Below are positions 1 to 64,000 of a DNA stretch of 64,000 bases, one piece after another (the stretch's first letter is position 1; the number at the start of each line of letters is the position of its first letter). Source of the stretch: Myripristis murdjan (lineage: Eukaryota). The stretch is from contig NC_043996.1 of assembly GCF_902150065.1 (NCBI RefSeq), positions 24,924,745 to 24,988,744 on the forward strand, given 5' to 3'. A model generated the notes under the pieces. It was not told the DNA's origin. It did not search any database and was given only the letters and a program-made list of their open reading frames with translations. The position numbers and the translations under genes are program-made.

Positions 1-113
1 TGTCTCCTCTCTTTGTCTCCAGTTTTCACTTCATTACTCAGGTTAAGGCTCGCTGAGTCAACTTAAACCAGTGTTTAATGTTGAATGTTGAATTTATTAA
101 CTGTATTCCAGTG

Positions 114-148
<35 letters not shown>

Positions 149-858
149 AGAAGGGTTTTAAGTGTCAGCTTTTCATGTGCCAGAAAATTATTTTCATGTA
201 TTCTGAGAGGTAAACCAACTAAATCTATTATGAGCACATGAGATGGATACCATGTCTGACACAGGAAATCCAATTCAGCTAAGAAATATCATAAAAAAAA
301 TTAATGGTGCACACTTCCCTCCATAATCAGATCTTGAAACGTTAGTGTGTCTGTTCACATGGCCGGGGTAAATTGATGAGATTGAGATTAGTCAGCTTTG
401 TCCTGAAGATATGTGTGTGTGCTGCCTTTTTACTTTTGGGTATTTAACATTGGGACTTCAATAATTTTGGTTCAGCACCACAAACAAACACTGGGAAAGT
501 GCATCCTGTCAAAGATCTAAATATTATAAACCTAAAAAAAAAAATGCAGATTGAATAACAAGACTGAAAAGGACACCAGTTGCTGTAACTTTAATTTTCA
601 TCACATCAGAGACATACGACTCACATAACATATACAAAAAATGTCTAGATTATTATTTTAAGCAAAGTAGGGAAGGATTCTGGGTGTTAGAGTCAAATGC
701 AGTGCATGATGGGTAGTAGCCTGCACTGACAAATGAGTAAACGTCTCATCAAACTGATCAGCACAGTGAACGCTTCAGATTAGTTTCTCCTAATGAAACT
801 GTGGGTTTTGACAGCGTGGCTCTGTGTTTTAATCGAGGCCGTCTCTCTCCCTGTGCAG

Positions 859-1059
859 GTGTTCTGCATCGTCACGCTCATGTTGCTCTTCACCTTCACC
901 GTGGTGTGTGTGTTCACCTTCTCCCAAGTGGTCAGAAAGGCGGTGCAGCGCAACATCTGGGTCTACGTCAGCTCCGTCATCGTCTTCCTGGTGGTGTTCC
1001 TCAGCCTCAGCCTCTGCAAGACCTTAAGCCGGCGGCACCCCTGGAACATTGTGGCGCTG
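859..1059 (+). CDS. TMBIM (Lifeguard/GRINA-like, BAX-inhibitor motif) family protein, internal exon (gene 5' end lies outside window)
   Basis: Acceptor cctgtgcag|GTG, donor CTG|gtgggt; 67 codons VFCIVTLMLLF...SRRHPWNIVAL match the TMBIM TM region (RRKHPWNLVAL motif). Confidence 0.8.
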
Positions 1060-1066
1060 GTGGGTG

Positions 1067-1099
<33 letters not shown>

Positions 1100-2939
1100 G
1101 ACACACACGCTGAGAGACAAATCTGATGGGCGGCAAATTCACACAAACAAGGTGGAAACTGAAACTGGCTCTAGGTTTTCTGGCTCATCGTTGTTGGGTT
1201 GAGGTTGTTGAAGCCCCACAACTCATCCCTACTGCAGCCATCATAACCCTTTGAAATTAAAATGATCAGGAAATTAGTAAAAAATATAGGAAATAACCAG
1301 AAAATTACCAAAATGAATTACAGACAATTAGTAAAACATTACAGGAAAAAACAGAAAACAATTTATAATTAATCTACAATTATTGTGAATAGTATAGGCT
1401 CCTGGATTTTGAAAGGGTTACTTGATTTACACAGTAACAGTGACACAGACCTGCTGATTTATTTTTATGTAAAAAACAAACAGACAAACAAACAAACAAA
1501 CAAAAAAACATAAAAGTCTTTGGCACATTTCTGCTAAAGCTACAATGCGTCGATATCAAATAATAATAATCTTTAAATGTGACCATTTTTATCACCAAAA
1601 AAATTGGGAACAAATTCTTGGTAGGGTGGAGAAGCCTTTGGTAATAGTGTGGCTACTATTTATAATAATAATAATAATAATTATAACAGCAACAACAATA
1701 ACAACGGCAATAATAATTTGTACTCTTCTTCTTCATCATCATTATTATTACAAATTCATATTAGGTCATTTGGAAATCAAATGATGCATTAGAATCAGGT
1801 CAAGCACTTCTGGATATCTGATCATTAATGCAAAGCCGTTATTGGCCTGATAGATCTTCAAATCAATATTTTCTCTTTAGAAACACACATACAACCAACA
1901 GCAGTCAGGCAGCAACTGATTTATTATACACATCTATATCTTGATTTACTGGTGGACAGAATCAAAAAATCTAAAAAACATGAGCGATGTTGCTTGCCAC
2001 AAAAAATGATCTTTATTAAATACTACAACTGGGACACAATGGGGAAAAAAATGTCGATTTTTATCTGAGTGTTGTTATGAAATATGTGAGGGGAAGACAG
2101 CTTGTTCTTACAGATGGTGAAATGTGTCCTCAGCTGAACATTATTCATGTTAGAGCACCTTCTGGAAATATTACCCAAATTAAGAGCGAGTAAAAAAAAA
2201 AAAAAAAAAAAGGCTGTAGAAAAGGCTGCTGTAGACAAAATAAAAATGCTACATAAATCACTCAGCCATAACAATACTCTGTATCAATGTGACATACCTT
2301 AACATAAATACTTACTTAAAGTATTTAATTTATTATTCCTATTCATGTCTTCCTGTTTTTCTCTGTTTTTGAGTGCTATAGAAGCTACTGAGTCAAGTTC
2401 CTTGTATGCATAAGCAAACCTGGCCAGAAAAGCTTAATCCGATTTTCAGAGAAATCAATAAAAAAAAGGCCATTGTACTTCCCACCTTACTTTACCTTAC
2501 CTGCTGTTTTAGGAAGTACTTCCCCTTCGCCAACCTTCAAATCTCACATTTGCATTGTATTTTGGAGAAGCTGGTGCCTTTTATTGCTTCAAATAAAAAC
2601 CTCAGTTTCCTCTTTAGCTGTGTTCACACTCCCTGCTAACTGCCGGCATGTTGAAGTAGGCCAGACCTCTTCCTGTATTGTGGTGTGTAAACGTGTCACT
2701 GCTCAAACACCGCCGCACAGGGTTGCAAGTTCAATTTCACTGAAGTGGAAAAAAAAAAATATATATATATATATATGTATATATATGACTCACTAATGTG
2801 CTTTTGTAAACATTATTATGACAGAACTTACAGTAACTGGACTCTGTGATGCTATCTGCTGATGTGATAAAGCAACAAGGGAGGAAATGGCGGCCACAGT
2901 GACATTTTGGTTGTAAAATGATCTGTGTTGTGCTCACAG

Positions 2940-3068
2940 GCCGTGGTCAACATCAGCATGTCCTACATGGTGGGGACCATTGCCTCCTACCATGACACTG
3001 CCGCCGTTGTCTTCACCATGGGAGCGACGCTGGCCATCTCCCTGGCCATCATCAGCTTCTCAATCCAG
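2940..3068 (+). CDS. TMBIM family protein exon
   Basis: cacag|GCC ... CAG|gtcaga; AVVNISMSYMVGTIASYHDTAAVVFTMGATLAISLAIISFSIQ; phase 0-0. Confidence 0.8.
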
Positions 3069-3962
3069 GTCAGACACACACACCTAACATTTAAAAATAC
3101 CGTCAATCAACCACTTTTGAGCAGGAGAGGTCATTTGTATGAGGTGGCAGATTATTTTCTCACATTTTCCTCCTTCCTTTTTTTAATCTCTTTCTCCTCT
3201 GCACTCTAAAACATGTTACTTTCAAAAAACGAGGCAACATTTTCCAAGCATTTTTAGGAGTTAGGTGAACTTCAGCATATGCAAGTGATAAAAATGAGTA
3301 GAGCCTACAAGAAACAGTCAAGAAATTTGGGTTGGGTTTACTCTCTGATGTGTATTTCATTGTAAGTGAAAAAATTTAGTACAGCCTAGTTGATTAAATT
3401 AACTAAACCTGTGAGTGAGTTGCATCATCCATCAACTTCACTGTTTTTACAACAAAAAAGGAAAGATATAGGGAATTGTATGGACATGGCAATGCATTTA
3501 TTCTTTAACATTAGCAGTATAAGTATCTTTATAACAACCCTGACATACATATAACAAGTCAAAACTCTCAGACAGTTTCACCAGCTTTAAAGGCAACATA
3601 AACAAATAGTGTGTTAGGATTTAACATCTTTTTCTCCTCCTTCACTGAAAATGACAACTCCTCAGATTCACCCCAAAATCTGATCTTGAGGGAAAATTTA
3701 AATTTTAGACATTTGTTCTCTCTGCTGCTCATGTCCACTGTCCCAGATCTTCTATAAGACTGGGTCATAATTCAGTGTTATCAAAATGTGTCTTTCAATG
3801 GGATCGTGTTATGATGAAATTATGATATTGTGAGATTGAGCTAGCAATTTTGATGACATCTGCCATATTTCAGGGATTATCAGATGAGTTACTTAGTTTT
3901 GGTTTGATATTACAACTTCATATTACTATACCATTCAGTGTGATGCTTGTCAGTTGCTTTGC

Positions 3963-4250
3963 TTAAAGGAATTCTCCAATGTTTTGGGTAAAATACCCCT
4001 TTTCTGACTCATTCAGACTGAGACAAGATGTTGGACACCCTTTTCACCAGTGTTAGCTTAGCATAAAGACTTGAAGTCTATGGGAGTCGTTAGCCTGGTT
4101 CTGTCCAAGTGAAAAAAACAACCTTACAGCCACTCTGAAGTGTCTGATTTACACAGTAAATCATGTGGATTTGAAATACACGTCTTGGAAGTCAGTCTGA
4201 GTAGGATGGAAAAGGGGTATTCTGCCCAAAATATTGGAGTATTCCTTTAA
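3963..4250. mobile_element. MITE, piggyBac-like (TTAA-flanked), ~26-bp TIR TTAAAGGAATWCTCCAATRTTTTGGG; copy 1, in a TMBIM intron
   Basis: Start gcTTAAAGGAATTCTCCAATGTTTTGGGTAAAATACCCC and end GGGTATTCTGCCCAAAATATTGGAGTATTCCTTTAAca are reverse complements; TTAA at both ends; second copy at 15477-15867. Confidence 0.7.
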
Positions 4251-4422
4251 CATGAGCTTCCATGTGGGTGAGAGGACATTGTTTTGACCACATTGTGTTG
4301 CTGATACTCCTGTTACTACAGTACAGTCAAAATACTCTGGACTCAAGTCTTAATAGCTCGTCAAAGCATTTTCAGTGTAAAAGCACAGAGAATTCATCAC
4401 CATATCTGTGTTTTGCCTGCAG

Positions 4423-4566
4423 AATCGTTATGATTTCACCATTTGCTCCGGCCTCCTGGTGGTTCTGGTTGTCGACCTGCTCATGTTTGCCATCTTCTCC
4501 TCCTTCTACTACTACCGCATGTTGGATATCGTCTATGGATGTCTGGGAGCGCTGCTCTTTGCACTG
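4423..4566 (+). CDS. TMBIM family protein exon
   Basis: ctgcag|AAT ... CTG|gtactg; NRYDFTICSGLLVV...RMLDIVYGCLGALLFAL matches GRINA-like TRYDFTSC / ILEIVYASLGALLF. Confidence 0.8.
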
Positions 4567-4951
4567 GTACTGCACAACACAAAAATAACACAAATCACAC
4601 TACTGAGTATGAGAAGTCAGCGAGGGCTAAAACTGTAAACATGGATGACATATTCGTCAATCAGTCAATTAATCAATCAATCAAAATTTAATTATATAGT
4701 ACTTTTCTTAAAATCCAATGCAACACAGTGTTTCACAAGATAAAATTAAACATATCCTAGTTAAAAGCCCAGTTAAAGAGGAATGTTTTAAGTTTTTTAA
4801 GTTTATGTTTAAATTTTTTCTGCACTGTCCTCTAACCTGTGATCCTGCGGGAGGCCGCTGCTAATTCTTGGACCAGAATCGATAAAAGTCGCTTGACTGT
4901 GGCCCCCCACAGTCAAGCGACACAGCATGTTATTAAAATGCCACTCGAAGA

Positions 4952-5128
4952 GGAACTAGGCAATCAGAATCAGAATCGGAATCAGAATCAGAATCAAGAA
5001 TCAGAATCAGAATCAGAATCACAAATCAGAATCAGAATCACAAATCAGAAAAATAAACAGAATCAGCATTAAGAATCAGAAACAGACTCAGAATCAGAAT
5101 CAAGAATCAGAATCAGAATCGGAAATAT
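4952..5128. repeat. hexanucleotide (AGAATC)n microsatellite in a TMBIM intron
   Basis: gaatcagaatcagaatcggaatcagaatc... Confidence 0.9.
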
Positions 5129-6654
5129 TGAAATATAGGGGAACAAAATCCCAGTTTTATCTATTTTTATATTCCTGATTAGCTTGAATGGGTAGAGAGC
5201 GTCACTGAGGGTTACCCGTTGACACTGTGTACACTCATGGTGCTGTAATTTGCTTTAAGTCGTGCCCACCAGCTGGTGTTGTAGTACTTCCCTCTTCTGA
5301 GCACAAGAAGTTATTTCACAAAGTTGGAGGAAAGAGTGAAAAAAGAAATATGCATCCCAGTGACACTGACTTGAATCTTGCATATTACGATTAGGAACAT
5401 GCATCAGCAATGCGTACTCATCATTGGCAATAGTAACATTTCAGAAGATATTTCATAACACTGTAAGTAATCTTGTGAAATGCCCCCCTACTTCCCGTTT
5501 GGTGGGTTCCTCGTCAGCCCGTGTGACACTACCGTCTTGACAGGTCGCTCCGCTGCCATCAGATGAGGGAAGCTCAGGCTGAGGTTCGCTGTGGAAACAA
5601 TAAAAAAAACAGTTTCTCTTAAAAAACAGTTTCACTTAATGTTTTGGTACAAATGCAAAGTGACTTCAATTCCGGGGGACAAACAGAGGCCAAGAATCAC
5701 TTCCACAATCAATCAGACAACAAGGAACTGTTCAGCTCCAAAAAAAAAAAAAAAAAGTGTGATCAAGTTTACAAGCAAGTTTACATGATCAGAGAGGAGA
5801 CGTAAAGCCTCAGTCCAGGTGGTGAACTAACGTCTGGAGGGTCCCTGTGATGAAGTTATTATCCTTAAACTTTTATCAAAATAAATGTCTGTTTCTCTTC
5901 TCTGTATCACCAGCTGGTACTGTACATATCAAAGGTGATTTAATGTATACTTAACTCAGAAAAGGTTTTATATTTTCAGTTCTACACACCCAGTATCTGG
6001 TGGCTCGGTCTTTGGAAAACTCCTCAGACAGACAGGAAGTTATGTGTTTCAGCAGGAAAGAGCGCCACCTACAGAAACTCTAACTCCATCAACAGAAAAT
6101 TCAAGGAAAAGTGCATCAGAGTGCTGATCTTCAATGCAAAAACACAGAGTAACAATAAAGAATCAAAAAGAATAATAAAAACATCTCAAGTGCAACTTTT
6201 AGCCGCTTCTTTGCTTTCCAGAACAGAATAAAAAATGTCACAGGTGCCGAAGTGCTCTCGAGCAAGACAGCAAATCCCTACCAGCTCATGTGGTGATTAT
6301 TGTAGCTGAACCTGACCTCTGACCTCTCTGTGGAGGCAGGCAAGAGAAAAACCCGTTTCTAGTATCAAAGGACACAAAGTTTTAGAGAACGATGGCTGGT
6401 ATTTGTATTTTAGTTTTCCTACTCTCCCCTAAATTTGTGGAATATTTTCATCTTTTTTTCTCGATGCCACAGAATCAAACGCAGTAACGCTGTTCGATGA
6501 GCGAGGTCAGGAGGTTACAGTCGGCTTTTCATTACAGCTGCTCGTTATAATAACAATAAAGTTGAATTAAATTGAACTGAATTGAATGGGTACATGTCAA
6601 AATATTGTAGGATAAACTTAGCAAATTGGTGAGTTATTGTAGGAAGTCATCCTG

Positions 6655-6659
<5 letters not shown>

Positions 6660-6711
<52 letters not shown>
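6660..6711. repeat. (CT)n microsatellite forming the polypyrimidine tract of the TMBIM last-exon acceptor
   Basis: ctctct x26 immediately followed by cag|TTC at 6713. Confidence 0.95.
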
Positions 6712-6713
<2 letters not shown>

Positions 6714-6715
<2 letters not shown>

Positions 6716-6848
6716 CCTGATGATAGACGTTCAGCTCCTGACGGGCAGCATGAGCTACCGTACAAGCCCAGAGGACTATGTGAGCGCCGCCCTCACCATC
6801 TACCTGGACATTGTCTTCATCTTCCTCTACCTGTTGGGGAGGAGGTGA
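6714..6848 (+). CDS. TMBIM family protein, terminal exon with TGA stop
   Basis: (CT)n tract then cag|TTC; FLMIDVQLLTGSMSYRTSPEDYVSAALTIYLDIVFIFLYLLGRR* matches the conserved TMBIM C-terminus ([24 protein letters not shown]). Confidence 0.85.
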
Positions 6849-6867
6849 ACACAAACACACAGCACAT

Positions 6868-6911
<44 letters not shown>
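6868..6911. repeat. (CA)n microsatellite in the TMBIM 3'UTR
   Basis: acacacac.. Confidence 0.9.
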
Positions 6912-6914
<3 letters not shown>

Positions 6915-7033
6915 CCAAAGAGTACCTGCACTGAAAATACCCTTTATTTTGTAAATACGCTCATCATCCTGTTCATCTCACATGCAGCAAATGAATGAAT
7001 ATCAATCTCTGAATGATTTTTTTTATCATTATT

Positions 7034-7039
7034 AATAAA
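7034..7039 (+). terminator. AATAAA polyadenylation signal, candidate for the TMBIM gene (186 nt after the stop)
   Basis: attaATAAAagtg downstream of the TGA at 6846-6848. Confidence 0.4.
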
Positions 7040-7440
7040 AGTGCTTATGTATCAACAACAAACAAAAAATGGTTCTGTGATTTATATTTTTTCATTTATT
7101 TATTTTGAGTGTTGCATGTTAGGCCGCGTGAGTATTTGATGTGGCAAACATTTGACAAAAATAAATCATTTAATTACATTATCATTTATTATCATTTAAA
7201 TACATTACTAGACCACAGAAAAACTAATTAATGCACATGACAGTAAAGGTGCAGCAGACAGAGATTATATTTTGTTTATTACATTTTGCAACTTGTGGAA
7301 TAGATCAGATTTGTCCTGGTTGTGGCTACTCGCAGGGAGAACATCGTCCAAGCCAGTTTGAGGCGGATGAATCTGACAATTTTGTTTTAAAGAAAATGTT
7401 ACATAAAAATAACATGGAATCATAATCAGAAATCCTTGAT

Positions 7441-7680
7441 CCCTGAGGGGAAACTGGGTCAGCTGCTGTTGCTCAATTCTCAAGAGAATGAAATTATAAG
7501 ACATAGAAAAAGAAATGCGAAATATAAAAATATGTGCCTTACAAATGTGTAAAAGAAAAAAAAAAGGATGTGCATCAAGTCTAAATATGTGCATTAATCC
7601 TACAAAATATGACATCAGTAAATATAGAAATAAGAAATTGAGCATATGTAAAAAAGTATACCTATATACACCAAACACAC
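7441..7680 (+). repeat. interspersed repeat family, copy A (unclassified)
   Basis: GGGAAACTGGGTCAGCTGCT..ATTCTCAAGAGAATGAAATTATAAGACATAGAAAAAGAAATGCGAAATATAAAAATATGTGCCTTACAAATGTG.. is near-identical in order to 38575-38810. Confidence 0.65.
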
Positions 7681-9365
7681 ACAGGGATGTTGCATCGTTG
7701 AATATGGCAGGTTTTCCATCACCTAAACTGAAATAGTTTTCTTATTTTGCCCAGTTTACATATTTGAGAAGCATTGTGTTTTATATCTGTATCTGCTAGC
7801 AGGCCTTCACAATAAGAGTTGCCATAATAATATGTTAGTTCCACTGCAGGAGAAATTTGATTTGTTTTCTGCAACCAGGTGGAAAAAATATGTGCGTATA
7901 TCTGTATCGGCAAGAAACAAATGTTTAGGCAATATTGAGTTTATTTATTCAGTTGTTATTTGTATTATTTATACACCACATCATGTCTCAAAGGGCTTTA
8001 ATCCATATTATATACATCTATTTACCACAACATCCATATACAGTCTATATATATTATACAACATATGATACATTATACACCAAAGTACACACAAAATACT
8101 GAAAGCTAAGTTATGGTACTTTATGTTATAGTGTAATAACTTGTTAAATGTAATAAATGAGCTGAAAATATAATAAAATGTTAATGCAATACCTGATGAC
8201 GACCTCACATTGTTACATGGACCAGCACTTATTACTTTATAGGAGAGTAACATATTTTTAACTGGTGATGTAATACTTACGTTGACTAATGATGTGATAT
8301 TTTATAAGAATAACAGGATGTAATAAATTAATTAATCCATTAATTAATCCATAAATTGTATCTTTAGTCAATATTATTTTTACATCATCAGTTCAAAATA
8401 TGTTACTGTAATTAAAACTTGATAATTCTCAGTGACTATATTCATCTGAAGTTATTACATTAAGTGGGAAACAAGTAATGAACTGGTTGTATTACAGTTT
8501 CACCTAATTTTGAAGGATTTTTCGCAAATTGTTACATTATTCAGCATTTCTGCATTACCAGCTGCATTTGTTTCACCTGAGAAACTTAATTTGTGATAAG
8601 GCTTTTTTATCATCTGCCCAGTGAAAAGTCCAAAATCAACAGGCTCTCTCCTCAAGGCATCCACTGCTGGTGACATTTTGATCGTACACACATTCCTGTC
8701 AATCAAGAAATGGAATATAATTACTCTGACACAAAATGGGAAAGGTAGACACCAACATAAAGTGTCTTCATAAAGCAGCACGAGCACCCAGGACATTTTT
8801 TGTTTTTTTTTACTGTGCACAGTCACTGATCCCTGCTGGCCTGTAGATGGAGGCACTGGAAGGTTCATCAGGGTAGAAACGCTTCCACCTTCCACCTCAG
8901 AGCTGCTCCCTATTTTATTATATCCTCTGAAACCTAAACATTCCTTACTTTTTTGCTTTTTTGGATATTTAATAATTGCTAGTGTGCCTTGGATCTTTTC
9001 TATATGGACTTTTAGATCGTGTCGCCTCTCTGCCCTCATGCTTGTAAGCCCAGGCAGCTTTCCTTTTGTTTAAAATATAGACTCTTGTCTAAAAATCCAT
9101 ACAAATAAAAAAAAAAAAACATGATAATAACAACCATTATAATAATTCTCACTCACTAATGATACCAATAGTAATATTAAAAGTAGTAGCAGTAACAACA
9201 ACAACAACAACAACAACAATACAGCATAGTAGCATAAAATAGCATTACATAAATACTTACAGAAGTATAAGAAGTTATTTTTATTATTTGATAGCCTCTG
9301 GTCCTTATATAATAATAATTAGATAGTTATATAGCGATTGTTATGGCTGTTATTATCGTAGCACA

Positions 9366-9553
9366 ATGACTATTAAAACTACTACTACTACTACTGCTAC
9401 TACTGCTACTACTACTGCTACTAGTACTACTACTGCTACTACTACTACTACTACTGCTACTACTGCTACCGCTATTACTACTACTACTACTACTGCTACT
9501 ACTACTACTACTACTACTACCACTACTACTAATACTACTACCACTACTACCAT

Positions 9554-9592
<39 letters not shown>

Positions 9593-9674
9593 CACTACTA
9601 CTACTGCTGCTACTACTACAACTACTGCTGCTACTACTACTACCATTACTACTACTCCTACGACTACTGCTACG

Positions 9675-9711
<37 letters not shown>

Positions 9712-9830
9712 TTACTATCACTACTACTACTACTACTACTACTACAACTACTACTACTACCATACTACTAATACTACTACCACTAAAACTACTACTACTA
9801 CTACTGCTACTACTACTATTAGTACTACAC
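9366..9830. repeat. very long imperfect trinucleotide microsatellite (ACT/GCT)n, ~465 bp
   Basis: actactactgctactact... continuous; it generates the spurious poly-Thr/poly-Val ORFs 9366-9845 and 9353-9970. Confidence 0.95.
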
Positions 9831-9845
9831 ATACAGTACAGATGA

Positions 9846-9918
<73 letters not shown>
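9846..9918. repeat. (TG)n microsatellite abutting the trinucleotide array
   Basis: tgtgtgtg x ~36. Confidence 0.95.
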
Positions 9919-9920
<2 letters not shown>

Positions 9921-10388
9921 GATACATACACACACAAACACTGTCCTTGGTCTGATTTGCGGTAAAACACCAGGGCCTCTAAATGAGTTTCCAGAGAAGA
10001 CGCATCACGATCAGAGAGCTCAAGGCGTCTGTCACTGGTGATGCTTTGTTTTCCACGTCACCGTCAGCTCGGCCTCTGTTTCCTGTGAAATATGAAACAC
10101 AAAGTTGGCACGTCCGGAGAGGGGAGACTGGCAGCCAAAGTACATAACAAATAATTAAAAACAAATAAAAAGGAATCTGGGTCAGCTCAGCACCTTTACT
10201 TGCCTGAGGGATCACACTCACGCTGTGGTTCCTTCTCTCAGTATCAGTTGTGTCCATCAGTCACTCCAGGGTTTGGTTTATTTTAGCGGTTCTCTGGAAC
10301 TCAGGCACCATCACTAAATTAAATGTGTCACGCAACCTCCCGTTTGTCAGTCCACCGCGTCAGGATGGGAAATGTATCTCTATCAACT

Positions 10389-10389
<1 letters not shown>

Positions 10390-10438
<49 letters not shown>
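10390..10438. repeat. (TCTA)n tetranucleotide microsatellite
   Basis: tctatctatcta.. Confidence 0.95.
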
Positions 10439-10976
10439 CATAAAATTTAATTAAGTTAGTACAAAGCTTATAGTGATCAATGTTGTTAATCAGAGTTGCA
10501 GCTGAACCTCATTTTCAAGGGACTTCTCCATTTTTCCACATTTCACTGAATTACATCATTAATTCAATTCAAATTGGACTTTTTTTTGTTATTAATTGTT
10601 TTTTATTTATGTATGTATCATTAACAATTGAAAAACAATCAACATAATGCTCTTGTTCCATACATAAAATACATTATATAGCAGACAAGAAACAATAAAA
10701 GAAAGAAAAAGAAAAAAAATGGACTTAAATAGAACAGAATTAAGATAATACAAAGGTTTTTTTGTTTGTTTGTTTGTTTGTTTGTTGCGATTTTGCCAAC
10801 AGTTTAATTTGGGATTGTTTCATGGCAAGATTTCTTTTGTAACGTTGCAGTAAATAATAAAATATAATAATAATAATAAAAGTAATCCCTTCAAATAATT
10901 CAAAGTAGTGTAATTGTTTTATTTTTCTCTCATGTTGCATCCAAATTTCGTTGAAATAAAAAATAAAATAAAGTAA

Positions 10977-11007
<31 letters not shown>

Positions 11008-12789
11008 GTAATAATAAAAAGCTTTAAAAAACACAAAATTTTTGAAGTAGAAAAAATGACAATTACTTGATGATCCTGAATATAAATAAAATAAAATTAA
11101 TACAAAGCTTATAGAGGGTTTTTTGGCACTATTGTCCTCCGTTTGGTTTGGTTCAGTGTGTTTTGCCGTAGTGGCCAGCAGCCTGAGTAAGTGTCAGCGG
11201 TTTCCATGTTTCCTGTTGAACAACTTCTTTCAGCTCGTCCTTGTGAAGTGTTTTCATCTGCAGACGGTGCCAGTTCTCTGGAAAAGCGGCTGCCTTCTTG
11301 GAAATCAGCATTCAGATGGATGTGGGCATGTGGCTGCTGAAGTCTGGCACCCAGGACAGCCCATAATTACAGCTTTATTCATTCAGTTTCAGTGGTCGTG
11401 TCATATCTTGTAATAGCTTGTGTGATTAGGTGAACCACTATGAGAACTAAAACAAATGGCACTTCTCACATGTCAACACTTTTTTTTCCTTAACAATTTC
11501 AAGTGAAAGTCCAAAGCGGTGGTGTTGAGGTGTGACTTCTAAAAAGTGATATTTATGTCAAAACATACGCTTAGAAAATTTGTCTTCACCCAGGAAGTTG
11601 AGATCTTTCAACTGTGAAGTATGGCCTTCATGTTTTCATCTTCTGGAACTGACTTGTTGATCAAAAAATGGCAGCAACATGAAACCTGAAAGTGTCAATT
11701 TTTCATATCCATCCCCACCACCTGAGCCTTTTCTCCTGGGAAAATATATATATACAAAAATAAGACTCATAACTGTAAAATAAGACTCAAAACAAAGCAA
11801 CAAAGACAAATACAAACAATTTTTAGTATATAAACACAAATTTAAAAAAGGTAGCTGAATTATTACACTATTACCTGCACAAATAAAGCTAAATTGCACA
11901 AATCCTTTATCACACAAATACACAAAAAGAATAACACACTCATAAGGAAGAGAGCCTGAATATAAAATATTGAACAAGAATCACAAACAAAATGGAGGAA
12001 CTGCCATCTAAACCCAAATAGTCCTAACATTTATAACTATAAGTAGAAAAATACATGCAAAAATAACACTCATAAATACCAAAAAGAAGTACCCAAACTA
12101 AATAGAGACATACTTTTGCATATAAACACAAATAAAAAGAGAATCAGATTATTACACTATTATACTCTTTATATTATGGTTAATGATTTTGCACAAAAAT
12201 GCAGCAATATGTCTGTAAAACTATATATATCACAGTGCTATGAATGCATTGTGGTTTATTTGGACTGTGCAAAGTTAAAGGTGCATTATTTTTGATAGAT
12301 TGATCATACCCCTCCCCCCTGAACAAGTTTCCTGCCAGGTAAATGTGCACCGGGGCTATTCACAGAAGCATAAAACGCCCTCGCACATACTTCATAATCC
12401 ACATAACACTAGTTGATAGAAATACAGCAGGGACTGACGGCTGAGCTGGCAGCAGCCCCTAATTATGAGTGGCTTGTGTAATTACGTGTCACTCTTAACC
12501 GCTGCCACTTGATTTTTGTTGGCGATGACTCAAAGAAGTCGAGGCAGCGAGAGGCAACTTTGATGCGGAGATCAAAAGGCTGCTTGCTTCATATTTTAAT
12601 TGGTCTGTTCGATAATAATAAGATGTAACTTTGTGTCAACAGAAGTTTCTTGTGTACAAAGAAAAGTGTCCTGTTGATAATTGTCATAAACCACAGTTAA
12701 CAACTTACTGTCTCATAGGGAATAGCTGCAGTAAAGAATCTAATGTGAAGTATAATTAAGACAAAAGGTAAAGATCCCTGTGTGCATGG

Positions 12790-13150
12790 TTAAGTCCAGG
12801 AATATTGCTGGTTGCCATGGAGACAGGCGGGTTTAATGCCACTCCAGGGGAGGATAGACTTTGTTTGTTGTGTGAGCAAATTGAGAGTGAGGTTCATTTG
12901 CTGTTTTACTGTCGTGTCTATGAGGTTGGAGGGGTTGTGCTTTTTAGTAATTCGTCCTCCATTCATGCTGATTTCTTTTGGTTGGATGATAATAAAAAAC
13001 TTGAGTTGTGCTTCAAGAAGGAAACCTTTTTTTTCCGCAGTGGATTTAGTTTGCAAAACCTGGGAGAGAAAGCAGAATAGGTGTTGAAAGGTTTGGCTGC
13101 GGCAGCTGTTCTTGTGGTGTCTTGTACATCCATTAGGGCTGGGCGTGTGG
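12790..13150 (+). mobile_element. 3' fragment of a non-LTR retrotransposon (ORF2 C-terminal CCHC zinc-knuckle motif, CR1/L2/Rex-like)
   Basis: ORF 12805-13080 contains RLCLLCEQIESEVHLLFYC = C-x2-C-x8-H-x4-C, typical of LINE ORF2 C-termini; intergenic, no other homology. Confidence 0.45.
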
Positions 13151-13811
13151 TGCACTTAACACAAAAATAAAAATACATCCATCAATACATAATAAGACAC
13201 AACAATGCACTTGGCTTCAAAAGAAGTTGCGCAATACTCTGATAATGCAAGTAAAGACAGATGTTTTTTACTTCATTAATTTACTGATAAAAATAACTTG
13301 ACAGAAAAAAAAAACAAACAAAAAAAACTAGTTCAACCAGCCAACATCAACTTCCTGCAGGCATACTGTGAGAGGATATAATGCACTTACACCTGACACC
13401 GGCTGCTAGTCTACAGGACGACTGCTTGTCATTCACATCCTCTCTCTCAAGGTGAGATCTTCAACACCCATTCAAACTTCACTATTGAATTTGCAATTTG
13501 TTGCACTTTTTAACTGCAAAATAATATTTACTATTTTGGTAGCAATGTTTTCCTTGTTTTTTTTTTTCTGTTTTTGTGCAACATCCTAATCTAATCCTCA
13601 ACCTTGATTTGGTCTACATCATAATCTTAAATCTAAATGTTTGATTGGTGTGCCATGGCCTCAAGCTCGAGTGTGGATGTAATATCTCACCTCATCTTGC
13701 AGAAGTGAGGGTCATATTGAAATATAAAGGCATGATGAATTTATGACTACCTGCAGAAATTTGAAAGCAAATTCATTATGTTGGTCAAGGTAATTCAAGG
13801 TAACTGCAGCG

Positions 13812-14048
13812 ATGCCTCCTCCTGGTGTGTGTGTGAACATCATGGCGGCCCGTCACAAGAAATCTGGCTATGGAAGCCTTGCCTGTCCTGAGAGGTTCCT
13901 CAACCAAGACTACGAGCAGCTAAAGAACTTCCACTTGATCCGCTCCGCGCGCTACATTGACAAGATGTTCCCCCCTGACATCATCTCCATCGGGCAGGGG
14001 ATCCTCAGCCCTGACAGGTTGGCCAAAGTGGAGTGGAAGAGACCAGGG
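13812..14048 (+). CDS. classical (EF-hand) calpain large subunit, exon 1 with ATG
   Basis: ATG at 13812; MPPPGVC...FLNQDYEQLKNF...VEWKRPG; donor GGG|gtgagt. Confidence 0.8.
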
Positions 14049-14567
14049 GTGAGTAGCTCCACGTAAAGATTCGCCCGTACACTGCAAGAAACAAACAAAC
14101 AAACAGACAAGTAATTTAGCCTCTTGACACATGAATGTAAAAAATACTGCAAGCGGGATGAGTTAATCCTATGAAGTTTCAGGGACTTTCCAACCAGGAT
14201 CAAGAAAATGACACTTTATTCAAAAAAATTCTGGAAACAAGATGATTACAGTTGGAAACAAGTGGGATTATCTCATCCCACAGGCAGATCTTCTCATTTT
14301 ACAAAAATCAAGATTTCAACACTGATTTTATGACTCCATATGAGACTAAAGATTTAGGCTTGATAGCTGAAAAAATGCGATTTTCACATAACTTATGATG
14401 ACCAAATGAATGTTTCCAAATGTCTAACGAGTTTCTGAGGTTAAGACAAAGTTTGGTGTAACGTTCTTGCTGTATTGTATTTTTAATCCACATTATGTGA
14501 ACGTTTGATTTTTCATATTTGGCCTTCAGAAGCGTGTTTCTTCTTGTCAACCCTCCCTCTGTTTCAG

Positions 14568-14637
14568 GTAATTGTTCCAAATCCATGCTTCACAGTTGAT
14601 GGAGTATCCAGGTTTGACTTTTACCAAGGAGAAGTTG
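14568..14637 (+). CDS. calpain exon 2
   Basis: tttcag|GTA..GTTG|gtacgg; VIVPNPCFTVDGVSRFDFYQGEV. Confidence 0.8.
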
Positions 14638-14694
14638 GTACGGGAGTTTCCTCGTTATGACCAATGTCTATGCACTTTACTGTCATGCTTGCAG

Positions 14695-14849
14695 AATATA
14701 ATACACCTTTCTGCAATGCTGTTCTTCAAGGAAATTGCTGGTTTCTTGCCTCTATTGGAGCTCTGACGTTCCAGAAGGACATTCTCCAGCAAGTTGTGCC
14801 ACTTCAGCAAACGTTTGACCAGGACTACTGTGGACTCTTCCACTTCAGG
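14695..14849 (+). CDS. calpain exon 3 (protease core, catalytic Cys region)
   Basis: ttgcag|AA..AGG|gtaaac; ..LQGNCWFLASIGALTFQKDILQQVVP...YCGLFHFR (DCWLLAAIASL motif). Confidence 0.85.
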
Positions 14850-15280
14850 GTAAACAGACACAGCACAACTTTTTTTTTTTTTTGATAAATCACATCATTA
14901 TTTGATAGTTTGTATGCAATACTGAATGAGACAAGGCTGGTATTTGAATGTAGTAATACTGAAATTAGATGTTATGCCATCAACAAAAAATGCTAAATAC
15001 TGAAAAAGAAATTCTGTGTATCAGCTTTGGGAAAAACCAAACAAAACAACAACAACAACAAAAAAAAAAACATGGAAATTCCCCAGTAATTCATCTAAGC
15101 CTAACCATAATTATTGTAAGCAAATGCCTTGCAGTTACTCAGAACTGATGTCAGAATCGACCCATATTTCAATACCAACAATCATTTCATCAAAAAATGT
15201 CACTTGTCTGAAATGGTGCATATCTCATTCTGGAACGGGACGTCTTCCTCTTCTCCTTCTCTGCTTGCTCTTTAATTTAG

Positions 15281-15414
15281 TTCTGGAGGTTTGGACGATG
15301 GATGGATGTTGTCATTGATGACAAGCTGCCAACAATCGATGGAAAACTCATCTTCGTTCACTCCAGAACCCCAAATGAATTCTGGCCTGCTTTGCTGGAG
15401 AAAGCCTACGCCAA
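15281..15414 (+). CDS. calpain exon 4
   Basis: tttag|TTC..GCCAA|gtatgt; [44 protein letters not shown]. Confidence 0.85.
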
Positions 15415-15476
15415 GTATGTGATCCAAACAGGGACATGCAGCAGGAGTCAAAGCCATGACTTTGTTCCAGCACAGG

Positions 15477-15867
15477 TTAGAGGAATACGCCAATGCTTTG
15501 GGCAAAATACCCATACGCAGACTGAGACAAGGTGTTCGATACTGTTTTCACCTCTGTATGTCCAGTGGTTCAGTTCCTATGGGTAGCATTTTGTGTTAGC
15601 TTAGCATAAAGACTTTAATTCTATGGGAGTCGTTAGCCTAACTCTGTTGAAGTGCTAAAATAAACAGTACAGCAACTCAGAAGCTGTCTAATTTACATAG
15701 TGTATTATGTGGATTTGAAATACATTCCTCTACATATCTCTTGTTTTATTTACAAAATCCCAAGGTGTATTTTAATATGGTATGGACACGGTATCGAACA
15801 TCTTGTGTCAATGTGGGCAAGTCGGAAAAATGGGATTTTAGCCCAAAACATTGGAGTATTCCTTTAA
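15477..15867. mobile_element. MITE, same family as 3963-4250 (copy 2, with internal insertion), in calpain intron 4
   Basis: Shares TIRs and the internal block GTTAGCTTAGCATAAAGACTT..CTATGGGAGTCGTTAGCCT..GTGGATTTGAAATAC with copy 1; ends ...CATTGGAGTATTCCTTTAAac. Confidence 0.7.
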
Positions 15868-16245
15868 ACTTGAAAAGTGTTGCACACAACAAGTGCTGTG
15901 GACTCTGGAAAAGGGTTTTTACTATTTATCATCATGTTTTCTCACTGGTGGAAATTTATTTTCGGCATAAATATGATAATGTGGTGCAAATACAGTATTT
16001 TTGAGAAGCCTAAGTGATGATCAGATGTGTAGCCCAGAGTGTTCTGTAAGAATGATATCCAACATAAACACAGCATCATCTATACTTATGAAAAACTAGT
16101 TGGACATAGGAAATAACATTTACCAAAAAGGGCTTTTTGATGAAGAAATGTGGTATACAAAGCTGTTTCTATGCATAAAATAAAGTATGAAATCATTTTT
16201 TATTTTTGAAGCACCTATTAAAATATGACTTTGTATTTCTTGCAG

Positions 16246-16420
16246 GGTGTGTGGCTCCTACGCAGACATGAACGCTGGGACTCCCTCCGAGGCTTTGGTG
16301 GATTTCACCGGCGGCGTTCACATGAGCATTGACCTGTCAAAGGCTCCTTCAAACCTGTGGCAGCTCATGTTTAGCGCAGCCCAGTCCAAGTCGCTGATGG
16401 GCTGTGGTACGCCCCAGGGG
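16246..16420 (+). CDS. calpain exon 5
   Basis: tgcag|GGTG..GGG|gtaagt; KVCGSYADMNAGTPSEALVDFTGGV...LMGCGTPQG. Confidence 0.85.
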
Positions 16421-16936
16421 GTAAGTGTACACACTCCACTCCAAACAACACACACTGTATGCCACTTGTGATTTATGGTCAATGCATATTTAATATTCAA
16501 TTTGAAATTCAGTAAAAATACAAACAAATGCTGCTCTTTGGTTAAATAATTTGTGAAAAACTGCAACAAGCTTGGTGTGTTAAAACTGACTCCCTCTAGA
16601 TTTTTTGGTAAAATCAAAGTGAGGCTCATTCTTTAAAAGCCACGTGCTGCAACAACACATTAGCAGTTTTAAATTTTTTGCTGGTGGTCACAACTAAAAG
16701 GTGTAATAAGACAAGAGGACTGGTTGGGTAAAGGCTCACTTATCTATTAAACTCTTTTTCTTTGATTGACACCAGCTTATATACTGAAAGTCATTTCATT
16801 TTAGTAGTAATTTCAGTTTTGTAGTTTTAGTTCACATAGAATCCATGGCAATGTAATGACTGATTCAGTCATCTTTGTACGTTATTTCTGTGAATCCATA
16901 CCCAGTCAACAGTAATGACATGTGTGCATCTTGTAG

Positions 16937-17008
16937 AGGTCACCCAACACAGTACAAGAAAATGGACTGGTGGACGGCCATGCTTACACTGTCACCGGTG
17001 TCAAGCAG
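16937..17008 (+). CDS. calpain exon 6 (active-site His region)
   Basis: tgtag|AGG..CAG|gtaaac; RSPNTVQENGLVDGHAYTVTGVKQ. Confidence 0.8.
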
Positions 17009-17904
17009 GTAAACTATATTTGCACTGTTAATGTTGTGCTACAATGCAAAATATATGAAGCATGGTTCTTGTCACATCTTTTCTCACAATGATCCTAAAA
17101 TATTGTAGCTACAGCAGCTTGTGTTCAGTTTTCTAAGCTTCAGCTAGGAGAGGTGTTCAGGTAATTTGTTCCACTTCGAGGAACTGTAGATAGGTGAGGA
17201 CCCTGTAGACTTAATGCTACATTAAGCTATATCATATGATCTTTTTCCCAGTAAAATGACCCCTATCCAAACTTCAGATCAATCACGCGAGTGCCTCTGT
17301 CGCTGTAATCAGCAATGCAGCGGCAGAAAAAGTTAATTCACTGCAGCTTATCTTGCAGCTGACAATCTGCAGCTTCATCACATTTTTGAATTGGAGGTCA
17401 AAGAGAAAATGATCCAAGTAATCCAACTAGAGCCGTGACAGTGAAAGGTATACCACAATTTCATCTCAAAAACACAATTTTTCGCCTTAGTTTTTTGTTT
17501 TCTGTGAACCTGAAAGCAGGACTGACTGAAGTTTGAGTTCTCAACATCCTTTAGTGGTTGGAAATCATTCAGTGGGTGAACGAACGAAGGCCTGAATGGC
17601 CCGAATAAATTGCCTTCCATGTCGATAAGTGTGTGGGTTTATTTTACTTCACTACCTGAGTCTGGTTCTCATCATTGGCTGGCCTCACTGATAAATGAGT
17701 TATGTGCTTATTCCTTTTGTTTTTTGTAATTTAGCCTAAAAGGTCCAGTCTATCCTCAGGTTGCTTTGCTCCTCTTAATGAATCTCCAGCCTACTGTGAG
17801 AAAAATGTGACATTCTCAAAACAAGTTGACATTACCTTATTAAGCCTTGAGGGAAACTGATCTGGTGATGCTTTCTCCACTGATGATTTCTAATCTCTGC
17901 TCAG

Positions 17905-17990
17905 GTGATGAGTCATGGGAACATAGTGAGCCTGGTGCGTTTGTTGAACCCCTGGGGCCAAAAAGAGTGGAAAAGGGACTGGAGCGATTT
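17905..17990 (+). CDS. calpain exon 7 (active-site Asn region)
   Basis: ctcag|GTG..GATTT|gtaaga; VMSHGNIVSLVRLLNPWGQKEWKRDWSDL. Confidence 0.8.
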
Positions 17991-18759
17991 GTAAGAACTT
18001 CTCTCAATTATTAATTGCTTTACTAAGTGCTTGTTATGATTCCTTTTTAAAGATGGTTAAATAGTGAGATTCTTTTCCAAAGCTGAAATAGTGCAAAACA
18101 ACTGCATCAAAATTGCTCATTTACCCAAAATTGCATGCCACCTTATCTTTCCTCTATCATAAAGGCATATTCAGTGAGTTTTTAACGCCACGTGATTACA
18201 TACAAAGCCAATACAAAGACATGAATGATGTCAATTTCTGCGGCGCGAATGATGCGTACACAGTACTCGAGTTGAGGGGGGATGAGGGTGGATGGCATCC
18301 CCCCTGAAATAAAAACGGTCAAAATCATCCACCCTGTAAAACTACCATCCTCACTTTTCATCAAGTGAAAAAAATTGACCATCTCCCCTGAATTTTTTTT
18401 ACAACTTGACTACTGTGCGTACACGCAAAGTTTGCATATTTGTGTCAGATTATTTCAAATTGAGTGGAAAATTCATGTCTGTATTTGTGCAAGTCCGCAA
18501 TGTTGTCACTCATGCAAGCAAGAGTTGCCACATTTGCCTAAGAGCAATGGGGATCTAAGCAAGCTGTCTAAACCTTTCCTCGGTTATTAGGAACCTGTTT
18601 TGTCATGTCGATCATCTTGCAGAGAACAGAAGCCTGTTATTTGAGTGTGACTTCTGGCATTACAGGAATCTTTGCAGCAATAAAGCTTCATAAACTTCAC
18701 CTACTCTATATGCTGATTTGTTGGTAGAAAGTTAAAGCTTTTACATTTTGTGTTCCAAG

Positions 18760-18834
18760 GTCTCCCCTGTGGGACTCCGTGAGTACTGAAGATCGTAACC
18801 TATGCCTTTCAGTCCGTGACGATGGGGAGTTTTG
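18760..18834 (+). CDS. calpain exon 8
   Basis: ccaag|GTC (AAG acceptor)..TTTTG|gtaagc; SPLWDSVSTEDRNLCLSVRDDGEFW; phase 2-2. Confidence 0.7.
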
Positions 18835-19135
18835 GTAAGCACGTTGAGGCTGAAATGACGTTTAAATGCATGAGTCTTTTCAAGGATGCAAGCATTAGAT
18901 GTCAATACACCAATCCACCACTAGTATACACAAAGTATGTTTGTCAGAATCTATTTTACCATGCAGAGTTGCATTTTTTGGAACTGGTAACCTACAGATA
19001 ATGCATCAATGTACCTTAAATGACCAACTAATACATACAAACAACAGAAAATATAGCTCCAGGTTTCATACATTTTAAGGAGAAAAAAGCAGTAATGTGT
19101 GTGTGTGTGCTATCTATCTTGTCTGATTTCTAAAG

Positions 19136-19296
19136 GATGAGTATAGAAGACTTCTGTAACTTCTTCAGAGATCTTGACATCTGCTCTCTGAGCCCCAGTT
19201 TCCTTGACGGGAACTCCTCTTGCCGTTGGAGGGCTTCCCTCCAGGACGGCCGGTGGGTCGCAAGCATCACTGCTGGAGGATGCCTGAATGATCCCG
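19136..19296 (+). CDS. calpain exon 9
   Basis: taaag|G ATG..CCCG|gtatgt; MSIEDFCNFFRDLDICSLSP...ASITAGGCLNDP. Confidence 0.8.
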
Positions 19297-20124
19297 GTAT
19301 GTACCTGTGTTTGGTCTTTGATTTGAATGAAGTCAAACAAAAGCTGATGAATTCATTGGGCTGTTGAAGTACATTTGTTGCACTTTCATTCCGTGTGTTG
19401 GAAAACACATGGATTTCTTGTTGTTAAGCAAGAATCTGATGATCTCAGCATCACTCAGGAGATCAGTGTAGACAGATCTGGTGATAGTTGACTCTTTTCC
19501 AGTTAGTAAACCAGCAGCACTCCTTCTGCTTCCCAGAAGATGGTGGCCATCGCCTGGCCTATCGACATTGTCTTGTCTTGGCTTTCGTGTTTCCTCTGCT
19601 TCCTGCTGCTTTTGTCTCTCGTTGGAAGTGATGGTCTCATCCACAGGCAGAAATCAGCAGAAAAAACTCTTGGGATTCACTTAAAAAATGAATAGAGCCT
19701 TGTTGGCCTGGTGGTGCTGCTGTGGAGGGCCAATCAGGAGGAAATCAAAAGGCATTTCAACCCTGGTGTTAAAATCCATCAATCATACAAACTTTGGTCA
19801 AAACAAGCCAGTAGAAGATGAGATATCGAACGTAACAAATGGACAAGAGACCAATCCGTAGTCATTTCAGCTATCTTTAAAAGTGGGAAAATTATTACTT
19901 GAACTGAAAAACTAATGTGGTAGGTTAGTAGTTACCACAAAAAATATTATGGGTACATGATTATTACCCTAAAATGTTTCTTTGTAATGCCGTACTCCCA
20001 GCACTGCAGCTACACACCAGTGAGCGAGCAATGTCTATATAATTTCTGGATAACAAAGTCATTCTAACTTTCAAAAATTCAGATACTTATGTCCTGATGC
20101 TGCTATTCCTTCTTTACTTTACAG

Positions 20125-20291
20125 ACAGCTTCTGGATAAATCCACAGTATCGGGTCAAGGTTGTAGATTCACATGATGAGTGTGCTGAGAAACAGGAGGG
20201 AGTCAGCTTCCTGGTGTCTCTCATGCAAAAGCCTGACAAGAGAAACAGACGCCTTGTCACAAATCTGTACATTGGCTTCTACATATTTGAG
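20125..20291 (+). CDS. calpain exon 10 (domain III)
   Basis: ttacag|AC..GAG|gtaaat; DSFWINPQYRVKVVDSHDE...LYIGFYIFE. Confidence 0.8.
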
Positions 20292-20723
20292 GTAAATGTT
20301 ACCCCAGTTGCTGCCCCACAGTGCGCTTGTTAGATGGTTCAAAATCACACGTTTAGGTTTCATTTGGTGCCAAATGAACCAAAGTACAAGAGGAGACACA
20401 GTAATAATATGTTACTGAAGTAATAATAAACGAGTCTGGTCTGCATTTTGACTGGTTATCTGTATCAATGATGTTACTCCATTTTAAAATCTGCTACATT
20501 CTGATTGAATAAGGATTTGAACTAATTGCTATTTCTTCTCATTTCCCTTCCATTTCCTCCAAGGTGACTGAGCAAGTAAGTAACAATTTTAAACAAAACC
20601 TTTGTAGCAATTGATTTTTGTTGCACATTTTACACAATAGCCTACACAGTCTTCAACTTTATTTGGCAGCTAGGATGATGGATATTCAGAGCACTGGAAT
20701 AAGATCTCCACTTGCTTTTACAG

Positions 20724-20927
20724 TACAAGTCGGTGAAAGGGAAGTTCCCTGCCTCTTTCTTCAAAACGCACATGCCTGTCGTCAAACCTGAGTTCTACAA
20801 GAATGCACGCGAGGTCATGAAGTTCACAAAACTGAAGCCTGGTGAATACCTGATTGTGCCGTCCACCCACAAACCCAATGAGACGGCCTCCTTCATCCTG
20901 TCCATCCTCTCCACAGCAGAGATCCAT
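20724..20927 (+). CDS. calpain exon 11 (domain III)
   Basis: tttacag|TAC..CAT|gtctag (weak donor); YKSVKGKF...LKPGEYLIVPSTHKPNETASFILSILSTAEIH; an in-frame TAG follows if the donor is not used. Confidence 0.65.
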
Positions 20928-21315
20928 GTCTAGTAAGCAGTCTGTCCACCCACTGCATGTAAGAAGGTTATTAGTGTATAAAGAGGTGGCAGAAATCAAA
21001 CAGACAGGAGGAGCCTGAATCTGAAGTGACATATATGAATTGTTTTCCATTTTCCACACATTTTGTTTGAGAGAAGAAAAAAGAAATCACTCAAAATCCA
21101 AGTGTAATCTTTTGTCTTTCCCTTCAGTGAGACTTCTGGTGACTTTATGGAAATTGCAAAGGTGTGCAAGATTTCAAATACTGCATTATTGTTCTTGCTG
21201 ATAATATTGTGATATTGTACTTTTCGTCAACTGTTATTGCCAGTTTGGCCTTAAAGACGTGCATTGGATATTAGATGGGACAGAAAGGGTTCAATCTCTC
21301 TTCTTTTCATTTGTA

Positions 21316-21384
21316 GCCCAAACAGATGGAGAACGGACATGATGACAACAGCACAAGACTCGTGTTCAGTGAACACGCCGACCA
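21316..21384 (+). CDS. calpain exon 12 (linker)
   Basis: ttgtag|CCC..CAG|gtatct; PKQMENGHDDNSTRLVFSEHADQ; an alternative acceptor 9 nt downstream (aacag|ATG) also stays in frame. Confidence 0.65.
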
Positions 21385-21921
21385 GGTATCTTGTGTCTCA
21401 CTGACATTCAAGAAACAAAGTGGAACTGTAGCTAAACAGTAGGGCATGGTGTTGTGAGGTGTCTACCAACTCAATTACAGGTTAAGTCAAACTCTAACTC
21501 AAACAACAGATTCAATAGCAGTTTGAAATCTGGACATTAAACTTTTTTTTTTAGTTTCACACCATTATTGCCCTGCACTTTACATCTGGGAGTTATGTGA
21601 TTGCCCGTCCATTCATCCGTCAGTCCGTCTGCAAGATAGACTAAAATCTACTGGAAAGATTGGCATGAAACTTGGTGGGAAGGTTGATCATAGGCCAGCA
21701 AAGAAGTGAAAATGTTTTGGGCCCAATTAGCCCCAAGAAGACATGGTGATGGGTGGGACTTGGCACAAACAGGGCCGTAGTTTCCAAATGCATCCATGTA
21801 ATGTAACGAAACCCAGCGTGGAGGTCGGTCATGGGTGGAGGCGGTGCTGAACAACTTTCCACACTGTCAGGCCAAAAGGGGCGTGTCCTATGTCAACATG
21901 AGGAGCAGGGCTTAGCACAGG

Positions 21922-22117
21922 GGCCACCAATCATGTGCCATGGAGGGCCAAGAGGCTGCAGGTTTTCATTCCAACCAAGACCTCCACCAGGTGACTTCAC
22001 TGATCACCTCACCTTGTATCAGAAAGGAGGAGCTAATCAGTGAAATCACCTGGTGGAGGTCTTGGTTGGAATGAAAACCTGCAGCCTCTCGGCCCTCCAT
22101 GGCACATGATTGGTGAC
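21922..22117. repeat. long near-perfect hairpin (inverted repeat, ~75-bp arms) inside a ~500-bp repeat-like block in calpain intron 12
   Basis: GGCCACCAATCATGTGCCATGGAGGGCCAAGAGGCTGCAGGTTTTCATTCCAACCAAGACCTCCACCAGGTGA ... TCACCTGGTGGAGGTCTTGGTTGGAATGAAAACCTGCAGCCTCTCGGCCCTCCATGGCACATGATTGGTGACC. Confidence 0.7.
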
Positions 22118-22422
22118 CCCTGGTTTAGCACGTATAGACCCATAACTTCCAACTGCAATGTTGGGTCTGGACTCTAGTGAGTGCCTTCTGGTTTATTATG
22201 TATCTACATCTTTTGAGCTAAGTTGTGCTTCGATTTCATATTTGCATGTTTCAAACTGAAAGTAAATGCTGCTGAATAAGTATAAATAAGTATGTTTTTG
22301 TCTAGCTGTGTAAAAGCATGAGATCTCAGCTCCAGTGCATGCATGGTTTTGCATTTGGGTTAACATGTCATGGTGAAGCTTACACAAGTCATCCTGTCTT
22401 GTCATTTTAATTTCATCTCCAG

Positions 22423-22480
22423 TATGAGGAAGTGGATGCTGAGCAGCTCCAGAAGCTTCTGAACGGAAAGATCCTCCACG
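22423..22480 (+). CDS. calpain exon 13 (penta-EF-hand domain start)
   Basis: tccag|TAT..CACG|gtgcgg; YEEVDAEQLQKLLNGKILH. Confidence 0.75.
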
Positions 22481-22601
22481 GTGCGGACTGTGAAACTACA
22501 CTTCACAAACAAGAGCTGTGTTTCAACAGCAAATGAGCTTTAGTTAAATTTGGTGGCGGATGCAAATGTATGCAGTGTGATGAGTTTTCTGTTTCCCTCA
22601 G

Positions 22602-22663
22602 GGGACCTGAAGGCTGGAGGCTTCAGCCTGGATGCCTGTCGCAGCATGGTTGCTCTTATGGAT
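22602..22663 (+). CDS. calpain exon 14 (EF-hand)
   Basis: cctcag|GG..GAT|gtatcc; GDLKAGGFSLDACRSMVALMD (cf. GFSLESCRSMVNLMD). Confidence 0.8.
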
Positions 22664-22828
22664 GTATCCTTATGCATTAGCTGTTGATTGTGATTTGGCA
22701 AAACCACATCATACACACAGCAAGATTCCTGCTGACATACATTGGTACTTTGTGAGTTAGGCAAAGACATGCAGCAACATGGAGACACACCTTAACACAC
22801 ACACACACCTTAACCTTGAACCTCAAAG

Positions 22829-22897
22829 ACATCAACGACAGGCAAACTGAACAGCTATGAATTCCTGCGTCTGTGGAAGAAGGTCGTTGCATACAAG
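22829..22897 (+). CDS. calpain exon 15 (EF-hand)
   Basis: caaag|ACA..AAG|gtgaag; TSTTGKLNSYEFLRLWKKVVAYK. Confidence 0.8.
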
Positions 22898-23110
22898 GTG
22901 AAGAGAAGCTCACATTAACAGTAATGATGAGTGTCTTCCTGTGTAACGACAGGTGACAAATACTCTCTTAAAAGACTGGCATGGCTATTTTTGTTCTGAA
23001 AACGGTTGTGATTGAATTCTAACTCTTCAGGAGGGTGCATCCAGATTTACTTTATTTCTTTGATGGTTTGTGTTTTCTTGCTCTCCTAACAGTGTGCTCT
23101 CTCTCACCAG

Positions 23111-23189
23111 GACATTTTCTTCTACACTGATGCTGACCGAACAGGAACTTTGTCGCTGAGTGAGCTGAGGAATGCAATCATGACTTCAG
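23111..23189 (+). CDS. calpain exon 16 (EF-hand)
   Basis: caccag|GAC..TCAG|gtagta; DIFFYTDADRTGTLSLSELRNAIMTS. Confidence 0.8.
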
Positions 23190-24813
23190 GTAGTAGGAAG
23201 ATAGATAATAATACACTTCAGTTGTTTATCAAAGACATATCATCACTATCTTGGCATTCATCCCAGTTTCAGCGGGTGAATTTACAGTAATGAACAGAAA
23301 AACTTGTCTTGTTTCCTTTTAACATTGTTGTCCAACCTTGTCACAAGGTTTTTATGATGCCAAAAAAGGCCTTGCAACATAAAGCTTCAGAATTTTGCTT
23401 ACCAAAGTCTCAGTTTTGTCAGATTAGTCAATTTGCACAGTCCAGTGTTATTCGTTCCTGGCTAGAATATAGCCAAAGTGAATGCAAAGACTTTATTTAA
23501 ACGGCTGCTGGCTCTATTTCAGTGGTAGATGTTTTACTTTTGCTTGATTTTTGTAACGTGTCCTGGTTGACATGACTGAAAAACTCAACACGCAGTTTAA
23601 AGGTGGAATCGAGGTCAACGGGACAGTGTTTCAGATTCTCGAGGACGTTTCACTTCCCATCCACGTCTTGAAGAATCTAAAACACAGTGTAGCTGACCTC
23701 GGCTCAACTCCACGTGGATTACCATGACCTGGGATGACTGAGAACCTGCACACACACGCAGATTAAAAAACACAAAACATGACTGACAGGCGAGCTAAGC
23801 CAAGCTCTCAGATATATAGCTGATCAAGCCAAACCACATATGACAAGGTAAAGGAATAAAAGTACTTTTACGATGCACTTATTTTTATTGCAGGTGGAAG
23901 AAGTAAGCATAAGGCATATTTTAATCTATTAATCATATCGTTAAGATACATTTTGTGTTTAAACTATGCTTAAAGTAAACATGAGATGCTATATTAATAT
24001 CATATAAAATATCATGAGAGATTTATAGCTTTCACTCATGTTTTGAAAAACATCCTTCCGTGGGAGTGGACACTTTCCTGTATCCAATCAGTAAAAACTC
24101 TCTACTGTAAAGAGCAGCCCACTCTGTTGAGGTATAAATCTTTGAGCGCCCACCCCAGGGGCCTCTTTTTTCTGGCACCAGGGGGCCACGGACATCGGCA
24201 GCTCTCTTTGTTTGTAAAACTTGTTTAATGTCTTACTAACAAGTTGACTGTCAAAATAAATCTGGTAAAAGAAAACTTTTGTCTTCATCCTCGAGGGGAA
24301 ATACTATTTTGATTTATTCTGACAGCTCTGATTAGATTTTTTGGTTTGATCATCGTATTGATTACGTACACAGAATATTCAACTCAGGAGGCTTTGGAGA
24401 CACTTCAGAAACTGGGGATTTTTTTCATCAATAATTAAATTAAATTAATTCATGTTTTTTGGTGAAAAAAGGCCATTTTTCCTATTAGGTTTCTCATGTT
24501 GAGATTCTTTGTTCACTGGAAAAAACTAAAAAGTATTATGTGTTAAGTATTATGTTAGTATAAATCCAATTTATGAGTGCATTTAGAGAAGAAATCCGCC
24601 ATTTCTTACATTACATAATTTTTTGTGTTTGGACATAATTGGGTTCTGAACAGGTTTTAAATGTAGTAGTTATGTATCGTCTTCGGTGTTGGCTTCTGAA
24701 ACACGGTATTTGTTTTGATGCTTTGTGGCAGTGACAGTCCTGCAAGAGACTTTAAATCTTATTGAGGCATTCCTGAAAGGTAAAATAAAACAACTTGATT
24801 TTGTGTCGGACAG

Positions 24814-24930
24814 GGATCAAGGTCAACGATGAGATGTTGAACTTGCTGGCTCTGCGCTACGGTGACGCCACTCAACACTTGACGCTGGAGACCTTCATCA
24901 GCACAATGATCCGCATGGCCTGCATGCACA
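24814..24930 (+). CDS. calpain exon 17 (EF-hand)
   Basis: gacag|GG..CACA|gtaagt; GIKVNDEMLNLLALRYGDATQHLTLETFISTMIRMACMH. Confidence 0.8.
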
Positions 24931-26036
24931 GTAAGTTAGAGCTAATGACAGCCTTCACTCAAAAATGCCACTGGAGAGGTGTTTCCACATTCCTGGAGGT
25001 GGAGGTAGAGGTCTATGTGCACACCCCCCTGAAATCTGAGACTCCCCCGGCACGGCGAGGTGTGTTATGTCACTAATCTGACAGCTAATTAGGTAACTTG
25101 ATGAGGCTCTGCTGTGCCTAGTATTATTATTACCAGCAAAAAAACAAACAAACAAACAAGACCAACTTGAAATGGCTGCTTTACTTTAACAATACTATTG
25201 CAATTAAGAGATTCATTAAAAAAAAACAAAAAAAAAAAACACATGGATTAATTATCAACCACAATACAAGATACAATCCACCATGACAGCTGGCAGGGGA
25301 AGTGGGTGGAGTCTATTAGCATATTCATAGATCCACGCATATTTAATAAATATGAGGTGCAGAGTTAAATCTAAGCCGTTTTAAGGCAATAAGAGATGTT
25401 TTCTCATGGAAAAATTCTAAATATGTAATAGTGATGAGCAGAGACAATTAGATAAAACTAAATTAACGCTCCTCTCGAGAGCCAATACTGTTGATTACAG
25501 GAATATTCACGGATCTACTGTGAAAGGCTCATTTATTGAGTGTGTTCAAGTTCAAGTTCAGGTTTATTTAGAGCCCCACATCACGGCTTCATCCCAGCCT
25601 CAGAATATAAATATGTTGGCATCTGGCTTTATGAGTTAACATTTAAGTATCATGTTGATAAGAGAAGGCTTGGCGAAGCAGCTTCCTGTTGGATTATGGA
25701 GACATAATTTATCGTCATGCGGCCACCTCAACTCTTAAATTTTTGATGCTGTATATCGATCTCCTCTCTGATTTATTACAGATGGCAGTTCTTGTATTGT
25801 TATGGTATTACAGTATCTGTTCATCTACAACATGTCAAATCTAAACTTGGGAAAATTGGCCCATTATGGAATTAGTTACAGACCCTGAAACTCGACATAT
25901 TTGTAATATCCACATTCATAAATAAATATACAACTATGATCAGCAGCCTCTCTGAATCAGTGTAACTGGTCTGGTATTGTTTCTGTTTCTTTTCTCAAAT
26001 AATGCAGTTCATTTTTTTTTTTTTTTTCCCCAACAG

Positions 26037-26089
26037 AAATCTTTAAACAGCTCTCTGACGGAATGACCATGACTCTCGCTGAACAAGAC
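26037..26089 (+). CDS. calpain exon 18
   Basis: caacag|AA..GAC|gtaagt; KIFKQLSDGMTMTLAEQD. Confidence 0.8.
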
Positions 26090-26269
26090 GTAAGTAAATG
26101 TTTTGGGTTTTTTGAGCTTGTAGGCAGTGTACTTTGCTTTTCAAAGAGAACACGCAGAAAGCCTTTTGAATGAAATCGAACCTGGATTATTAGCTAGATT
26201 ACATAGTCGTACGTATACTGTGCTGCATGTTACAGCACTTTACTTACTCATCTCTTCCTTTATTTACAG

Positions 26270-26296
26270 TGGCTGCAAATTGCAATGTACATATAA
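26270..26296 (+). CDS. calpain terminal exon (WLQIAMYI*)
   Basis: ttacag|TGG CTG CAA ATT GCA ATG TAC ATA TAA; matches the classical calpain C-terminus EWLQLTMYS*. Confidence 0.85.
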   Translation, partial: WLQIAMYI

Positions 26297-26354
26297 CCTG
26301 ACAGAAAAGATGGACTGACCAATGGTGAGCCAGTGTGACGGCGTGCTGGGGTCC

Positions 26355-26360
26355 AATAAA
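26355..26360 (+). terminator. AATAAA polyadenylation signal, candidate for calpain (59 nt after the stop), within an (AAAT)n run
   Basis: ccAATAAAtaaataaataaataaaatac. Confidence 0.4.
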
Positions 26361-26489
26361 TAAATAAATAAATAAAATACACAGGCAGTGGAAGGGGGGT
26401 GACATTCAGAGAAAAAAAATTTGATTAAAATTTAAATTTACAAGAAAAAAACTTGGACATCTGGGATTAAAGTGGTACATTTTCAAGAA

Positions 26490-26805
26490 AAAACTCAAAT
26501 TTATGACAAAAAACTTGGAAAAATACTTGGTCTTATACTTGTCTTTCTTATACTACTAAAGAAACCACATGGTTTGACTTTGTGAGGTTGGGTCAGCCTC
26601 ACACTGAAGACGCTGCCGCTCGCCGTGTATCAGGCCTGCAGCTGATGACCTCTTCAAATTCATCTTAGGGATTCAGTAACAAGGAAATCCTGATGATTTT
26701 AGCCCAGAATCACAATATTATTTTTGCCTGAATCAGCCCAAGTCAATGCCTCTTTAAAGGAGAGGAAAAAATAGTTTTCCAAGTTTTTTCTCATAAATTT
26801 GTGAC
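26490..26805. repeat. inverted repeat pair in calpain 3' flank (CAAATTTATGACAAAAAACTTGGAAAA vs its reverse complement at 26776-26803)
   Basis: 26497-26524 vs 26776-26803 are reverse complements with 1-2 mismatches. Confidence 0.45.
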
Positions 26806-28567
26806 ATTATAATCGCAGATTTTTTTTTCCCTCATATAGATCATAAAGTTTCATCTGTATCAGACATGAAACAGGTTTCTTCTTACCTTACATGTTTCGG
26901 CGGTAAGCTTCCGCCTTCATCAGAGGTGTCACTAGGTGGTGTGTGACGTGTCTTTATCAGCTGATGTTACGCGTAGAGGCGTAGCCTACCTGTCAAATTT
27001 ATTAGCTTTTCCTCAGAATATTACCCCCTCTCCCCCCCTCCCTAAATATTGTACACGACTTCTTTTTTTTTTTTTTTAATGAGTCTGTGAAATTGCGCAA
27101 TCAATAAAAGACGTGCCATCGTGCAAGTCAGGTATCAAGCTGTGCTAACCTATTCTAACATAGAAAACTGAATTAATGGCACTTCATCGGATTAAGTATC
27201 CTACATTTCTTCAATGCATTTTTACGATTACATGCTCTTCTATCCATCGTTTATCTGTCACAGGTCAAGTGGATGGTATGATCACTACTGTTTTCTTTAA
27301 CACATGCATTACCTTTTGCAAGCTGTGAATATGAGTAGTAAATATGAGCATGAGTACTTAAGTGTTTCCTGCACTGAAAATGTCCTTTATTTTGTATATA
27401 GCCTTGTTGTGTTTTAGCTGACCTACAATTAATGAATGAATGAATATCAATTTTTACTGAAATTTCTTAAGTCATACTTTTCACATCAATAAAAATTGTG
27501 ATACATAAACAAAAAGGTTTTAATGATTTTTTTTTTCTTAGTATTACATTTTAACCCACACAAGCATTTGACTTGACGGTTTATACAAGAAAAAACAATC
27601 ATTTTCTTTTTTTTTTTAATATTAAAAAGGTGCACTGTGCAAAATTGAGGGTGGACTGGGTTAAGGTTAGGGTTAGACACAAAAACGCGGAATCGGCATG
27701 CAATTCAGCGGCATCAGACTGACAAGGAGAGCCATGTTATTGTACATAGTGTTCCTTTAATAAGCCACATCCTCTGACACGTCTTTGCAATACAAGCCTG
27801 TGTAAGTTCCAGTTCATAACAGGGCAGGTCATTAAAGTCAGACACTGGTGATTTCATAAGATCCATAAGGCCACAGTTTCACATAACAAAACTGAACAGC
27901 CAAATGCTATGACTGTTGCCACAATTATCTGTGCAATACAGTTTAAAATGCTGTAAACACACAGAAAGGCAAGTGCAGCATGGAAAAACAATAGTGCAAA
28001 ATGTTTTGGAGATTTTTTTTTCATATCAGAACACACCATTCTTACCCTTTACCTTTAATGATAAGCTGTAACCTTCAATTATGTAGCTTAATTCCACAAA
28101 CCAACAAGTACTCAGAAATGATATGACAAGTTTCAACATTTGAAATCATTTTGTGACTCACAAAGACAGGCAGCAAGGAGGACTGACGACCAGAGAGATT
28201 CCCAAAAACCCATTTTTGGAAAAACCTTGCAATAGCAACTTTGGAATTGTTTGAAAATGCAAGTTTGTGTGTTGACAAAGTTTGACAACCCTTGACGCCT
28301 TCAAATATGTTGCACTCCTACTGTGCATTTTCTAAAACACATGGTTGTCAATGAGAAAATAACCATTCTTCATTCATAAAAAATGTTATGGTATCTGTTA
28401 CAGGCCAGTAAGTGCAACCTCTTGATTATCACCACAACCAAGAAATACGCGTAAACTGTATATGAAGCATTATGGATTAACAGATCAACCCTGCTGTGCA
28501 AAGAAGTCCACCCAAACCTTTTTCTGTCCTGAAAACACAACACACGGCCACGTTGTGCTGCACGGCC

Positions 28568-28727
28568 TCACCACAGTGACGAGTAGTTGAACCGGATCCG
28601 CAGCAGGTACCTCATGCGGGTCTGGGCGGGGTTGTAGACTATGTACTCGTTGTAGAGAAGCGAGTAGCCGCCGGCTTTCCCCACGCCCGTCTTCACCGAG
28701 GGTCCCATCGGCACCGTCGCCCCGTCT
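28568..28727 (-). CDS. parp2: parp2 terminal exon with TGA stop
   Basis: (TC)n tract + ttag|A GAC; LDGATVPMGPSVKTGVGKAGGYSLLYNEYIVYNPAQTRMRYLLRIRFNYSSLW* (human ...NYNEYIVYNPNQVRMRYLLKVQFNFLQLW*). Confidence 0.9.
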
Positions 28728-28735
28728 CTAACAGC

Positions 28736-28838
<103 letters not shown>

Positions 28839-29761
28839 GAGAAATCAGAGTGATGGAAATGAGAACTGATTTTGTACAAATCAGACCAAAAAGTACATCT
28901 GACTTTGATCTCAGGGCTGTGGCTCTACATGAAATACACGTTTCATGGCCCTATGACTCTTGTCTAGTAAAACACTCTAGCTTTTCTTGGAGGTCTATAA
29001 AGGAGAAGCAGCACAGAGGAAGGGAAGGAAGAGCAAAATAAGAACGACACAAGGTCAGTCCATTAGGATATGAGTCACTGAAGAGGAACTTGAATTCAGC
29101 ACTTAGTACTTTGATTTGATCGAAGTGTTGTGACCCCAAATTGCACCGTGTCAGAATAAAAGACACTGACATTTCTGCGGGGTTGTGGGAAAACGGCTGC
29201 AGACGAACAGATCTACATAATCAGCAGAAACATGGGGCTAGGTAAGATTAAGAGCGGAAGACAGACACAGTGACGAGGCACATTTAACTAAGTGGTGCTC
29301 AAACAAAACACTCAAAAGGTCACAGAGGATGGCAGGAAAGTGCGGCAGACACAATAACAGCGCATGCATAGCTTTGTGAAACGCAGACAGAAACACCTCG
29401 GAGACGTCCTCAACGCTCAATTTGTGCCAGTGCATTTCCGGTGTAATCACAAAAATATAGATATATTTTCTGTTCGTATTCCCTTTCAGAAACAAGATAA
29501 TGTTAGAAATATGTTTTGGCAGATTGGTAATAGCTGCTATAACAAGAATTATTTTAAGCTGGTGGTCTACGTTCAATACATTTCATTATCTTATATTCCA
29601 TTTTTATTCAACTTCTTTAGAGCATTATTTATTATTTGTTCATCAACGTGCAATGGCTAAATTTACCCTGAGGTTATTAAGTTCATTTTTAGAAACAGAC
29701 AGGTTATATAATGACTGTTGTTTGTGTAATGGAGGAAAACAGTAGAATGAGAGAGACTGAC

Positions 29762-29886
29762 AGGGTGACAGAGTTCGTGGGATCAGGTCCAGTCTGTCCC
29801 AGGCCCTTGGTGCTGTGTTTCCCAGCAGGCAGCTTGTTGGCCTCGTAGTCGGCGTCCAGCAGCTCGTTACAGTCTCCCAGCGCGAC
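29762..29886 (-). CDS. parp2: parp2 exon 16 (catalytic)
   Basis: tttgcag|GTC..CCCT|gtcagt; VALGDCNELLDADYEANKLPAGKHSTKGLGQTGPDPTNSVT. Confidence 0.85.
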
Positions 29887-30844
29887 CTGCAAACACACAC
29901 ATCAGCGTGGAGATTTGAGCAGCTGACGGAGATGCAGTGAAATTTGTCTTTGGTAGAAAGATTGCAAAGGGTCGTCCATCACACACTGGCTTGTTATTTT
30001 TTTTGAGACAGCAAAATTTGACCGACTTCTGTTGTCAAACTTTGTCCCAGCTGGCCACCGTACACTCTCTCTGACCACGAGCAGCTCAAATTAATGAAAA
30101 ACATCTATAAATCAGGCTATTAAAGCACAGAGTTAGACCCCGCTGGAGGGAATGTGGAGAAATCATGGTTAATCGTGCTCACATCTTCTGGACTTGACCC
30201 TAAATTCAGACTTTCTGAAAGGAACTAGCAACAATCATCTAAAAAAGATGATATCTACCTCTTAAAAATCTTGCTGGCAGCGACTAAAAAGGCCACAGAA
30301 AAATCATCTCACTGTTGACTGCTGTATCAATACTGTTAAACACCCACATCTTTTTAGAAAAAATGACCTTCTCCATATGACACCAACCAGAAATGGGAGA
30401 AAAACGGTGGGAAAACCAAGTGTTAGTTTTGCCAACGAGACAGATTTTCCATGATTATTGCATGTGCCATGTGTGAGACTTCACTTTAAATTAAGCAAAT
30501 CAGCCTTGATTTACTGATCGTGGCCTCCTGTTTGTTTTGTTTCTTGTCATTGGTTTGTTTTTTGAGAAATGTTCATAAATGAAAAAGTTTGCGGCAGTTT
30601 TGTCCAAACACGTACAGCACAAGGCAGCAAATCCACAGATATCAGCCGTCCAAAGTAATAAATAAAAATCTCAAAACAGTCAGGTGTGCTCACTAGGACA
30701 TACAACTCAAAAAGGAAGAAGAACCTGCAGGCATTCAATTACTGTTTTTTTTCTGTCTCTGATGTGCTTTGGTGTAGATTTGCATAATAAATGTTAAACT
30801 GTTAAAGTACAAAATGATCAAAATATTTTTTTAGTTTCACCCAC

Positions 30845-30943
30845 CTCACTCAGTAGCAGCAGCCCCACGTTGCTGCGCTGGTTGGCAAAACAGTAGTTGG
30901 CGCTCTTTGACGACATGTCAGCAAAGTAGATGCCTTTACCAAA
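30845..30943 (-). CDS. parp2: parp2 exon 15 (catalytic)
   Basis: tgtccag|TTT..GAG|gtgggt; [33 protein letters not shown]. Confidence 0.9.
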
Positions 30944-31329
30944 CTGGACAAGAGACAAACAGGGAGCTCAGCACAACGCGCTTCATCACAAAAATGCTGG
31001 AAAAAAAAATTCATCACCCAGTTTTTGGAAATATAGGTTTTGATACTAAAAATGTTAATGTTTTGGGAGGAAAATGCTTAGTACGGCCAATAACTGGTTT
31101 TACAAAGCAAATGTTTTACTTTTGAGCAGCCGTTTCAAAAAGTTACTCCAGTACATGTAAAACTCCTCTCTTCCCCCAAACTCATTTGTTCTCCATCTCT
31201 CCAATCCCCTCCAGGATTGATGAATTAAACGACAGATTGAGTGATTGGGTAAAAAAAAAAGAAAGAGTGAAAATAAACAATAAATGAATCAAGAGCAGGT
31301 GTAAGTGTGTCTCTGTTCATCCATCCTAC

Positions 31330-31429
31330 CATGTACCCAGTGACGGGGGCTTCTGGTGGGGCGACCCTGAGCCCCTGGCTGAGGATGCCAACCCAGTTAG
31401 ACAGGCGGGAACCATGCCACAACAGCATC
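31330..31429 (-). CDS. parp2: parp2 exon 14 (catalytic, H-G-S NAD+ site)
   Basis: (CA)n in intron then catcag|G ATG..ATG|gtagga; [34 protein letters not shown]. Confidence 0.9.
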
Positions 31430-31437
31430 CTGATGGA

Positions 31438-31438
<1 letters not shown>

Positions 31439-31478
<40 letters not shown>
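31439..31478. repeat. (CA)n microsatellite in a parp2 intron, adjacent to the exon 14 acceptor
   Basis: acacac x20. Confidence 0.9.
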
Positions 31479-31480
<2 letters not shown>

Positions 31481-31687
31481 TTACATGGAGTGTGCAAAGG
31501 GGAGTTCATCATCAGCGTCACAAATTCAGTGACACCAATCAAATTAGAGTGTAGCTTTTTCGAGACAAATATGAAAGTAGCTCAGGTTTCAGTGGCATCT
31601 GAGACAACAAAACCAGTTTCACACACACACACACACACTGAAACATGACAACCATTTGCATAAACAGCAGCTGTATTCAGATATTAC

Positions 31688-31815
31688 CTGTTGTGCATCT
31701 GTGACAGGAAGTTGTCCCTCTCCCCCGCCCTGTCCACCGAGAAGATGTCCAGCACAGTCATGGTGTAATCTCTGTGAGTCGTGGCGTGAGTGGACTGCAG
31801 GTACTTCTCTATCAC
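31688..31815 (-). CDS. parp2: parp2 exon 13 (catalytic domain start)
   Basis: tgtgaag|GTG (AAG acceptor)..AACAG|gtaata; VIEKYLQSTHATTHRDYTMTVLDIFSVDRAGERDNFLSQMHN. Confidence 0.75.
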
Positions 31816-33373
31816 CTTCACAGAGAGAAGAGGGGTTACAGAGAGTTAGCTGATGTTTACTGTCGGGAAATTATTTCACTATCAAACACCATCGTAGCTG
31901 TGCTGAAAATATCTTGATGTGTGTGGCAACAGGTTGTCAACATTTGTGTTTTAGGGGTGGATTTTTGATTTAATGGAAACCTTGCACCATGTTTAACAAC
32001 TATTTTCCCCAATATAAATACCTGAATCTGAGACATGTTGAGGCGTACATGACCTACAGAACTACTGGTTACAGGATAAATAAAGCTACATTATGCTATC
32101 TAGGATTACTTGATTGTTTTGTTACATTTGAAAGACCCAATTACCCAATTAATTAGTGCCCAATTAAGCTGTTTAGAATATTGGATAATATTACACAGCC
32201 CAAGAGAAGTTTTAATAGTTTGATGCTCTTTGACATGGACACATTAGTCCTAGTTTGTACCATGTGACTGAATTTGGTTGATTTATAGATTCATTCTCTG
32301 ATCCTTAAAGTAATAGGACTGGTTCTTATCCATACAGAGGTATTTCCTAATCCATGCAAGTGTAATAGATCCTCCAATTGTCACCCGACGACTTTGCTTA
32401 CACAACAGCTCCCCTCAGCGCTCTATGTTTGTTTACACACCTGGTAGGTGAAGCTGTTGTGTAGTGATACAGAAATAAAGCAGCAGTTCCACAACTTGGC
32501 AAGCAAGACGGCTAGAAAAGAGCATCGATAATGAATCCCAAAGAATGTGTGCTGTTGTGCATCTTTCAAAACATCTCAGCTTTAGGTTGCTGATCCAAAT
32601 CGTGTTGTTTGCTGGTTTCGTTTCGGAGAAGAACAGTCCCAGTGAAGCTCTCGTTCTTGCAACAAAAAGCTGAGCAGCCAGACTTGGAAGATCTATTACC
32701 AGGGTTTCTACACATTTTATTTTTCCATAGTCCATGCTTTTCCAGACCTTCATTTTCAGATTTCATGGTACATTTTTTTCAGCCTGCTGATAACTAAAAG
32801 TTATTCAGGGTTTTAAATTATTTAGGCCTCAAATAACAGATATGCCCAGTGCAGAGGATGCTTTTAAAAGCTCTGTGTGCTTCTTGCCTTCTGTATGACT
32901 TTGAATGACTGCCAAACATAATTGACACACTGCTTTTGCTTTGGATTTGGGATCCTTCGCTAACCATTTTGAATAACTGGGATGGGCTAGCCACCTATCG
33001 GAAAGTTTGTATTTGCCATGGGTCCTAGACTGGAGCTGAATGGGAGCAGCCACTATTGTGGCTGGCCAGGCTGTAGGGCAGAAGCCCGAAAAGGACAAAA
33101 GGAGGCATCTGACGTCCTTCAATGTAAAACATGACTGTCTGCAAATGGTTTTGACACTTTTTCCTCATTTTCCATACATTTCTAGACCTGTAAAATCATA
33201 CTTTTTCATGATATTTCAGACTGCGTAGGAACCTTGTATTACCACTATATAGCTAAGACTCCAAACTATCAGTTTAAATGTGTATCCTCTGGAGCGAATC
33301 AGCAGTGGTGTATCAGAACGGCTCGGTACCACCTGACTGCTCTCAGTACCGCTCAGCACAGCGTCACACTGAC

Positions 33374-33508
33374 CGTGTATTCGTGGCTGTTGGGGTCCAG
33401 AGGCTGCAGCTGGCAGCGGAGGGAGCTGTACTGTCGGTCCAGCGGATGCTCGTCACTGTCCTCTCTGGACTGGGCCATCTTCACCGCTATCTGGATGTCA
33501 CTCAGAGC
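33374..33508 (-). CDS. parp2: parp2 exon 12
   Basis: ccctcag|GCT..ACG|gtcagt; ALSDIQIAVKMAQSREDSDEHPLDRQYSSLRCQLQPLDPNSHEYT. Confidence 0.85.
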
Positions 33509-33829
33509 CTGAGGGAGGGAAGAGAAACAGTAGATTACCCTGGATTATGTACTGTGTTACAGGTGAATGGGTTAAAAGAACTGGTAGATTACTTTACATT
33601 GGACAGGCAGTAACTCAATATTGTCATCTGTGATACATAATTATGTCTAAATTGATGATAACTGGCACATTTTATTTAAAAACTCAAATAAAATGAGGTA
33701 TTTGACCATTTAATGTGATTTTGCTTGAGTAAGCCATATAATAATACATAAAAATCATAAGAACATAAATAATTTAATGCACCAAGCTGAAAAGACTTGT
33801 ATATCTCAAATAAAGTAGAGTTCCTCTAC

Positions 33830-33893
33830 CTCCAGCAGGGCGATTTTTTCCTTCAGCTCATCTTCTGTGCGGATGATGGGAGGAGTTTTTAAC
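33830..33893 (-). CDS. parp2: parp2 exon 11
   Basis: ttccag|G TTA..GAG|gtagag; LKTPPIIRTEDELKEKIALLE. Confidence 0.85.
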
Positions 33894-34061
33894 CTGGAAA
33901 ATCAGATCCCAACGTTACATTACTAACTCGTCAAGATCCCAGCTAATGTGAGACACTCTGAGAGTCATCGTATTAAACATTATCTCCTACATCAGTTCTG
34001 TAATTTCAGGGCCTCGTCAGTGTTAGCGTGTTCCCTAACTACTGAGTTGCACATTTCTTAC

Positions 34062-34200
34062 CCAAAGTCATGTGGGATTCGTGTGTAGAACTGGTTGCAC
34101 GCGTCCAGCAACTCGCGATTGCTGCCCTTCTTCTTCAGACACGCCTCGATCCTCTGCAGCGCCATGTAGCCTGCACGGATCTGCTCGGACGTCAGCTTGC
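34062..34200 (-). CDS. parp2: parp2 exon 10 (regulatory domain)
   Basis: ctgcag|GC..TTTGG|gtaaga; GKLTSEQIRAGYMALQRIEACLKKKGSNRELLDACNQFYTRIPHDFG. Confidence 0.9.
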
Positions 34201-34695
34201 CTGCAGACAGACGGAGGAAAACCAAACTGAGCCAGTGATACTAACACATTCACAAACAGCACCAGTCAGAAAGACAATAAAAAAAACAATAAAAAGGGTA
34301 TCTTTAAATCTGGAAATTACTGTGTATAAAATAAATTGAATTGTTTGAATAAATTGTCTCATGTTCAGAGTGTACAGTGGTCAGCAGAGAGAGGCACTGT
34401 GTACAGCTGAATCATTCAAAACGTACTAACTCTGAAAGTGATCGGTGCGTCAGGTGATCTTTTCTGATTTAGATCAATTCTATAAATATTAATAACAGGT
34501 TCATAACAGGTAATATTCAGGTGTATATGTGGATTCATATGTACAATGACCACAGGATGTCTTATGATGCTTCTTTCCTCGGTGTGTGAGGTCCTGCTGC
34601 TGCACACTGTGCCCCGATGAACTGACAAACTGTACGTTTTCAATATTTCTCTGGAACAATATTTCCTGTAATGACTCCGATTCAGACAAACTGAC

Positions 34696-34849
34696 CGAGA
34701 GGAGCTTTACGTGTGTCGAACTTCATCTCCAGCACACACTCCTCCATGGCCTTCAGGTCACAGATGAGCTCCAGGAGAGACTGGACCTTCATGTCCAGCT
34801 TTGAGGGCTTCTTCTTGGGCACAGCGTCCACCACAGTCTGGCTCTCCTC
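34696..34849 (-). CDS. parp2: parp2 exon 9 (PARP regulatory helical domain)
   Basis: tttccag|GAG..CTCG|gtcagt; EESQTVVDAVPKKKPSKLDMKVQSLLELICDLKAMEECVLEMKFDTRKAPL. Confidence 0.85.
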
Positions 34850-34996
34850 CTGGAAAGGTGGAAAACATTTCAATTAATGGGCAAAGAAAGAAAGAAAGAA
34901 AGAAAGAAGGAGGGAATGTAAAAAGGAGGTAAATTTGAGCCTCTCCATCAGTATCGGTCAGGATCACTGTCCGATACTGATGGAGGTGATGCTTGC

Positions 34997-35099
34997 CTTT
35001 CCATTGGCGCTGTAGTCCATCAGCACCATGTCATATTTTCCAGCCACTTTCTCAAAGTTAGCCCGCTGTTCCCACTCGTTCTTGGTCTTGTCAAGGAAC
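34997..35099 (-). CDS. parp2: parp2 exon 8 (WGR end)
   Basis: cctcag|G TTC..AAG|gcaagc (GC donor); FLDKTKNEWEQRANFEKVAGKYDMVLMDYSANGK. Confidence 0.75.
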
Positions 35100-35193
35100 C
35101 TGAGGCGAAAACAAACCAGCCCATTTCAGAGTTTCACAAAACCCACTTCCACGCGGGACATCTGAAACTCATTTTCCAATTATTCAATCTCAC

Positions 35194-35269
35194 TTTTTCT
35201 TGAAGACGTCTTTGGCTTTCAGCAGGTCTCCGCCACAGCCTGTCAAGCTGTTCTGGCCCACTTTACCCA
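35194..35269 (-). CDS. parp2: parp2 exon 7 (WGR)
   Basis: ctgcag|TG..AAAAA|gtgaga; VGKVGQNSLTGCGGDLLKAKDVFKKK. Confidence 0.85.
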
Positions 35270-35500
35270 CTGCAGAGACAAAATAAAAAAACAAAAAACA
35301 TCACTGCAGGGTTAAAATATCACCAACAGGACAGGAAACTCCCACCACTGTTTCTCCAAAGTACACAGTTAGATTTTACCAGAATTTTTTGGGCTGCTGT
35401 TCATTTCCAAACCAAACTAAGACACAGAGTTTTCAGCGATCAAGCGCATGAACTTCTCTTCGTTCCACCTGCATCAGCGTGTAAAACGTGTAAAACCCAC

Positions 35501-35597
35501 CTCTGCCCCATCTCATCCACACACTGTAGGCCTTCGAGTTGTCGTCCTCCAGCAGCTGGATCAAGTAGTACTTGTTGTTGTTGAACTGAAGATTTGT
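35501..35597 (-). CDS. parp2: parp2 exon 6 (WGR)
   Basis: ttgcag|ACA..AGAG|gtgggt; TNLQFNNNKYYLIQLLEDDNSKAYSVWMRWGR. Confidence 0.9.
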
Positions 35598-36090
35598 CTG
35601 CAAAAAAAAGCCGCAGAAAATGTTTACTGCAGAGTTCACTCCAGCACAGTTACTGTTCCCTCAGTTCAAAAAGGAAAACTGACACAATTATGATAGAGGC
35701 TTCACTCAATAACTTCCTTTTTAAAGACTGATAGTAAGAAATAAATATTAGGTTTGTACTGTCAGCTGTGTATTATCTGATGTCACAATTTAGTTTAAAT
35801 TCACTTTTCATATGAGCAATACTGAAACGTTTCATTTCATTTACAGTCTGAAAACTGTCAAGATAACTGCTGGTGAAAATAACTACAGTTAAGTTATTTC
35901 ATCAATATATGATGAATACTCAGAGCTACAATATCGCCCAGATTTTCATCCCATCAGACGAGCCTATATACCGCAAAACATTACAGCTTCTGAATTTTGA
36001 ATGATATGTACTGTACTGGGTAAATGAATACTTCTCAGCCGTCAGATCCATTTGATTCAGTCCATTATTTTATTTTTTAAAAATTATTAC

Positions 36091-36141
36091 CTGGTTTAGC
36101 ATCACGTCATACACGTCGCTTCCTTCGCTGTAAACGTGGGC
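36091..36141 (-). CDS. parp2: parp2 exon 5 (WGR domain start)
   Basis: catgcag|GCC..CAG|gtaata; AHVYSEGSDVYDVMLNQ (human AHVYCEGNDVYDVMLNQ). Confidence 0.9.
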
Positions 36142-36761
36142 CTGCATGGACGAGAGAGGAAACATACCATGAATAAAGCTGAGATCATTCGTAACAAAAG
36201 AAAACAAAAAACAAAACTTTTTCTGACAACTTCTCATGTCTTTTCTGTACTTTGGCTTGTACATGCTCTTTTTTTTTTAGCCTAAACTTTTTCTTTTACC
36301 TAGACAGACCTCATAAATAAACATTATATGTTCAAAATCACCAGGAAGAGAGAACATCATTGAGCAAAAAAATGACATTATAGGACAACAGAAAAACTGT
36401 AGGATTATAAATTTTAAAAATTAAATTAAATTTAAAAAAGGCAGTCAAATGTTATTTTCTGTGTTAACTTTGTATTTCACTAAATACAAAATAACTGAAT
36501 CGAGTCAGTATCTAAATCAACCAAGACAAGCTACTAAAGAATGAGCCTTTCTCTTCTCTTATAATAGCAATAATGAGGATTTAGCATGGCATCTCCTGTA
36601 GTTATTCACTATTTGATATTTTTAAGATAAACTCATGGTATGGATATACTTTCAGTTTTACCCATCCACCTCGCACATCTTTATTATGTGAAATTTAAAA
36701 GTTGAAGGAATATTTTTCAAATCTATTTACTGGTGATTTTTGTTCTTCTAATTGTCTAAAG

Positions 36762-37160
36762 CAGTGATTCTCAAAGAGGGACACGCGTACCCCCTAGTGG
36801 TATATTGGAGTACTGCCGGGGGTACATGGGATTTTTTTCAACATTAATTTAATATTTTTAAGTCATGCATAATTCATAAAATAATTAGCTTACGCTGAAA
36901 TAAGTTTGATTATAAATGAAAATGTCAGTTTGTCTTCGGTATTCCCTCCTCGGGTTTGACGAAGGTGTTGTTGTGGTTTAAATGGTTTAAATTAAAGACG
37001 TTTGTTCACTATGACCAGGAAGCCAGACAAAAACTGAGAAAATGGATTTGTGGTTTCAAGGAGAAAGAAGAGAAGAAGACGCCGAAACAGAGCCGACAAA
37101 ATATCGTCAGTATCAGGTTGTTGTTTCAGACGTTGAAAAAAATTTGAGAACCACTGCTCT
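36762..37160. mobile_element. MITE with ~20-bp TIRs (CTAAAGCAGTGRTTCTCAAA), in parp2 intron 4
   Basis: 5' end CTAAAGCAGTGATTCTCAAAGAGGGACACGCGTACCCCCTAGTGG; 3' end TTTGAGAACCACTGCTCTAAAGCG is its reverse complement. Confidence 0.65.
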
Positions 37161-37267
37161 AAAGCGTAACTTAAATTAATTTGTGTTTGATTCAAGACCA
37201 AAAATAAAGCAGTGACACACGGTTGAATCATAACTCATGAATGTGAAGCTCTCTGCAGACACTTTAC

Positions 37268-37338
37268 CTTTCCAAGTTTGGCTTTGCACTCAGAGTCCAC
37301 CGGAGCTTTGCCCTTCATCACCACCGTCTTCACGACCT
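37268..37338 (-). CDS. parp2: parp2 exon 4
   Basis: tgcacag|AG..AAG|gtaaag; EVVKTVVMKGKAPVDSECKAKLGK (human VKALLLKGKAPVDPECTAKVGK). Confidence 0.85.
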
Positions 37339-37530
37339 CTGTGCAACATACAAACAGTTTACATGAATGACAGTGAATTTCCATTTCTAACACAGAGAGA
37401 GAGAGAGAGTAAACAGCCACCTGACGTTTGAACGAAACACAAAGCATCTTTCTCTCTGTCTTCATCCACCCGTTTGCCCATTTTAAAACAATCATGTAAA
37501 AAAAAAAATATGTAAATGAAATGCACACAC

Positions 37531-37692
37531 CTTTACTTTCCATTTCTTCTTTGGGTGCCTCTTTAGTTTTTGTCTGTCTTTTGCTCTGCCCCCTCTTCCT
37601 CTTAGCAGCCGGCTGCTCCTCCTCTTCCTCTTTAACTTGAACTGGACTCTCATCTTCACGTGATGGGTCACCGCTTCCATTCAAACCTGGAT
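37531..37692 (-). CDS. parp2: parp2 exon 3 (acidic/basic linker, KRKR NLS-like)
   Basis: tandem acceptors ccag|ATCCAG|GT (37692 or 37686), donor AAAG|gtgtgt; DPDPGLNGSGDPSREDESPVQVKEEEEEQPAAKRKRGQSKRQTKTKEAPKEEMESK. Confidence 0.7.
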
Positions 37693-38032
37693 CTGGATCG
37701 AAAAGAGTCAAAAGTAAATAAAATAAAATAAAATAAAATAAAGTAAAATAAAAGACAAAATAAAATAAAATATTGACTACTTTACTTTCAATAAGCTTTT
37801 TAATTAGCAAAGAAAATAATAATAATGATAATAATAATAATAATTATAATAATAATTTAATGTTTAGGTGATAAAAATGTGGATATGAAAATAGTTCACC
37901 TTAAAAAAAAAGTAATAAAATAAATAATAATAATAATAATAACAGTTATAATTGTTGTTATTATTATTAGTAGTAGTAGTAGTGGTAATATTAATATTAT
38001 GTTTGTGAAGCCCCACATCCACCTGTTTTTAC

Positions 38033-38233
38033 TGTCTGACAGCGGATTTTCCTCTGGTATTTGGTGACAGGGTTCTTCTGGACCATCTTCTTCAGGTCGA
38101 TGACGTACGAGGCTCCTGAGCTCAGCGTCACGGTGACGGACGATTTCCCCGTGGAGACGGCCGAGTCCAACGAGGTGCAGGCCGATGGAGAGAACGGCTC
38201 CCACTGGCCCTCGTCTCCCTGCCACTGCCACAC
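38033..38233 (-). CDS. parp2: parp2 exon 2: WWE domain (WQWQGDEGQWEPF...GKSSVTVTLSSGASYVIDLKKMVQKNPVTKYQRKIRCQ)
   Basis: (TC)n polypyrimidine + cag acceptor at 38233 and AG|gtaaaa donor at 38033; 201 nt, symmetric phase 1-1, no stops; matches the WWE consensus of RNF146/PARP11-14 (WxW..G.W..Y ... GKSSVSLSL ... Y.IDF..M.Q.N..T...R.IRR). Confidence 0.7.
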
Positions 38234-38236
38234 TGA

Positions 38237-38253
38237 GGGGGGAGGGGGAGAGG

Positions 38254-38288
<35 letters not shown>

Positions 38289-38302
38289 GGAGAGGGAGAG
38301 AC
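38237..38302. repeat. G/A-rich (GA)n/(GGGA)n tract; on the minus strand it is a polypyrimidine tract feeding the WWE-exon acceptor
   Basis: gggggagggggagagggagagagagagag... Confidence 0.9.
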
Positions 38303-38574
38303 TTAGGCCTGCACACTTTATCAAAGATAAAACTGCAGTCTGTACAACCTGTAGCTCCCCAAACCACGGCTGCTCAAAATGGACTCCTAACTATTGATAT
38401 GATAAATCCGATATTCTGCAGCTGAGACCCAGTTCTGACCTTTAAATTAAATCACACAAAGTAAAAAGAAATACTGCAACTGCATACAAACAGTCAGTTT
38501 TGAGCAGCCACACTACAGTATTTATTTTTAATATGTAAGTCAGTGATATAAGCAGAATCAGAAAAACTTGATTG

Positions 38575-38678
38575 TTGCCTGTGGGGAAACTGGGTCAGCT
38601 GCTCAAATTCTCACAAAGAGAAATAGATTCTAAGACATACAAAAAGAAATAAGAAATATAAAGTCATGTGCCTTAAAA

Positions 38679-38721
<43 letters not shown>

Positions 38722-38810
38722 TGTTAATTATGTGGATTAATGGCACAAAATACTACAACAATAAAAACAGAAGTAAGAAATTAAGCATATGTTAAAAAAA
38801 AAAAAAAAAA
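38575..38810 (+). repeat. interspersed repeat family, copy B (same as 7441-7680), carries a long poly(A) at 38685-38726
   Basis: TGGGGAAACTGGGTCAGCTGCTCAAATTCTCACAAAGAGAAATAGATTCTAAGACATACAAAAAGAAATAAGAAATATAAAGTCATGTGCCTTAAAAATTTG..AAGAAATTAAGCATATGTTAAAAAA. Confidence 0.65.
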
Positions 38811-39332
38811 ACTCTGCCCACCTTATATTGGATGTTTTTTTTTTCCTTTTATTGCTTTTATAAATGGAATCATGGTCAATACTATTTCGGGGTTTTTTTG
38901 TGACAAGAATGTACCAAAAAGAAATCTTTAAAAATAATATCAATCAATTAAAAATATACAAGGTAAAAGAAGTGAGTTAATTAACTAACAGAGTCCTGAA
39001 AAATAATGCCAATTAATTAACTTATTTTTCATTATCTGACATGACTTTGTAGAAATCTGTTTTCACTTTGCATTTAAAAAGTTTTTTGGTATATTCTTGT
39101 CAAAAAAAGCCAAATTATATTGAGCATGATTCCTTTATAAAAGCAAGAAAAGGGGAAAACATCCAAGCCGGTGAATGTCTTAATGTTAGTAGACAAGGAA
39201 CTATTTAAAACCTGAGGAGTTTATTTTATTTTATTTTTTTAATTTTACTTGATTTTGAAAAGTGCTCTATAAATGAAGACTTTTATTATTATGACTACAC
39301 ACTCGATTTCAGTCTAACCCCCCCTCACCCAT

Positions 39333-39334
<2 letters not shown>

Positions 39335-39400
<66 letters not shown>
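39335..39400. repeat. (CA)n microsatellite in parp2 intron 1
   Basis: acacac x33, followed by (CACT)n. Confidence 0.9.
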
Positions 39401-39402
<2 letters not shown>

Positions 39403-39719
39403 ATCCACTCACTCACTCACTCACACACACATAGGATTTCCATTGAGACTCAGTTAGTTGAGGGGCGGGCACGAACAGGTTCCACTTTCGATGACAGAGT
39501 TAGCATGTAGCAGGCCTGAATACACACACAGAGGGTTGTTTGTTTGCTGAAACCTTGTCAACAGCAGCATCAGCAGCAGCAGCACCGGAGCGCGGCAGTG
39601 TGTGCACACCGCAGACGGCGCTCCTCTGCCCGGACACGTCCAGCCGGCCGTGCCGCTGTCTCTCCCGTCGGGCTGCTTTACCTGCGATAAAAGCAACAAC
39701 AACAACAAACAAACACCGA

Positions 39720-39795
39720 CCTGTTTTTGACGGCACATCTCCGCTCTCTACCGCACTCTCTGCTTTACTCCTCGACCCTCTTGTTCGCCGCATCA
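39720..39795 (-). CDS. parp2: poly(ADP-ribose) polymerase 2, exon 1 with ATG (basic N-terminus MMRRTRGSRSKAESAVESGDVPSKT)
   Basis: ATG at 39793-39795 (minus); donor ACAG|gtcggt, phase 1; upstream is GC-rich promoter-like sequence. Confidence 0.7.
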
Positions 39796-41200
39796 TGTAA
39801 ACAAAACAACAAACAAAAGTAAAAAAGACAAGGAAGTGACCAGGAAGAGGCGGGAAACTGTCCCGGCAGCTTCTGTCAAGCGGCGCCACTAAAGATCGTC
39901 TATTGACCTGATGGCTCACTCGACGGCTAAAAATGTTGACCATCACGTTGACCCTCACGCATGCCGTTACCATAGCAACCAATCTGGTACAGACCTTAAA
40001 TAAGGCGCCTTGATTTAAAAAAAGAAAGAAAGGAAGAAAGAAGGAAAAAGAAACAAGCAAACAAACATGCTCAGTAGTTTGTGTTTATGTGTAATTTTGT
40101 CCACATACTTTCCCCCCTTTATTTGTGTAAATTCAAGTCAACTACATGAAGTAAACATGTTACATACACCAGAAAGGTTCCTATTCATATACCTCAGCAT
40201 AAAAATGATAAAAAAATAAATAAATAAAAATGAGTTACAATGAACAATAAACTGCAAAATCTATGGAAAAGAGAAGAAGAAAGAAAGAAAGAAAGAAAGA
40301 AAAAGAAAGAAAGAAAACAAATTAGGGTCTGCTAACTGGACTAAATTTGAAATGTCATAGTAATCTCACAGTTTTTGCCAATTTGTGATTTCTAAGTTTT
40401 AAATTTTCAGTTGTGCATAGGCAGAGTTTGAAATTTGCGCTGGGGGGGGCAAACATTTTTTTTTATTATTATTTTATTTATTACAATACCAAACATAATG
40501 TAATTCAAATTTATTTCTGAAAATAATCTTATTTTATTGCATTGCTTAAATGTTTATAGATATGTATACAGGAAAAAAAAAATATTGGACCTATTTTTGA
40601 CTCAGTGTAGTGACACATTTCAGACGCTAGGGGGGGCAATGCCCCCCCCCGCAAACTCCGCCTATGCAGTTGTGGTCAAACGTGTTTTAAAATCAGAATC
40701 TTGAAAAACATAAAAGGAGTACTTTATATGTTTCTTGCTAAATCATATCATGGATATAATATATAGCTAAAACAATAAACATCTGCCGAAAGAAACGGGA
40801 TTGTCAAACATGATCAAAATATTTAGCCGTGTCAGCATTAAATCTTCCGTAAATTCTGTGAATCAAACCAAAAAGAAGCACTAGGAGACCAACCTACACA
40901 AACGTGTTCAATGAAATGTTGCTTTAACAGGATAGTCCCTCGCCTACATACTGTGACGATATCACTCCGCAACATCAGCGCATCAGTCTGGTTCGACGGG
41001 ACCCGGAAACAGAGGCGGAGTGAGCGCTCTTCACTTCATTAGGTGGAACAGAACTTTTTTTTTTTAACGAAGGTTCCGTCTTGTCTGGAGGTCGGAGTTA
41101 TTTTGTTGGAGGACCAGTTGAAGCCCAGCGTGCGGGGTTGGAAGTTGTGCGGGCTGAGCGGCGGGTGTTCCAGCTGTTTTAACGCAAGAAATCAGGAGAT
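39796..41200. promoter_or_regulatory. divergent (bidirectional) promoter region between parp2 (-) and mettl17 (+)
   Basis: The two start codons are 1.4 kb apart in head-to-head orientation; GC-rich segments 39540-39700 and 40930-41200; inference from gene arrangement only. Confidence 0.4.
40403..40680. mobile_element. inverted-repeat (MITE-like) element in the parp2/mettl17 intergenic region
   Basis: CAGTTGTGCATAGGCAGAGTTTGAAATTTGCGCTGGGGGGGGC at the 5' end vs GGGGGGGGCAATGCCCCCCCCCGCAAACTCCGCCTATGCAGTTGTGG at the 3' end (reverse complements over ~35 bp); AT-rich interior. Confidence 0.5.
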
Positions 41201-41269
41201 ATGGCGACACGGACCTTTGGCGCGTGTGTCCTGTGTCAGCGAGCCGTCGTGCTGAGGATGACGTGCAGG
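41201..41269 (+). CDS. mettl17: METTL17 / Rsm22-family mitochondrial methyltransferase, exon 1 with ATG
   Basis: ATG 41201; MATRTFGACVLCQRAVVLRMTCR (presequence-like); donor CAGG|gtgagc. Confidence 0.7.
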
Positions 41270-42663
41270 GTGAGCTCACTTTAAATCGTTTTTATTTTGG
41301 AGCGTCATTGAAGAGGTCACACTGTTTTCAGACGAACTGTCCCTTTAAATCCCCTGTCCAGACTTGTAACCCCCTCCTGTTGTCTTTGGGTTCAATCTGA
41401 CCCCATTCAGCGTCTCTAAATACATCATTAATATGTTTTTTTATTCCTCCATGTGTAATGGCTTCTCCTAAGTTAATTGGGACAACTGGGTCAACATTAA
41501 ATCACCATGGTGACCTGTTTTCAATGGCTTGTACCCATTTCATCAAGATCAGTATAAAATCAGTATAAAACAGAAATATCAGCGTTTTACACGCATTGCT
41601 TTAGTTGTTTTGGACACTGATGAACTATGACATGCCATTTATAATCTTCAAAAAACTTACCTCTGCCTTAATCTAACATAATCACTCCTGTAGGAACATA
41701 ACCACACCTGTAGTTAAGGTGGGAGGTGGGGGTGAGGGGGTTTAGCTAGTCAACAAGAAACATAACGTTGGGTAACAATTTTTATTATAATAATTTTCTG
41801 GAGTTTTAAATTACTGGGGTCAAATTGGCCCCAGTTGATAAAACCTGTGAGTAAATATGAAGGTAACAGGAGGGTCAATGACACGGTGTAGTCACTTGAT
41901 AGGAAGTTCTGTGTATTAGTATTCAGTGCTGGAAAGAGTACTACAAATTGCTAGTCAAGTAGAAGTACTGCTACTCTGCTGATGTTTGACTGCAGCAGAA
42001 GCACAAAGTAAAAAGTGTCTGATTTAAAATGTCCTGGCAGTGAAAGTTATTATCTGTGATCTTTTCCATGCAGTTAGAAAACTCATTAAAATATTTTAAA
42101 GGTGCATTGCGTGAAATTGCAGAGTGAGGACCGTGTAGACTCAACCGGCAAACAATAAGCACATAATACAGTGGTTGAGTCTACACGGTTCTCCTCGTCA
42201 GGTAAACTCACTGCTGTTATTCTTCTTTTTAATCTACAGTTTTGCCAGCCGAGTCTAAATGGTAATTTGTAGTTTTACACTGTGCAGCCTTTATTGTGAA
42301 ATCTGGGAATGACAAAAAGCAGAACCAGGTTGTTCTCATCTTTGTTGACTGAGCCTTTTATTGTGAAAGGCTCCACAATCTGCCATTGATCACCTGTTCT
42401 CTGTAATGGATGTGATTTACAATGTAGTGAAGAACAGTACTCAAGCAAAAAATGCACTTAAATAAAAGTAAAACTACTGACTGAAAAAATAAACAAAAAA
42501 GTACACAAAAAGGCTACTCACTCACAGTAATATGAGTAAAAGTAATTAATGCCTTCCACCTCATTGCATTGCTTGGATGACAGACTAAAGGTTATGCATT
42601 TTGGGTTAATCAGGTAATAATGGAGTGCTATTATTATTATTATTTTTTGCTGCTTATTCTCAG

Positions 42664-42805
42664 GGAATGAGTGCAGCAGCACAGCCACAGTCCCAGGCTG
42701 ATTTCTTAAACGGAGCGCCGCACAGGAAGCACCCAGGGGCGACCAACCTGAAGACACTGCGCTTACCCGAGGAGCTGCAGAGAGCCGCCCAGGCCATCGT
42801 TCACA
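42664..42805 (+). CDS. mettl17: mettl17 exon 2
   Basis: tctcag|GGA..CACA|gtaagt; GMSAAAQPQSQADFLNGAPHRKHPGATNLKTLRLPEELQRAAQAIVH. Confidence 0.75.
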
Positions 42806-42955
42806 GTAAGTCAGCCACACAGCCACAGCTCATGTCTCAAAGTCTTCACATTCATTTGAGAAGGTCCTGAAACGCTTTTGGTGCTGTGTGCTTTTTTTTG
42901 TGATTGTGCTGATTTGATGTGAGAGTGTGCTTCTTCATTCTCGGTGGCCTTTAAG

Positions 42956-43105
42956 GAGCCCAGGTGCCGAAGCTGACGGCGCGAGCCCACAGCCTCAGAA
43001 ACTTCCTGTGGAGCCGGAAAAGAGCAGCCGAGGACGAGACGCTGAGGCAGAAAGCCAGGAACCTGGAGAAAGCTCTGTGGGAAAAAGCCCGAGAGAAAGG
43101 AGGAG
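42956..43105 (+). CDS. mettl17: mettl17 exon 3
   Basis: ttaag|GA..GGAG|gtaggt; RAQVPKLTARAHSLRNFLWSRKRAAEDETLRQKARNLEKALWEKAREKG. Confidence 0.75.
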
Positions 43106-43244
43106 GTAGGTGACATGTAAAATAAAATAAAATTTAAAAAAAGATCCAAATATAATAGATTATACAGTAATTAGAAATAGATTATTTTATGCAAGGATTT
43201 GCCACTGATGTGTTTATTCTAAAAACGCGTGCTCCGTATTGCAG

Positions 43245-43332
43245 ATATAGACGAGCAGCTGCTGGATATCCGCATTAAGAAGAAAGTGCTGTCAGAGCTC
43301 AAAAGAACGACATATCACTGGACTCCCATAAA
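43245..43332 (+). CDS. mettl17: mettl17 exon 4
   Basis: ttgcag|AT..ATAAA|gtaact; DIDEQLLDIRIKKKVLSELKRTTYHWTPI. Confidence 0.75.
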
Positions 43333-43710
43333 GTAACTCTACTGCTGTTTTTTTTAAATGGATAATAGCTATAAATTTAGCTGGCCTTTTAACATTTTAG
43401 TATTTTATTGTTGGTATATTGCTGTAAGATCTCCAAGAGCCAAATTTCCTCGCCCAGCTCAAAATACAGTCCTGTTGTATCCACCTATGCACAAACCTTC
43501 ATTTTATTAACATTTTGTCTCCATAAACTAGACATTCACAGTTTTTAAGTACTGACAATCACAATAAAATGCAATAAAACAAAGCTTGTGGTTGATTTAA
43601 TAGTTTGAAATATTGAGGATTCACACTCTGGGCCGTGTGACTGAGGATTTGTCCTTTTTCATAGCCGCCGCATTGATGAATATGTGTTGTCCCCTCTCTG
43701 TGTATCTCAG

Positions 43711-43792
43711 GTACGACGAAGAGCTGGGTGTGATTTACATGGTGGCTCGTCTGGCTGGAGGTTACGCTGCCGTGAGGCGAGCTCTCAACGAG
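43711..43792 (+). CDS. mettl17: mettl17 exon 5 (Rsm22 domain)
   Basis: tctcag|G TAC..GAG|gtgggg; KYDEELGVIYMVARLAGGYAAVRRALNE. Confidence 0.8.
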
Positions 43793-44511
43793 GTGGGGAT
43801 CACAGTCCTTCACTCTCCGCCGATCAAACTTTTGGCAGGAAAAGTCGGTTTGACTCGACTGGGCCAGACGCATGACACGCACATCTGACAGGAAAAGGGA
43901 GAGGACTGTAGTTTGTGCTGCGTTTAGTGACGTAGGAGAATTAGTTGGGGTGACTTTATGGCTCAAAAATAAAAATAATGATCATGATTGCACCCATTAA
44001 ACTGGTGCATTCATACATTACACACCTTTTACCCTCTACTCATTCCCTTTTAACGGTTTTATTCCTTGAAAAGTCAAAAACTGTGCCCTCAGAATGATTT
44101 TGTGATGATGATAATAACAGTATAATAACAACAACAACAACAGTTATAATAATAATATTTTATTTACATAGTACCTTTCATACAGGGGGTGTAGCAAAGT
44201 GTTTTACAATAAAGTGAAAAAACAAGAGAATAAGATAAAACCAGGCAATTTAAAACAAGTGCCAAGCAGTCAATTGAATAACAAACAACAGAGGCAGCAA
44301 AAGAACAAATATCAGTAAGAAATACAATAAAATTATAGTGACTTGACCTTAAGAGGGAATTTATTTGTATATTCTCATCAGAAGAAAACATGTTGGGGGA
44401 GCACCACAGACTAATTTAGCCATAACGGATTTTCATCATTTTTTTTTTTTTTTTTTTTTTGACCTCTGGTGTGTTTTCATGCCTGATCTTCTCTCTGCTG
44501 TGTGTCTGCAG

Positions 44512-44585
44512 ATAAAGAAGAGAGATCCGTCCTTCGCTCCTCAGTCTCTCCTGGATTTTGGTTCGGGGTTAGGAACGGTGGTCTG
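44512..44585 (+). CDS. mettl17: mettl17 exon 6 (SAM-binding motif I DFGSGLG)
   Basis: ctgcag|ATA..GTCTG|gtcagt; [24 protein letters not shown]. Confidence 0.8.
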
Positions 44586-44670
44586 GTCAGTGTCCACATG
44601 AGCGTCAGCGGTGTCTTTATCTGTCCTGTATGACGGCACGTCCAGTCTTTACTCTGTTTTCTCTCCCCAG

Positions 44671-44765
44671 GGCTTCACACTCGTGCTGGGGGGACAGTTT
44701 GAAGGAGATGGTGTGTGTGGACAGCTCGGGGCCCATGAACACCCTGGCAGAGCAGCTTCTCAAAG
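44671..44765 (+). CDS. mettl17: mettl17 exon 7
   Basis: ccccag|G GCT..AAAG|gcacag (GC donor, inferred from frame); [33 protein letters not shown]. Confidence 0.6.
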
Positions 44766-44907
44766 GCACAGACAAACTTTAGTTCATTTACTGTAACACC
44801 TCCAGTTAACAACAAACCTCCCTTTATCAGTTATTGTGCCATACTTTACAAGATATAATAGATTTTACGTGAAAATCTGAGATTGTTCATTTTTTTGTGT
44901 TGAGCAG

Positions 44908-44978
44908 GCGACGACGAAAAAGCCGAACCTCACATCAAGCAAGTCTATTTCCGACAGTTCCTCCCTGTTTCGCCCAAG
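44908..44978 (+). CDS. mettl17: mettl17 exon 8
   Basis: gagcag|GC..AAG|gtgagc; GDDEKAEPHIKQVYFRQFLPVSPK. Confidence 0.75.
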
Positions 44979-45294
44979 GTGAGCTATTAGCAGAAAACCT
45001 GACTCTATATTCATTCGTAATAAACATAATTAAACAGAAATAATAAACAGAAATAATAAATAAACCGGTTTTTATCGCATGTTGCTTCAAAGAAACCACC
45101 AGCTGAAAATTTCTTTTGCTGTGTGGATAGGTGAACTTTGATTTCCAAAAATGATTCAAAGCCAAATACTCCCATCAATACACAACAAAAAAAAGCTTCC
45201 CTTTAAGAAATTGTCTGCATGCATGCATGGAGCGGCGATTATTGATAAGTTTTGCGTAGTGAAAGCCATGACAAGGCCTCGTGTCCCCCTCCAG

Positions 45295-45402
45295 GTGCAG
45301 TTTGACGTAGTGGTCGGGGCGTTTTCCCTCTCAGAACTGCCCAGTAAGAAGGAGCGAGATGAGATCCTGTTCACTCTGTGGAGAAAGACCAGCTCATATC
45401 TG
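45295..45402 (+). CDS. mettl17: mettl17 exon 9
   Basis: ctccag|GTG..CTG|gttggt; VQFDVVVGAFSLSELPSKKERDEILFTLWRKTSSYL. Confidence 0.8.
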
Positions 45403-45792
45403 GTTGGTTGAAATAATCACATCACACCACCTAGTCTGTATAATGTGCATACCTGATGCTGTATTTGCTCTGGCCTTTTGGACTGCACGTGAAATCCCGA
45501 TCTTGCTTCAAGTGCAAGTCTGAACTGTGACTCTGTGAGTTTATAATGTGTGCTCGAAACCATTTTCTTGCACATAAATGAATGAATTTTATTTATTTTT
45601 TGTGTATTGTCTTGCAACCCAACTCTTACTGGATTATAAGACACCATTTACACCATTAAGACAGCATTTAAACAATATTTGTATCGCTAAAGCTGAGATA
45701 AATATATCACGAAAATGTTCTCTGTCTGCAAATCCCATGTTTTCTCTCGATAATCAGCGACTGCAAAAACTTTTCATTTCATGTTGTTGTAG

Positions 45793-45861
45793 GTGTTGGT
45801 TGAAAATGGGACCAAAGAAGGCCATCAGATGCTTATGGAGGCCAGAGACATTTTATTAACG
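45793..45861 (+). CDS. mettl17: mettl17 exon 10
   Basis: ttgtag|GTG..ACG|gtactg; VLVENGTKEGHQMLMEARDILLT. Confidence 0.8.
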
Positions 45862-45961
45862 GTACTGCGTTCAAATACTTTGTGTGAGTGTTCCTGATGT
45901 AAAATAATGTCGATGCGGTCATTTGAAGCAGACTGATGGTATTCTCTCTCTCTCTCTGCAG

Positions 45962-46012
45962 AAGAAAGAGAAGTTCCTCTTTGACACCAGAGCAGCATCA
46001 GTGTTCGCCCCC
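45962..46012 (+). CDS. mettl17: mettl17 exon 11
   Basis: (CT)n + ctgcag|AAG..CCC|gtatgt; KKEKFLFDTRAASVFAP. Confidence 0.75.
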
Positions 46013-46115
46013 GTATGTGTTCACACACCCGCCCTGATGTTAAAACGTCATGTGTTCATTTAATCAGCGGTGTTATGATTACATCCCCTTCTTCTGTTTT
46101 CCGCTGTGTTTGTAG

Positions 46116-46208
46116 TGTCCTCATGAACTGCCGTGTCCCAAGTTGGCCCGTCTGTCCCCGGTGCCCTGCAACTTCCAGCAGCCCTACCACCCTCTGCCGT
46201 TACCTGGG
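46116..46208 (+). CDS. mettl17: mettl17 exon 12 (Cys-rich)
   Basis: ttgtag|TGT..GGG|gtgaga; CPHELPCPKLARLSPVPCNFQQPYHPLPLPG. Confidence 0.8.
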
Positions 46209-46941
46209 GTGAGACAAAACCCTGGAGGATTACATGATGGGTTACTTTTCTGTCTGCGTTCTCTGAGAGGCCAGCTTATTATGAAGGATTATGGAGGATG
46301 TTTTGGAAATATGCCGCTATTTGTCTCCCCTCGTGTCGCTCTCCCTTCCTCCTCCAGGCTCATGTACTTTCTGACATTGTCTGATACATGATTTAGAAAA
46401 AAAAAAGACACCAAAGCACTTCAGCCCGTAGATAAAAGAGGCACAGGTTGAGGTAATAAGTCTATGTGTTGCTCTCCACACACAGCTTTAATTTGCTGAA
46501 GAGGCTTTCATATCTGTGGCGTAACACCAAGATTAATCTACTAATGTGAAAGATTGTATTTTTTTGTTTAACTTTGTTGCTAAGCTCTCAGGCTCCTTCT
46601 TGATTTTCCATTTTCTGTAGGTGGCAGCCTTTTCTTTGTTCAGCCATGGTACCTGTTACTGCTCATGCTAACTACTCAGTTCCTCTTACTCCCTGTGCAC
46701 CAGAGGATTTCTCCCAGGAAAGACGCAACAGACACTGAAAGTTTAGAAAAGCAAATGTTACCGTTGTCATGAACCAGTTATAGGTTAAATAACTGTTTTA
46801 TTATATGCGGCAGTGATAGAGAGTAGCAAACGGAAATGAATTTTCTGAAAATGTCAGAGCTTAATACTCTAACAAACAGATAAATAAAACACTGAATAAC
46901 AGATGCTGCATCAACCTTATTGCTTTTTTTTTTGTCCCCAG

Positions 46942-47138
46942 CGTCCTGATCGACAAATCGAGAAGTTCAGCTACCTGATCCTGGCCCGAACGGATGGAGT
47001 GGAGGCAGAGAAAGGAGGTGTGGACTGGGCCAGGCTGGTGGCACCGGTGCTGAGCAGGTCGAGGCACGTCCACTGCCAGATGTGCTGCCCTAACGGACAG
47101 ATCCAGCAGGTGGTGGTGACTGCCAGAAAACACGGCAG
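46942..47138 (+). CDS. mettl17: mettl17 exon 13 (HVHC..CC Cys/His cluster)
   Basis: ccccag|CGT..GGCAG|gtaaaa; RPDRQIEKFSYLILARTDGVEAEKGGVDWARLVAPVLSRSRHVHCQMCCPNGQIQQVVVTARKHG. Confidence 0.8.
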
Positions 47139-47721
47139 GTAAAAAAAATCACAGACACTGACAGGGATCAGCTGAAATCACCTGAAAGTTTTTCGTGAAC
47201 TCATTTTGTGACTCATAACGTTTCACACCTTTTGAAGCTAATAGCCATAAATCAGGGTATATACTTTTTCATAGAAATAATCCTCCTCATGCGCTTGCGA
47301 TGCCATTTTGTGCACAGATCCAAGCACTGTGTTGAATTTACACTTGCTCCCGCACCCATACAGTGGATCACATTTGCAGTTAATCATTAAGTGCAACAGA
47401 ATTCAAAGTACAAGAAAGTTTTTGAAATATTATCGGCTGAAAAAGTATAACTAGTAGGGCGGGTGAGGCTGATTGATATGAATTTTATTTAGATTTAGTA
47501 CTTGGGAGGTGTTGATTTCAAATTCTGTCTGTGATATTGACATTATTGTTGGCATTATCAGATTAATGTGAATACAAAGAATACAAAAAATATCTTATCT
47601 TGGAAAAATGTCTCATCTACATTAGTGTTAGTGTTGTCTGTGCACCTGTTGATGCACCGCTACATTACTTATGATCATTTCCTTGAATTCTGGTGAATGT
47701 GTTGTATTTTTTTTTTGTCAG

Positions 47722-47830
47722 AGATGTATATCGTTGTGCCCGGAGCAGCGAATGGGGAGATCAGCTGCCAGTCATCCAGCAGCAGGAGGCGGGCGTGCAG
47801 AGTGACCACCCAGAAGAAGGAAAGGAATGA
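47722..47830 (+). CDS. mettl17: mettl17 terminal exon with TGA
   Basis: tgtcag|A GAT..; RDVYRCARSSEWGDQLPVIQQQEAGVQSDHPEEGKE*. Confidence 0.8.
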
Positions 47831-48840
47831 ACCTCACAACTACAACCTACTGAGACTCATCATTTGTTAGCAAACTAGAACATCTGCATTTATTGACAAA
47901 GAGCCAGCACACTGTCCACTTTAAGTACGCCTCGTCCTAGATTTCCTTACTTGAATGTTGTCTAAACCAAAACCCGTGAAGTGTCGTCGTGATACTTTGT
48001 CAGATGTATTTTGTGGACAGAGCAGTTGCTTGGTAAAACGCTGACTAACCTGTTATCTGATGTGTGACTGTAAAGAATACTACAGTAAAAAAATAAAATA
48101 TCCTGTCCAGCCAATAAGCAAGTGCCACATTCTGCACTTCACCCACTTTTATTGTACACCACTTTCAATAAATCATATTCCATATCAAACATCCTGGACC
48201 ATTCTGTGAAGATAAATCTGACGTTTGAAAAGTCCTAAGATGGAAGTTAAGTCATTTCCTCACATTACTGCACTTCACATTAACATTTAAAGATCACGTC
48301 CCATTCATGAGCACCACCGATTGGTCTGATATTGGTCTGACTATCATTGCAACCTGCAACTGATACCAGCATCCCACTATGAGCCTTCACTGTGGTGCAT
48401 ATGCTGATCAATATTGCAGGAACCTTTTAAAAAATGTTCACCAACAGTTTGTTGCAGAAGTGTGTTGAAGGAACTGAGGGAAGCCATATCCAGACTGTCA
48501 CGGAGGGCCAGAGATGTCCCGTTGTGTTTGTTGAGGCTCTAATAGTGCAGATGATGTTATCTGCACCTTCCAGCACATCCCACCTACTGCAGTCAGCAGG
48601 AATAAACACTGGAGGAACAAACGAAGGCTAGAGCAGAAAACAGCTGAATCTACACTCCAACACTTAGTCCTGTGTCAGAAAATAAATCATTTTGAATTAT
48701 ATAGAAAATCCTTGCAAGCTGTCATCAGATTTGAAAACTATGAGATTTCTGCATGATCATGTTTTATGAGTTTACGTCGCTGTTTGGTTATGGTTAAGTT
48801 GTAATTATTACAGGATCCTCTCTATATCTCTCCTGATCCA

Positions 48841-49271
48841 TTAACTCCCAACAATCTCCCTCAGGGCTGAGGTCAAGTCCGGGTACTTGTACTGAAACCC
48901 GGACTCTAGAGTCCTCTTGGGTTTGACTTTCTGGCCCTGGGTCAGGACCACGGCCCTCTCGGAGCCCATCAGCGCGTTCATGACGAAGCCCGGCACAGGG
49001 AAGATGGTGGGCCGCCGCAGCACCCGGCCCAGTTCTTTAGTGAACTCGTAGTTGGTGTTGAGAGCAGGAGCGACTCCGTTGAAGACCTGGGGCACGGCGG
49101 GCGGTGATGTGTCGGTGGGGGGCTCCAGGGCGTGGGCGATGATTCCTGCCAGGTCCGCGACGTGGATCCAGGGGAACGGCTGTCTCCCGGACCCCAGGGT
49201 GCCGCCAAGGCCGAGCCAGAAGGGCAGCAGCATTTGCTTCATGGCACCACCATCACGACCCAGCACTGCCC
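48841..49271 (-). CDS. sdr39u1: sdr39u1 terminal exon with stop
   Basis: caccag|GG..; GAVLGRDGGAMKQMLLPFWLGLGGTLGSGRQPFPWIHVADLAGII...GQKVKPKRTLESGFQYKYPDLTSALREIVGS*. Confidence 0.85.
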
Positions 49272-49552
49272 CTGGTGGACAGAGGGAGAAAAATAGGAAC
49301 TGTCAGGTTGTACACAGAAACACAGCTCTCAGTATCACCATCAAAATACTGCAAGACCAACACAACTTATACTTAAAATGCACATAATTTGTGTGAAACT
49401 TAAGGCAAGATTATTTGGTAAAAATTAACCCCATTTTTTGCAGCAAAAATTGCAATATCTGACTGAATACCAAAATTCTGACATGCAAGTTTTCCCTGTG
49501 TAACCTGAGGTAAACAGTGTATTTAGACTTCATTAGCTCGTTTTGCACAAAC

Positions 49553-49705
49553 CGGGCCTGATGACGACTTGCTTGGTGGTCTTTGCTACACTCTCAGGAA
49601 GACACGCCGCTGCCTCCCACTCCTTCACAAGTCTTGACAGGAGATCAAATGGTGTCCATGAACTATCCTCTGTGTACTCAGCTTCAAGACTGGGCTTGTA
49701 GCATG
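49553..49705 (-). CDS. sdr39u1: sdr39u1 exon 5
   Basis: caacag|CA..CCCG|gtttgt; ACYKPSLEAEYTEDSSWTPFDLLSRLVKEWEAAACLPESVAKTTKQVVIRP. Confidence 0.8.
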
Positions 49706-49998
49706 CTGTTGGATCCAAAAGCAATGGTTTTGTCGCATGACGTAAGTACAGCACCGTAAAACTGAAACCAAACTTGTCTATAGAGAGCGTGCAGAGGATT
49801 TGCATTTAGCGAAAATATGGAGACGATGTTTCGTATGGCTACAAATACCGCCACAGTCTACACTTTCAGATATCAGCCCAAGTGAGCAGCTAATTATCAG
49901 AAACTCCATTCACACACTACACTGGCTCTAAGCTTTATCTTTATTTTATTTAGCAGCAATTTGGGATTGACAACCTGATCATTTTGACGGACACGTAC

Positions 49999-50120
49999 CT
50001 ACACCTGTCACCAACACCCAGGAGTGAGGGGGACTCGGGGAGGCAGCGATGGCTTGAGCAAGAGTCTTTGTGGTGTCGATGCGACTGGAAAACAAATCCT
50101 TCTTATAGCTCTCGTTCCAC
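49999..50120 (-). CDS. sdr39u1: sdr39u1 exon 4
   Basis: tttcag|G TGG..GTAG|gtacgt; WWNESYKKDLFSSRIDTTKTLAQAIAASPSPPHSWVLVTGV. Confidence 0.8.
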
Positions 50121-50422
50121 CTGAAACAAACAAGAAACAGACAGGTTTTAATTAAACATGGCTGAGAGGGAGGTCCAGGCAGCACACAAAGCCTGGCCCA
50201 ATACACAAAAAGCTCATTTATTCTGTACAGACACTGTAAACAGTTTATCCACCCTTTAGCCGGCATAATGTAAATTTTCACAGTTTATCCAAACAGCAGT
50301 CCAAATGCTAACCATTTGTGTGGGATGTATTGAGAAATTCTGAGCCATGACTGAGTGAGGAAAGTATTCAATGACTTGTGCAACCGTGTTTGGTTGTAAT
50401 GCGGGCTCTGTTTGTTGCTCAC

Positions 50423-50505
50423 CATCTCAACGGGTTCATGAGATTCTCTCCAGCCAAGTTGACAGCGCCTTCACATGGAGGAAGGCCTCTGGACTCCAAC
50501 TCACC
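50423..50505 (-). CDS. sdr39u1: sdr39u1 exon 3
   Basis: ttgcag|GGT..AGATG|gtgagc; GELESRGLPPCEGAVNLAGENLMNPLR. Confidence 0.8.
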
Positions 50506-51118
50506 CTGCAAGGCACAGAGGAGGAAATCCCGTAAATCAGTAATCAGCAATGTGAACACTGTAGGTGCCATTCACAATAACTATACAGGGGTTTGTACAT
50601 TGGTTTTGTATTTGAAGACATGATATAAAATTGGGCAAAATACTCAACGGGGTTAAAACCAGAAGACATACAACATAGGGGTGTAAAGGTTCAATAAACA
50701 GTTTGATTTTACACCCCTGATAAAAACAAAAAACAAAACAAAAACGAGATGGAACAAATAGACTTGCAGGGCCATGCAGACTAGCAATAATAAAATGGCA
50801 CTGGCAATGTGTCTCTCGACTATGGGCGACTATTTTTTCAGCCCCTCTTGCTGTTTAGAGCTCTCATGGACTTAGGAATAAATGACTTTGTATTGTTTCC
50901 ATGCAAACTCATTTATTCCCTCCCAGCTGTAAAAAACATACACACTGATCCATGTTACAAATCCACCAGCAGCTCACATACAGTACAAATACATTCACCT
51001 CAGTCTGTCACTGTGGTGTGGTGAGTGCCATCTCTTGCTCTGGTGAATAAGAATTACCAGGATGACAGCATGCATGATTGCTGATTCTGTATTTTAAATC
51101 AATCTGTGACCACCTTAC

Positions 51119-51225
51119 CCATGTTATCTTCCCTGGACCAGGCTGCCGGGATATTACTGTGACTTCATGGCCTCTGTCCCGGAGCAGGCGAGTCAGCTCA
51201 CGACCAACAAACCCAGATCCACCTC
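51119..51225 (-). CDS. sdr39u1: sdr39u1 exon 2 (NAD-binding GxGxxG)
   Basis: ttgaag|GA..TGG|gtaagg; GGGSGFVGRELTRLLRDRGHEVTVISRQPGPGKITW. Confidence 0.8.
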
Positions 51226-51759
51226 CTTCAAGGAACAAATAAAGAGGAAATACACAGAGAAATTGAAGGGGAAAACTTAAGAAAAGAAACATTGATGCAT
51301 ACAGTTACCAGGTTAGCTACTGTTGACTAACATGAGAAAAAAAGCTGCTTATGTGTATGAACTCTGACATCACTTATATGAAATGCTGATAATAAAAAAA
51401 AAAATACATGTAAACAAAACAATCAGAAGGCAGGACTTACTACACTGCTGACAGCCCAACGCGCATGCGTACAAGACATGCTTACAAAACTGCACTTTTA
51501 CCACTTTGGCATCATTTTCGTCAACATGACATTTGAATAAGAATGAAACGGTGCGAAAGTCATGGACCAACACGCACCACGCTAGTGTCCCGCTGTGTTT
51601 TCCAGAAAAACAAACTAATAACGCGGATAAAAACACTTGCGGCGCTGCGAAGCTAACACTAGCTAACGTTAGCTGGTCGCATTATGTCACATTGACCTTT
51701 TCTGTTTAATGTAGACGCTGAAATTCTTCTTAAAAACAAATAAATAAATAAAGTCACGT

Positions 51760-51775
51760 ACCTATTAAGACTCTC
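51760..51775 (-). CDS. sdr39u1: SDR39U1-like epimerase-family protein, exon 1 (ATG AGA GTC TTA ATA G = MRVLIG...)
   Basis: ATG at 51773-51775 (minus), donor ATAG|gtacgt; continues into the GGGSGFVG Rossmann motif. Confidence 0.6.
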
Positions 51776-52744
51776 ATGGCTACCAAATGACCGTCCGCTG
51801 GTGAATGATGCTGTCGTCTGTCGCTGCACTTCACAGCCTTTATCGATATGAACTATCAATACTCACTGCTGCATTCAGTGAGGGGAGTTTCGCCTTTTCG
51901 GACCAGTAGAGCTTCCGTACCCTCGACTGTGTGTGTATTTAAGTTTAAATAGTTTTGGTTGTGTGAGATAACATCCGCTGCCCCAACCAGGTGCAAATCA
52001 CTGCTCTTGCCACACACAGCACACTGCCGTCCAGGTATTCCCCATTACTTGTCCTTTTACAGAATAGTTTTCTTTACAATCTGTATTTCAAGGCATGAAC
52101 AAAAATAGATCACAACATGGCTCACAACAATAGGACGCATTAAGACAATAAAACACAAAGTAGTGCAAAAAAGGGGATAATACAGCAAAAACGGATTAAA
52201 TCTAACCAACATTATAAATAATAACAAATAAATAAAAAATAAATAAAAAAAAAAAACGCAAGTGTATGGCAACAAGCTTTAATAAACTAAATTTGATTTG
52301 ATTGTCTTTTTTTTTCCAGGAAGAAATGGTTGACATGCATTGTTCCAATTCCTTCATGAATACAAAGAATTGAGGGATTTAAAAAAAAAAAAAATTGTGA
52401 ACTTCAGCAGGAGTTCAAATTAAAACGAATAAGAAAAAATGTGTATGAACATAGCAATCAAATATAATGTCTCCGTAGGGAAAGAGTAAGAAAGAGCTAA
52501 TGTCACAGAGACCTTTCTGTGGGTGGATGAGCTGAAACATTTGATCATTTGCTGAAGGAAGGTTACAAGGGATCAAAAGTGTAATGCCTTATTTATACAC
52601 AGCTTATTAATAAATTGCTCTTCCTGCAGTTTCTTCCATTGCTCTATAGGTCTGCATGGAAAAATCGCATCATGCCATCATTATCATCATACCATAAATT
52701 TGATTGTAGTGTCTAGTATTTTTTTTTTTTTTTTTTTTGATGCC

Positions 52745-52747
<3 letters not shown>

Positions 52748-52782
<35 letters not shown>
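52748..52782. repeat. poly(T) + (TG)n compound microsatellite upstream of sdr39u1
   Basis: ttttttttttttttttt...gtgtgtgtgt. Confidence 0.9.
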
Positions 52783-52783
<1 letters not shown>

Positions 52784-55639
52784 CAGAGACGACAGAGCAC
52801 CGGAAGTTCAGTCACGGGACGACAACAAACACGTGGTTGTGATGAGCAGATAAATTGGGCCGCAGTCTCATTAGCGGTCTTTTCCTCCTGTTGCAGCCGT
52901 GAAGAAGGCTCTTTCTGCCGGGCTGCACAGTGACGACCACCGGCGTGTCTTGTTGACCCTCCTGCCTGGTATGTCTGCTGTGGTTTATCATCTGATTTTG
53001 TAATTTGGCCATTAATATCTGTTTATCTATATACGTGCGTGTTTGCGGCGTCTTCCTCTGATGTAGCTCCCGTGTAGCAGCGACCGACCTCATGTTTGAC
53101 GCTAATTAGCGGCTAAAACCAGTGCTGTCTCACAAATACCAGCCACATTTTAAACTATACCTCTTTGTTAGTAGTCTAAATGGAGGAAATGATGCAGTAG
53201 TTATTTGTAAAAGTCGACCTGGCTCCAGTTTGCTCAAGTGGGCCTGAGCGACAAGGAAGAGCAGCCGTAACGTGACTTTGGACGGATGTTGAACGCACCA
53301 CGCCGCAGAAAAAAAAACTTGCACTCAAACGCAGCGCATCTTTGCGGGATAATATTTCATCTTCGGCCGGCAGCAGGTGCACTGAGCTGCTGCTGCTGCT
53401 GAAGAGGGAAAATTATTTCCAGATGCCGCCGCAGCCAGTCTTTTTTTAGACCAGCTCTGCTTCCGAGTCAAACCCTGTAATGATGATGATTTGCAGTCCG
53501 TGTTTCACCTGAAGCTCATGATTACACTCTTACTGCACTGATGGGTTTGACCACGCTGAAAATTTGAAGTTATGTCATTTGTGTTACTAGTAAAACTAAA
53601 AGTCTTTCTCTTTTCAGCTTGGAGCAGCCTGAGCTGGATTTCTTCAAAATGAGGTAAAACTACAATCTTTCATGCCACAAATATTCTCTTCCGGTTTGAG
53701 TTGAATGCATGTGCTTGATGTGTCAACAAAAAATGTCTTATGTGTATTGCATGTACTTACAGCATTTAAAAGCACAGTACAGCAGTTTATTGACGCCCTT
53801 TGTATTTGTTTGCCTGCAGGTTTTGGACACTGAAGGGAATCCACCTTTGGGTCAATCTCAGTCTGGTATTAAGTTTCTCAGTTAAAAGTCAAGATAAAAA
53901 AGCTGAAGTGCTGTGTGCAAGCATTGACTAGTTAACTATATTTCTGTAAAGGCATAATTCTGTTGTAGTTTTTAAAAATTATCCTGTTTGACTTGTGAGA
54001 GGAACCAGTTGCATTGTTTTGTCTCTGTAAAACGTTTTTGGTCAATAAAACACGACTAAACAAGCCTGTATGAGTCTTCATCTGTTTTGGATACAAGTAT
54101 GTGAATGCTGTAAAACTTGCAGTGGCATATTTGAAATGGATTGGATGGCGCCCGATGGGAAAGTGGAAGCTCTTGGGCCACAGTTTGGAAAAGGAAGTTA
54201 TTACTCAGTGTGAATGTGCCTGAAGTGGTTACCCTCCCCTGGAAAACATTTGGATGAGCAAATGCCAATGGCATTGCCACCAGGGAGTTTGTTAGTTCTG
54301 TTGTGGGTTTTCATCTACAACACACCAAGCTGGCTTATTTTAGTACAACTTCAATTTGTGTTTCATAATAAATACCTTATATAATTCTAATGGGACTCTA
54401 GAATGACAAACAGCTGCTGGAACATGTGAATTTGAGGTCAAAAGCTTGCATATGACAGGACTCTTGTCATGAGTTGTTTTTTTCTTAGTACATCTTATTT
54501 TACAATGTGCACAAATTGCAAAACCCTGGCCTTGAGAATGATGTGAAACTTTTAAGACTTGTCAAGTTCCCCTAAAGTGCTGTGGCCCTGATTGTGGGAG
54601 GCAGCAGTACATTGTTTTAATAACAGGTTTTCTTTTAAAACAGAGCAGATGATGTGCCGCTTAAAACAGTGATAATGATCTTAGGTGCCACATAGAAATT
54701 ATGAACCTGAAAATATGGAAATCCCCAAATGTGACTTGCCTGGAAATGTTGGCATGTGGTAACACTGCATGCCCTAAAATGTAATATGTAATGTCAAATG
54801 AATAATTAATTGATTTGCTCATACACTACTGAATGTAAGACAATGACATAAGACAATATTGTACAACTAAACATAGAATACACCAGAGTTTACCTTCTCT
54901 ATTAACTAGACCAAACTGGCTCAGCGACAAGCATTTCAGACTCATGTTTTTTTTACACACATGGAATGCATGATATATTTATAGTTGACATTAGTATTCA
55001 GTTCCAGAGTTTAAAACAACAAAACACAATAAATAAAACGCCTTTCGATAAGTGTAGACAAATTGTTATATTGCTTTTGATTCCCCCATGAATAGTAAAA
55101 AAAAATTACATAGGAATGCAAGGTAATCAACAGTAATCTGTGTCAGTTTAACGTGCGAGATTGTGGCCCGGGTGTAATTTGCTCAGTGTACTTAGGACAC
55201 CTTGTAATGCCTGTATTTTTCATACATTCAGTGTTGATAACGAATAAAAGGAAAAAGACTTAGGAGCTGTGTCTTTGGCCTGAAAGTGACAGCAAACTGC
55301 ACGGTACAATTTGCACATCAGGGCAAAATAAAATGTACCTTTCCAGAATTCCATGGGGCCTAAGGCTGAAGTGATTTTTTTCTTTTGTCCATGTAGACTC
55401 TTAGTTAATTTTTTTTTTTTATTTACAGGTCATATATATACAAGTCCTGTACAAGCAGTGCACTTCCCTCTGTCTGCGTGCTTGACATACAGTAGAACAG
55501 TACCTTCACAACAGGTACATTTCACAATACACTATTTACAACACAAACTACATTTACTGTAGAATTGCTGCACTTTGTGTCTATATATTATGTCTATGCT
55601 CTACACATTGTTTAATTTCTTTTTTGTCTGCATTACTGC

Positions 55640-55800
55640 TCTTTTTGATAGTGACAGTAGAGCGAGACAGGAAAGGTAGGTGAGAGGAAGAAGGGAGGAC
55701 ATGGAGCAAAGGGTCCAATCCGGATTTGAACACAGGCCGCTGCGGTAAGGACTCAGCCTTGATTCGTGGTACACGCTCTACCACGTGAGCCGCCGCACCA
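55640..55800 (-). mobile_element. tRNA-derived SINE (teleost-type), about 50 bp downstream of the ltb4r stop codon, same orientation
   Basis: Minus strand reads GGCTCACGTGGTAGAGCGTGTACCACGAATCAAGGCTGAGTCCTTACCGCAGCGGCCTGTGTTCAAATCCGGATTGGACCC (A/B-box and GTTCRAATCC T-loop-like) followed by a CT-rich body ..CTTCTTCCTCTCACCTACCTTTCCTGTCTCGCTCTACTGTCACTATC. Confidence 0.6.
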
Positions 55801-55849
55801 CCACTCCACATCTTATTTCTCCCATCTTCAGTCTGAACTGCTCATAGAA

Positions 55850-56123
55850 AGCTCATTGTCCATCGTGTATAACGGTCTTTCCAGTGCTAGCCGTGGACTC
55901 CATGTCTCTGAGTCCCACTTGAGTGTCCGAGGCCAGTGACCGGCCCTTTCTGGTCCCAGTTTGGTCCAATGATGTGCCCTCAAAGAGCCGCGCCATGAAG
56001 GCAAAGCCGTTCTGCTTGATGTAGGATTTCCCGGCGAAGGTGTAAAGGACGGGATTGGCACAGCTGCTGATGAAGGCCAGAGCTGAGGTCACTGCACGAC
56101 TGGACTTCCAGATGTGATCCAAT
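55850..56123 (-). CDS. ltb4r: ltb4r-like GPCR terminal coding exon (TM7 NPVLY + C-tail)
   Basis: ctctgcag|A TTG..; LDHIWKSSRAVTSALAFISSCANPVLYTFAGKSYIKQNGFAFMARLFEGTSLDQTGTRKGRSL...DGQ*. Confidence 0.8.
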
Positions 56124-57237
56124 CTGCAGAGAGACAAAAAAGGGTGAAGAGGACATCTCGGTCAACAGCAGACACACCGAATGACTGGAGTTTTGTACTA
56201 ATTCATGAAACACAAAGTCTGAGTCCAGTGACATCCCTGAGGGCTTAACTGAAAGGTTTTGCTCTGAAGGTACAGGAAATAAAACTGTTGTCTTCTGAAT
56301 TTACATCTTTCAGAATATCAGCATGGGAGATGCTCCAGAACAACCAGGGGAGATACATGGATTTCCATAAAAATTTATTTTCCAAAGACAAAATACACTT
56401 CCCATGCAACAGGCAATATTATATCAGTCATCTGGGAAAAATAACTCCCTATCATGGAGTGCTGGAAACTATTAAGTGGAAGTTTACACTTCTAATGTAA
56501 GTGTTTTACATTTACCCCACAAGTGTTTTGATAGATTTTAAGGTCATGCATCGAGAATTGTGAATTAAACATGTTAAATAAACGTTGTGGAGGGCCTATG
56601 ATCTTCTTGGAAACCCAAAATGTTTCACTTGATACTCCAACACATTTCCTCCGAGCTGTCCAAACTTATCAACAACAGTCTATTTATTATGACCGAATAG
56701 GCTTCCACTGCTTTTGATCTTGTCCCTGATATTCAAAGTTTTACTTTTCACTGTTACTGTTGAGACTTTTTAATGCTGTTATTGTATATCTGTGGAAGTC
56801 TTAAATTTCCCGTTGAAGACCTTTGGACGAAAAAAAAAAAAACTAATCCGTGAGAAGGGGTTGGAAAATGACGCCATTGCATTTGGGGGAAGGAAGACAG
56901 AATTTTTGGCTTTTGGATATTTCTTAAACACAAAACCTGCCTTTTAATGCTTCTACTGGCTTGTACTGTAGCGTTATTGCTTGTTTTGTATATGCCAACA
57001 GTATTCTCAGTGATAATGCCAAAATATTATGAAAGAGTGAAAAGCTACAAGACCTAAAAAGACAAAGCTGGACTGTCAGTAGTTAAAGTTGCAACTTACT
57101 TGTCCCTCATTACTGATTCCTCTGAGAACCACTCAGCCGCCACCTGGAAGGACCAACATATTCTCAGCATTCAATCAAACGACTGGATCATTCATTGACG
57201 TTACATGATAAATGAGACGGCAAATATGCAATCACAC

Positions 57238-57440
57238 ACCTGTACCATGTTGATGACATGGTAGGGCAGCCAGAACACGCCAAAGGTCACCACAATAGCC
57301 AGGATGAGTTTCTCACTGCGGACCTTGCGTTTGAACTTGGTCTGCCTCAAGCGTCTCAGAATGAGGACGTAGCTGGTCACGATCACGGCGTAGGGGAGTA
57401 TGAATCCAGCCACGGTCTCAAGGGAGTACTGGAACCTCAC
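57238..57440 (-). CDS. ltb4r: ltb4r-like GPCR coding exon 2 (TM5-TM6)
   Basis: tgtgcag|GTG..CAGGT|gtgtga; VRFQYSLETVAGFILPYAVIVTSYVLILRRLRQTKFKRKVRSEKLILAIVVTFGVFWLPYHVINMVQ. Confidence 0.75.
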
Positions 57441-58015
57441 CTGCACAAAGGAAGTGGGATGACAGACAGACAACAGTGATGATTACATAATGAGTAATGT
57501 GGCCTCTACGGGCAGGAATGGATCTGTCGAGGCAACACAGAGCGGAGGCAGATGACGTCAGGAAAACGTTCATATCTTAGTCACGGACTCTTCATTAAGT
57601 GGACATATTTTTTTGCCATTTGCTGTGGCTGCTCTCCTCCACTCCACTTTTATTATTACTTTTGATTGATGATTATCAGTCAAATGAATGGAAATGGTTA
57701 TTGTAATTGTTGCCACTGAAAATATTTAGGTCATTTTTGAGAGCGCTTTATCTTAGGACTACTTGGGACATAGGACATTCTGCATTGTCTTTTTATTTTG
57801 TTTTCTTTTTGTGTGTGTAGCTGGAGGGATTTCACTGAACATTATAAAACATAAGAAATCTAAAAGACAGGAAACAGGCTTTGATGATTAGTTAGGTGTG
57901 ACTTATTTTAACAATCTATTTAACTGCTAAAAAACTACATTCAGACAGAAAAATTATCTTCTTTAGCTGAGAAAGACTTGAAATTAAGCAGTGGTTGTGC
58001 TTGATTTTACAAAAC

Positions 58016-58064
58016 AGAAGAAGAAGAAGAAGAAGAAGAAGAAGAAGAAGAAGAAGAAGAAGAA
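58016..58064. repeat. (GAA)n trinucleotide microsatellite in the ltb4r intron
   Basis: gaagaagaag x16. Confidence 0.95.
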
Positions 58065-59635
58065 AGCAAAGATACAATGACAGTTTTTTGGGTGAAATGA
58101 AAAGTATATTTTCACACAGTTCTGACGCTACAGCTATGCTGCAGTGGAGTTTTGCCCACTTGTTGTGATGTTAATATTTTGAACAAATCTAGACATGTCC
58201 TCTCTCATCCTGTTCGGGCTTCTGAGTGTGTGTCTAAATTCAAAAACATCCAGATGTACTTAGACAGGAACTACACTTCATTTGCAGTGTTGGTTTTTAA
58301 TATTTTATGAGGTGAGGCCATGAAATTTTTTTTGTAAGGGCACATCTCTTACGTGGATTACACTCCTATAATTAGTACAATTATGGACTAAATGAGAGTG
58401 ATTAGTGTCTAGATATAGGGAAATAAACCCAGCACTCTTTCCTGTCCCTCTAACATCCCAAATCATCATTCACACTCAAATTCAAGCCACAGTTACACCT
58501 GATCTCCCTGCGTCTGGTAAGATATTTGAAACGTCACCTGATCAGATCACTGTGCAGCACGCAGCATGATCGAAAATTTTAAGGAAGTTCCTTTAAAGTA
58601 ATTTCCTACAGGGCTGGGCAACCAGAGAAACCTGACTCAAGTGTAGATCAACGAGTTTGACAAGCAAAAAAAAAAAAAAAAAAACTTTCCCGCACACTGT
58701 GGCTTTATTTCAGGAACAATAGCTTAATCCGACACGTGTAAAACAGAAGATAAATCAAAGCTTCAAAATTCCCCAGGTCTCTACTTTTTTTTAAATCTGA
58801 AAAACTACAAGGATAAAGAAACTGCTTGTTAGGGTAAACAGAAATCTCTGCTAGGTTGGTATTTTTCTACCTAAGCTGTATTAAAATGTTGATTCCCATT
58901 ATTTATAATAACATATCCATAGTCTAACTTCGTTGCTCGCTTTAGAGATGAGAAATGTGCTACTGCTGAATCATTCTGGTCACTTTCAACACACTCCAAC
59001 ATAGCAAACGTCTTCAACCTCTCACAAACTAAATGTCCTTTTTTTTTTCTTTTCTTTTTTTTTTTTTTTTTTTTTTTGAAAATGCTCCGCTATGTTTGGA
59101 ACTATTTTTTAACGATGACCTCAGCACATCCCAAACATGTGTATACTTCCACAGAGCATCACTAAGAGCAATTTGGAAAGTTGTAGATAACATTAACAGA
59201 ACATAGCAGAATATACAAGCTAAAACAATACTAAAACCTACTGGGAAGCCACCATTCTGCAACCACTTATTTTCAGTGGACAATGTCAAGATGTATTTGA
59301 CTGTGCTGTTAGTTTCATTTTCAAATATATAATTGACAATGTTTTTTTGAGAGGCCGAAAACGATTGCGCTGTGTTGAGACAAGCACAAAGCTGCAACAG
59401 AAAGGTAGGTTTTTCGTCACTAAAGCTATGTATGTGTTCTGCTATAAATGACAGGAGTCAACAGTTTAAAGCAGAAATTTGTATATAAATGTATAAATAG
59501 TGCATGTGCGTTTACGTTCCCTAGGTGGTTATCACTCTGACAGACATGAGACATTCCACCAACTCCACCGTGAAGCAACGGCGTGTGGAAAGTTACAAAT
59601 TTCAGCTTTAATTTGTCTACCCGTTAATGTTGCCC

Positions 59636-59760
59636 AGTCAACACTGGGCTTAGTTAAAGCATTAAAGCAGCGGTTCTCAACCTGGAGTCCAGGGACCCCC
59701 AGGGGGCCATGAGGGGGTTCCTGGGGAGCCCCACAGAAAAACAGGGAATATTTTAATTTC
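59636..59760. mobile_element. partial/degenerate copy of a related TIR element (AAAGCAGCGGTTCTCAACCTGG..)
   Basis: The AAGCAGCGGTTCTCAACC terminus resembles the TIR at 36762; only one terminus is recognisable. Confidence 0.35.
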
Positions 59761-60158
59761 ACTTTTATGTCACTGACTTGAAGTTAGCCCAGTGAGAGAA
59801 TGTATCAGAACGACCATTCTTTTCATAAGTGTCATTCTTTTTACTGTTTATCTGACATCTACAGTATAGACAGTCATGGAATAACTATTTCTTGCCAGAT
59901 GGGAATCCGTGAGGCTACACCTTATCAAACACAGATCCATAGCCTGAAGCTTGGGGTCCTTTAAAGCGATGTAACACAGCTTACTAAAGCAGTAAAGAGA
60001 GCACAGGTGTTTCCAGTGACATTAATTAAGGTTTAGTTCCATTTAGGACCCTGGTGTTGTGCATGCCGGCCTGCCATGAAGGCTCTGGTGCACTCAAAAC
60101 GGCTGCTGTTGAAAAAGGTCTATTGGAGCACTGCTATGAACAAATGGATCACACTTAC

Positions 60159-60737
60159 CTGTCGCGCGTAATCGTGTTCGGGGGCACACACCACTCTTGT
60201 CTTATTTCTTTCATCTTTGTCCTCTCTCTCTTTTCGAAACAGCAGTGAGGGAATGGCGACGATCATCACCAGCACCCACAGGCCCAGGATCACCCTCGTC
60301 ACGATCTTCTTGGTGGCCAGAAACCTCAGTTTCCTCGGCCACACCACGGCCACCAGTCTGTGCACGCTCATCAGTGTGATCAGAAAGATGGAGGCATACA
60401 TGTTGGTGTTGCACAGGTAGAACAAGACTTTACACATGACGTTGCCAAAGACCCACGTCTGCTTGGCCAGGTAGACCACGAAGAAGAGGGTGAGTGCCAT
60501 GATGAAGCTGTCGGCGCACGCCAAGTTGAGAATGAGGATGGTGGTAACGGAGCGCCGCCGGGCACGCGCCAGGATGCTCCAGATGATGAAGAGGTTGCCG
60601 GGGACGCCCAGAAGGAAGACCAAGGTGAGGATGAGAGCTCCCAAAGCCGTCGAGAAGTCATTGCTCACGAGGCTTTCATCCTCAATGTTTGTGATGTTGC
60701 TGGTGGGAACCGGTGCGGGATAGGTTGGGCTGTTCAT
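60159..60737 (-). CDS. ltb4r: leukotriene B4 receptor-like class A GPCR, coding exon 1 (N-terminus, TM1-TM4)
   Basis: ATG (MNSPTYPAP..) at 60735-60737 immediately after a ctctctccag acceptor; ..GVPGNLFIIWSIL...NLACADSF...NMYASIFLITLMSVHRLVAV..; donor CAG|gtaagt. Confidence 0.8.
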
Positions 60738-62970
60738 GCTTTGATTCTGGAGAGAGAGAAACAAATAAAGTTAACGGGACTGAACAGGGAACCATCTAAG
60801 ATCGAGCTTGTTCCTTTGAATGTCCTGAAGAGAGTTGCACAGTGCAGCAACCTCCTAAAACTTAACCTCTAAATTCCTGTCACCTTCCGCGTCTGTGGCT
60901 TTGTACTGAACTAGACCCATCACACTCCGAGTTTCTCTATTTTACCATAACACTGTACCAGAGGTGAGAGTGCTAGTTAGTGTGCAACCAGTGTTACCTC
61001 ACTCTTTCAGGAAGCTGATAGTCACTGTCTGTTATGGCTGATGCTGATAAAGATGCCACTTCCATTTATCACAAAGCTCTTCTCACGCGCACACAGGATC
61101 TGATGTCACTGTCATTCACCGACTGTCCACCCAAAATGCAAGGGGGTGCAGATCAGATCTCTACCCAAAGTGTTTCTGAGAAACTGCACAGTACCCAGAA
61201 ATATTTTGAGCTTGATTAAATCAGACACCACTGCCTTGTCTGTTTGGGCGCTCACTCACGATATTTCTGCTCTAAATCTTTGCTCTGCCCTCAGCAATCT
61301 GCCTCTGTAGCATCATGGGTTTGGTTAAATGTCTTTGTATACTGTATCTCTAGTGCCAACATGTCTTTGGACTGTCAAGATCTTGCATTATCACTCTTTA
61401 GTTTCTAATGTTGAGCGAATGAACAGAAATGGTCAGAATCAGGAAGGAACCAGGGAAAAACACTGAGCTGAGACAGAGTAATAGGAAATAAACATGAGGA
61501 AATCTTAGTTCCCAGTGTGTCCGTGGTGTGTTACTGTGCTGCTGGACGGCTGCCACTTTGACGCAGCCCCCCAAGTATTCACATCAGGCCCGCCAGCAAA
61601 CGGTAGACTGGTACAGCATGCATAGACAGCATGCTAAAACATGCCAAATACTAGCAGCGCTCAGTCAAAAGAGCAAGAGTATTTCGACACAGGCTGATTC
61701 CCCTGTTCTCTCTTAGGTGTCTTCCTCCCCTCGACTGTTTCACACATGGAAATGAGTTGAGACGTGGACGGCTGAGGTCACACAATTTGGACTGTACTCA
61801 ATTTGGTCCTAACTGGAAAGAGTCACATCCCTTATTTATTTGCTAGTCCTGAAAGACGTTACTCAGTCATATCAGTGGCCGACTTTGACGACAGTATAAG
61901 AATTACGGACATTAGGAGTGCAGAGACATGTTAATTGGGTCAGTGATAATATAGGATAGTGCGCATCCTGAAACGACCCTCCACAAAACCACATCTTCCC
62001 TTGTGAGAAAACGACATCACGGCCTAATTTCCTGAATAAATTCTAATTTCCTTGCTCTGCTCCCACTGAAGCCCGCTGTTTATTTTCCATGATGGATTTA
62101 TATGAGAGTGAATGAGTAAACAAGTGAATCAAGTCAGGCTAACGTCACTAGTAAGGAACACACAGTCACAGGCAGCTAAATCCACAAAATCTGTCCGCTG
62201 AAAACTCTTATCTCCAAAACAACAGCTTATCAGGGATTAAGAGACACTTTCAGTGACAGTGGGCTCAAGCATCATAAATGATCAGTTCTACATTTCTAGC
62301 AAAAACACGAAAATCAATTTAAAAAAAATCAAGAAAGTTCTGAAAAGGTTTTGAAAGGTTTTGAAATTCACCATTATATTGCCAATTGTTTGACCTTGAG
62401 AGAGGCTCTGCATGCTGGTTATAGGAATAGGAAAAGTGGTGCAAGGTATAAAATCAATTAATAACTCGGAAGAAAACTTATAAAACAAATAAACAAACAA
62501 AAAATGTGTTGAAAAAGAGTCGAGCATGGATTTGAAAATGGATCAAAGAAAAGTGGAAAAAGGACAGAAAGAAAAAAAAATGGATTAATGGGTTGTGAGG
62601 TGTTACAGAGTGTTACAAGAGTGACTGACCTTTTCGGGGTGTGAAGACGCCCTGCTGCAGCTCGGGTTGATCTGACTCAAATATCCTTAGTTGCTTCTGC
62701 TTTCACTGATGCTTCTTCTCTTCTACTGGAAGACGTGTTTCGTTCACTCCATAATATACTGAACTATGTCCCGTCCCACAGGCTGCGACATGCTGTGCAC
62801 AGAGAGGTGTGTCCTTCCTTAACGCCCTCCGTCTCTCTCTCTCTCTAACTCTCCCTCAACTTCTGCTTCAAACACAGCCTCTTTCAAATCTGATCATCTT
62901 GTGGAAAGCATCACAGATGTTAACACTGTACATATCTATATATCTATCTATAACTATATCTACATCTATA

Positions 62971-62971
<1 letters not shown>

Positions 62972-63027
<56 letters not shown>
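62972..63027. repeat. (TG)n(GA)n compound microsatellite followed by poly(A)
   Basis: tgtgtg..gagagagag then a23. Confidence 0.9.
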
Positions 63028-63028
<1 letters not shown>

Positions 63029-64000
63029 TCCTAGTTTATATTTAAAAAAAAAAAAAAAAAAAAAAAACTGTCAGAATGTTTTCCTATAGATTTCCAGTAA
63101 TCATGAATCTCAATATTTCTGTGTCCTGAGGCACTTTTGATTTTCTGTAAGACCGTTGTTGTGTAAGCTGAGGGAGGATGGATGATCAAAAGTGACTCAA
63201 ACTCTTGCACAAGCTTGTTGTGTCATGGATGCAGAGTGCACAAGCACAAACACGCATACTGAGATCTCATACACACACACATACATACACACACATGCAC
63301 GTTCACAAATTCACTCAAGCAAGCACCCACTAGCTCTACACTGAGAGGAATGCTGCTTCCAGATTGGAGAAGGAAAAGAGAGAGAGAGAGAGAGTGGATG
63401 ATAAGAGCTGAAGCTGAAGTTATGGCTCTGAACGGGTCAGCAATCAGATGCGTGCTCGTATGCATAAAACGTATTGTTTAGTTCACCTGTTTTGTCACGC
63501 TCTGGATGTTCCTTCTGCCTATCTTTATGTTTTGTTTTGTCATTTTGATCCTGGGTGTTTTCTGTTGTTGTTACTATTTTTTATTCACGTATGTTTCTCA
63601 CCTTCTCCCTGCAAAGAATTTAAAGTAAAACAAAGATTTGGTCAGGGAAGAGCCGAAGCTGAAGCTCAAGGACTGATGGAGCCCGTTTGTTTAACCTTAA
63701 TCCGTCCAGGGACAGTTTGCCGGGTGTGTGTGCCCTTGTTCAGAAACGTCCCACTTCACATTCATGCTGTGTTTTCTGTGTCGGCTTACAGTCTGGGGCC
63801 ACATTCACAAAACATGCTCCTCACATCGATCCAGAAAGGTTAGAAGAAAGTTTAGGAAGTTCAATTCAATTCTATTTTTTACTAAAGGTTGCATGAGTTA
63901 CTAACCACAGCTATGTAAGAGCAATCTGTAAAACATGCTATGAAACTTAATATTCTTCAGGCAATAATCTCTTAAATTAAGTGCTGATTCATTTGATTCA

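What the first reader, a model, noticed from the sequence alone, without database searches (positions are those of the whole stretch)
38033..38233. PARP2 orthologue carries an in-frame WWE (iso-ADP-ribose/PAR-binding) domain exon that mammalian PARP2 lacks
There is a 201-nt exon between parp2 exon 1 (basic N-terminus) and the basic/acidic linker exon. It has a textbook (TC)n+CAG acceptor and an AG|GTAAAA donor. It encodes VWQWQGDEGQWEPFSPSACTSLDSAVSTGKSSVTVTLSSGASYVIDLKKMVQKNPVTKYQRKIRCQT. This fits the WWE-domain signature of RNF146 and PARP7/11/12/13/14 (WxW, GxW..Y/F, GKSSVxLxL, Y.ID..M.Q.N..T..R.IRR). Exon 1 ends in phase 1, this exon is phase 1-1, and exon 3 starts in phase 1. With it, the 17 exons sum to 1941 nt, giving 646 aa against 583 aa for human PARP2. 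A PARP1/2-type polymerase with WGR, regulatory and catalytic domains fused to a PAR-reader domain would couple PAR binding to PAR synthesis (feed-forward recruitment). I cannot recall this being described for vertebrate PARP2, whose N-terminal region is usually reported as disordered.
Basis: partly seen in the sequence, partly recalled or inferred. Interest (0 to 1): 0.75.

Follow-up and report, generated by a model that had tools for sequence, protein, structure and literature searches.

The report
Fish PARP2 WWE exon: real, already known
The exon is real and does give this fish's PARP2 DNA-repair enzyme a WWE domain that human PARP2 lacks, but this is an old, widespread feature of non-therian animal PARP2 that was published in 2014 and is already in database annotation.

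Summary
A minus-strand coding exon of parp2 encodes a WWE domain (Pfam PF02825, E = 2e-18; predicted structure matches the HUWE1 WWE–ADP-ribose complex, TM 0.90). It lies in frame between the basic exon 1 and the linker exon.

The boundaries were misread. The exon is 38232..38023 (210 nt, phase 1-1), not 38233..38033 (201 nt). The stated "AG|GTAAAA" donor is not in the sequence; the donor used is CAG|GTGGAT. The CDS is 1950 nt (649 aa), not 1941 nt (646 aa).

An RNA-seq contig from a relative that is 87% identical maps onto all 17 exons and reads through both junctions.

The claim of novelty fails:
- The window is Myripristis murdjan (99% to UniProt A0A668ATM8).
- All 120 best hits, almost all from teleosts and mostly annotated PARP2, carry WWE+WGR+PARP_reg+PARP.
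- Frog, turtle, coelacanth, ray, platypus, oyster, snail, nematode and sponge PARP2 carry WWE, usually two.
- Perina et al. 2014 state that WWE domain(s) sit at the N-terminus of PARP2 in bird, frog and fish.

Teleosts seem to keep only the second of an ancestral pair. Human lacks it, and platypus has it.

The ligand-contact residues are HUWE1/TRIP12-like rather than RNF146-like. This suggests ADP-ribose/PAR binding without iso-ADP-ribose specificity, which is untested.

The parts
38023..38232 (-). parp2 exon 2: 210 nt, phase 1-1, encodes the whole WWE domain (protein residues 26-95; Pfam WWE 26-89)
   Evidence: Translation. Pfam PF02825 E = 2.3e-18. Only frame-keeping splice solution. Same-species model P0007. 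Transcript contig L001 block 38235-38023. AF2 pLDDT 88.9, Foldseek top hit HUWE1 WWE.
38233..38302 (-). Acceptor of exon 2: AG at 38234-38233, preceded by a long (TC)n/pyrimidine tract
   Evidence: Sequence read directly. Acceptor chosen.
38021..38022 (-). Donor GT of exon 2 (CAG|GTGGAT).
39721..39796 (-). parp2 exon 1: start codon and basic N-terminus MMRRTRGSRSKAESAVESGDVPSKT, ends in phase 1
   Evidence: L001 block ends at 39721.
37531..37692 (-). parp2 exon 3: acidic/basic linker with an NLS-like AAKRKRGQSKRQTK. There is a tandem acceptor (37692 or 37686), and both keep the frame
   Evidence: P0007 uses 37692. This stretch aligns to human PARP2 residues ~50-90.
34997..37338 (-). parp2 exons 4-8 (37338-37268, 36141-36091, 35597-35501, 35269-35194, 35099-34997): WGR domain (residues 184-263). 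The exon 8 donor is GC (AAG|GCAAGC)
   Evidence: L001 block ends.
33374..34849 (-). parp2 exons 9-12 (34849-34696, 34200-34062, 33893-33830, 33508-33374): PARP regulatory/helical domain (residues 298-428)
28568..31815 (-). parp2 exons 13-17 (31815-31688, 31429-31330, 30943-30845, 29886-29762, 28727-28568 including the stop): catalytic ART domain (residues 442-643), with the motifs that hold the H-Y-E catalytic residues conserved
   Evidence: Alignment to human PARP2 6x0l. H494, Y528 and E624 are invariant.

Best explanation
This is exon 2 of the parp2 gene of a soldierfish (Myripristis murdjan). Orthologue annotation and a relative's mRNA suggest it is constitutive. It encodes one complete WWE domain inserted between the short basic N-terminus (exon 1) and the NLS-bearing flexible linker (exon 3). 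The linker leads into the WGR, regulatory and catalytic domains.

It is not a fish novelty. It is the surviving member, most likely the second, of a tandem WWE pair that seems ancestral to animal PARP2. Human PARP2 lacks the domain; platypus, a monotreme, keeps both. Because the exon is symmetric (phase 1-1), losing it leaves the reading frame intact.

Shown here: the exon, its splice sites, its presence in a spliced mRNA of a close relative, the fold, conservation of the ligand-contact residues, and the taxonomic spread.

Inferred: the domain binds the ADP-ribose/ADP moiety of poly(ADP-ribose) in the manner of the HUWE1 and TRIP12 WWE domains. A Trp would stack on the adenine, a Gln would hydrogen-bond it, and Tyr, Asn and Arg would hold the proximal phosphate. 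Tethered by a linker of roughly 90 residues, it would help bring or hold PARP2 at sites already PARylated, mainly by PARP1. That would supplement DNA-break sensing by the WGR domain. In human PARP2 this kind of role is reported for the disordered N-terminal region and for partner proteins.
For: Exon and splicing. The same-species model P0007 reads across the junction. The 2,531-nt RNA-seq contig L001 has one continuous ORF with WWE+WGR+PARP_reg+PARP. It maps to the window in 17 blocks whose ends match the model, up to the few bases that adjacent blastn blocks overlap at junctions.

Domain identity: PF02825 E = 2.3e-18 alone and 5.2e-17 in the full protein, which also has WGR, PARP_reg and PARP. 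AF2 pLDDT is 88.9 with a b-b-a-b-b-b-b layout. The Foldseek top hit is HUWE1 WWE-ADPr 6pfl (TM 0.90, rmsd 1.3 A), followed by TRIP12, RNF146 and DTX1.

Orthology: best solved match is human PARP2 6x0l (E = 4.7e-232) against PARP1 (3e-135). The 120 best hits, almost all from teleosts and mostly annotated PARP2, all carry the four domains.

Ancient origin: WWE(s)+WGR+PRD+CAT is found in frogs, turtle, coelacanth, ray, platypus, oyster, snail, tick, nematodes and sponge. Matches spanning WWE to WGR also occur in diplonemids. Perina 2014 states it for bird, frog and fish.

Ligand site: HUWE1 contacts Trp1619, Tyr1658, Gln1667, Asn1669 and Arg1676 (PMC11269756) align to W29, Y68, Q77, N79 and R86. 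All five are invariant in 9 teleosts.

WWE2 assignment: shared VWQW, W-x-P-Y, the helix Cys and the Tyr.
Against: No binding or recruitment experiment on any WWE-bearing PARP2 was found in the searchable literature, so ligand binding is inferred from conserved residues only.

Some WWE domains bind PAR weakly. TRIP12 has a Kd of 13 uM for an 11-mer despite a conserved pocket, so conserved contacts do not guarantee affinity.

Inclusion is inferred from a relative's transcript and from annotation.

The WWE2 assignment rests on a few diagnostic positions in a ~65-residue domain. Raw BLAST scores favour WWE1 for frog (Leptobrachium), ray, oyster, snail and sponge, and WWE2 for coelacanth and turtle.
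Confidence: 0.85

Rival explanations
1. The WWE is an RNF146-type reader specific for iso-ADP-ribose, the internal unit of PAR, as the finding's title implies.
For: It is a true WWE. The shared core contacts (RNF146 W114, Y144, Q153, R163) align to W36, Y68, Q77 and R86. RNF146 3v3l is a structural match (TM 0.85).
Against: RNF146 Tyr107, which bonds the distal ribose, is Trp29 here. Arg110, which holds the distal phosphate, is Asp32. These are the changes that PMC11269756 uses to explain weak iso-ADPr binding by HUWE1 and TRIP12 and their recognition of the terminal ADP moiety. RNF146 is a weaker sequence match (5.7e-4) than DTX1, TRIP12 or HUWE1.
Confidence: 0.15
2. The domain is a degenerate or purely protein-binding WWE that no longer binds ADP-ribose. 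It might work as an interaction or autoregulatory module.
For: No experiment exists. WWE domains were first proposed as protein-protein interaction modules (as cited). In the tandem forms, WWE1 lacks the phosphate-binding Tyr, so non-binding copies plausibly occur in this protein family.
Against: All five HUWE1 ligand contacts are present and invariant across teleosts. The model superposes on ligand-bound HUWE1 at 1.3 A.
Confidence: 0.2
3. The exon is a rarely included cassette or an annotation artefact, and the main parp2 mRNA skips it (39721 joined to 37692 stays in frame, giving 579 aa).
For: The exon is symmetric, so skipping is frame-neutral. Therians manage without it.
Against: A relative's mRNA contig includes it. 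All 120 best hits, including the listed isoforms, contain PF02825. There is strong purifying selection on the domain and good splice signals.
Confidence: 0.03
4. The WWE-PARP2 fusion is a new, undescribed, fish-specific gain.
For: It is absent from human PARP2, and reviews centred on human PARPs do not mention it.
Against: It is present from sponge to platypus. It was published in 2014 and is annotated in all 120 best hits, almost all from teleosts.
Confidence: 0.02

Closest known systems
PARP2 homologues of non-mammalian metazoans with N-terminal WWE domain(s) (Perina et al. 2014, DNA Repair 23:4, PMC4245714; NCBI/UniProt teleost 'poly [ADP-ribose] polymerase 2')
   Same: Same gene family and the same architecture (WWE-linker-WGR-PRD-CAT). 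This window is one of them, 99% identical to UniProt A0A668ATM8.
   Different: Nothing essential. Teleosts have one WWE, whereas frog, turtle, coelacanth, ray, platypus, oyster and sponge have two.
WWE domains of the E3 ligases HUWE1, TRIP12 and DTX1 (PDB 6pfl, 9bkr, 8r5n)
   Same: Closest in sequence (E = 1e-11 to 7e-5) and in fold (TM 0.84-0.90). They share the adenine-stacking Trp, the Gln, and the Tyr/Asn/Arg phosphate contacts, with acidic residues in the b1-b2 loop.
   Different: Here the domain is attached to a PAR polymerase rather than a ubiquitin ligase. Binding has not been measured.
RNF146 WWE (PDB 3v3l), the iso-ADP-ribose reader
   Same: WWE fold and the core Gln, Tyr, Arg and Trp contacts.
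   Different: The iso-ADPr-specific residues Tyr107 and Arg110 are Trp and Asp here. It is a weaker sequence match.
Human PARP2 N-terminal region (Chen et al. 2018, PMC6089979; Lin et al. 2022, PMC9023293)
   Same: An N-terminal element ahead of the WGR that binds PAR and links existing PAR to PARP2 activity or recruitment. The flanking basic N-terminus and the PAKK/AAKRKR linker are homologous.
   Different: The human region is disordered and has no WWE. It is dispensable for PAR-dependent foci.
WWE-bearing mono-ADP-ribosyltransferases PARP7, 11, 12, 13 and 14
   Same: WWE and an ART domain in one polypeptide.
   Different: They belong to a different PARP clade, with no WGR or helical regulatory domain. 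Their WWE domains are more distant (PARP11 E = 0.13; TM 0.64-0.76).

Membership tests
WWE domain (Pfam PF02825) | Profile score above the curated gathering threshold | tested here: met
   66.8 bits against a cutoff of 21.1, E = 2.3e-18, covering profile positions 2-66 of 67. 62.4 bits in the full protein.
WWE domain (Pfam PF02825) | Half-beta-barrel of six strands with one helix | tested here: met
   AF2 pLDDT 88.9, elements E-E-H-E-E-E-E. The top 24 Foldseek PDB hits are all WWE domains, best TM 0.90.
WWE domain (Pfam PF02825) | Conserved Trp, Trp and Glu residues | tested here: met
   W27/W29, W36 and E37 are invariant in 9 teleost PARP2 sequences.
ADP-ribose/PAR-binding WWE (HUWE1/TRIP12/DTX type) | Adenine-stacking Trp, adenine-bonding Gln, and Tyr/Asn/Arg at the proximal phosphate (HUWE1 W1619, Q1667, Y1658, N1669, R1676) | tested here: met
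   They align to W29, Q77, Y68, N79 and R86 (residues named in PMC11269756). All are invariant.
ADP-ribose/PAR-binding WWE (HUWE1/TRIP12/DTX type) | Measured binding of ADPr or PAR | not testable with these tools
   No experiment was found in the literature searches.
iso-ADP-ribose-specific WWE (RNF146 type) | Tyr107 hydroxyl to the distal ribose, and a basic loop (Arg110) around the distal phosphate | tested here: not met
   Tyr107 aligns to Trp29 and Arg110 to Asp32. The significance is explained in PMC11269756.
PARP2 orthologue (clade 1 DNA-dependent PARP) | WGR + helical regulatory domain + ART catalytic domain, without zinc fingers or BRCT | tested here: met
   PF05406, PF02877 and PF00644 all score far above their cutoffs, and there are no other domains besides WWE.
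PARP2 orthologue (clade 1 DNA-dependent PARP) | Closer to PARP2 than to PARP1 or PARP3 | tested here: met
   Human PARP2 E = 4.7e-232, PARP1 3.2e-135, PARP3 3.7e-57. The best database hits are annotated PARP2.
PARP2 orthologue (clade 1 DNA-dependent PARP) | H-Y-E catalytic triad | tested here: met
   The motifs LLWHGSR, GIYFAD and YNEYIVY are identical to human PARP2 in the alignment. H494, Y528 and E624 are invariant.
PARP2 orthologue (clade 1 DNA-dependent PARP) | Poly(ADP-ribosyl)ation activity stimulated by DNA breaks | not testable with these tools
   Inferred from conservation only.

The most novel reading that the evidence does not exclude
In non-therian animals the PARP2 WWE domain may be the direct sensor that recruits or activates PARP2 on PAR made by PARP1. 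In human cells that step is attributed to the disordered N-terminus, to XRCC1, or to a domain not yet identified. On this reading, the loss of the WWE exons in therians rewired PARP2 recruitment. I found no experimental test of this in the searchable literature. Teleosts, which keep only the copy with a complete ligand pocket, would be the simplest system for testing it.
Probability: 0.4. Interest if true: 0.45.

Novelty: already known. Interest (0 to 1): 0.15.

Why it matters
As a discovery it adds little. The WWE-PARP2 architecture was published in 2014 and is standard in database annotation for fish.

Some value remains:
- It is a reminder that the 'disordered N-terminus' picture of PARP2 is specific to therians. 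The ancestral animal enzyme carried one or two folded reader domains.
- No functional test of that domain was found, although how PARP2 is recruited by PAR is still debated for the human enzyme.
- The residue pattern predicts HUWE1-like binding rather than RNF146-like binding, and that prediction can be tested.

Tried and rejected
I used the relative's contig L001 instead.
2. The first homology search, with the N-terminal 173 aa, returned only 6 fragments. This briefly made the exon look rare. The full-length query corrected that.
3. A profile search with the tandem WWE region, meant to list tetrapod and shark PARP2, returned mostly unnamed short fragments and did not help with dating.
4. I searched intron 1 and the rest of the window for a relic of a second WWE. 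Only the one locus at 38233-38039 matched.
5. An Rfam scan for an RNase P RNA gene head-to-head with parp2, as I recall for human RPPH1/PARP2, found nothing above threshold in the window.
6. Citarelli 2010 and Suskiewicz 2023 were checked for a WWE in clade 1 or PARP2 and neither mentions it. The 2021 NAR review and the 2026 fungal PARP paper were also uninformative.
8. I first assigned the teleost WWE to WWE1 from BLAST scores. I revised this to WWE2 on the diagnostic positions, and it remains only moderately supported.

Full report
**1. What is in the sequence**

The boundaries, however, were misread.
- Position 38233 is the G of the acceptor AG, which follows a long (TC)n/pyrimidine tract, so the exon starts at 38232.
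- At the proposed donor the sequence is ACA|GTAAAA, not AG|GTAAAA. No acceptor of the next exon restores the frame from there.
- A systematic search of GT/GC-AG pairs that keep the frame open leaves CAG|GTGGAT, which ends the exon at 38023.
- Exon 2 is therefore 38232..38023: 210 nt, 70 codons (VWQWQ...CQTVKT), phase 1-1.
- Exon 1 (39796-39721) ends ACA G|gt in phase 1.
- Exon 3 starts at 37692, or at a tandem acceptor 6 nt downstream at 37686.

The 17 exons sum to 1950 nt including the stop, giving 649 aa. Skipping exon 2 would stay in frame (579 aa).

**2. Is it real and expressed**

Pfam gives WWE (PF02825) at E = 2.3e-18 for the exon alone. The full conceptual protein has WWE 26-89, WGR 184-263, PARP_reg 298-428 and PARP 442-643.

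The best database hit is UniProt A0A668ATM8 of Myripristis murdjan at 99% identity, so that is the source species. That model reads ...CQTVKTDPGLNGSG... across the exon 2/3 junction.

A 2,531-nt Logan contig from run SRR28040493 (L001) comes from a relative that is 87% identical. It carries one uninterrupted ORF with all four domains. It maps onto the window in 17 blocks whose ends match my exon ends, up to the few bases that adjacent blastn blocks overlap at junctions (...39721 | 38235-38023 | 37686-37531 ...). It reads SKT|VWQWQ and CQTVKA|ESLNGSG. This is cross-species transcript evidence for inclusion and for the GC-AG intron after exon 8.

**3. Fold and ligand site**

An AlphaFold2 model of the 70 residues is confident (pLDDT 88.9) with a b-b-a-b-b-b-b layout. 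The 24 best Foldseek PDB hits are all WWE domains, in this order:
- HUWE1 WWE-ADP-ribose (6pfl, TM 0.90, rmsd 1.3 A)
- TRIP12, RNF146 and DTX1
- PARP13, PARP14 and PARP11, which match less well

Sequence comparison gives a similar ranking, led by the E3-ligase WWE domains: DTX1 1e-11, TRIP12 5e-6, HUWE1 7e-5, RNF146 6e-4, PARP11 0.13.

PMC11269756 names the HUWE1 contacts as Trp1619 (stacks on adenine), Gln1667 (bonds adenine), and Tyr1658, Asn1669 and Arg1676 (proximal phosphate). In the HMMER alignment these correspond to W29, Q77, Y68, N79 and R86. All five are invariant in nine teleost PARP2 sequences.

The two features that give RNF146 its iso-ADP-ribose specificity are Tyr107 and the basic loop with Arg110. 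Here they are Trp29 and Asp32, the same changes seen in HUWE1 and TRIP12. That paper concludes those two domains recognise the terminal ADP moiety instead.

So the inference is a HUWE1-like ADP-ribose/PAR binder rather than an iso-ADP-ribose-specific one. This is inference only. TRIP12 shows that a conserved pocket can still mean weak PAR binding.

**4. Distribution**

All 120 best hits to the full-length protein carry PF02825 together with WGR, PARP_reg and PARP. Almost all are from teleosts, and most are annotated 'poly [ADP-ribose] polymerase 2'.

I searched 1.84 billion cluster representatives with the WWE-linker-WGR part, then ran Pfam scans and cluster-name look-ups. The Pfam scans show the same architecture, mostly with two WWE domains, in:
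- a frog (Leptobrachium)
- an electric ray (Narcine)
- platypus (XP_028933514.1)
- oyster and a snail
- nematodes and a sponge

BLAST of the teleost WWE also finds two WWE copies in another frog (Ascaphus), a turtle and coelacanth. Matches spanning WWE to WGR occur in a third frog (Engystomops), a tick and two diplonemid protists.

Human PARP2 (6x0l) aligns only from residue 107 of the fish protein. It keeps the basic N-terminus and the PAKK/AAKRKR linker but has nothing in between. The domain is therefore ancestral in animals. It is missing from human PARP2 but not from all mammals, since platypus keeps it.

The window contains only one WWE locus and no relic of a second. At diagnostic positions the teleost domain groups with WWE2 of the tandem forms: N-terminal VWQW, W-x-P-Y, a Cys in the helix, and the phosphate-binding Tyr. 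WWE1 usually has Leu or Gln in place of that Tyr. Teleosts therefore seem to have kept the copy with the complete pocket. This assignment is moderately supported at best, because raw scores are mixed.

**5. Literature**

Citarelli 2010 and the human-centred Suskiewicz 2023 do not mention it. No paper in the searchable library reports an experiment on this domain.

The feed-forward idea is not new either:
- Chen et al. 2018 report that the human PARP2 N-terminal region binds PAR and is needed for PAR-stimulated, branched PAR synthesis.
- Lin et al. 2022 show that most PARP2 recruitment depends on PARP1 and PAR, yet does not need that N-terminal region.

**6. Mechanism**

Shown: a folded WWE domain is built into fish PARP2 and attached to the WGR by a linker of about 90 residues that carries an NLS-like motif. 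Human PARP2 residues ~50-90 align to this stretch, and that region is described as unstructured in human PARP2.

Inferred: the domain binds ADP-ribose units of PAR and concentrates or retains PARP2 at sites that are already PARylated. This would add to WGR-mediated sensing of 5'-phosphorylated nicks.

Rivals:
- an RNF146-like iso-ADPr reader (about 0.15)
- a non-binding or protein-binding WWE (about 0.2)
- a rarely used cassette exon (about 0.03)
- a new fish-specific gain (refuted)

**7. Verdict**

The feature is already known. What remains open is the function of the domain, which has not been tested.

Noticed in passing
P0130 (platypus XP_028933514.1); Platypus PARP2 carries two WWE domains ahead of the WGR, whereas human PARP2 has none. 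The loss is therefore not shared by all mammals and probably happened in the therian lineage.
   Followed up: partly
Alignment (P0128, P0130, P0137, P0205, P0312, P0314 and others): In tandem-WWE PARP2 proteins the first WWE usually has Leu or Gln where the phosphate-contacting Tyr sits, while the second keeps it. The single teleost WWE resembles the second copy.
   Followed up: partly
window 34997 (exon 8 donor), minus strand: The intron after exon 8 uses a GC donor (AAG|GCAAGC). This is supported by conservation of ...SANGK|EES... in orthologues and by the block ends of transcript L001.
   Followed up: yes
window 37686-37692, minus strand: Exon 3 has a tandem acceptor (tccag|atccag|) 6 nt apart, and both sites keep the frame (649 or 647 aa). 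The same-species database model uses 37692, but the relative's transcript aligns only from 37686.
   Followed up: partly
P0007 (UniProt A0A668ATM8) compared with window 39721-39796 and 37531-37537: The public model for this species lacks exon 1 and starts inside intron 1 (FIFDKVL...). It also uses an alternative donor 6 nt upstream in exon 3 (EEME-KVV instead of EEMESKEVV).
   Followed up: partly
P0001 (Pungitius pungitius LOC134105232); window 55800-60800, minus strand: A stickleback gene model fuses the parp2 WWE, linker and WGR-start exons to the C-terminal part of a rhodopsin-family GPCR. A similar 7tm_1 GPCR gene lies about 16-21 kb upstream of parp2 in this window (PF00001 E = 5e-32), so the model looks like a chimera of neighbouring genes.
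   Followed up: partly
window ~13800-21000 (+) and ~48800-51300 (-): Neighbouring genes: a calpain (Peptidase_C2 E = 1e-19, Calpain_III E = 2e-13) downstream of parp2, and an epimerase-family gene with DUF1731 (SDR39U1-like) upstream.
   Followed up: partly
whole window; No Rfam family reaches its gathering score anywhere in the 64 kb. In particular there is no RNase P RNA gene next to the parp2 5' end, unlike the human RPPH1/PARP2 arrangement as I recall it.
   Followed up: yes
P0219 and P0236 (diplonemid transcriptomes); Two proteins from diplonemid protists match the query from the WWE through the WGR, so the fusion may predate animals or may have arisen more than once.
   Followed up: no
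window 28693-28840 and 38235-38302, minus strand: Long (TC)n/(CT)n microsatellite-like tracts lie just upstream of the acceptors of both exon 2 and the last exon, where they double as polypyrimidine tracts.
   Followed up: no

What the first reader, a model, noticed from the sequence alone, without database searches (positions are those of the whole stretch)
38033..38233. The WWE exon is a symmetric cassette (phase 1-1, length divisible by 3), so PARP2 isoforms with and without the PAR reader are possible
Because exon 1 ends and exon 3 starts in phase 1, skipping the 201-nt WWE exon keeps the frame and yields a mammalian-like PARP2. Including it adds the reader domain. This is the classic architecture of an alternatively spliced cassette and could give regulated switching between PAR-targeted and untargeted enzyme.
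Basis: inference. Interest (0 to 1): 0.55.

Follow-up and report, generated by a model that had tools for sequence, protein, structure and literature searches.

The report
Constitutive WWE exon of fish PARP2
This is exon 2 of a soldierfish PARP2 gene, encoding an already-described poly(ADP-ribose)-binding WWE domain; its frame-neutral length is real but ordinary, and nearly all fish gene models and transcripts keep the exon.

Summary
The window carries a complete 17-exon PARP2 gene on the minus strand, about 99 % identical to Myripristis murdjan PARP2. Exon 2 encodes a WWE domain (Pfam E = 2.6e-18). The coordinates are wrong. The exon is 38232..38023 (210 nt), not 38033..38233 (201 nt). Base 38233 is the G of the acceptor AG, and the GTAAAA donor at 38032 would cause a frameshift.

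Symmetry is not diagnostic. Five of 15 internal exons are symmetric, including exon 3. The same single phase 1-1 WWE exon exists in Centroberyx, platypus and snake, so it is ancestral gene structure.

Other evidence points against a regulated cassette:
- it has the strongest polypyrimidine tract in the gene;
- its flanking introns are not conserved;
- synonymous divergence is normal.

Of 165 teleost sequences, 137 have the whole exon and only 3 show an exon1-exon3 junction. One of those is a RefSeq isoform (Channa argus X2).

WWE domains in non-mammalian PARP2 were published in 2014. Verdict: ordinary, mostly known; regulated switching is unsupported but not excluded.

The parts
28568..39796 (-). 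Complete PARP2 coding region: 17 exons, 649 aa, WWE-WGR-PARP_reg-PARP
   Evidence: tblastn exon map, splice-junction enumeration, corrected model and translation, Pfam on the full protein, 98-99 % identity to Myripristis murdjan A0A668ATM8
39721..39796 (-). Exon 1 coding part (76 nt; MMRRTRGSRSKAESAVESGDVPSKT + G); ends in phase 1; donor CAG|GTCGGT at 39720-19
   Evidence: N-terminus conserved in 117 of the 137 sequences that have a complete WWE exon; e1-e2 junction seen spliced in transcript contig L004
38233..39720 (-). Intron 1 (1488 nt, phase 1), with (CA)n at 39334-39431 and poly(A) at 38685-38718
38235..38301 (-). CT-rich microsatellite on the transcribed strand, directly abutting the exon-2 acceptor; forms a 17/17 pyrimidine tract; absent in Centroberyx
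38233..38234 (-).
38023..38232 (-). Exon 2, the WWE exon: 210 nt, phase 1-1, residues 26-95 (junction codons V26 and D96 shared with the neighbouring exons)
   Evidence: (PF02825 66.6 bits, E = 2.6e-18)
38105..38107 (-). Codon Y68, aligned to RNF146 Tyr144; invariant in 121/121 sequences
38078..38080 (-). Codon Q77, aligned to RNF146 Gln153, the adenine-binding glutamine conserved in all WWE-ligand structures; invariant in 121/121
38051..38053 (-). Codon R86, inferred equivalent of RNF146 Arg163 (phosphate contact); invariant in 121/121
   Evidence: for invariance; mapping by the 'RKI' motif is inference (for the role of Arg163)
38084..38086 (-). Codon M75, the only Met in the exon; start of the many 5'-truncated 'short isoform' models (MVQINPVTKYKRKIR...)
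38031..38032 (-).
38021..38022 (-). True donor GT of exon 2 (CAG|GTGGAT)
37693..38022 (-). Intron 2 (330 nt, phase 1), AT-rich with short tandem repeats
37531..37692 (-). Exon 3 (162 nt, also phase 1-1): acidic/basic disordered N-terminal region with KRKR motif; second in-frame acceptor 6 nt downstream (AG at 37688-87)
   Evidence: P0007 supports the 37692 start
37268..37338 (-). Exon 4 (71 nt, phase 1-0), the conserved segment just upstream of the Pfam WGR match (residues 184-263)

Best explanation
Window 38232..38023 (minus strand) is exon 2 of the parp2 gene of Myripristis murdjan or a very close relative. It is a predominantly, probably constitutively, included coding exon that encodes the protein's single WWE domain. 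Its phase 1-1, 210-nt structure is an inherited 'one domain, one symmetric exon' feature of the ancestral vertebrate PARP2 gene, not a signature of regulated splicing. The domain is the second WWE of an ancestral metazoan tandem-WWE PARP2. Teleosts kept one WWE and therian mammals lost both; a frame-neutral exon would make such a loss easy (inferred). The WWE most likely binds the ADP-ribose/ADP moiety of poly(ADP-ribose), as the HUWE1, TRIP12 and DTX WWE domains do, and adds a PAR-docking module to the PAR-binding basic N-terminal region (inferred). Shown here: gene model, domain identity, exon boundaries, conservation, dominance of inclusion in models and transcript assemblies. Inferred: PAR binding, its role in recruitment, and the route of evolutionary loss. 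Occasional exon skipping is mechanically possible and is modelled once in RefSeq, but nothing indicates that it is regulated.
For: Gene model and identity; 98-99 % identity to M. murdjan PARP2. WWE: PF02825 at 66.6 bits against a cut-off of 21.1. The nearest solved domains are DTX1 (6e-11), TRIP12, HUWE1 and RNF146. Y68, Q77 and R86 are invariant in 121/121 sequences, and Q77 aligns with the adenine-binding Gln. Inclusion: all 120 best hits to the full-length query carry WWE, and 115 of the 121 aligned sequences (including the window's own) have exactly 70 residues there. Of 165 sequences enriched for short forms, 137 are complete, 13 start inside the exon, 12 are downstream fragments and 3 are skipped. 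In the three all-Logan clusters examined, 17 of 18 variants are 649-654 aa and the one shorter (625 aa) still contains the whole WWE exon; salmon 649-aa forms sit on 70 and 36 contigs. A spliced e1-e2-e3 mRNA from a relative has a 210-nt exon 2. No cassette features: pyrimidine tract 17/17, donor PWM 2.2 within a gene range of -1.1 to 6.9; the block conserved with Centroberyx covers the exon plus only 4 and 9 nt, whereas e6-e8 carry 80-130 nt of conserved intron; dN/dS 0.28 with dS 0.50, not depressed. Ancestral structure: the WWE2 exon is a single phase 1-1 exon of 210 nt in Centroberyx and 213 nt in platypus and snake. Pfam finds two WWE stretches plus WGR and PARP_reg in platypus, frog, ray, oyster, snail, nematode and sponge (the frog model ends before the catalytic domain), and one WWE in tick and snake. 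This was published by Perina et al. 2014 (PMC4245714).
Against: No RNA-seq from this species was available, so the inclusion level is not measured. Assemblers and annotators favour the major isoform, so minor or tissue-restricted skipping would be under-represented. One RefSeq model (Channa argus X2, XP_067330338) is a clean exon-2 skip, and two genome-project models (Larimichthys TMS09902, Eleginops KAK5860334) also join exon 1 to exon 3. The lineage-specific CT repeat at the acceptor could in principle bind PTB-type repressors (own knowledge; not tested). The donor is only moderate. PAR binding by this WWE has not been tested biochemically.
Confidence: 0.8

Rival explanations
1. One reading: the WWE exon is a regulated alternative cassette, so the fish switches between a WWE-containing PARP2 and a mammal-like WWE-less PARP2.
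For: Phase 1-1, 210 nt, and skipping yields an intact 579-aa PARP2. Channa argus RefSeq has X1 (650 aa) and X2 (580 aa), differing by exactly the 70 WWE-exon residues. Two further e1-e3 models exist. The donor is moderate, and a CT-repeat lies upstream of the acceptor.
Against: Symmetry is at chance frequency in this gene and is ancestral. The acceptor is very strong, the flanking introns are not conserved, and dS is normal. Only 3 of 165 sequences are skipped, and two of those are genome-project models without shown transcript support. Every full-length Logan transcript variant in the clusters examined includes the exon; the few much shorter Logan products are downstream fragments. The skip is not recurrent across RefSeq annotations that list several isoforms; those differ by 1-3 residues at junctions.
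Confidence: 0.1
2. WWE-less or WWE-crippled PARP2 does exist in teleosts, but it arises from alternative 5' ends (an alternative first exon or promoter, or intron-1 retention) that force initiation at the internal Met75, not from cassette skipping.
For: Thirteen of 165 sequences begin inside the exon, 12 of them at the Met75 position ('MVQINPVTKYKRKIR...' or a variant). Ten of these are 572-581 aa models from nine species, including NCBI isoforms (Sander X5, Gymnodraco X2, Monopterus X2, Pygocentrus X2) and the cDNA-derived Salmo salar NP_001133790. Cichlid X2 forms start at a lineage-specific Met after 'WQW'.
Against: M75 is the only Met in the exon, so any 5'-incomplete cDNA or transcript model defaults to this ORF, which is the expected annotation artefact. 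No alternative first exon was identified in the window. The promoter and exon-1 region is conserved with Centroberyx, but nothing in intron 1 is.
Confidence: 0.12
3. The exon is exactly as the reader delimited it (38033..38233, 201 nt), using the GTAAAA donor.
For: A GT follows 38033, and 201 is divisible by 3.
Against: Base 38233 is the G of the acceptor AG, so the real span to that donor is 200 nt and gives a stop codon in exon 3. The literal 201-nt reading puts the WWE out of frame. Homologs, the same-species protein and a relative's mRNA all contain the extra 'VK[TPA]' codons. The donor PWM score is -2.5.
Confidence: 0.01

Closest known systems
Non-mammalian metazoan PARP2 with N-terminal WWE domain(s) (Perina et al. 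2014, DNA Repair 23:4, PMC4245714; RefSeq/UniProt teleost 'poly [ADP-ribose] polymerase 2', e.g. Myripristis murdjan A0A668ATM8)
   Same: Same architecture (WWE-WGR-PARP_reg-PARP) and 98-99 % identical to the M. murdjan entry. The paper explicitly reports WWE domain(s) at the N-terminus of PARP2 in bird, frog and fish.
   Different: Nothing substantive. Teleosts have one WWE, whereas platypus, frog, ray, oyster, snail, nematode and sponge have two. The Ensembl model for this species has a different first exon.
E3-ligase-type PAR/ADP-ribose-binding WWE domains: DTX1, TRIP12, HUWE1, RNF146 (PDB 8r5n, 9bkr, 6miw, 3v3l; Wang et al. 2012; Commun Biol 2024, PMC11269756)
   Same: Best sequence matches among solved structures. 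The adenine-binding Gln and the Tyr equivalent to RNF146 Y144 are conserved and invariant across teleosts.
   Different: At the RNF146 Tyr107 position the fish domain has Trp, as HUWE1 and TRIP12 do, and the loop equivalent to the RNF146 Arg110 region is acidic (G-D-E-G). It is therefore more likely an ADP/ADPr-type binder than an iso-ADPr specialist like RNF146 (inference). It is fused to a PARP, not to an E3 ligase.
Therian mammalian PARP2 (basic N-terminal region-WGR-catalytic; 570/583 aa in human)
   Same: The WGR, regulatory and catalytic parts are orthologous (using a recalled human probe). The skip product (579 aa) would have the same architecture. The fish exon-3 region is a basic/acidic disordered stretch like the mammalian NTR, which binds PAR and recruits PARP2 (PMC6089979).
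   Different: The mammalian protein has no WWE. The fish gene has 17 coding exons; the human count of 16 is from memory and was not tested here.
Alternatively spliced symmetric cassette exons; the concrete example is Channa argus parp2 isoforms X1/X2 (XP_067330337 / XP_067330338)
   Same: Frame-preserving length, and in Channa a modelled isoform pair differing by exactly this exon.
   Different: No weak splice sites, no conserved intronic flanks, no reduced synonymous rate, and no recurrence of the skip across species' annotations.

Membership tests
WWE domain (Pfam PF02825) | Profile match above the curated gathering score | tested here: met
   66.6 bits for the exon peptide and 62.4 bits in the full protein, against a cut-off of 21.1
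WWE domain (Pfam PF02825) | Ligand-contact residues: adenine-binding Gln (RNF146 Q153), Tyr (Y144), phosphate-binding Arg (R163) | tested here: met
   Q77 and Y68 align to Q153 and Y144 in the HMMER alignment. Roles come from PMC11269756 and PMC10877565. Q77, Y68 and R86 are invariant in 121/121 sequences. The R86-to-R163 mapping is inferred.
WWE domain (Pfam PF02825) | Half-beta-barrel plus helix fold, and actual PAR/ADPr binding | not tested
   No structure prediction or binding assay was run. Binding is not testable with these tools.
RNF146-type iso-ADP-ribose-specific WWE | Tyr107 hydroxyl contact to the distal ribose, and a basic loop (Arg110, Trp114) for the distal phosphate | tested here: not met
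   The fish domain has Trp29 at the Tyr107 position and G-D-E-G in the loop, as in HUWE1 and TRIP12, which bind iso-ADPr weakly
PARP2 (clade 1 DNA-repair PARP) | WGR + PARP regulatory + PARP catalytic domains, and orthology to annotated PARP2 | tested here: met
   PF05406, PF02877 and PF00644 all match strongly. The best 120 hits are teleost PARP2 at 74-98 % identity.
Ancestral WWE-PARP2 gene structure | The WWE adjacent to the linker is encoded by one phase 1-1 exon of about 210 nt | tested here: met
   Window 210 nt, Centroberyx 210 nt, platypus 213 nt and snake 213 nt
Regulated alternative cassette exon | Frame-preserving (symmetric) exon | tested here: met
   210 nt, phase 1-1; but 5 of 15 internal exons share this property
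Regulated alternative cassette exon | Both inclusion and skipping isoforms observed in transcripts of the species | not testable with these tools
In other teleosts, 3 of 165 sequences are skipped, one of them a RefSeq isoform.
Regulated alternative cassette exon | Sub-optimal splice sites relative to constitutive neighbours | tested here: not met
   Pyrimidine tract 17/17, the best in the gene. Donor score 2.2, mid-range, using a simple PWM with recalled consensus frequencies for ranking within the gene only.
Regulated alternative cassette exon | Conserved intronic sequence flanking the exon | tested here: not met
   The Myripristis-Centroberyx alignment covers the exon plus only 4 nt and 9 nt, whereas other exons carry 44-130 nt of conserved intron
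Regulated alternative cassette exon | Reduced synonymous divergence from overlapping splicing signals | tested here: not met
   dS 0.50 in exon 2 against 0.21-0.58 in exons 4, 6 and 9 (two species only, small samples)

The most novel reading that the evidence does not exclude
Some teleosts genuinely make a reader-less PARP2, either by skipping the symmetric WWE exon (as modelled in Channa argus X2) or by alternative 5' ends that start at Met75. The ratio would be regulated by tissue, stage or genotoxic stress, tuning how strongly PARP2 docks on pre-existing PAR. The same frame-neutral exon would be what allowed therian mammals to discard the WWE altogether.
Probability: 0.1. Interest if true: 0.4.

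Novelty: already known. Interest (0 to 1): 0.15.

Why it matters
If WWE inclusion were regulated, fish would offer a natural on/off system for asking what a dedicated PAR reader adds to PARP2 (recruitment, branching of PAR), which mammals cannot provide. As it stands the evidence says the exon is an ordinary constitutive domain exon. The useful outcomes are a corrected exon boundary, a clean 17-exon gene model, and the point that the WWE-less mammalian PARP2 is the derived state, with platypus still carrying two WWE domains.

Tried and rejected
2. My first e8/e9 junction (GT donor at 34968) was wrong. The same-species protein showed a GC-AG intron instead (AAG|GCAAGC; e8 ends at 34997, e9 starts at 34849).
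3. Short 'isoforms' of 574-581 aa looked at first like skipped forms. Reading them showed they start at the internal Met of the WWE exon.
4. The first homolog search, with only the 173-aa N-terminus, returned just 6 odd hits because of the word index. The full-length query was needed.
The look-up of Channa X2 found no record.
6. An Rfam scan of the whole window found nothing at gathering score, so there is no RNase P RNA next to PARP2 here.
7. A regex classification of N-termini misfiled several sequences and was replaced by alignment-based classification.
8. Literature searches for a fish or zebrafish PARP2 WWE splice isoform found nothing relevant. Otto 2005 and Citarelli 2010 do not mention a PARP2 WWE.
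9. Structure prediction of the WWE was considered and not run, because the Pfam, PDB and residue evidence was sufficient for the question asked.

Full report
WHAT IS THERE. The window is vertebrate, fish-like DNA (GC about 0.33-0.48, many microsatellites). The finding lies in a gene on the minus strand. A tblastn probe located all PARP2 exons between 39796 and 28568; the probe was a human PARP2 sequence recalled from memory and was used only to find exons. Enumerating frame-consistent splice junctions, then correcting against the same-species protein, gave a 17-exon, 649-aa model. Pfam assigns it WWE (residues 26-89), WGR, PARP_reg and PARP catalytic domains. The protein is 98-99 % identical to Myripristis murdjan PARP2 (UniProt A0A668ATM8), so the window comes from that soldierfish or a very close relative.

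CHECK OF THE OBSERVATION. Exon 1 (39796..39721, 76 nt) ends in phase 1 at CAG|GT. Two GT dinucleotides could end the exon. The distal donor (CAG|GTGGAT, GT at 38022-21) gives 210 nt, phase 1-1, and the reading '…KIRCQTVKT|DPGLNG…'. The distal donor is confirmed in five ways:
- the same-species protein P0007 has that reading;
- genomic ORFs from other fishes run into the intron right after 'QTVK[PTS]';
- 115 of 121 aligned sequences (120 teleost homologs plus the window's own protein) have exactly 70 residues in these columns;
- the Centroberyx affinis exon is 210 nt with AG|TGTGGCAG…CCAG|GTGTGT, and its codons read GTGAAG rather than GTAAAA;
- an RNA-derived Logan contig from a close relative (SRR28040493) has exon-1 sequence joined to TGTGGCAG, exactly 210 nt, then exon-3 sequence, with 'GTAAAAGCAG' retained in the mRNA.
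The substance of the observation (symmetric, phase 1-1, divisible by 3, skipping keeps the frame) is therefore right. The coordinates and the length are wrong.

IS SYMMETRY INFORMATIVE? Five of the 15 internal exons (e2 210, e3 162, e5 51, e12 135, e15 99 nt) are divisible by three, which is exactly the one-third expected by chance. Introns 1, 2 and 3 are all phase 1, so exon 3 is also a 1-1 exon. The same WWE-coding exon is a single phase 1-1 exon of 213 nt in platypus and in a pit viper. The symmetry is therefore an old feature of the gene's architecture, shared across bony vertebrates.

IS THE EXON ALTERNATIVELY SPLICED? All 120 best database hits to the full-length protein carry PF02825. 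These include RefSeq isoforms X1, X2 and X3 of several species and 2-4 kb Logan contigs, which can only be spliced mRNA. Where several RefSeq isoforms are listed, they differ by 1-3 residues at the e2/e3 or e3/e4 junctions or in the first exon, not by the WWE exon. I then opened 20 of the 90 %-identity clusters, and also searched with the hypothetical skip isoform so that skipped forms would rank level with their siblings. Alignment-based classification covered 165 distinct teleost sequences, a set deliberately enriched for short forms:
- 137 have the complete WWE exon;
- 13 start inside it, 12 of them at the position of Met75, the only Met in the exon, which is where any 5'-incomplete transcript model would place its ORF; this group includes the cDNA-derived Salmo salar NP_001133790;
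- 12 are fragments that start further downstream;
- 3 have a genuine exon1-exon3 junction.
Of those three, Channa argus isoform X2 (XP_067330338, 580 aa) equals X1 (XP_067330337, 650 aa) minus exactly residues 25-94. The other two are genome-project models: Larimichthys crocea TMS09902, a species whose RefSeq protein has the WWE, and Eleginops maclovinus KAK5860334, a model with other irregularities. In the three all-Logan clusters, 17 of 18 protein variants are 649-654 aa and the one shorter (625 aa) still has the whole WWE exon. Salmon 649-aa forms are seen on 70 and 36 contigs.

SEQUENCE SIGNATURES OF REGULATION. Exon 2 has the best polypyrimidine tract in the gene, 17 of 17 pyrimidines, supplied by a CT microsatellite at 38235-38301. 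Its donor scores mid-range: 2.2, with the gene's donors spanning -1.1 to 6.9. The score comes from a simple PWM with recalled consensus frequencies and serves only to rank sites within this gene. Between Myripristis and Centroberyx the alignable block around exon 2 is the exon plus 4 nt upstream and 9 nt downstream, whereas exons 5-8 carry 44-130 nt of conserved intron. Nei-Gojobori estimates give dN/dS of 0.28 and dS of 0.50 for exon 2. That indicates purifying selection on the protein and no depression of synonymous change relative to exons 4, 6 and 9. None of the usual hallmarks of a conserved, regulated cassette is present.

WHAT THE DOMAIN IS AND DOES. The nearest solved WWE domains are those of the E3 ligases DTX1 (E = 6e-11), TRIP12, HUWE1 and RNF146, not PARP11 (E = 0.44). 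In that alignment Y68 and Q77 match RNF146 Tyr144 and Gln153. Gln153 is the glutamine that hydrogen-bonds adenine in every WWE-ligand structure (PMC11269756 and PMC10877565). Y68, Q77 and R86 are invariant in all 121 aligned sequences; R86 is the inferred equivalent of Arg163. At the RNF146 Tyr107 position the fish domain has Trp, as HUWE1 and TRIP12 do, and the loop that is basic in RNF146 is G-D-E-G here. The domain therefore looks like an ADP/ADP-ribose-type PAR binder rather than an iso-ADP-ribose specialist; this is inference. Calling it a 'PAR reader' is reasonable but untested. The contrast 'targeted versus untargeted' does not hold, because the mammalian basic N-terminal region itself binds PAR, is sufficient for recruitment and depends on PARP1 activity (Chen et al. 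2018, PMC6089979). The corresponding fish region, exon 3, is present in both hypothetical isoforms.

EVOLUTIONARY CONTEXT AND WHAT IS KNOWN. An exhaustive profile-free search of 1.84 billion representatives with the N-terminal 282 residues found many proteins matching from the WWE through the WGR domain. Naming them and scanning them with Pfam shows two WWE stretches followed by WGR and PARP_reg in platypus, a frog, an electric ray, oyster, a snail, a nematode and a sponge; the frog model ends before the catalytic domain. Tick and snake show one WWE by Pfam. So WWE-PARP2 is the ancestral metazoan form, teleosts retain one WWE, and the WWE-less 'mammalian' form is derived and apparently therian. 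Perina et al. [quoted passage not shown] Earlier surveys do not mention it. The exon and its domain are also annotated in Ensembl, UniProt and RefSeq for this and more than a hundred other fishes. I found no paper on WWE-exon splicing in PARP2.

VERDICT. The exon is real, its symmetry is real, and the boundaries needed correction. What is real is already known or ordinary. The alternative-splicing idea is arithmetically possible and has one RefSeq precedent in another fish, but every indirect test applied here points to a constitutive domain exon whose symmetry reflects ancestral gene structure. Confidence in that reading is about 0.8. I give about 0.1 to regulated skipping and about 0.12 to the separate, non-exclusive idea that WWE-less forms arise from alternative 5' ends. 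Direct junction counts from RNA-seq would settle it.

Noticed in passing
L002 (platypus CM014212.1) 1001-11572; protein P0243: Platypus PARP2 (XP_028933514, 686 aa) still has two WWE domains, so the loss of the WWE from 'mammalian' PARP2 seems to be therian rather than pan-mammalian. The literature found says only 'non-mammalian'.
   Followed up: partly
window 38084-38086 (Met75 codon, minus strand) and proteins P0142, P0197, P0219, P0210, P0228, P0229, P0231, P0233, P0236: Models of 572-581 aa from nine fish species, including cDNA-derived Salmo salar NP_001133790, start at the same internal position of the WWE exon (Met75). This is either systematic 5'-incompleteness or a real alternative start that cripples the WWE.
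   Followed up: partly
window 34989-34996 (minus strand), intron 8 donor: Intron 8 is a GC-AG intron (AAG|GCAAGC). A GT-only search picked a wrong junction that added 7 spurious residues, and the same-species protein confirmed the GC donor.
   Followed up: yes
window 38235-38301: A (GA)n/(CT)n microsatellite abuts the exon-2 acceptor and supplies an unusually long CU-rich tract on the pre-mRNA. It is absent at the same place in Centroberyx. It could be simply a strong pyrimidine tract or a PTB-type binding site.
   Followed up: no
window 37686-37694 (minus strand), exon 3 acceptor: There are two in-frame acceptors 6 nt apart (…CCAG|ATCCAG|GTTTG…), so a 2-residue (Asp-Pro) variant is possible. 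In other fishes RefSeq X1/X2/X3 isoforms differ by 1-3 residues at exactly the e2/e3 and e3/e4 junctions.
   Followed up: partly
window ~44365-45411, + strand: Exon-like ORF fragments of an Rsm22/METTL17-type methyltransferase (PF09243 at 23.3 bits on a 29-aa fragment) lie head-to-head upstream of PARP2, as in the Centroberyx locus. No RNase P RNA or any other Rfam family is found in the window, unlike the mammalian PARP2-RPPH1 bidirectional pair (the latter is from memory).
   Followed up: partly
window 39963-40003, 37159-37233, 35973-36012: Short non-coding blocks conserved with Centroberyx: one upstream of exon 1 (promoter region) and one each in introns 4 and 5. Function unknown.
   Followed up: no
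protein P0001 (Pungitius pungitius LOC134105232): This RefSeq 'uncharacterized protein' is a chimera of the PARP2 WWE, N-terminal region and start of WGR fused to a 7TM-receptor fragment. It is probably an assembly or annotation artefact.
   Followed up: no
L003 (Protobothrops LD639098.1) ~4981-5767 and ~15809-16601; protein P0230: The snake PARP2 model (932 aa) contains a duplicated WGR-PARP_reg block with identical exons about 10.8 kb apart. This is likely an assembly duplication and not a real tandem.
   Followed up: no
cluster of P0244 (Crassostrea gigas PARP2; Logan transcripts): Oyster tandem-WWE PARP2 transcripts come in 744/741-aa and 690-aa forms, several contigs each. The 51-54-residue difference was not located and could be a genuine splice variant in an invertebrate.
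   Followed up: no
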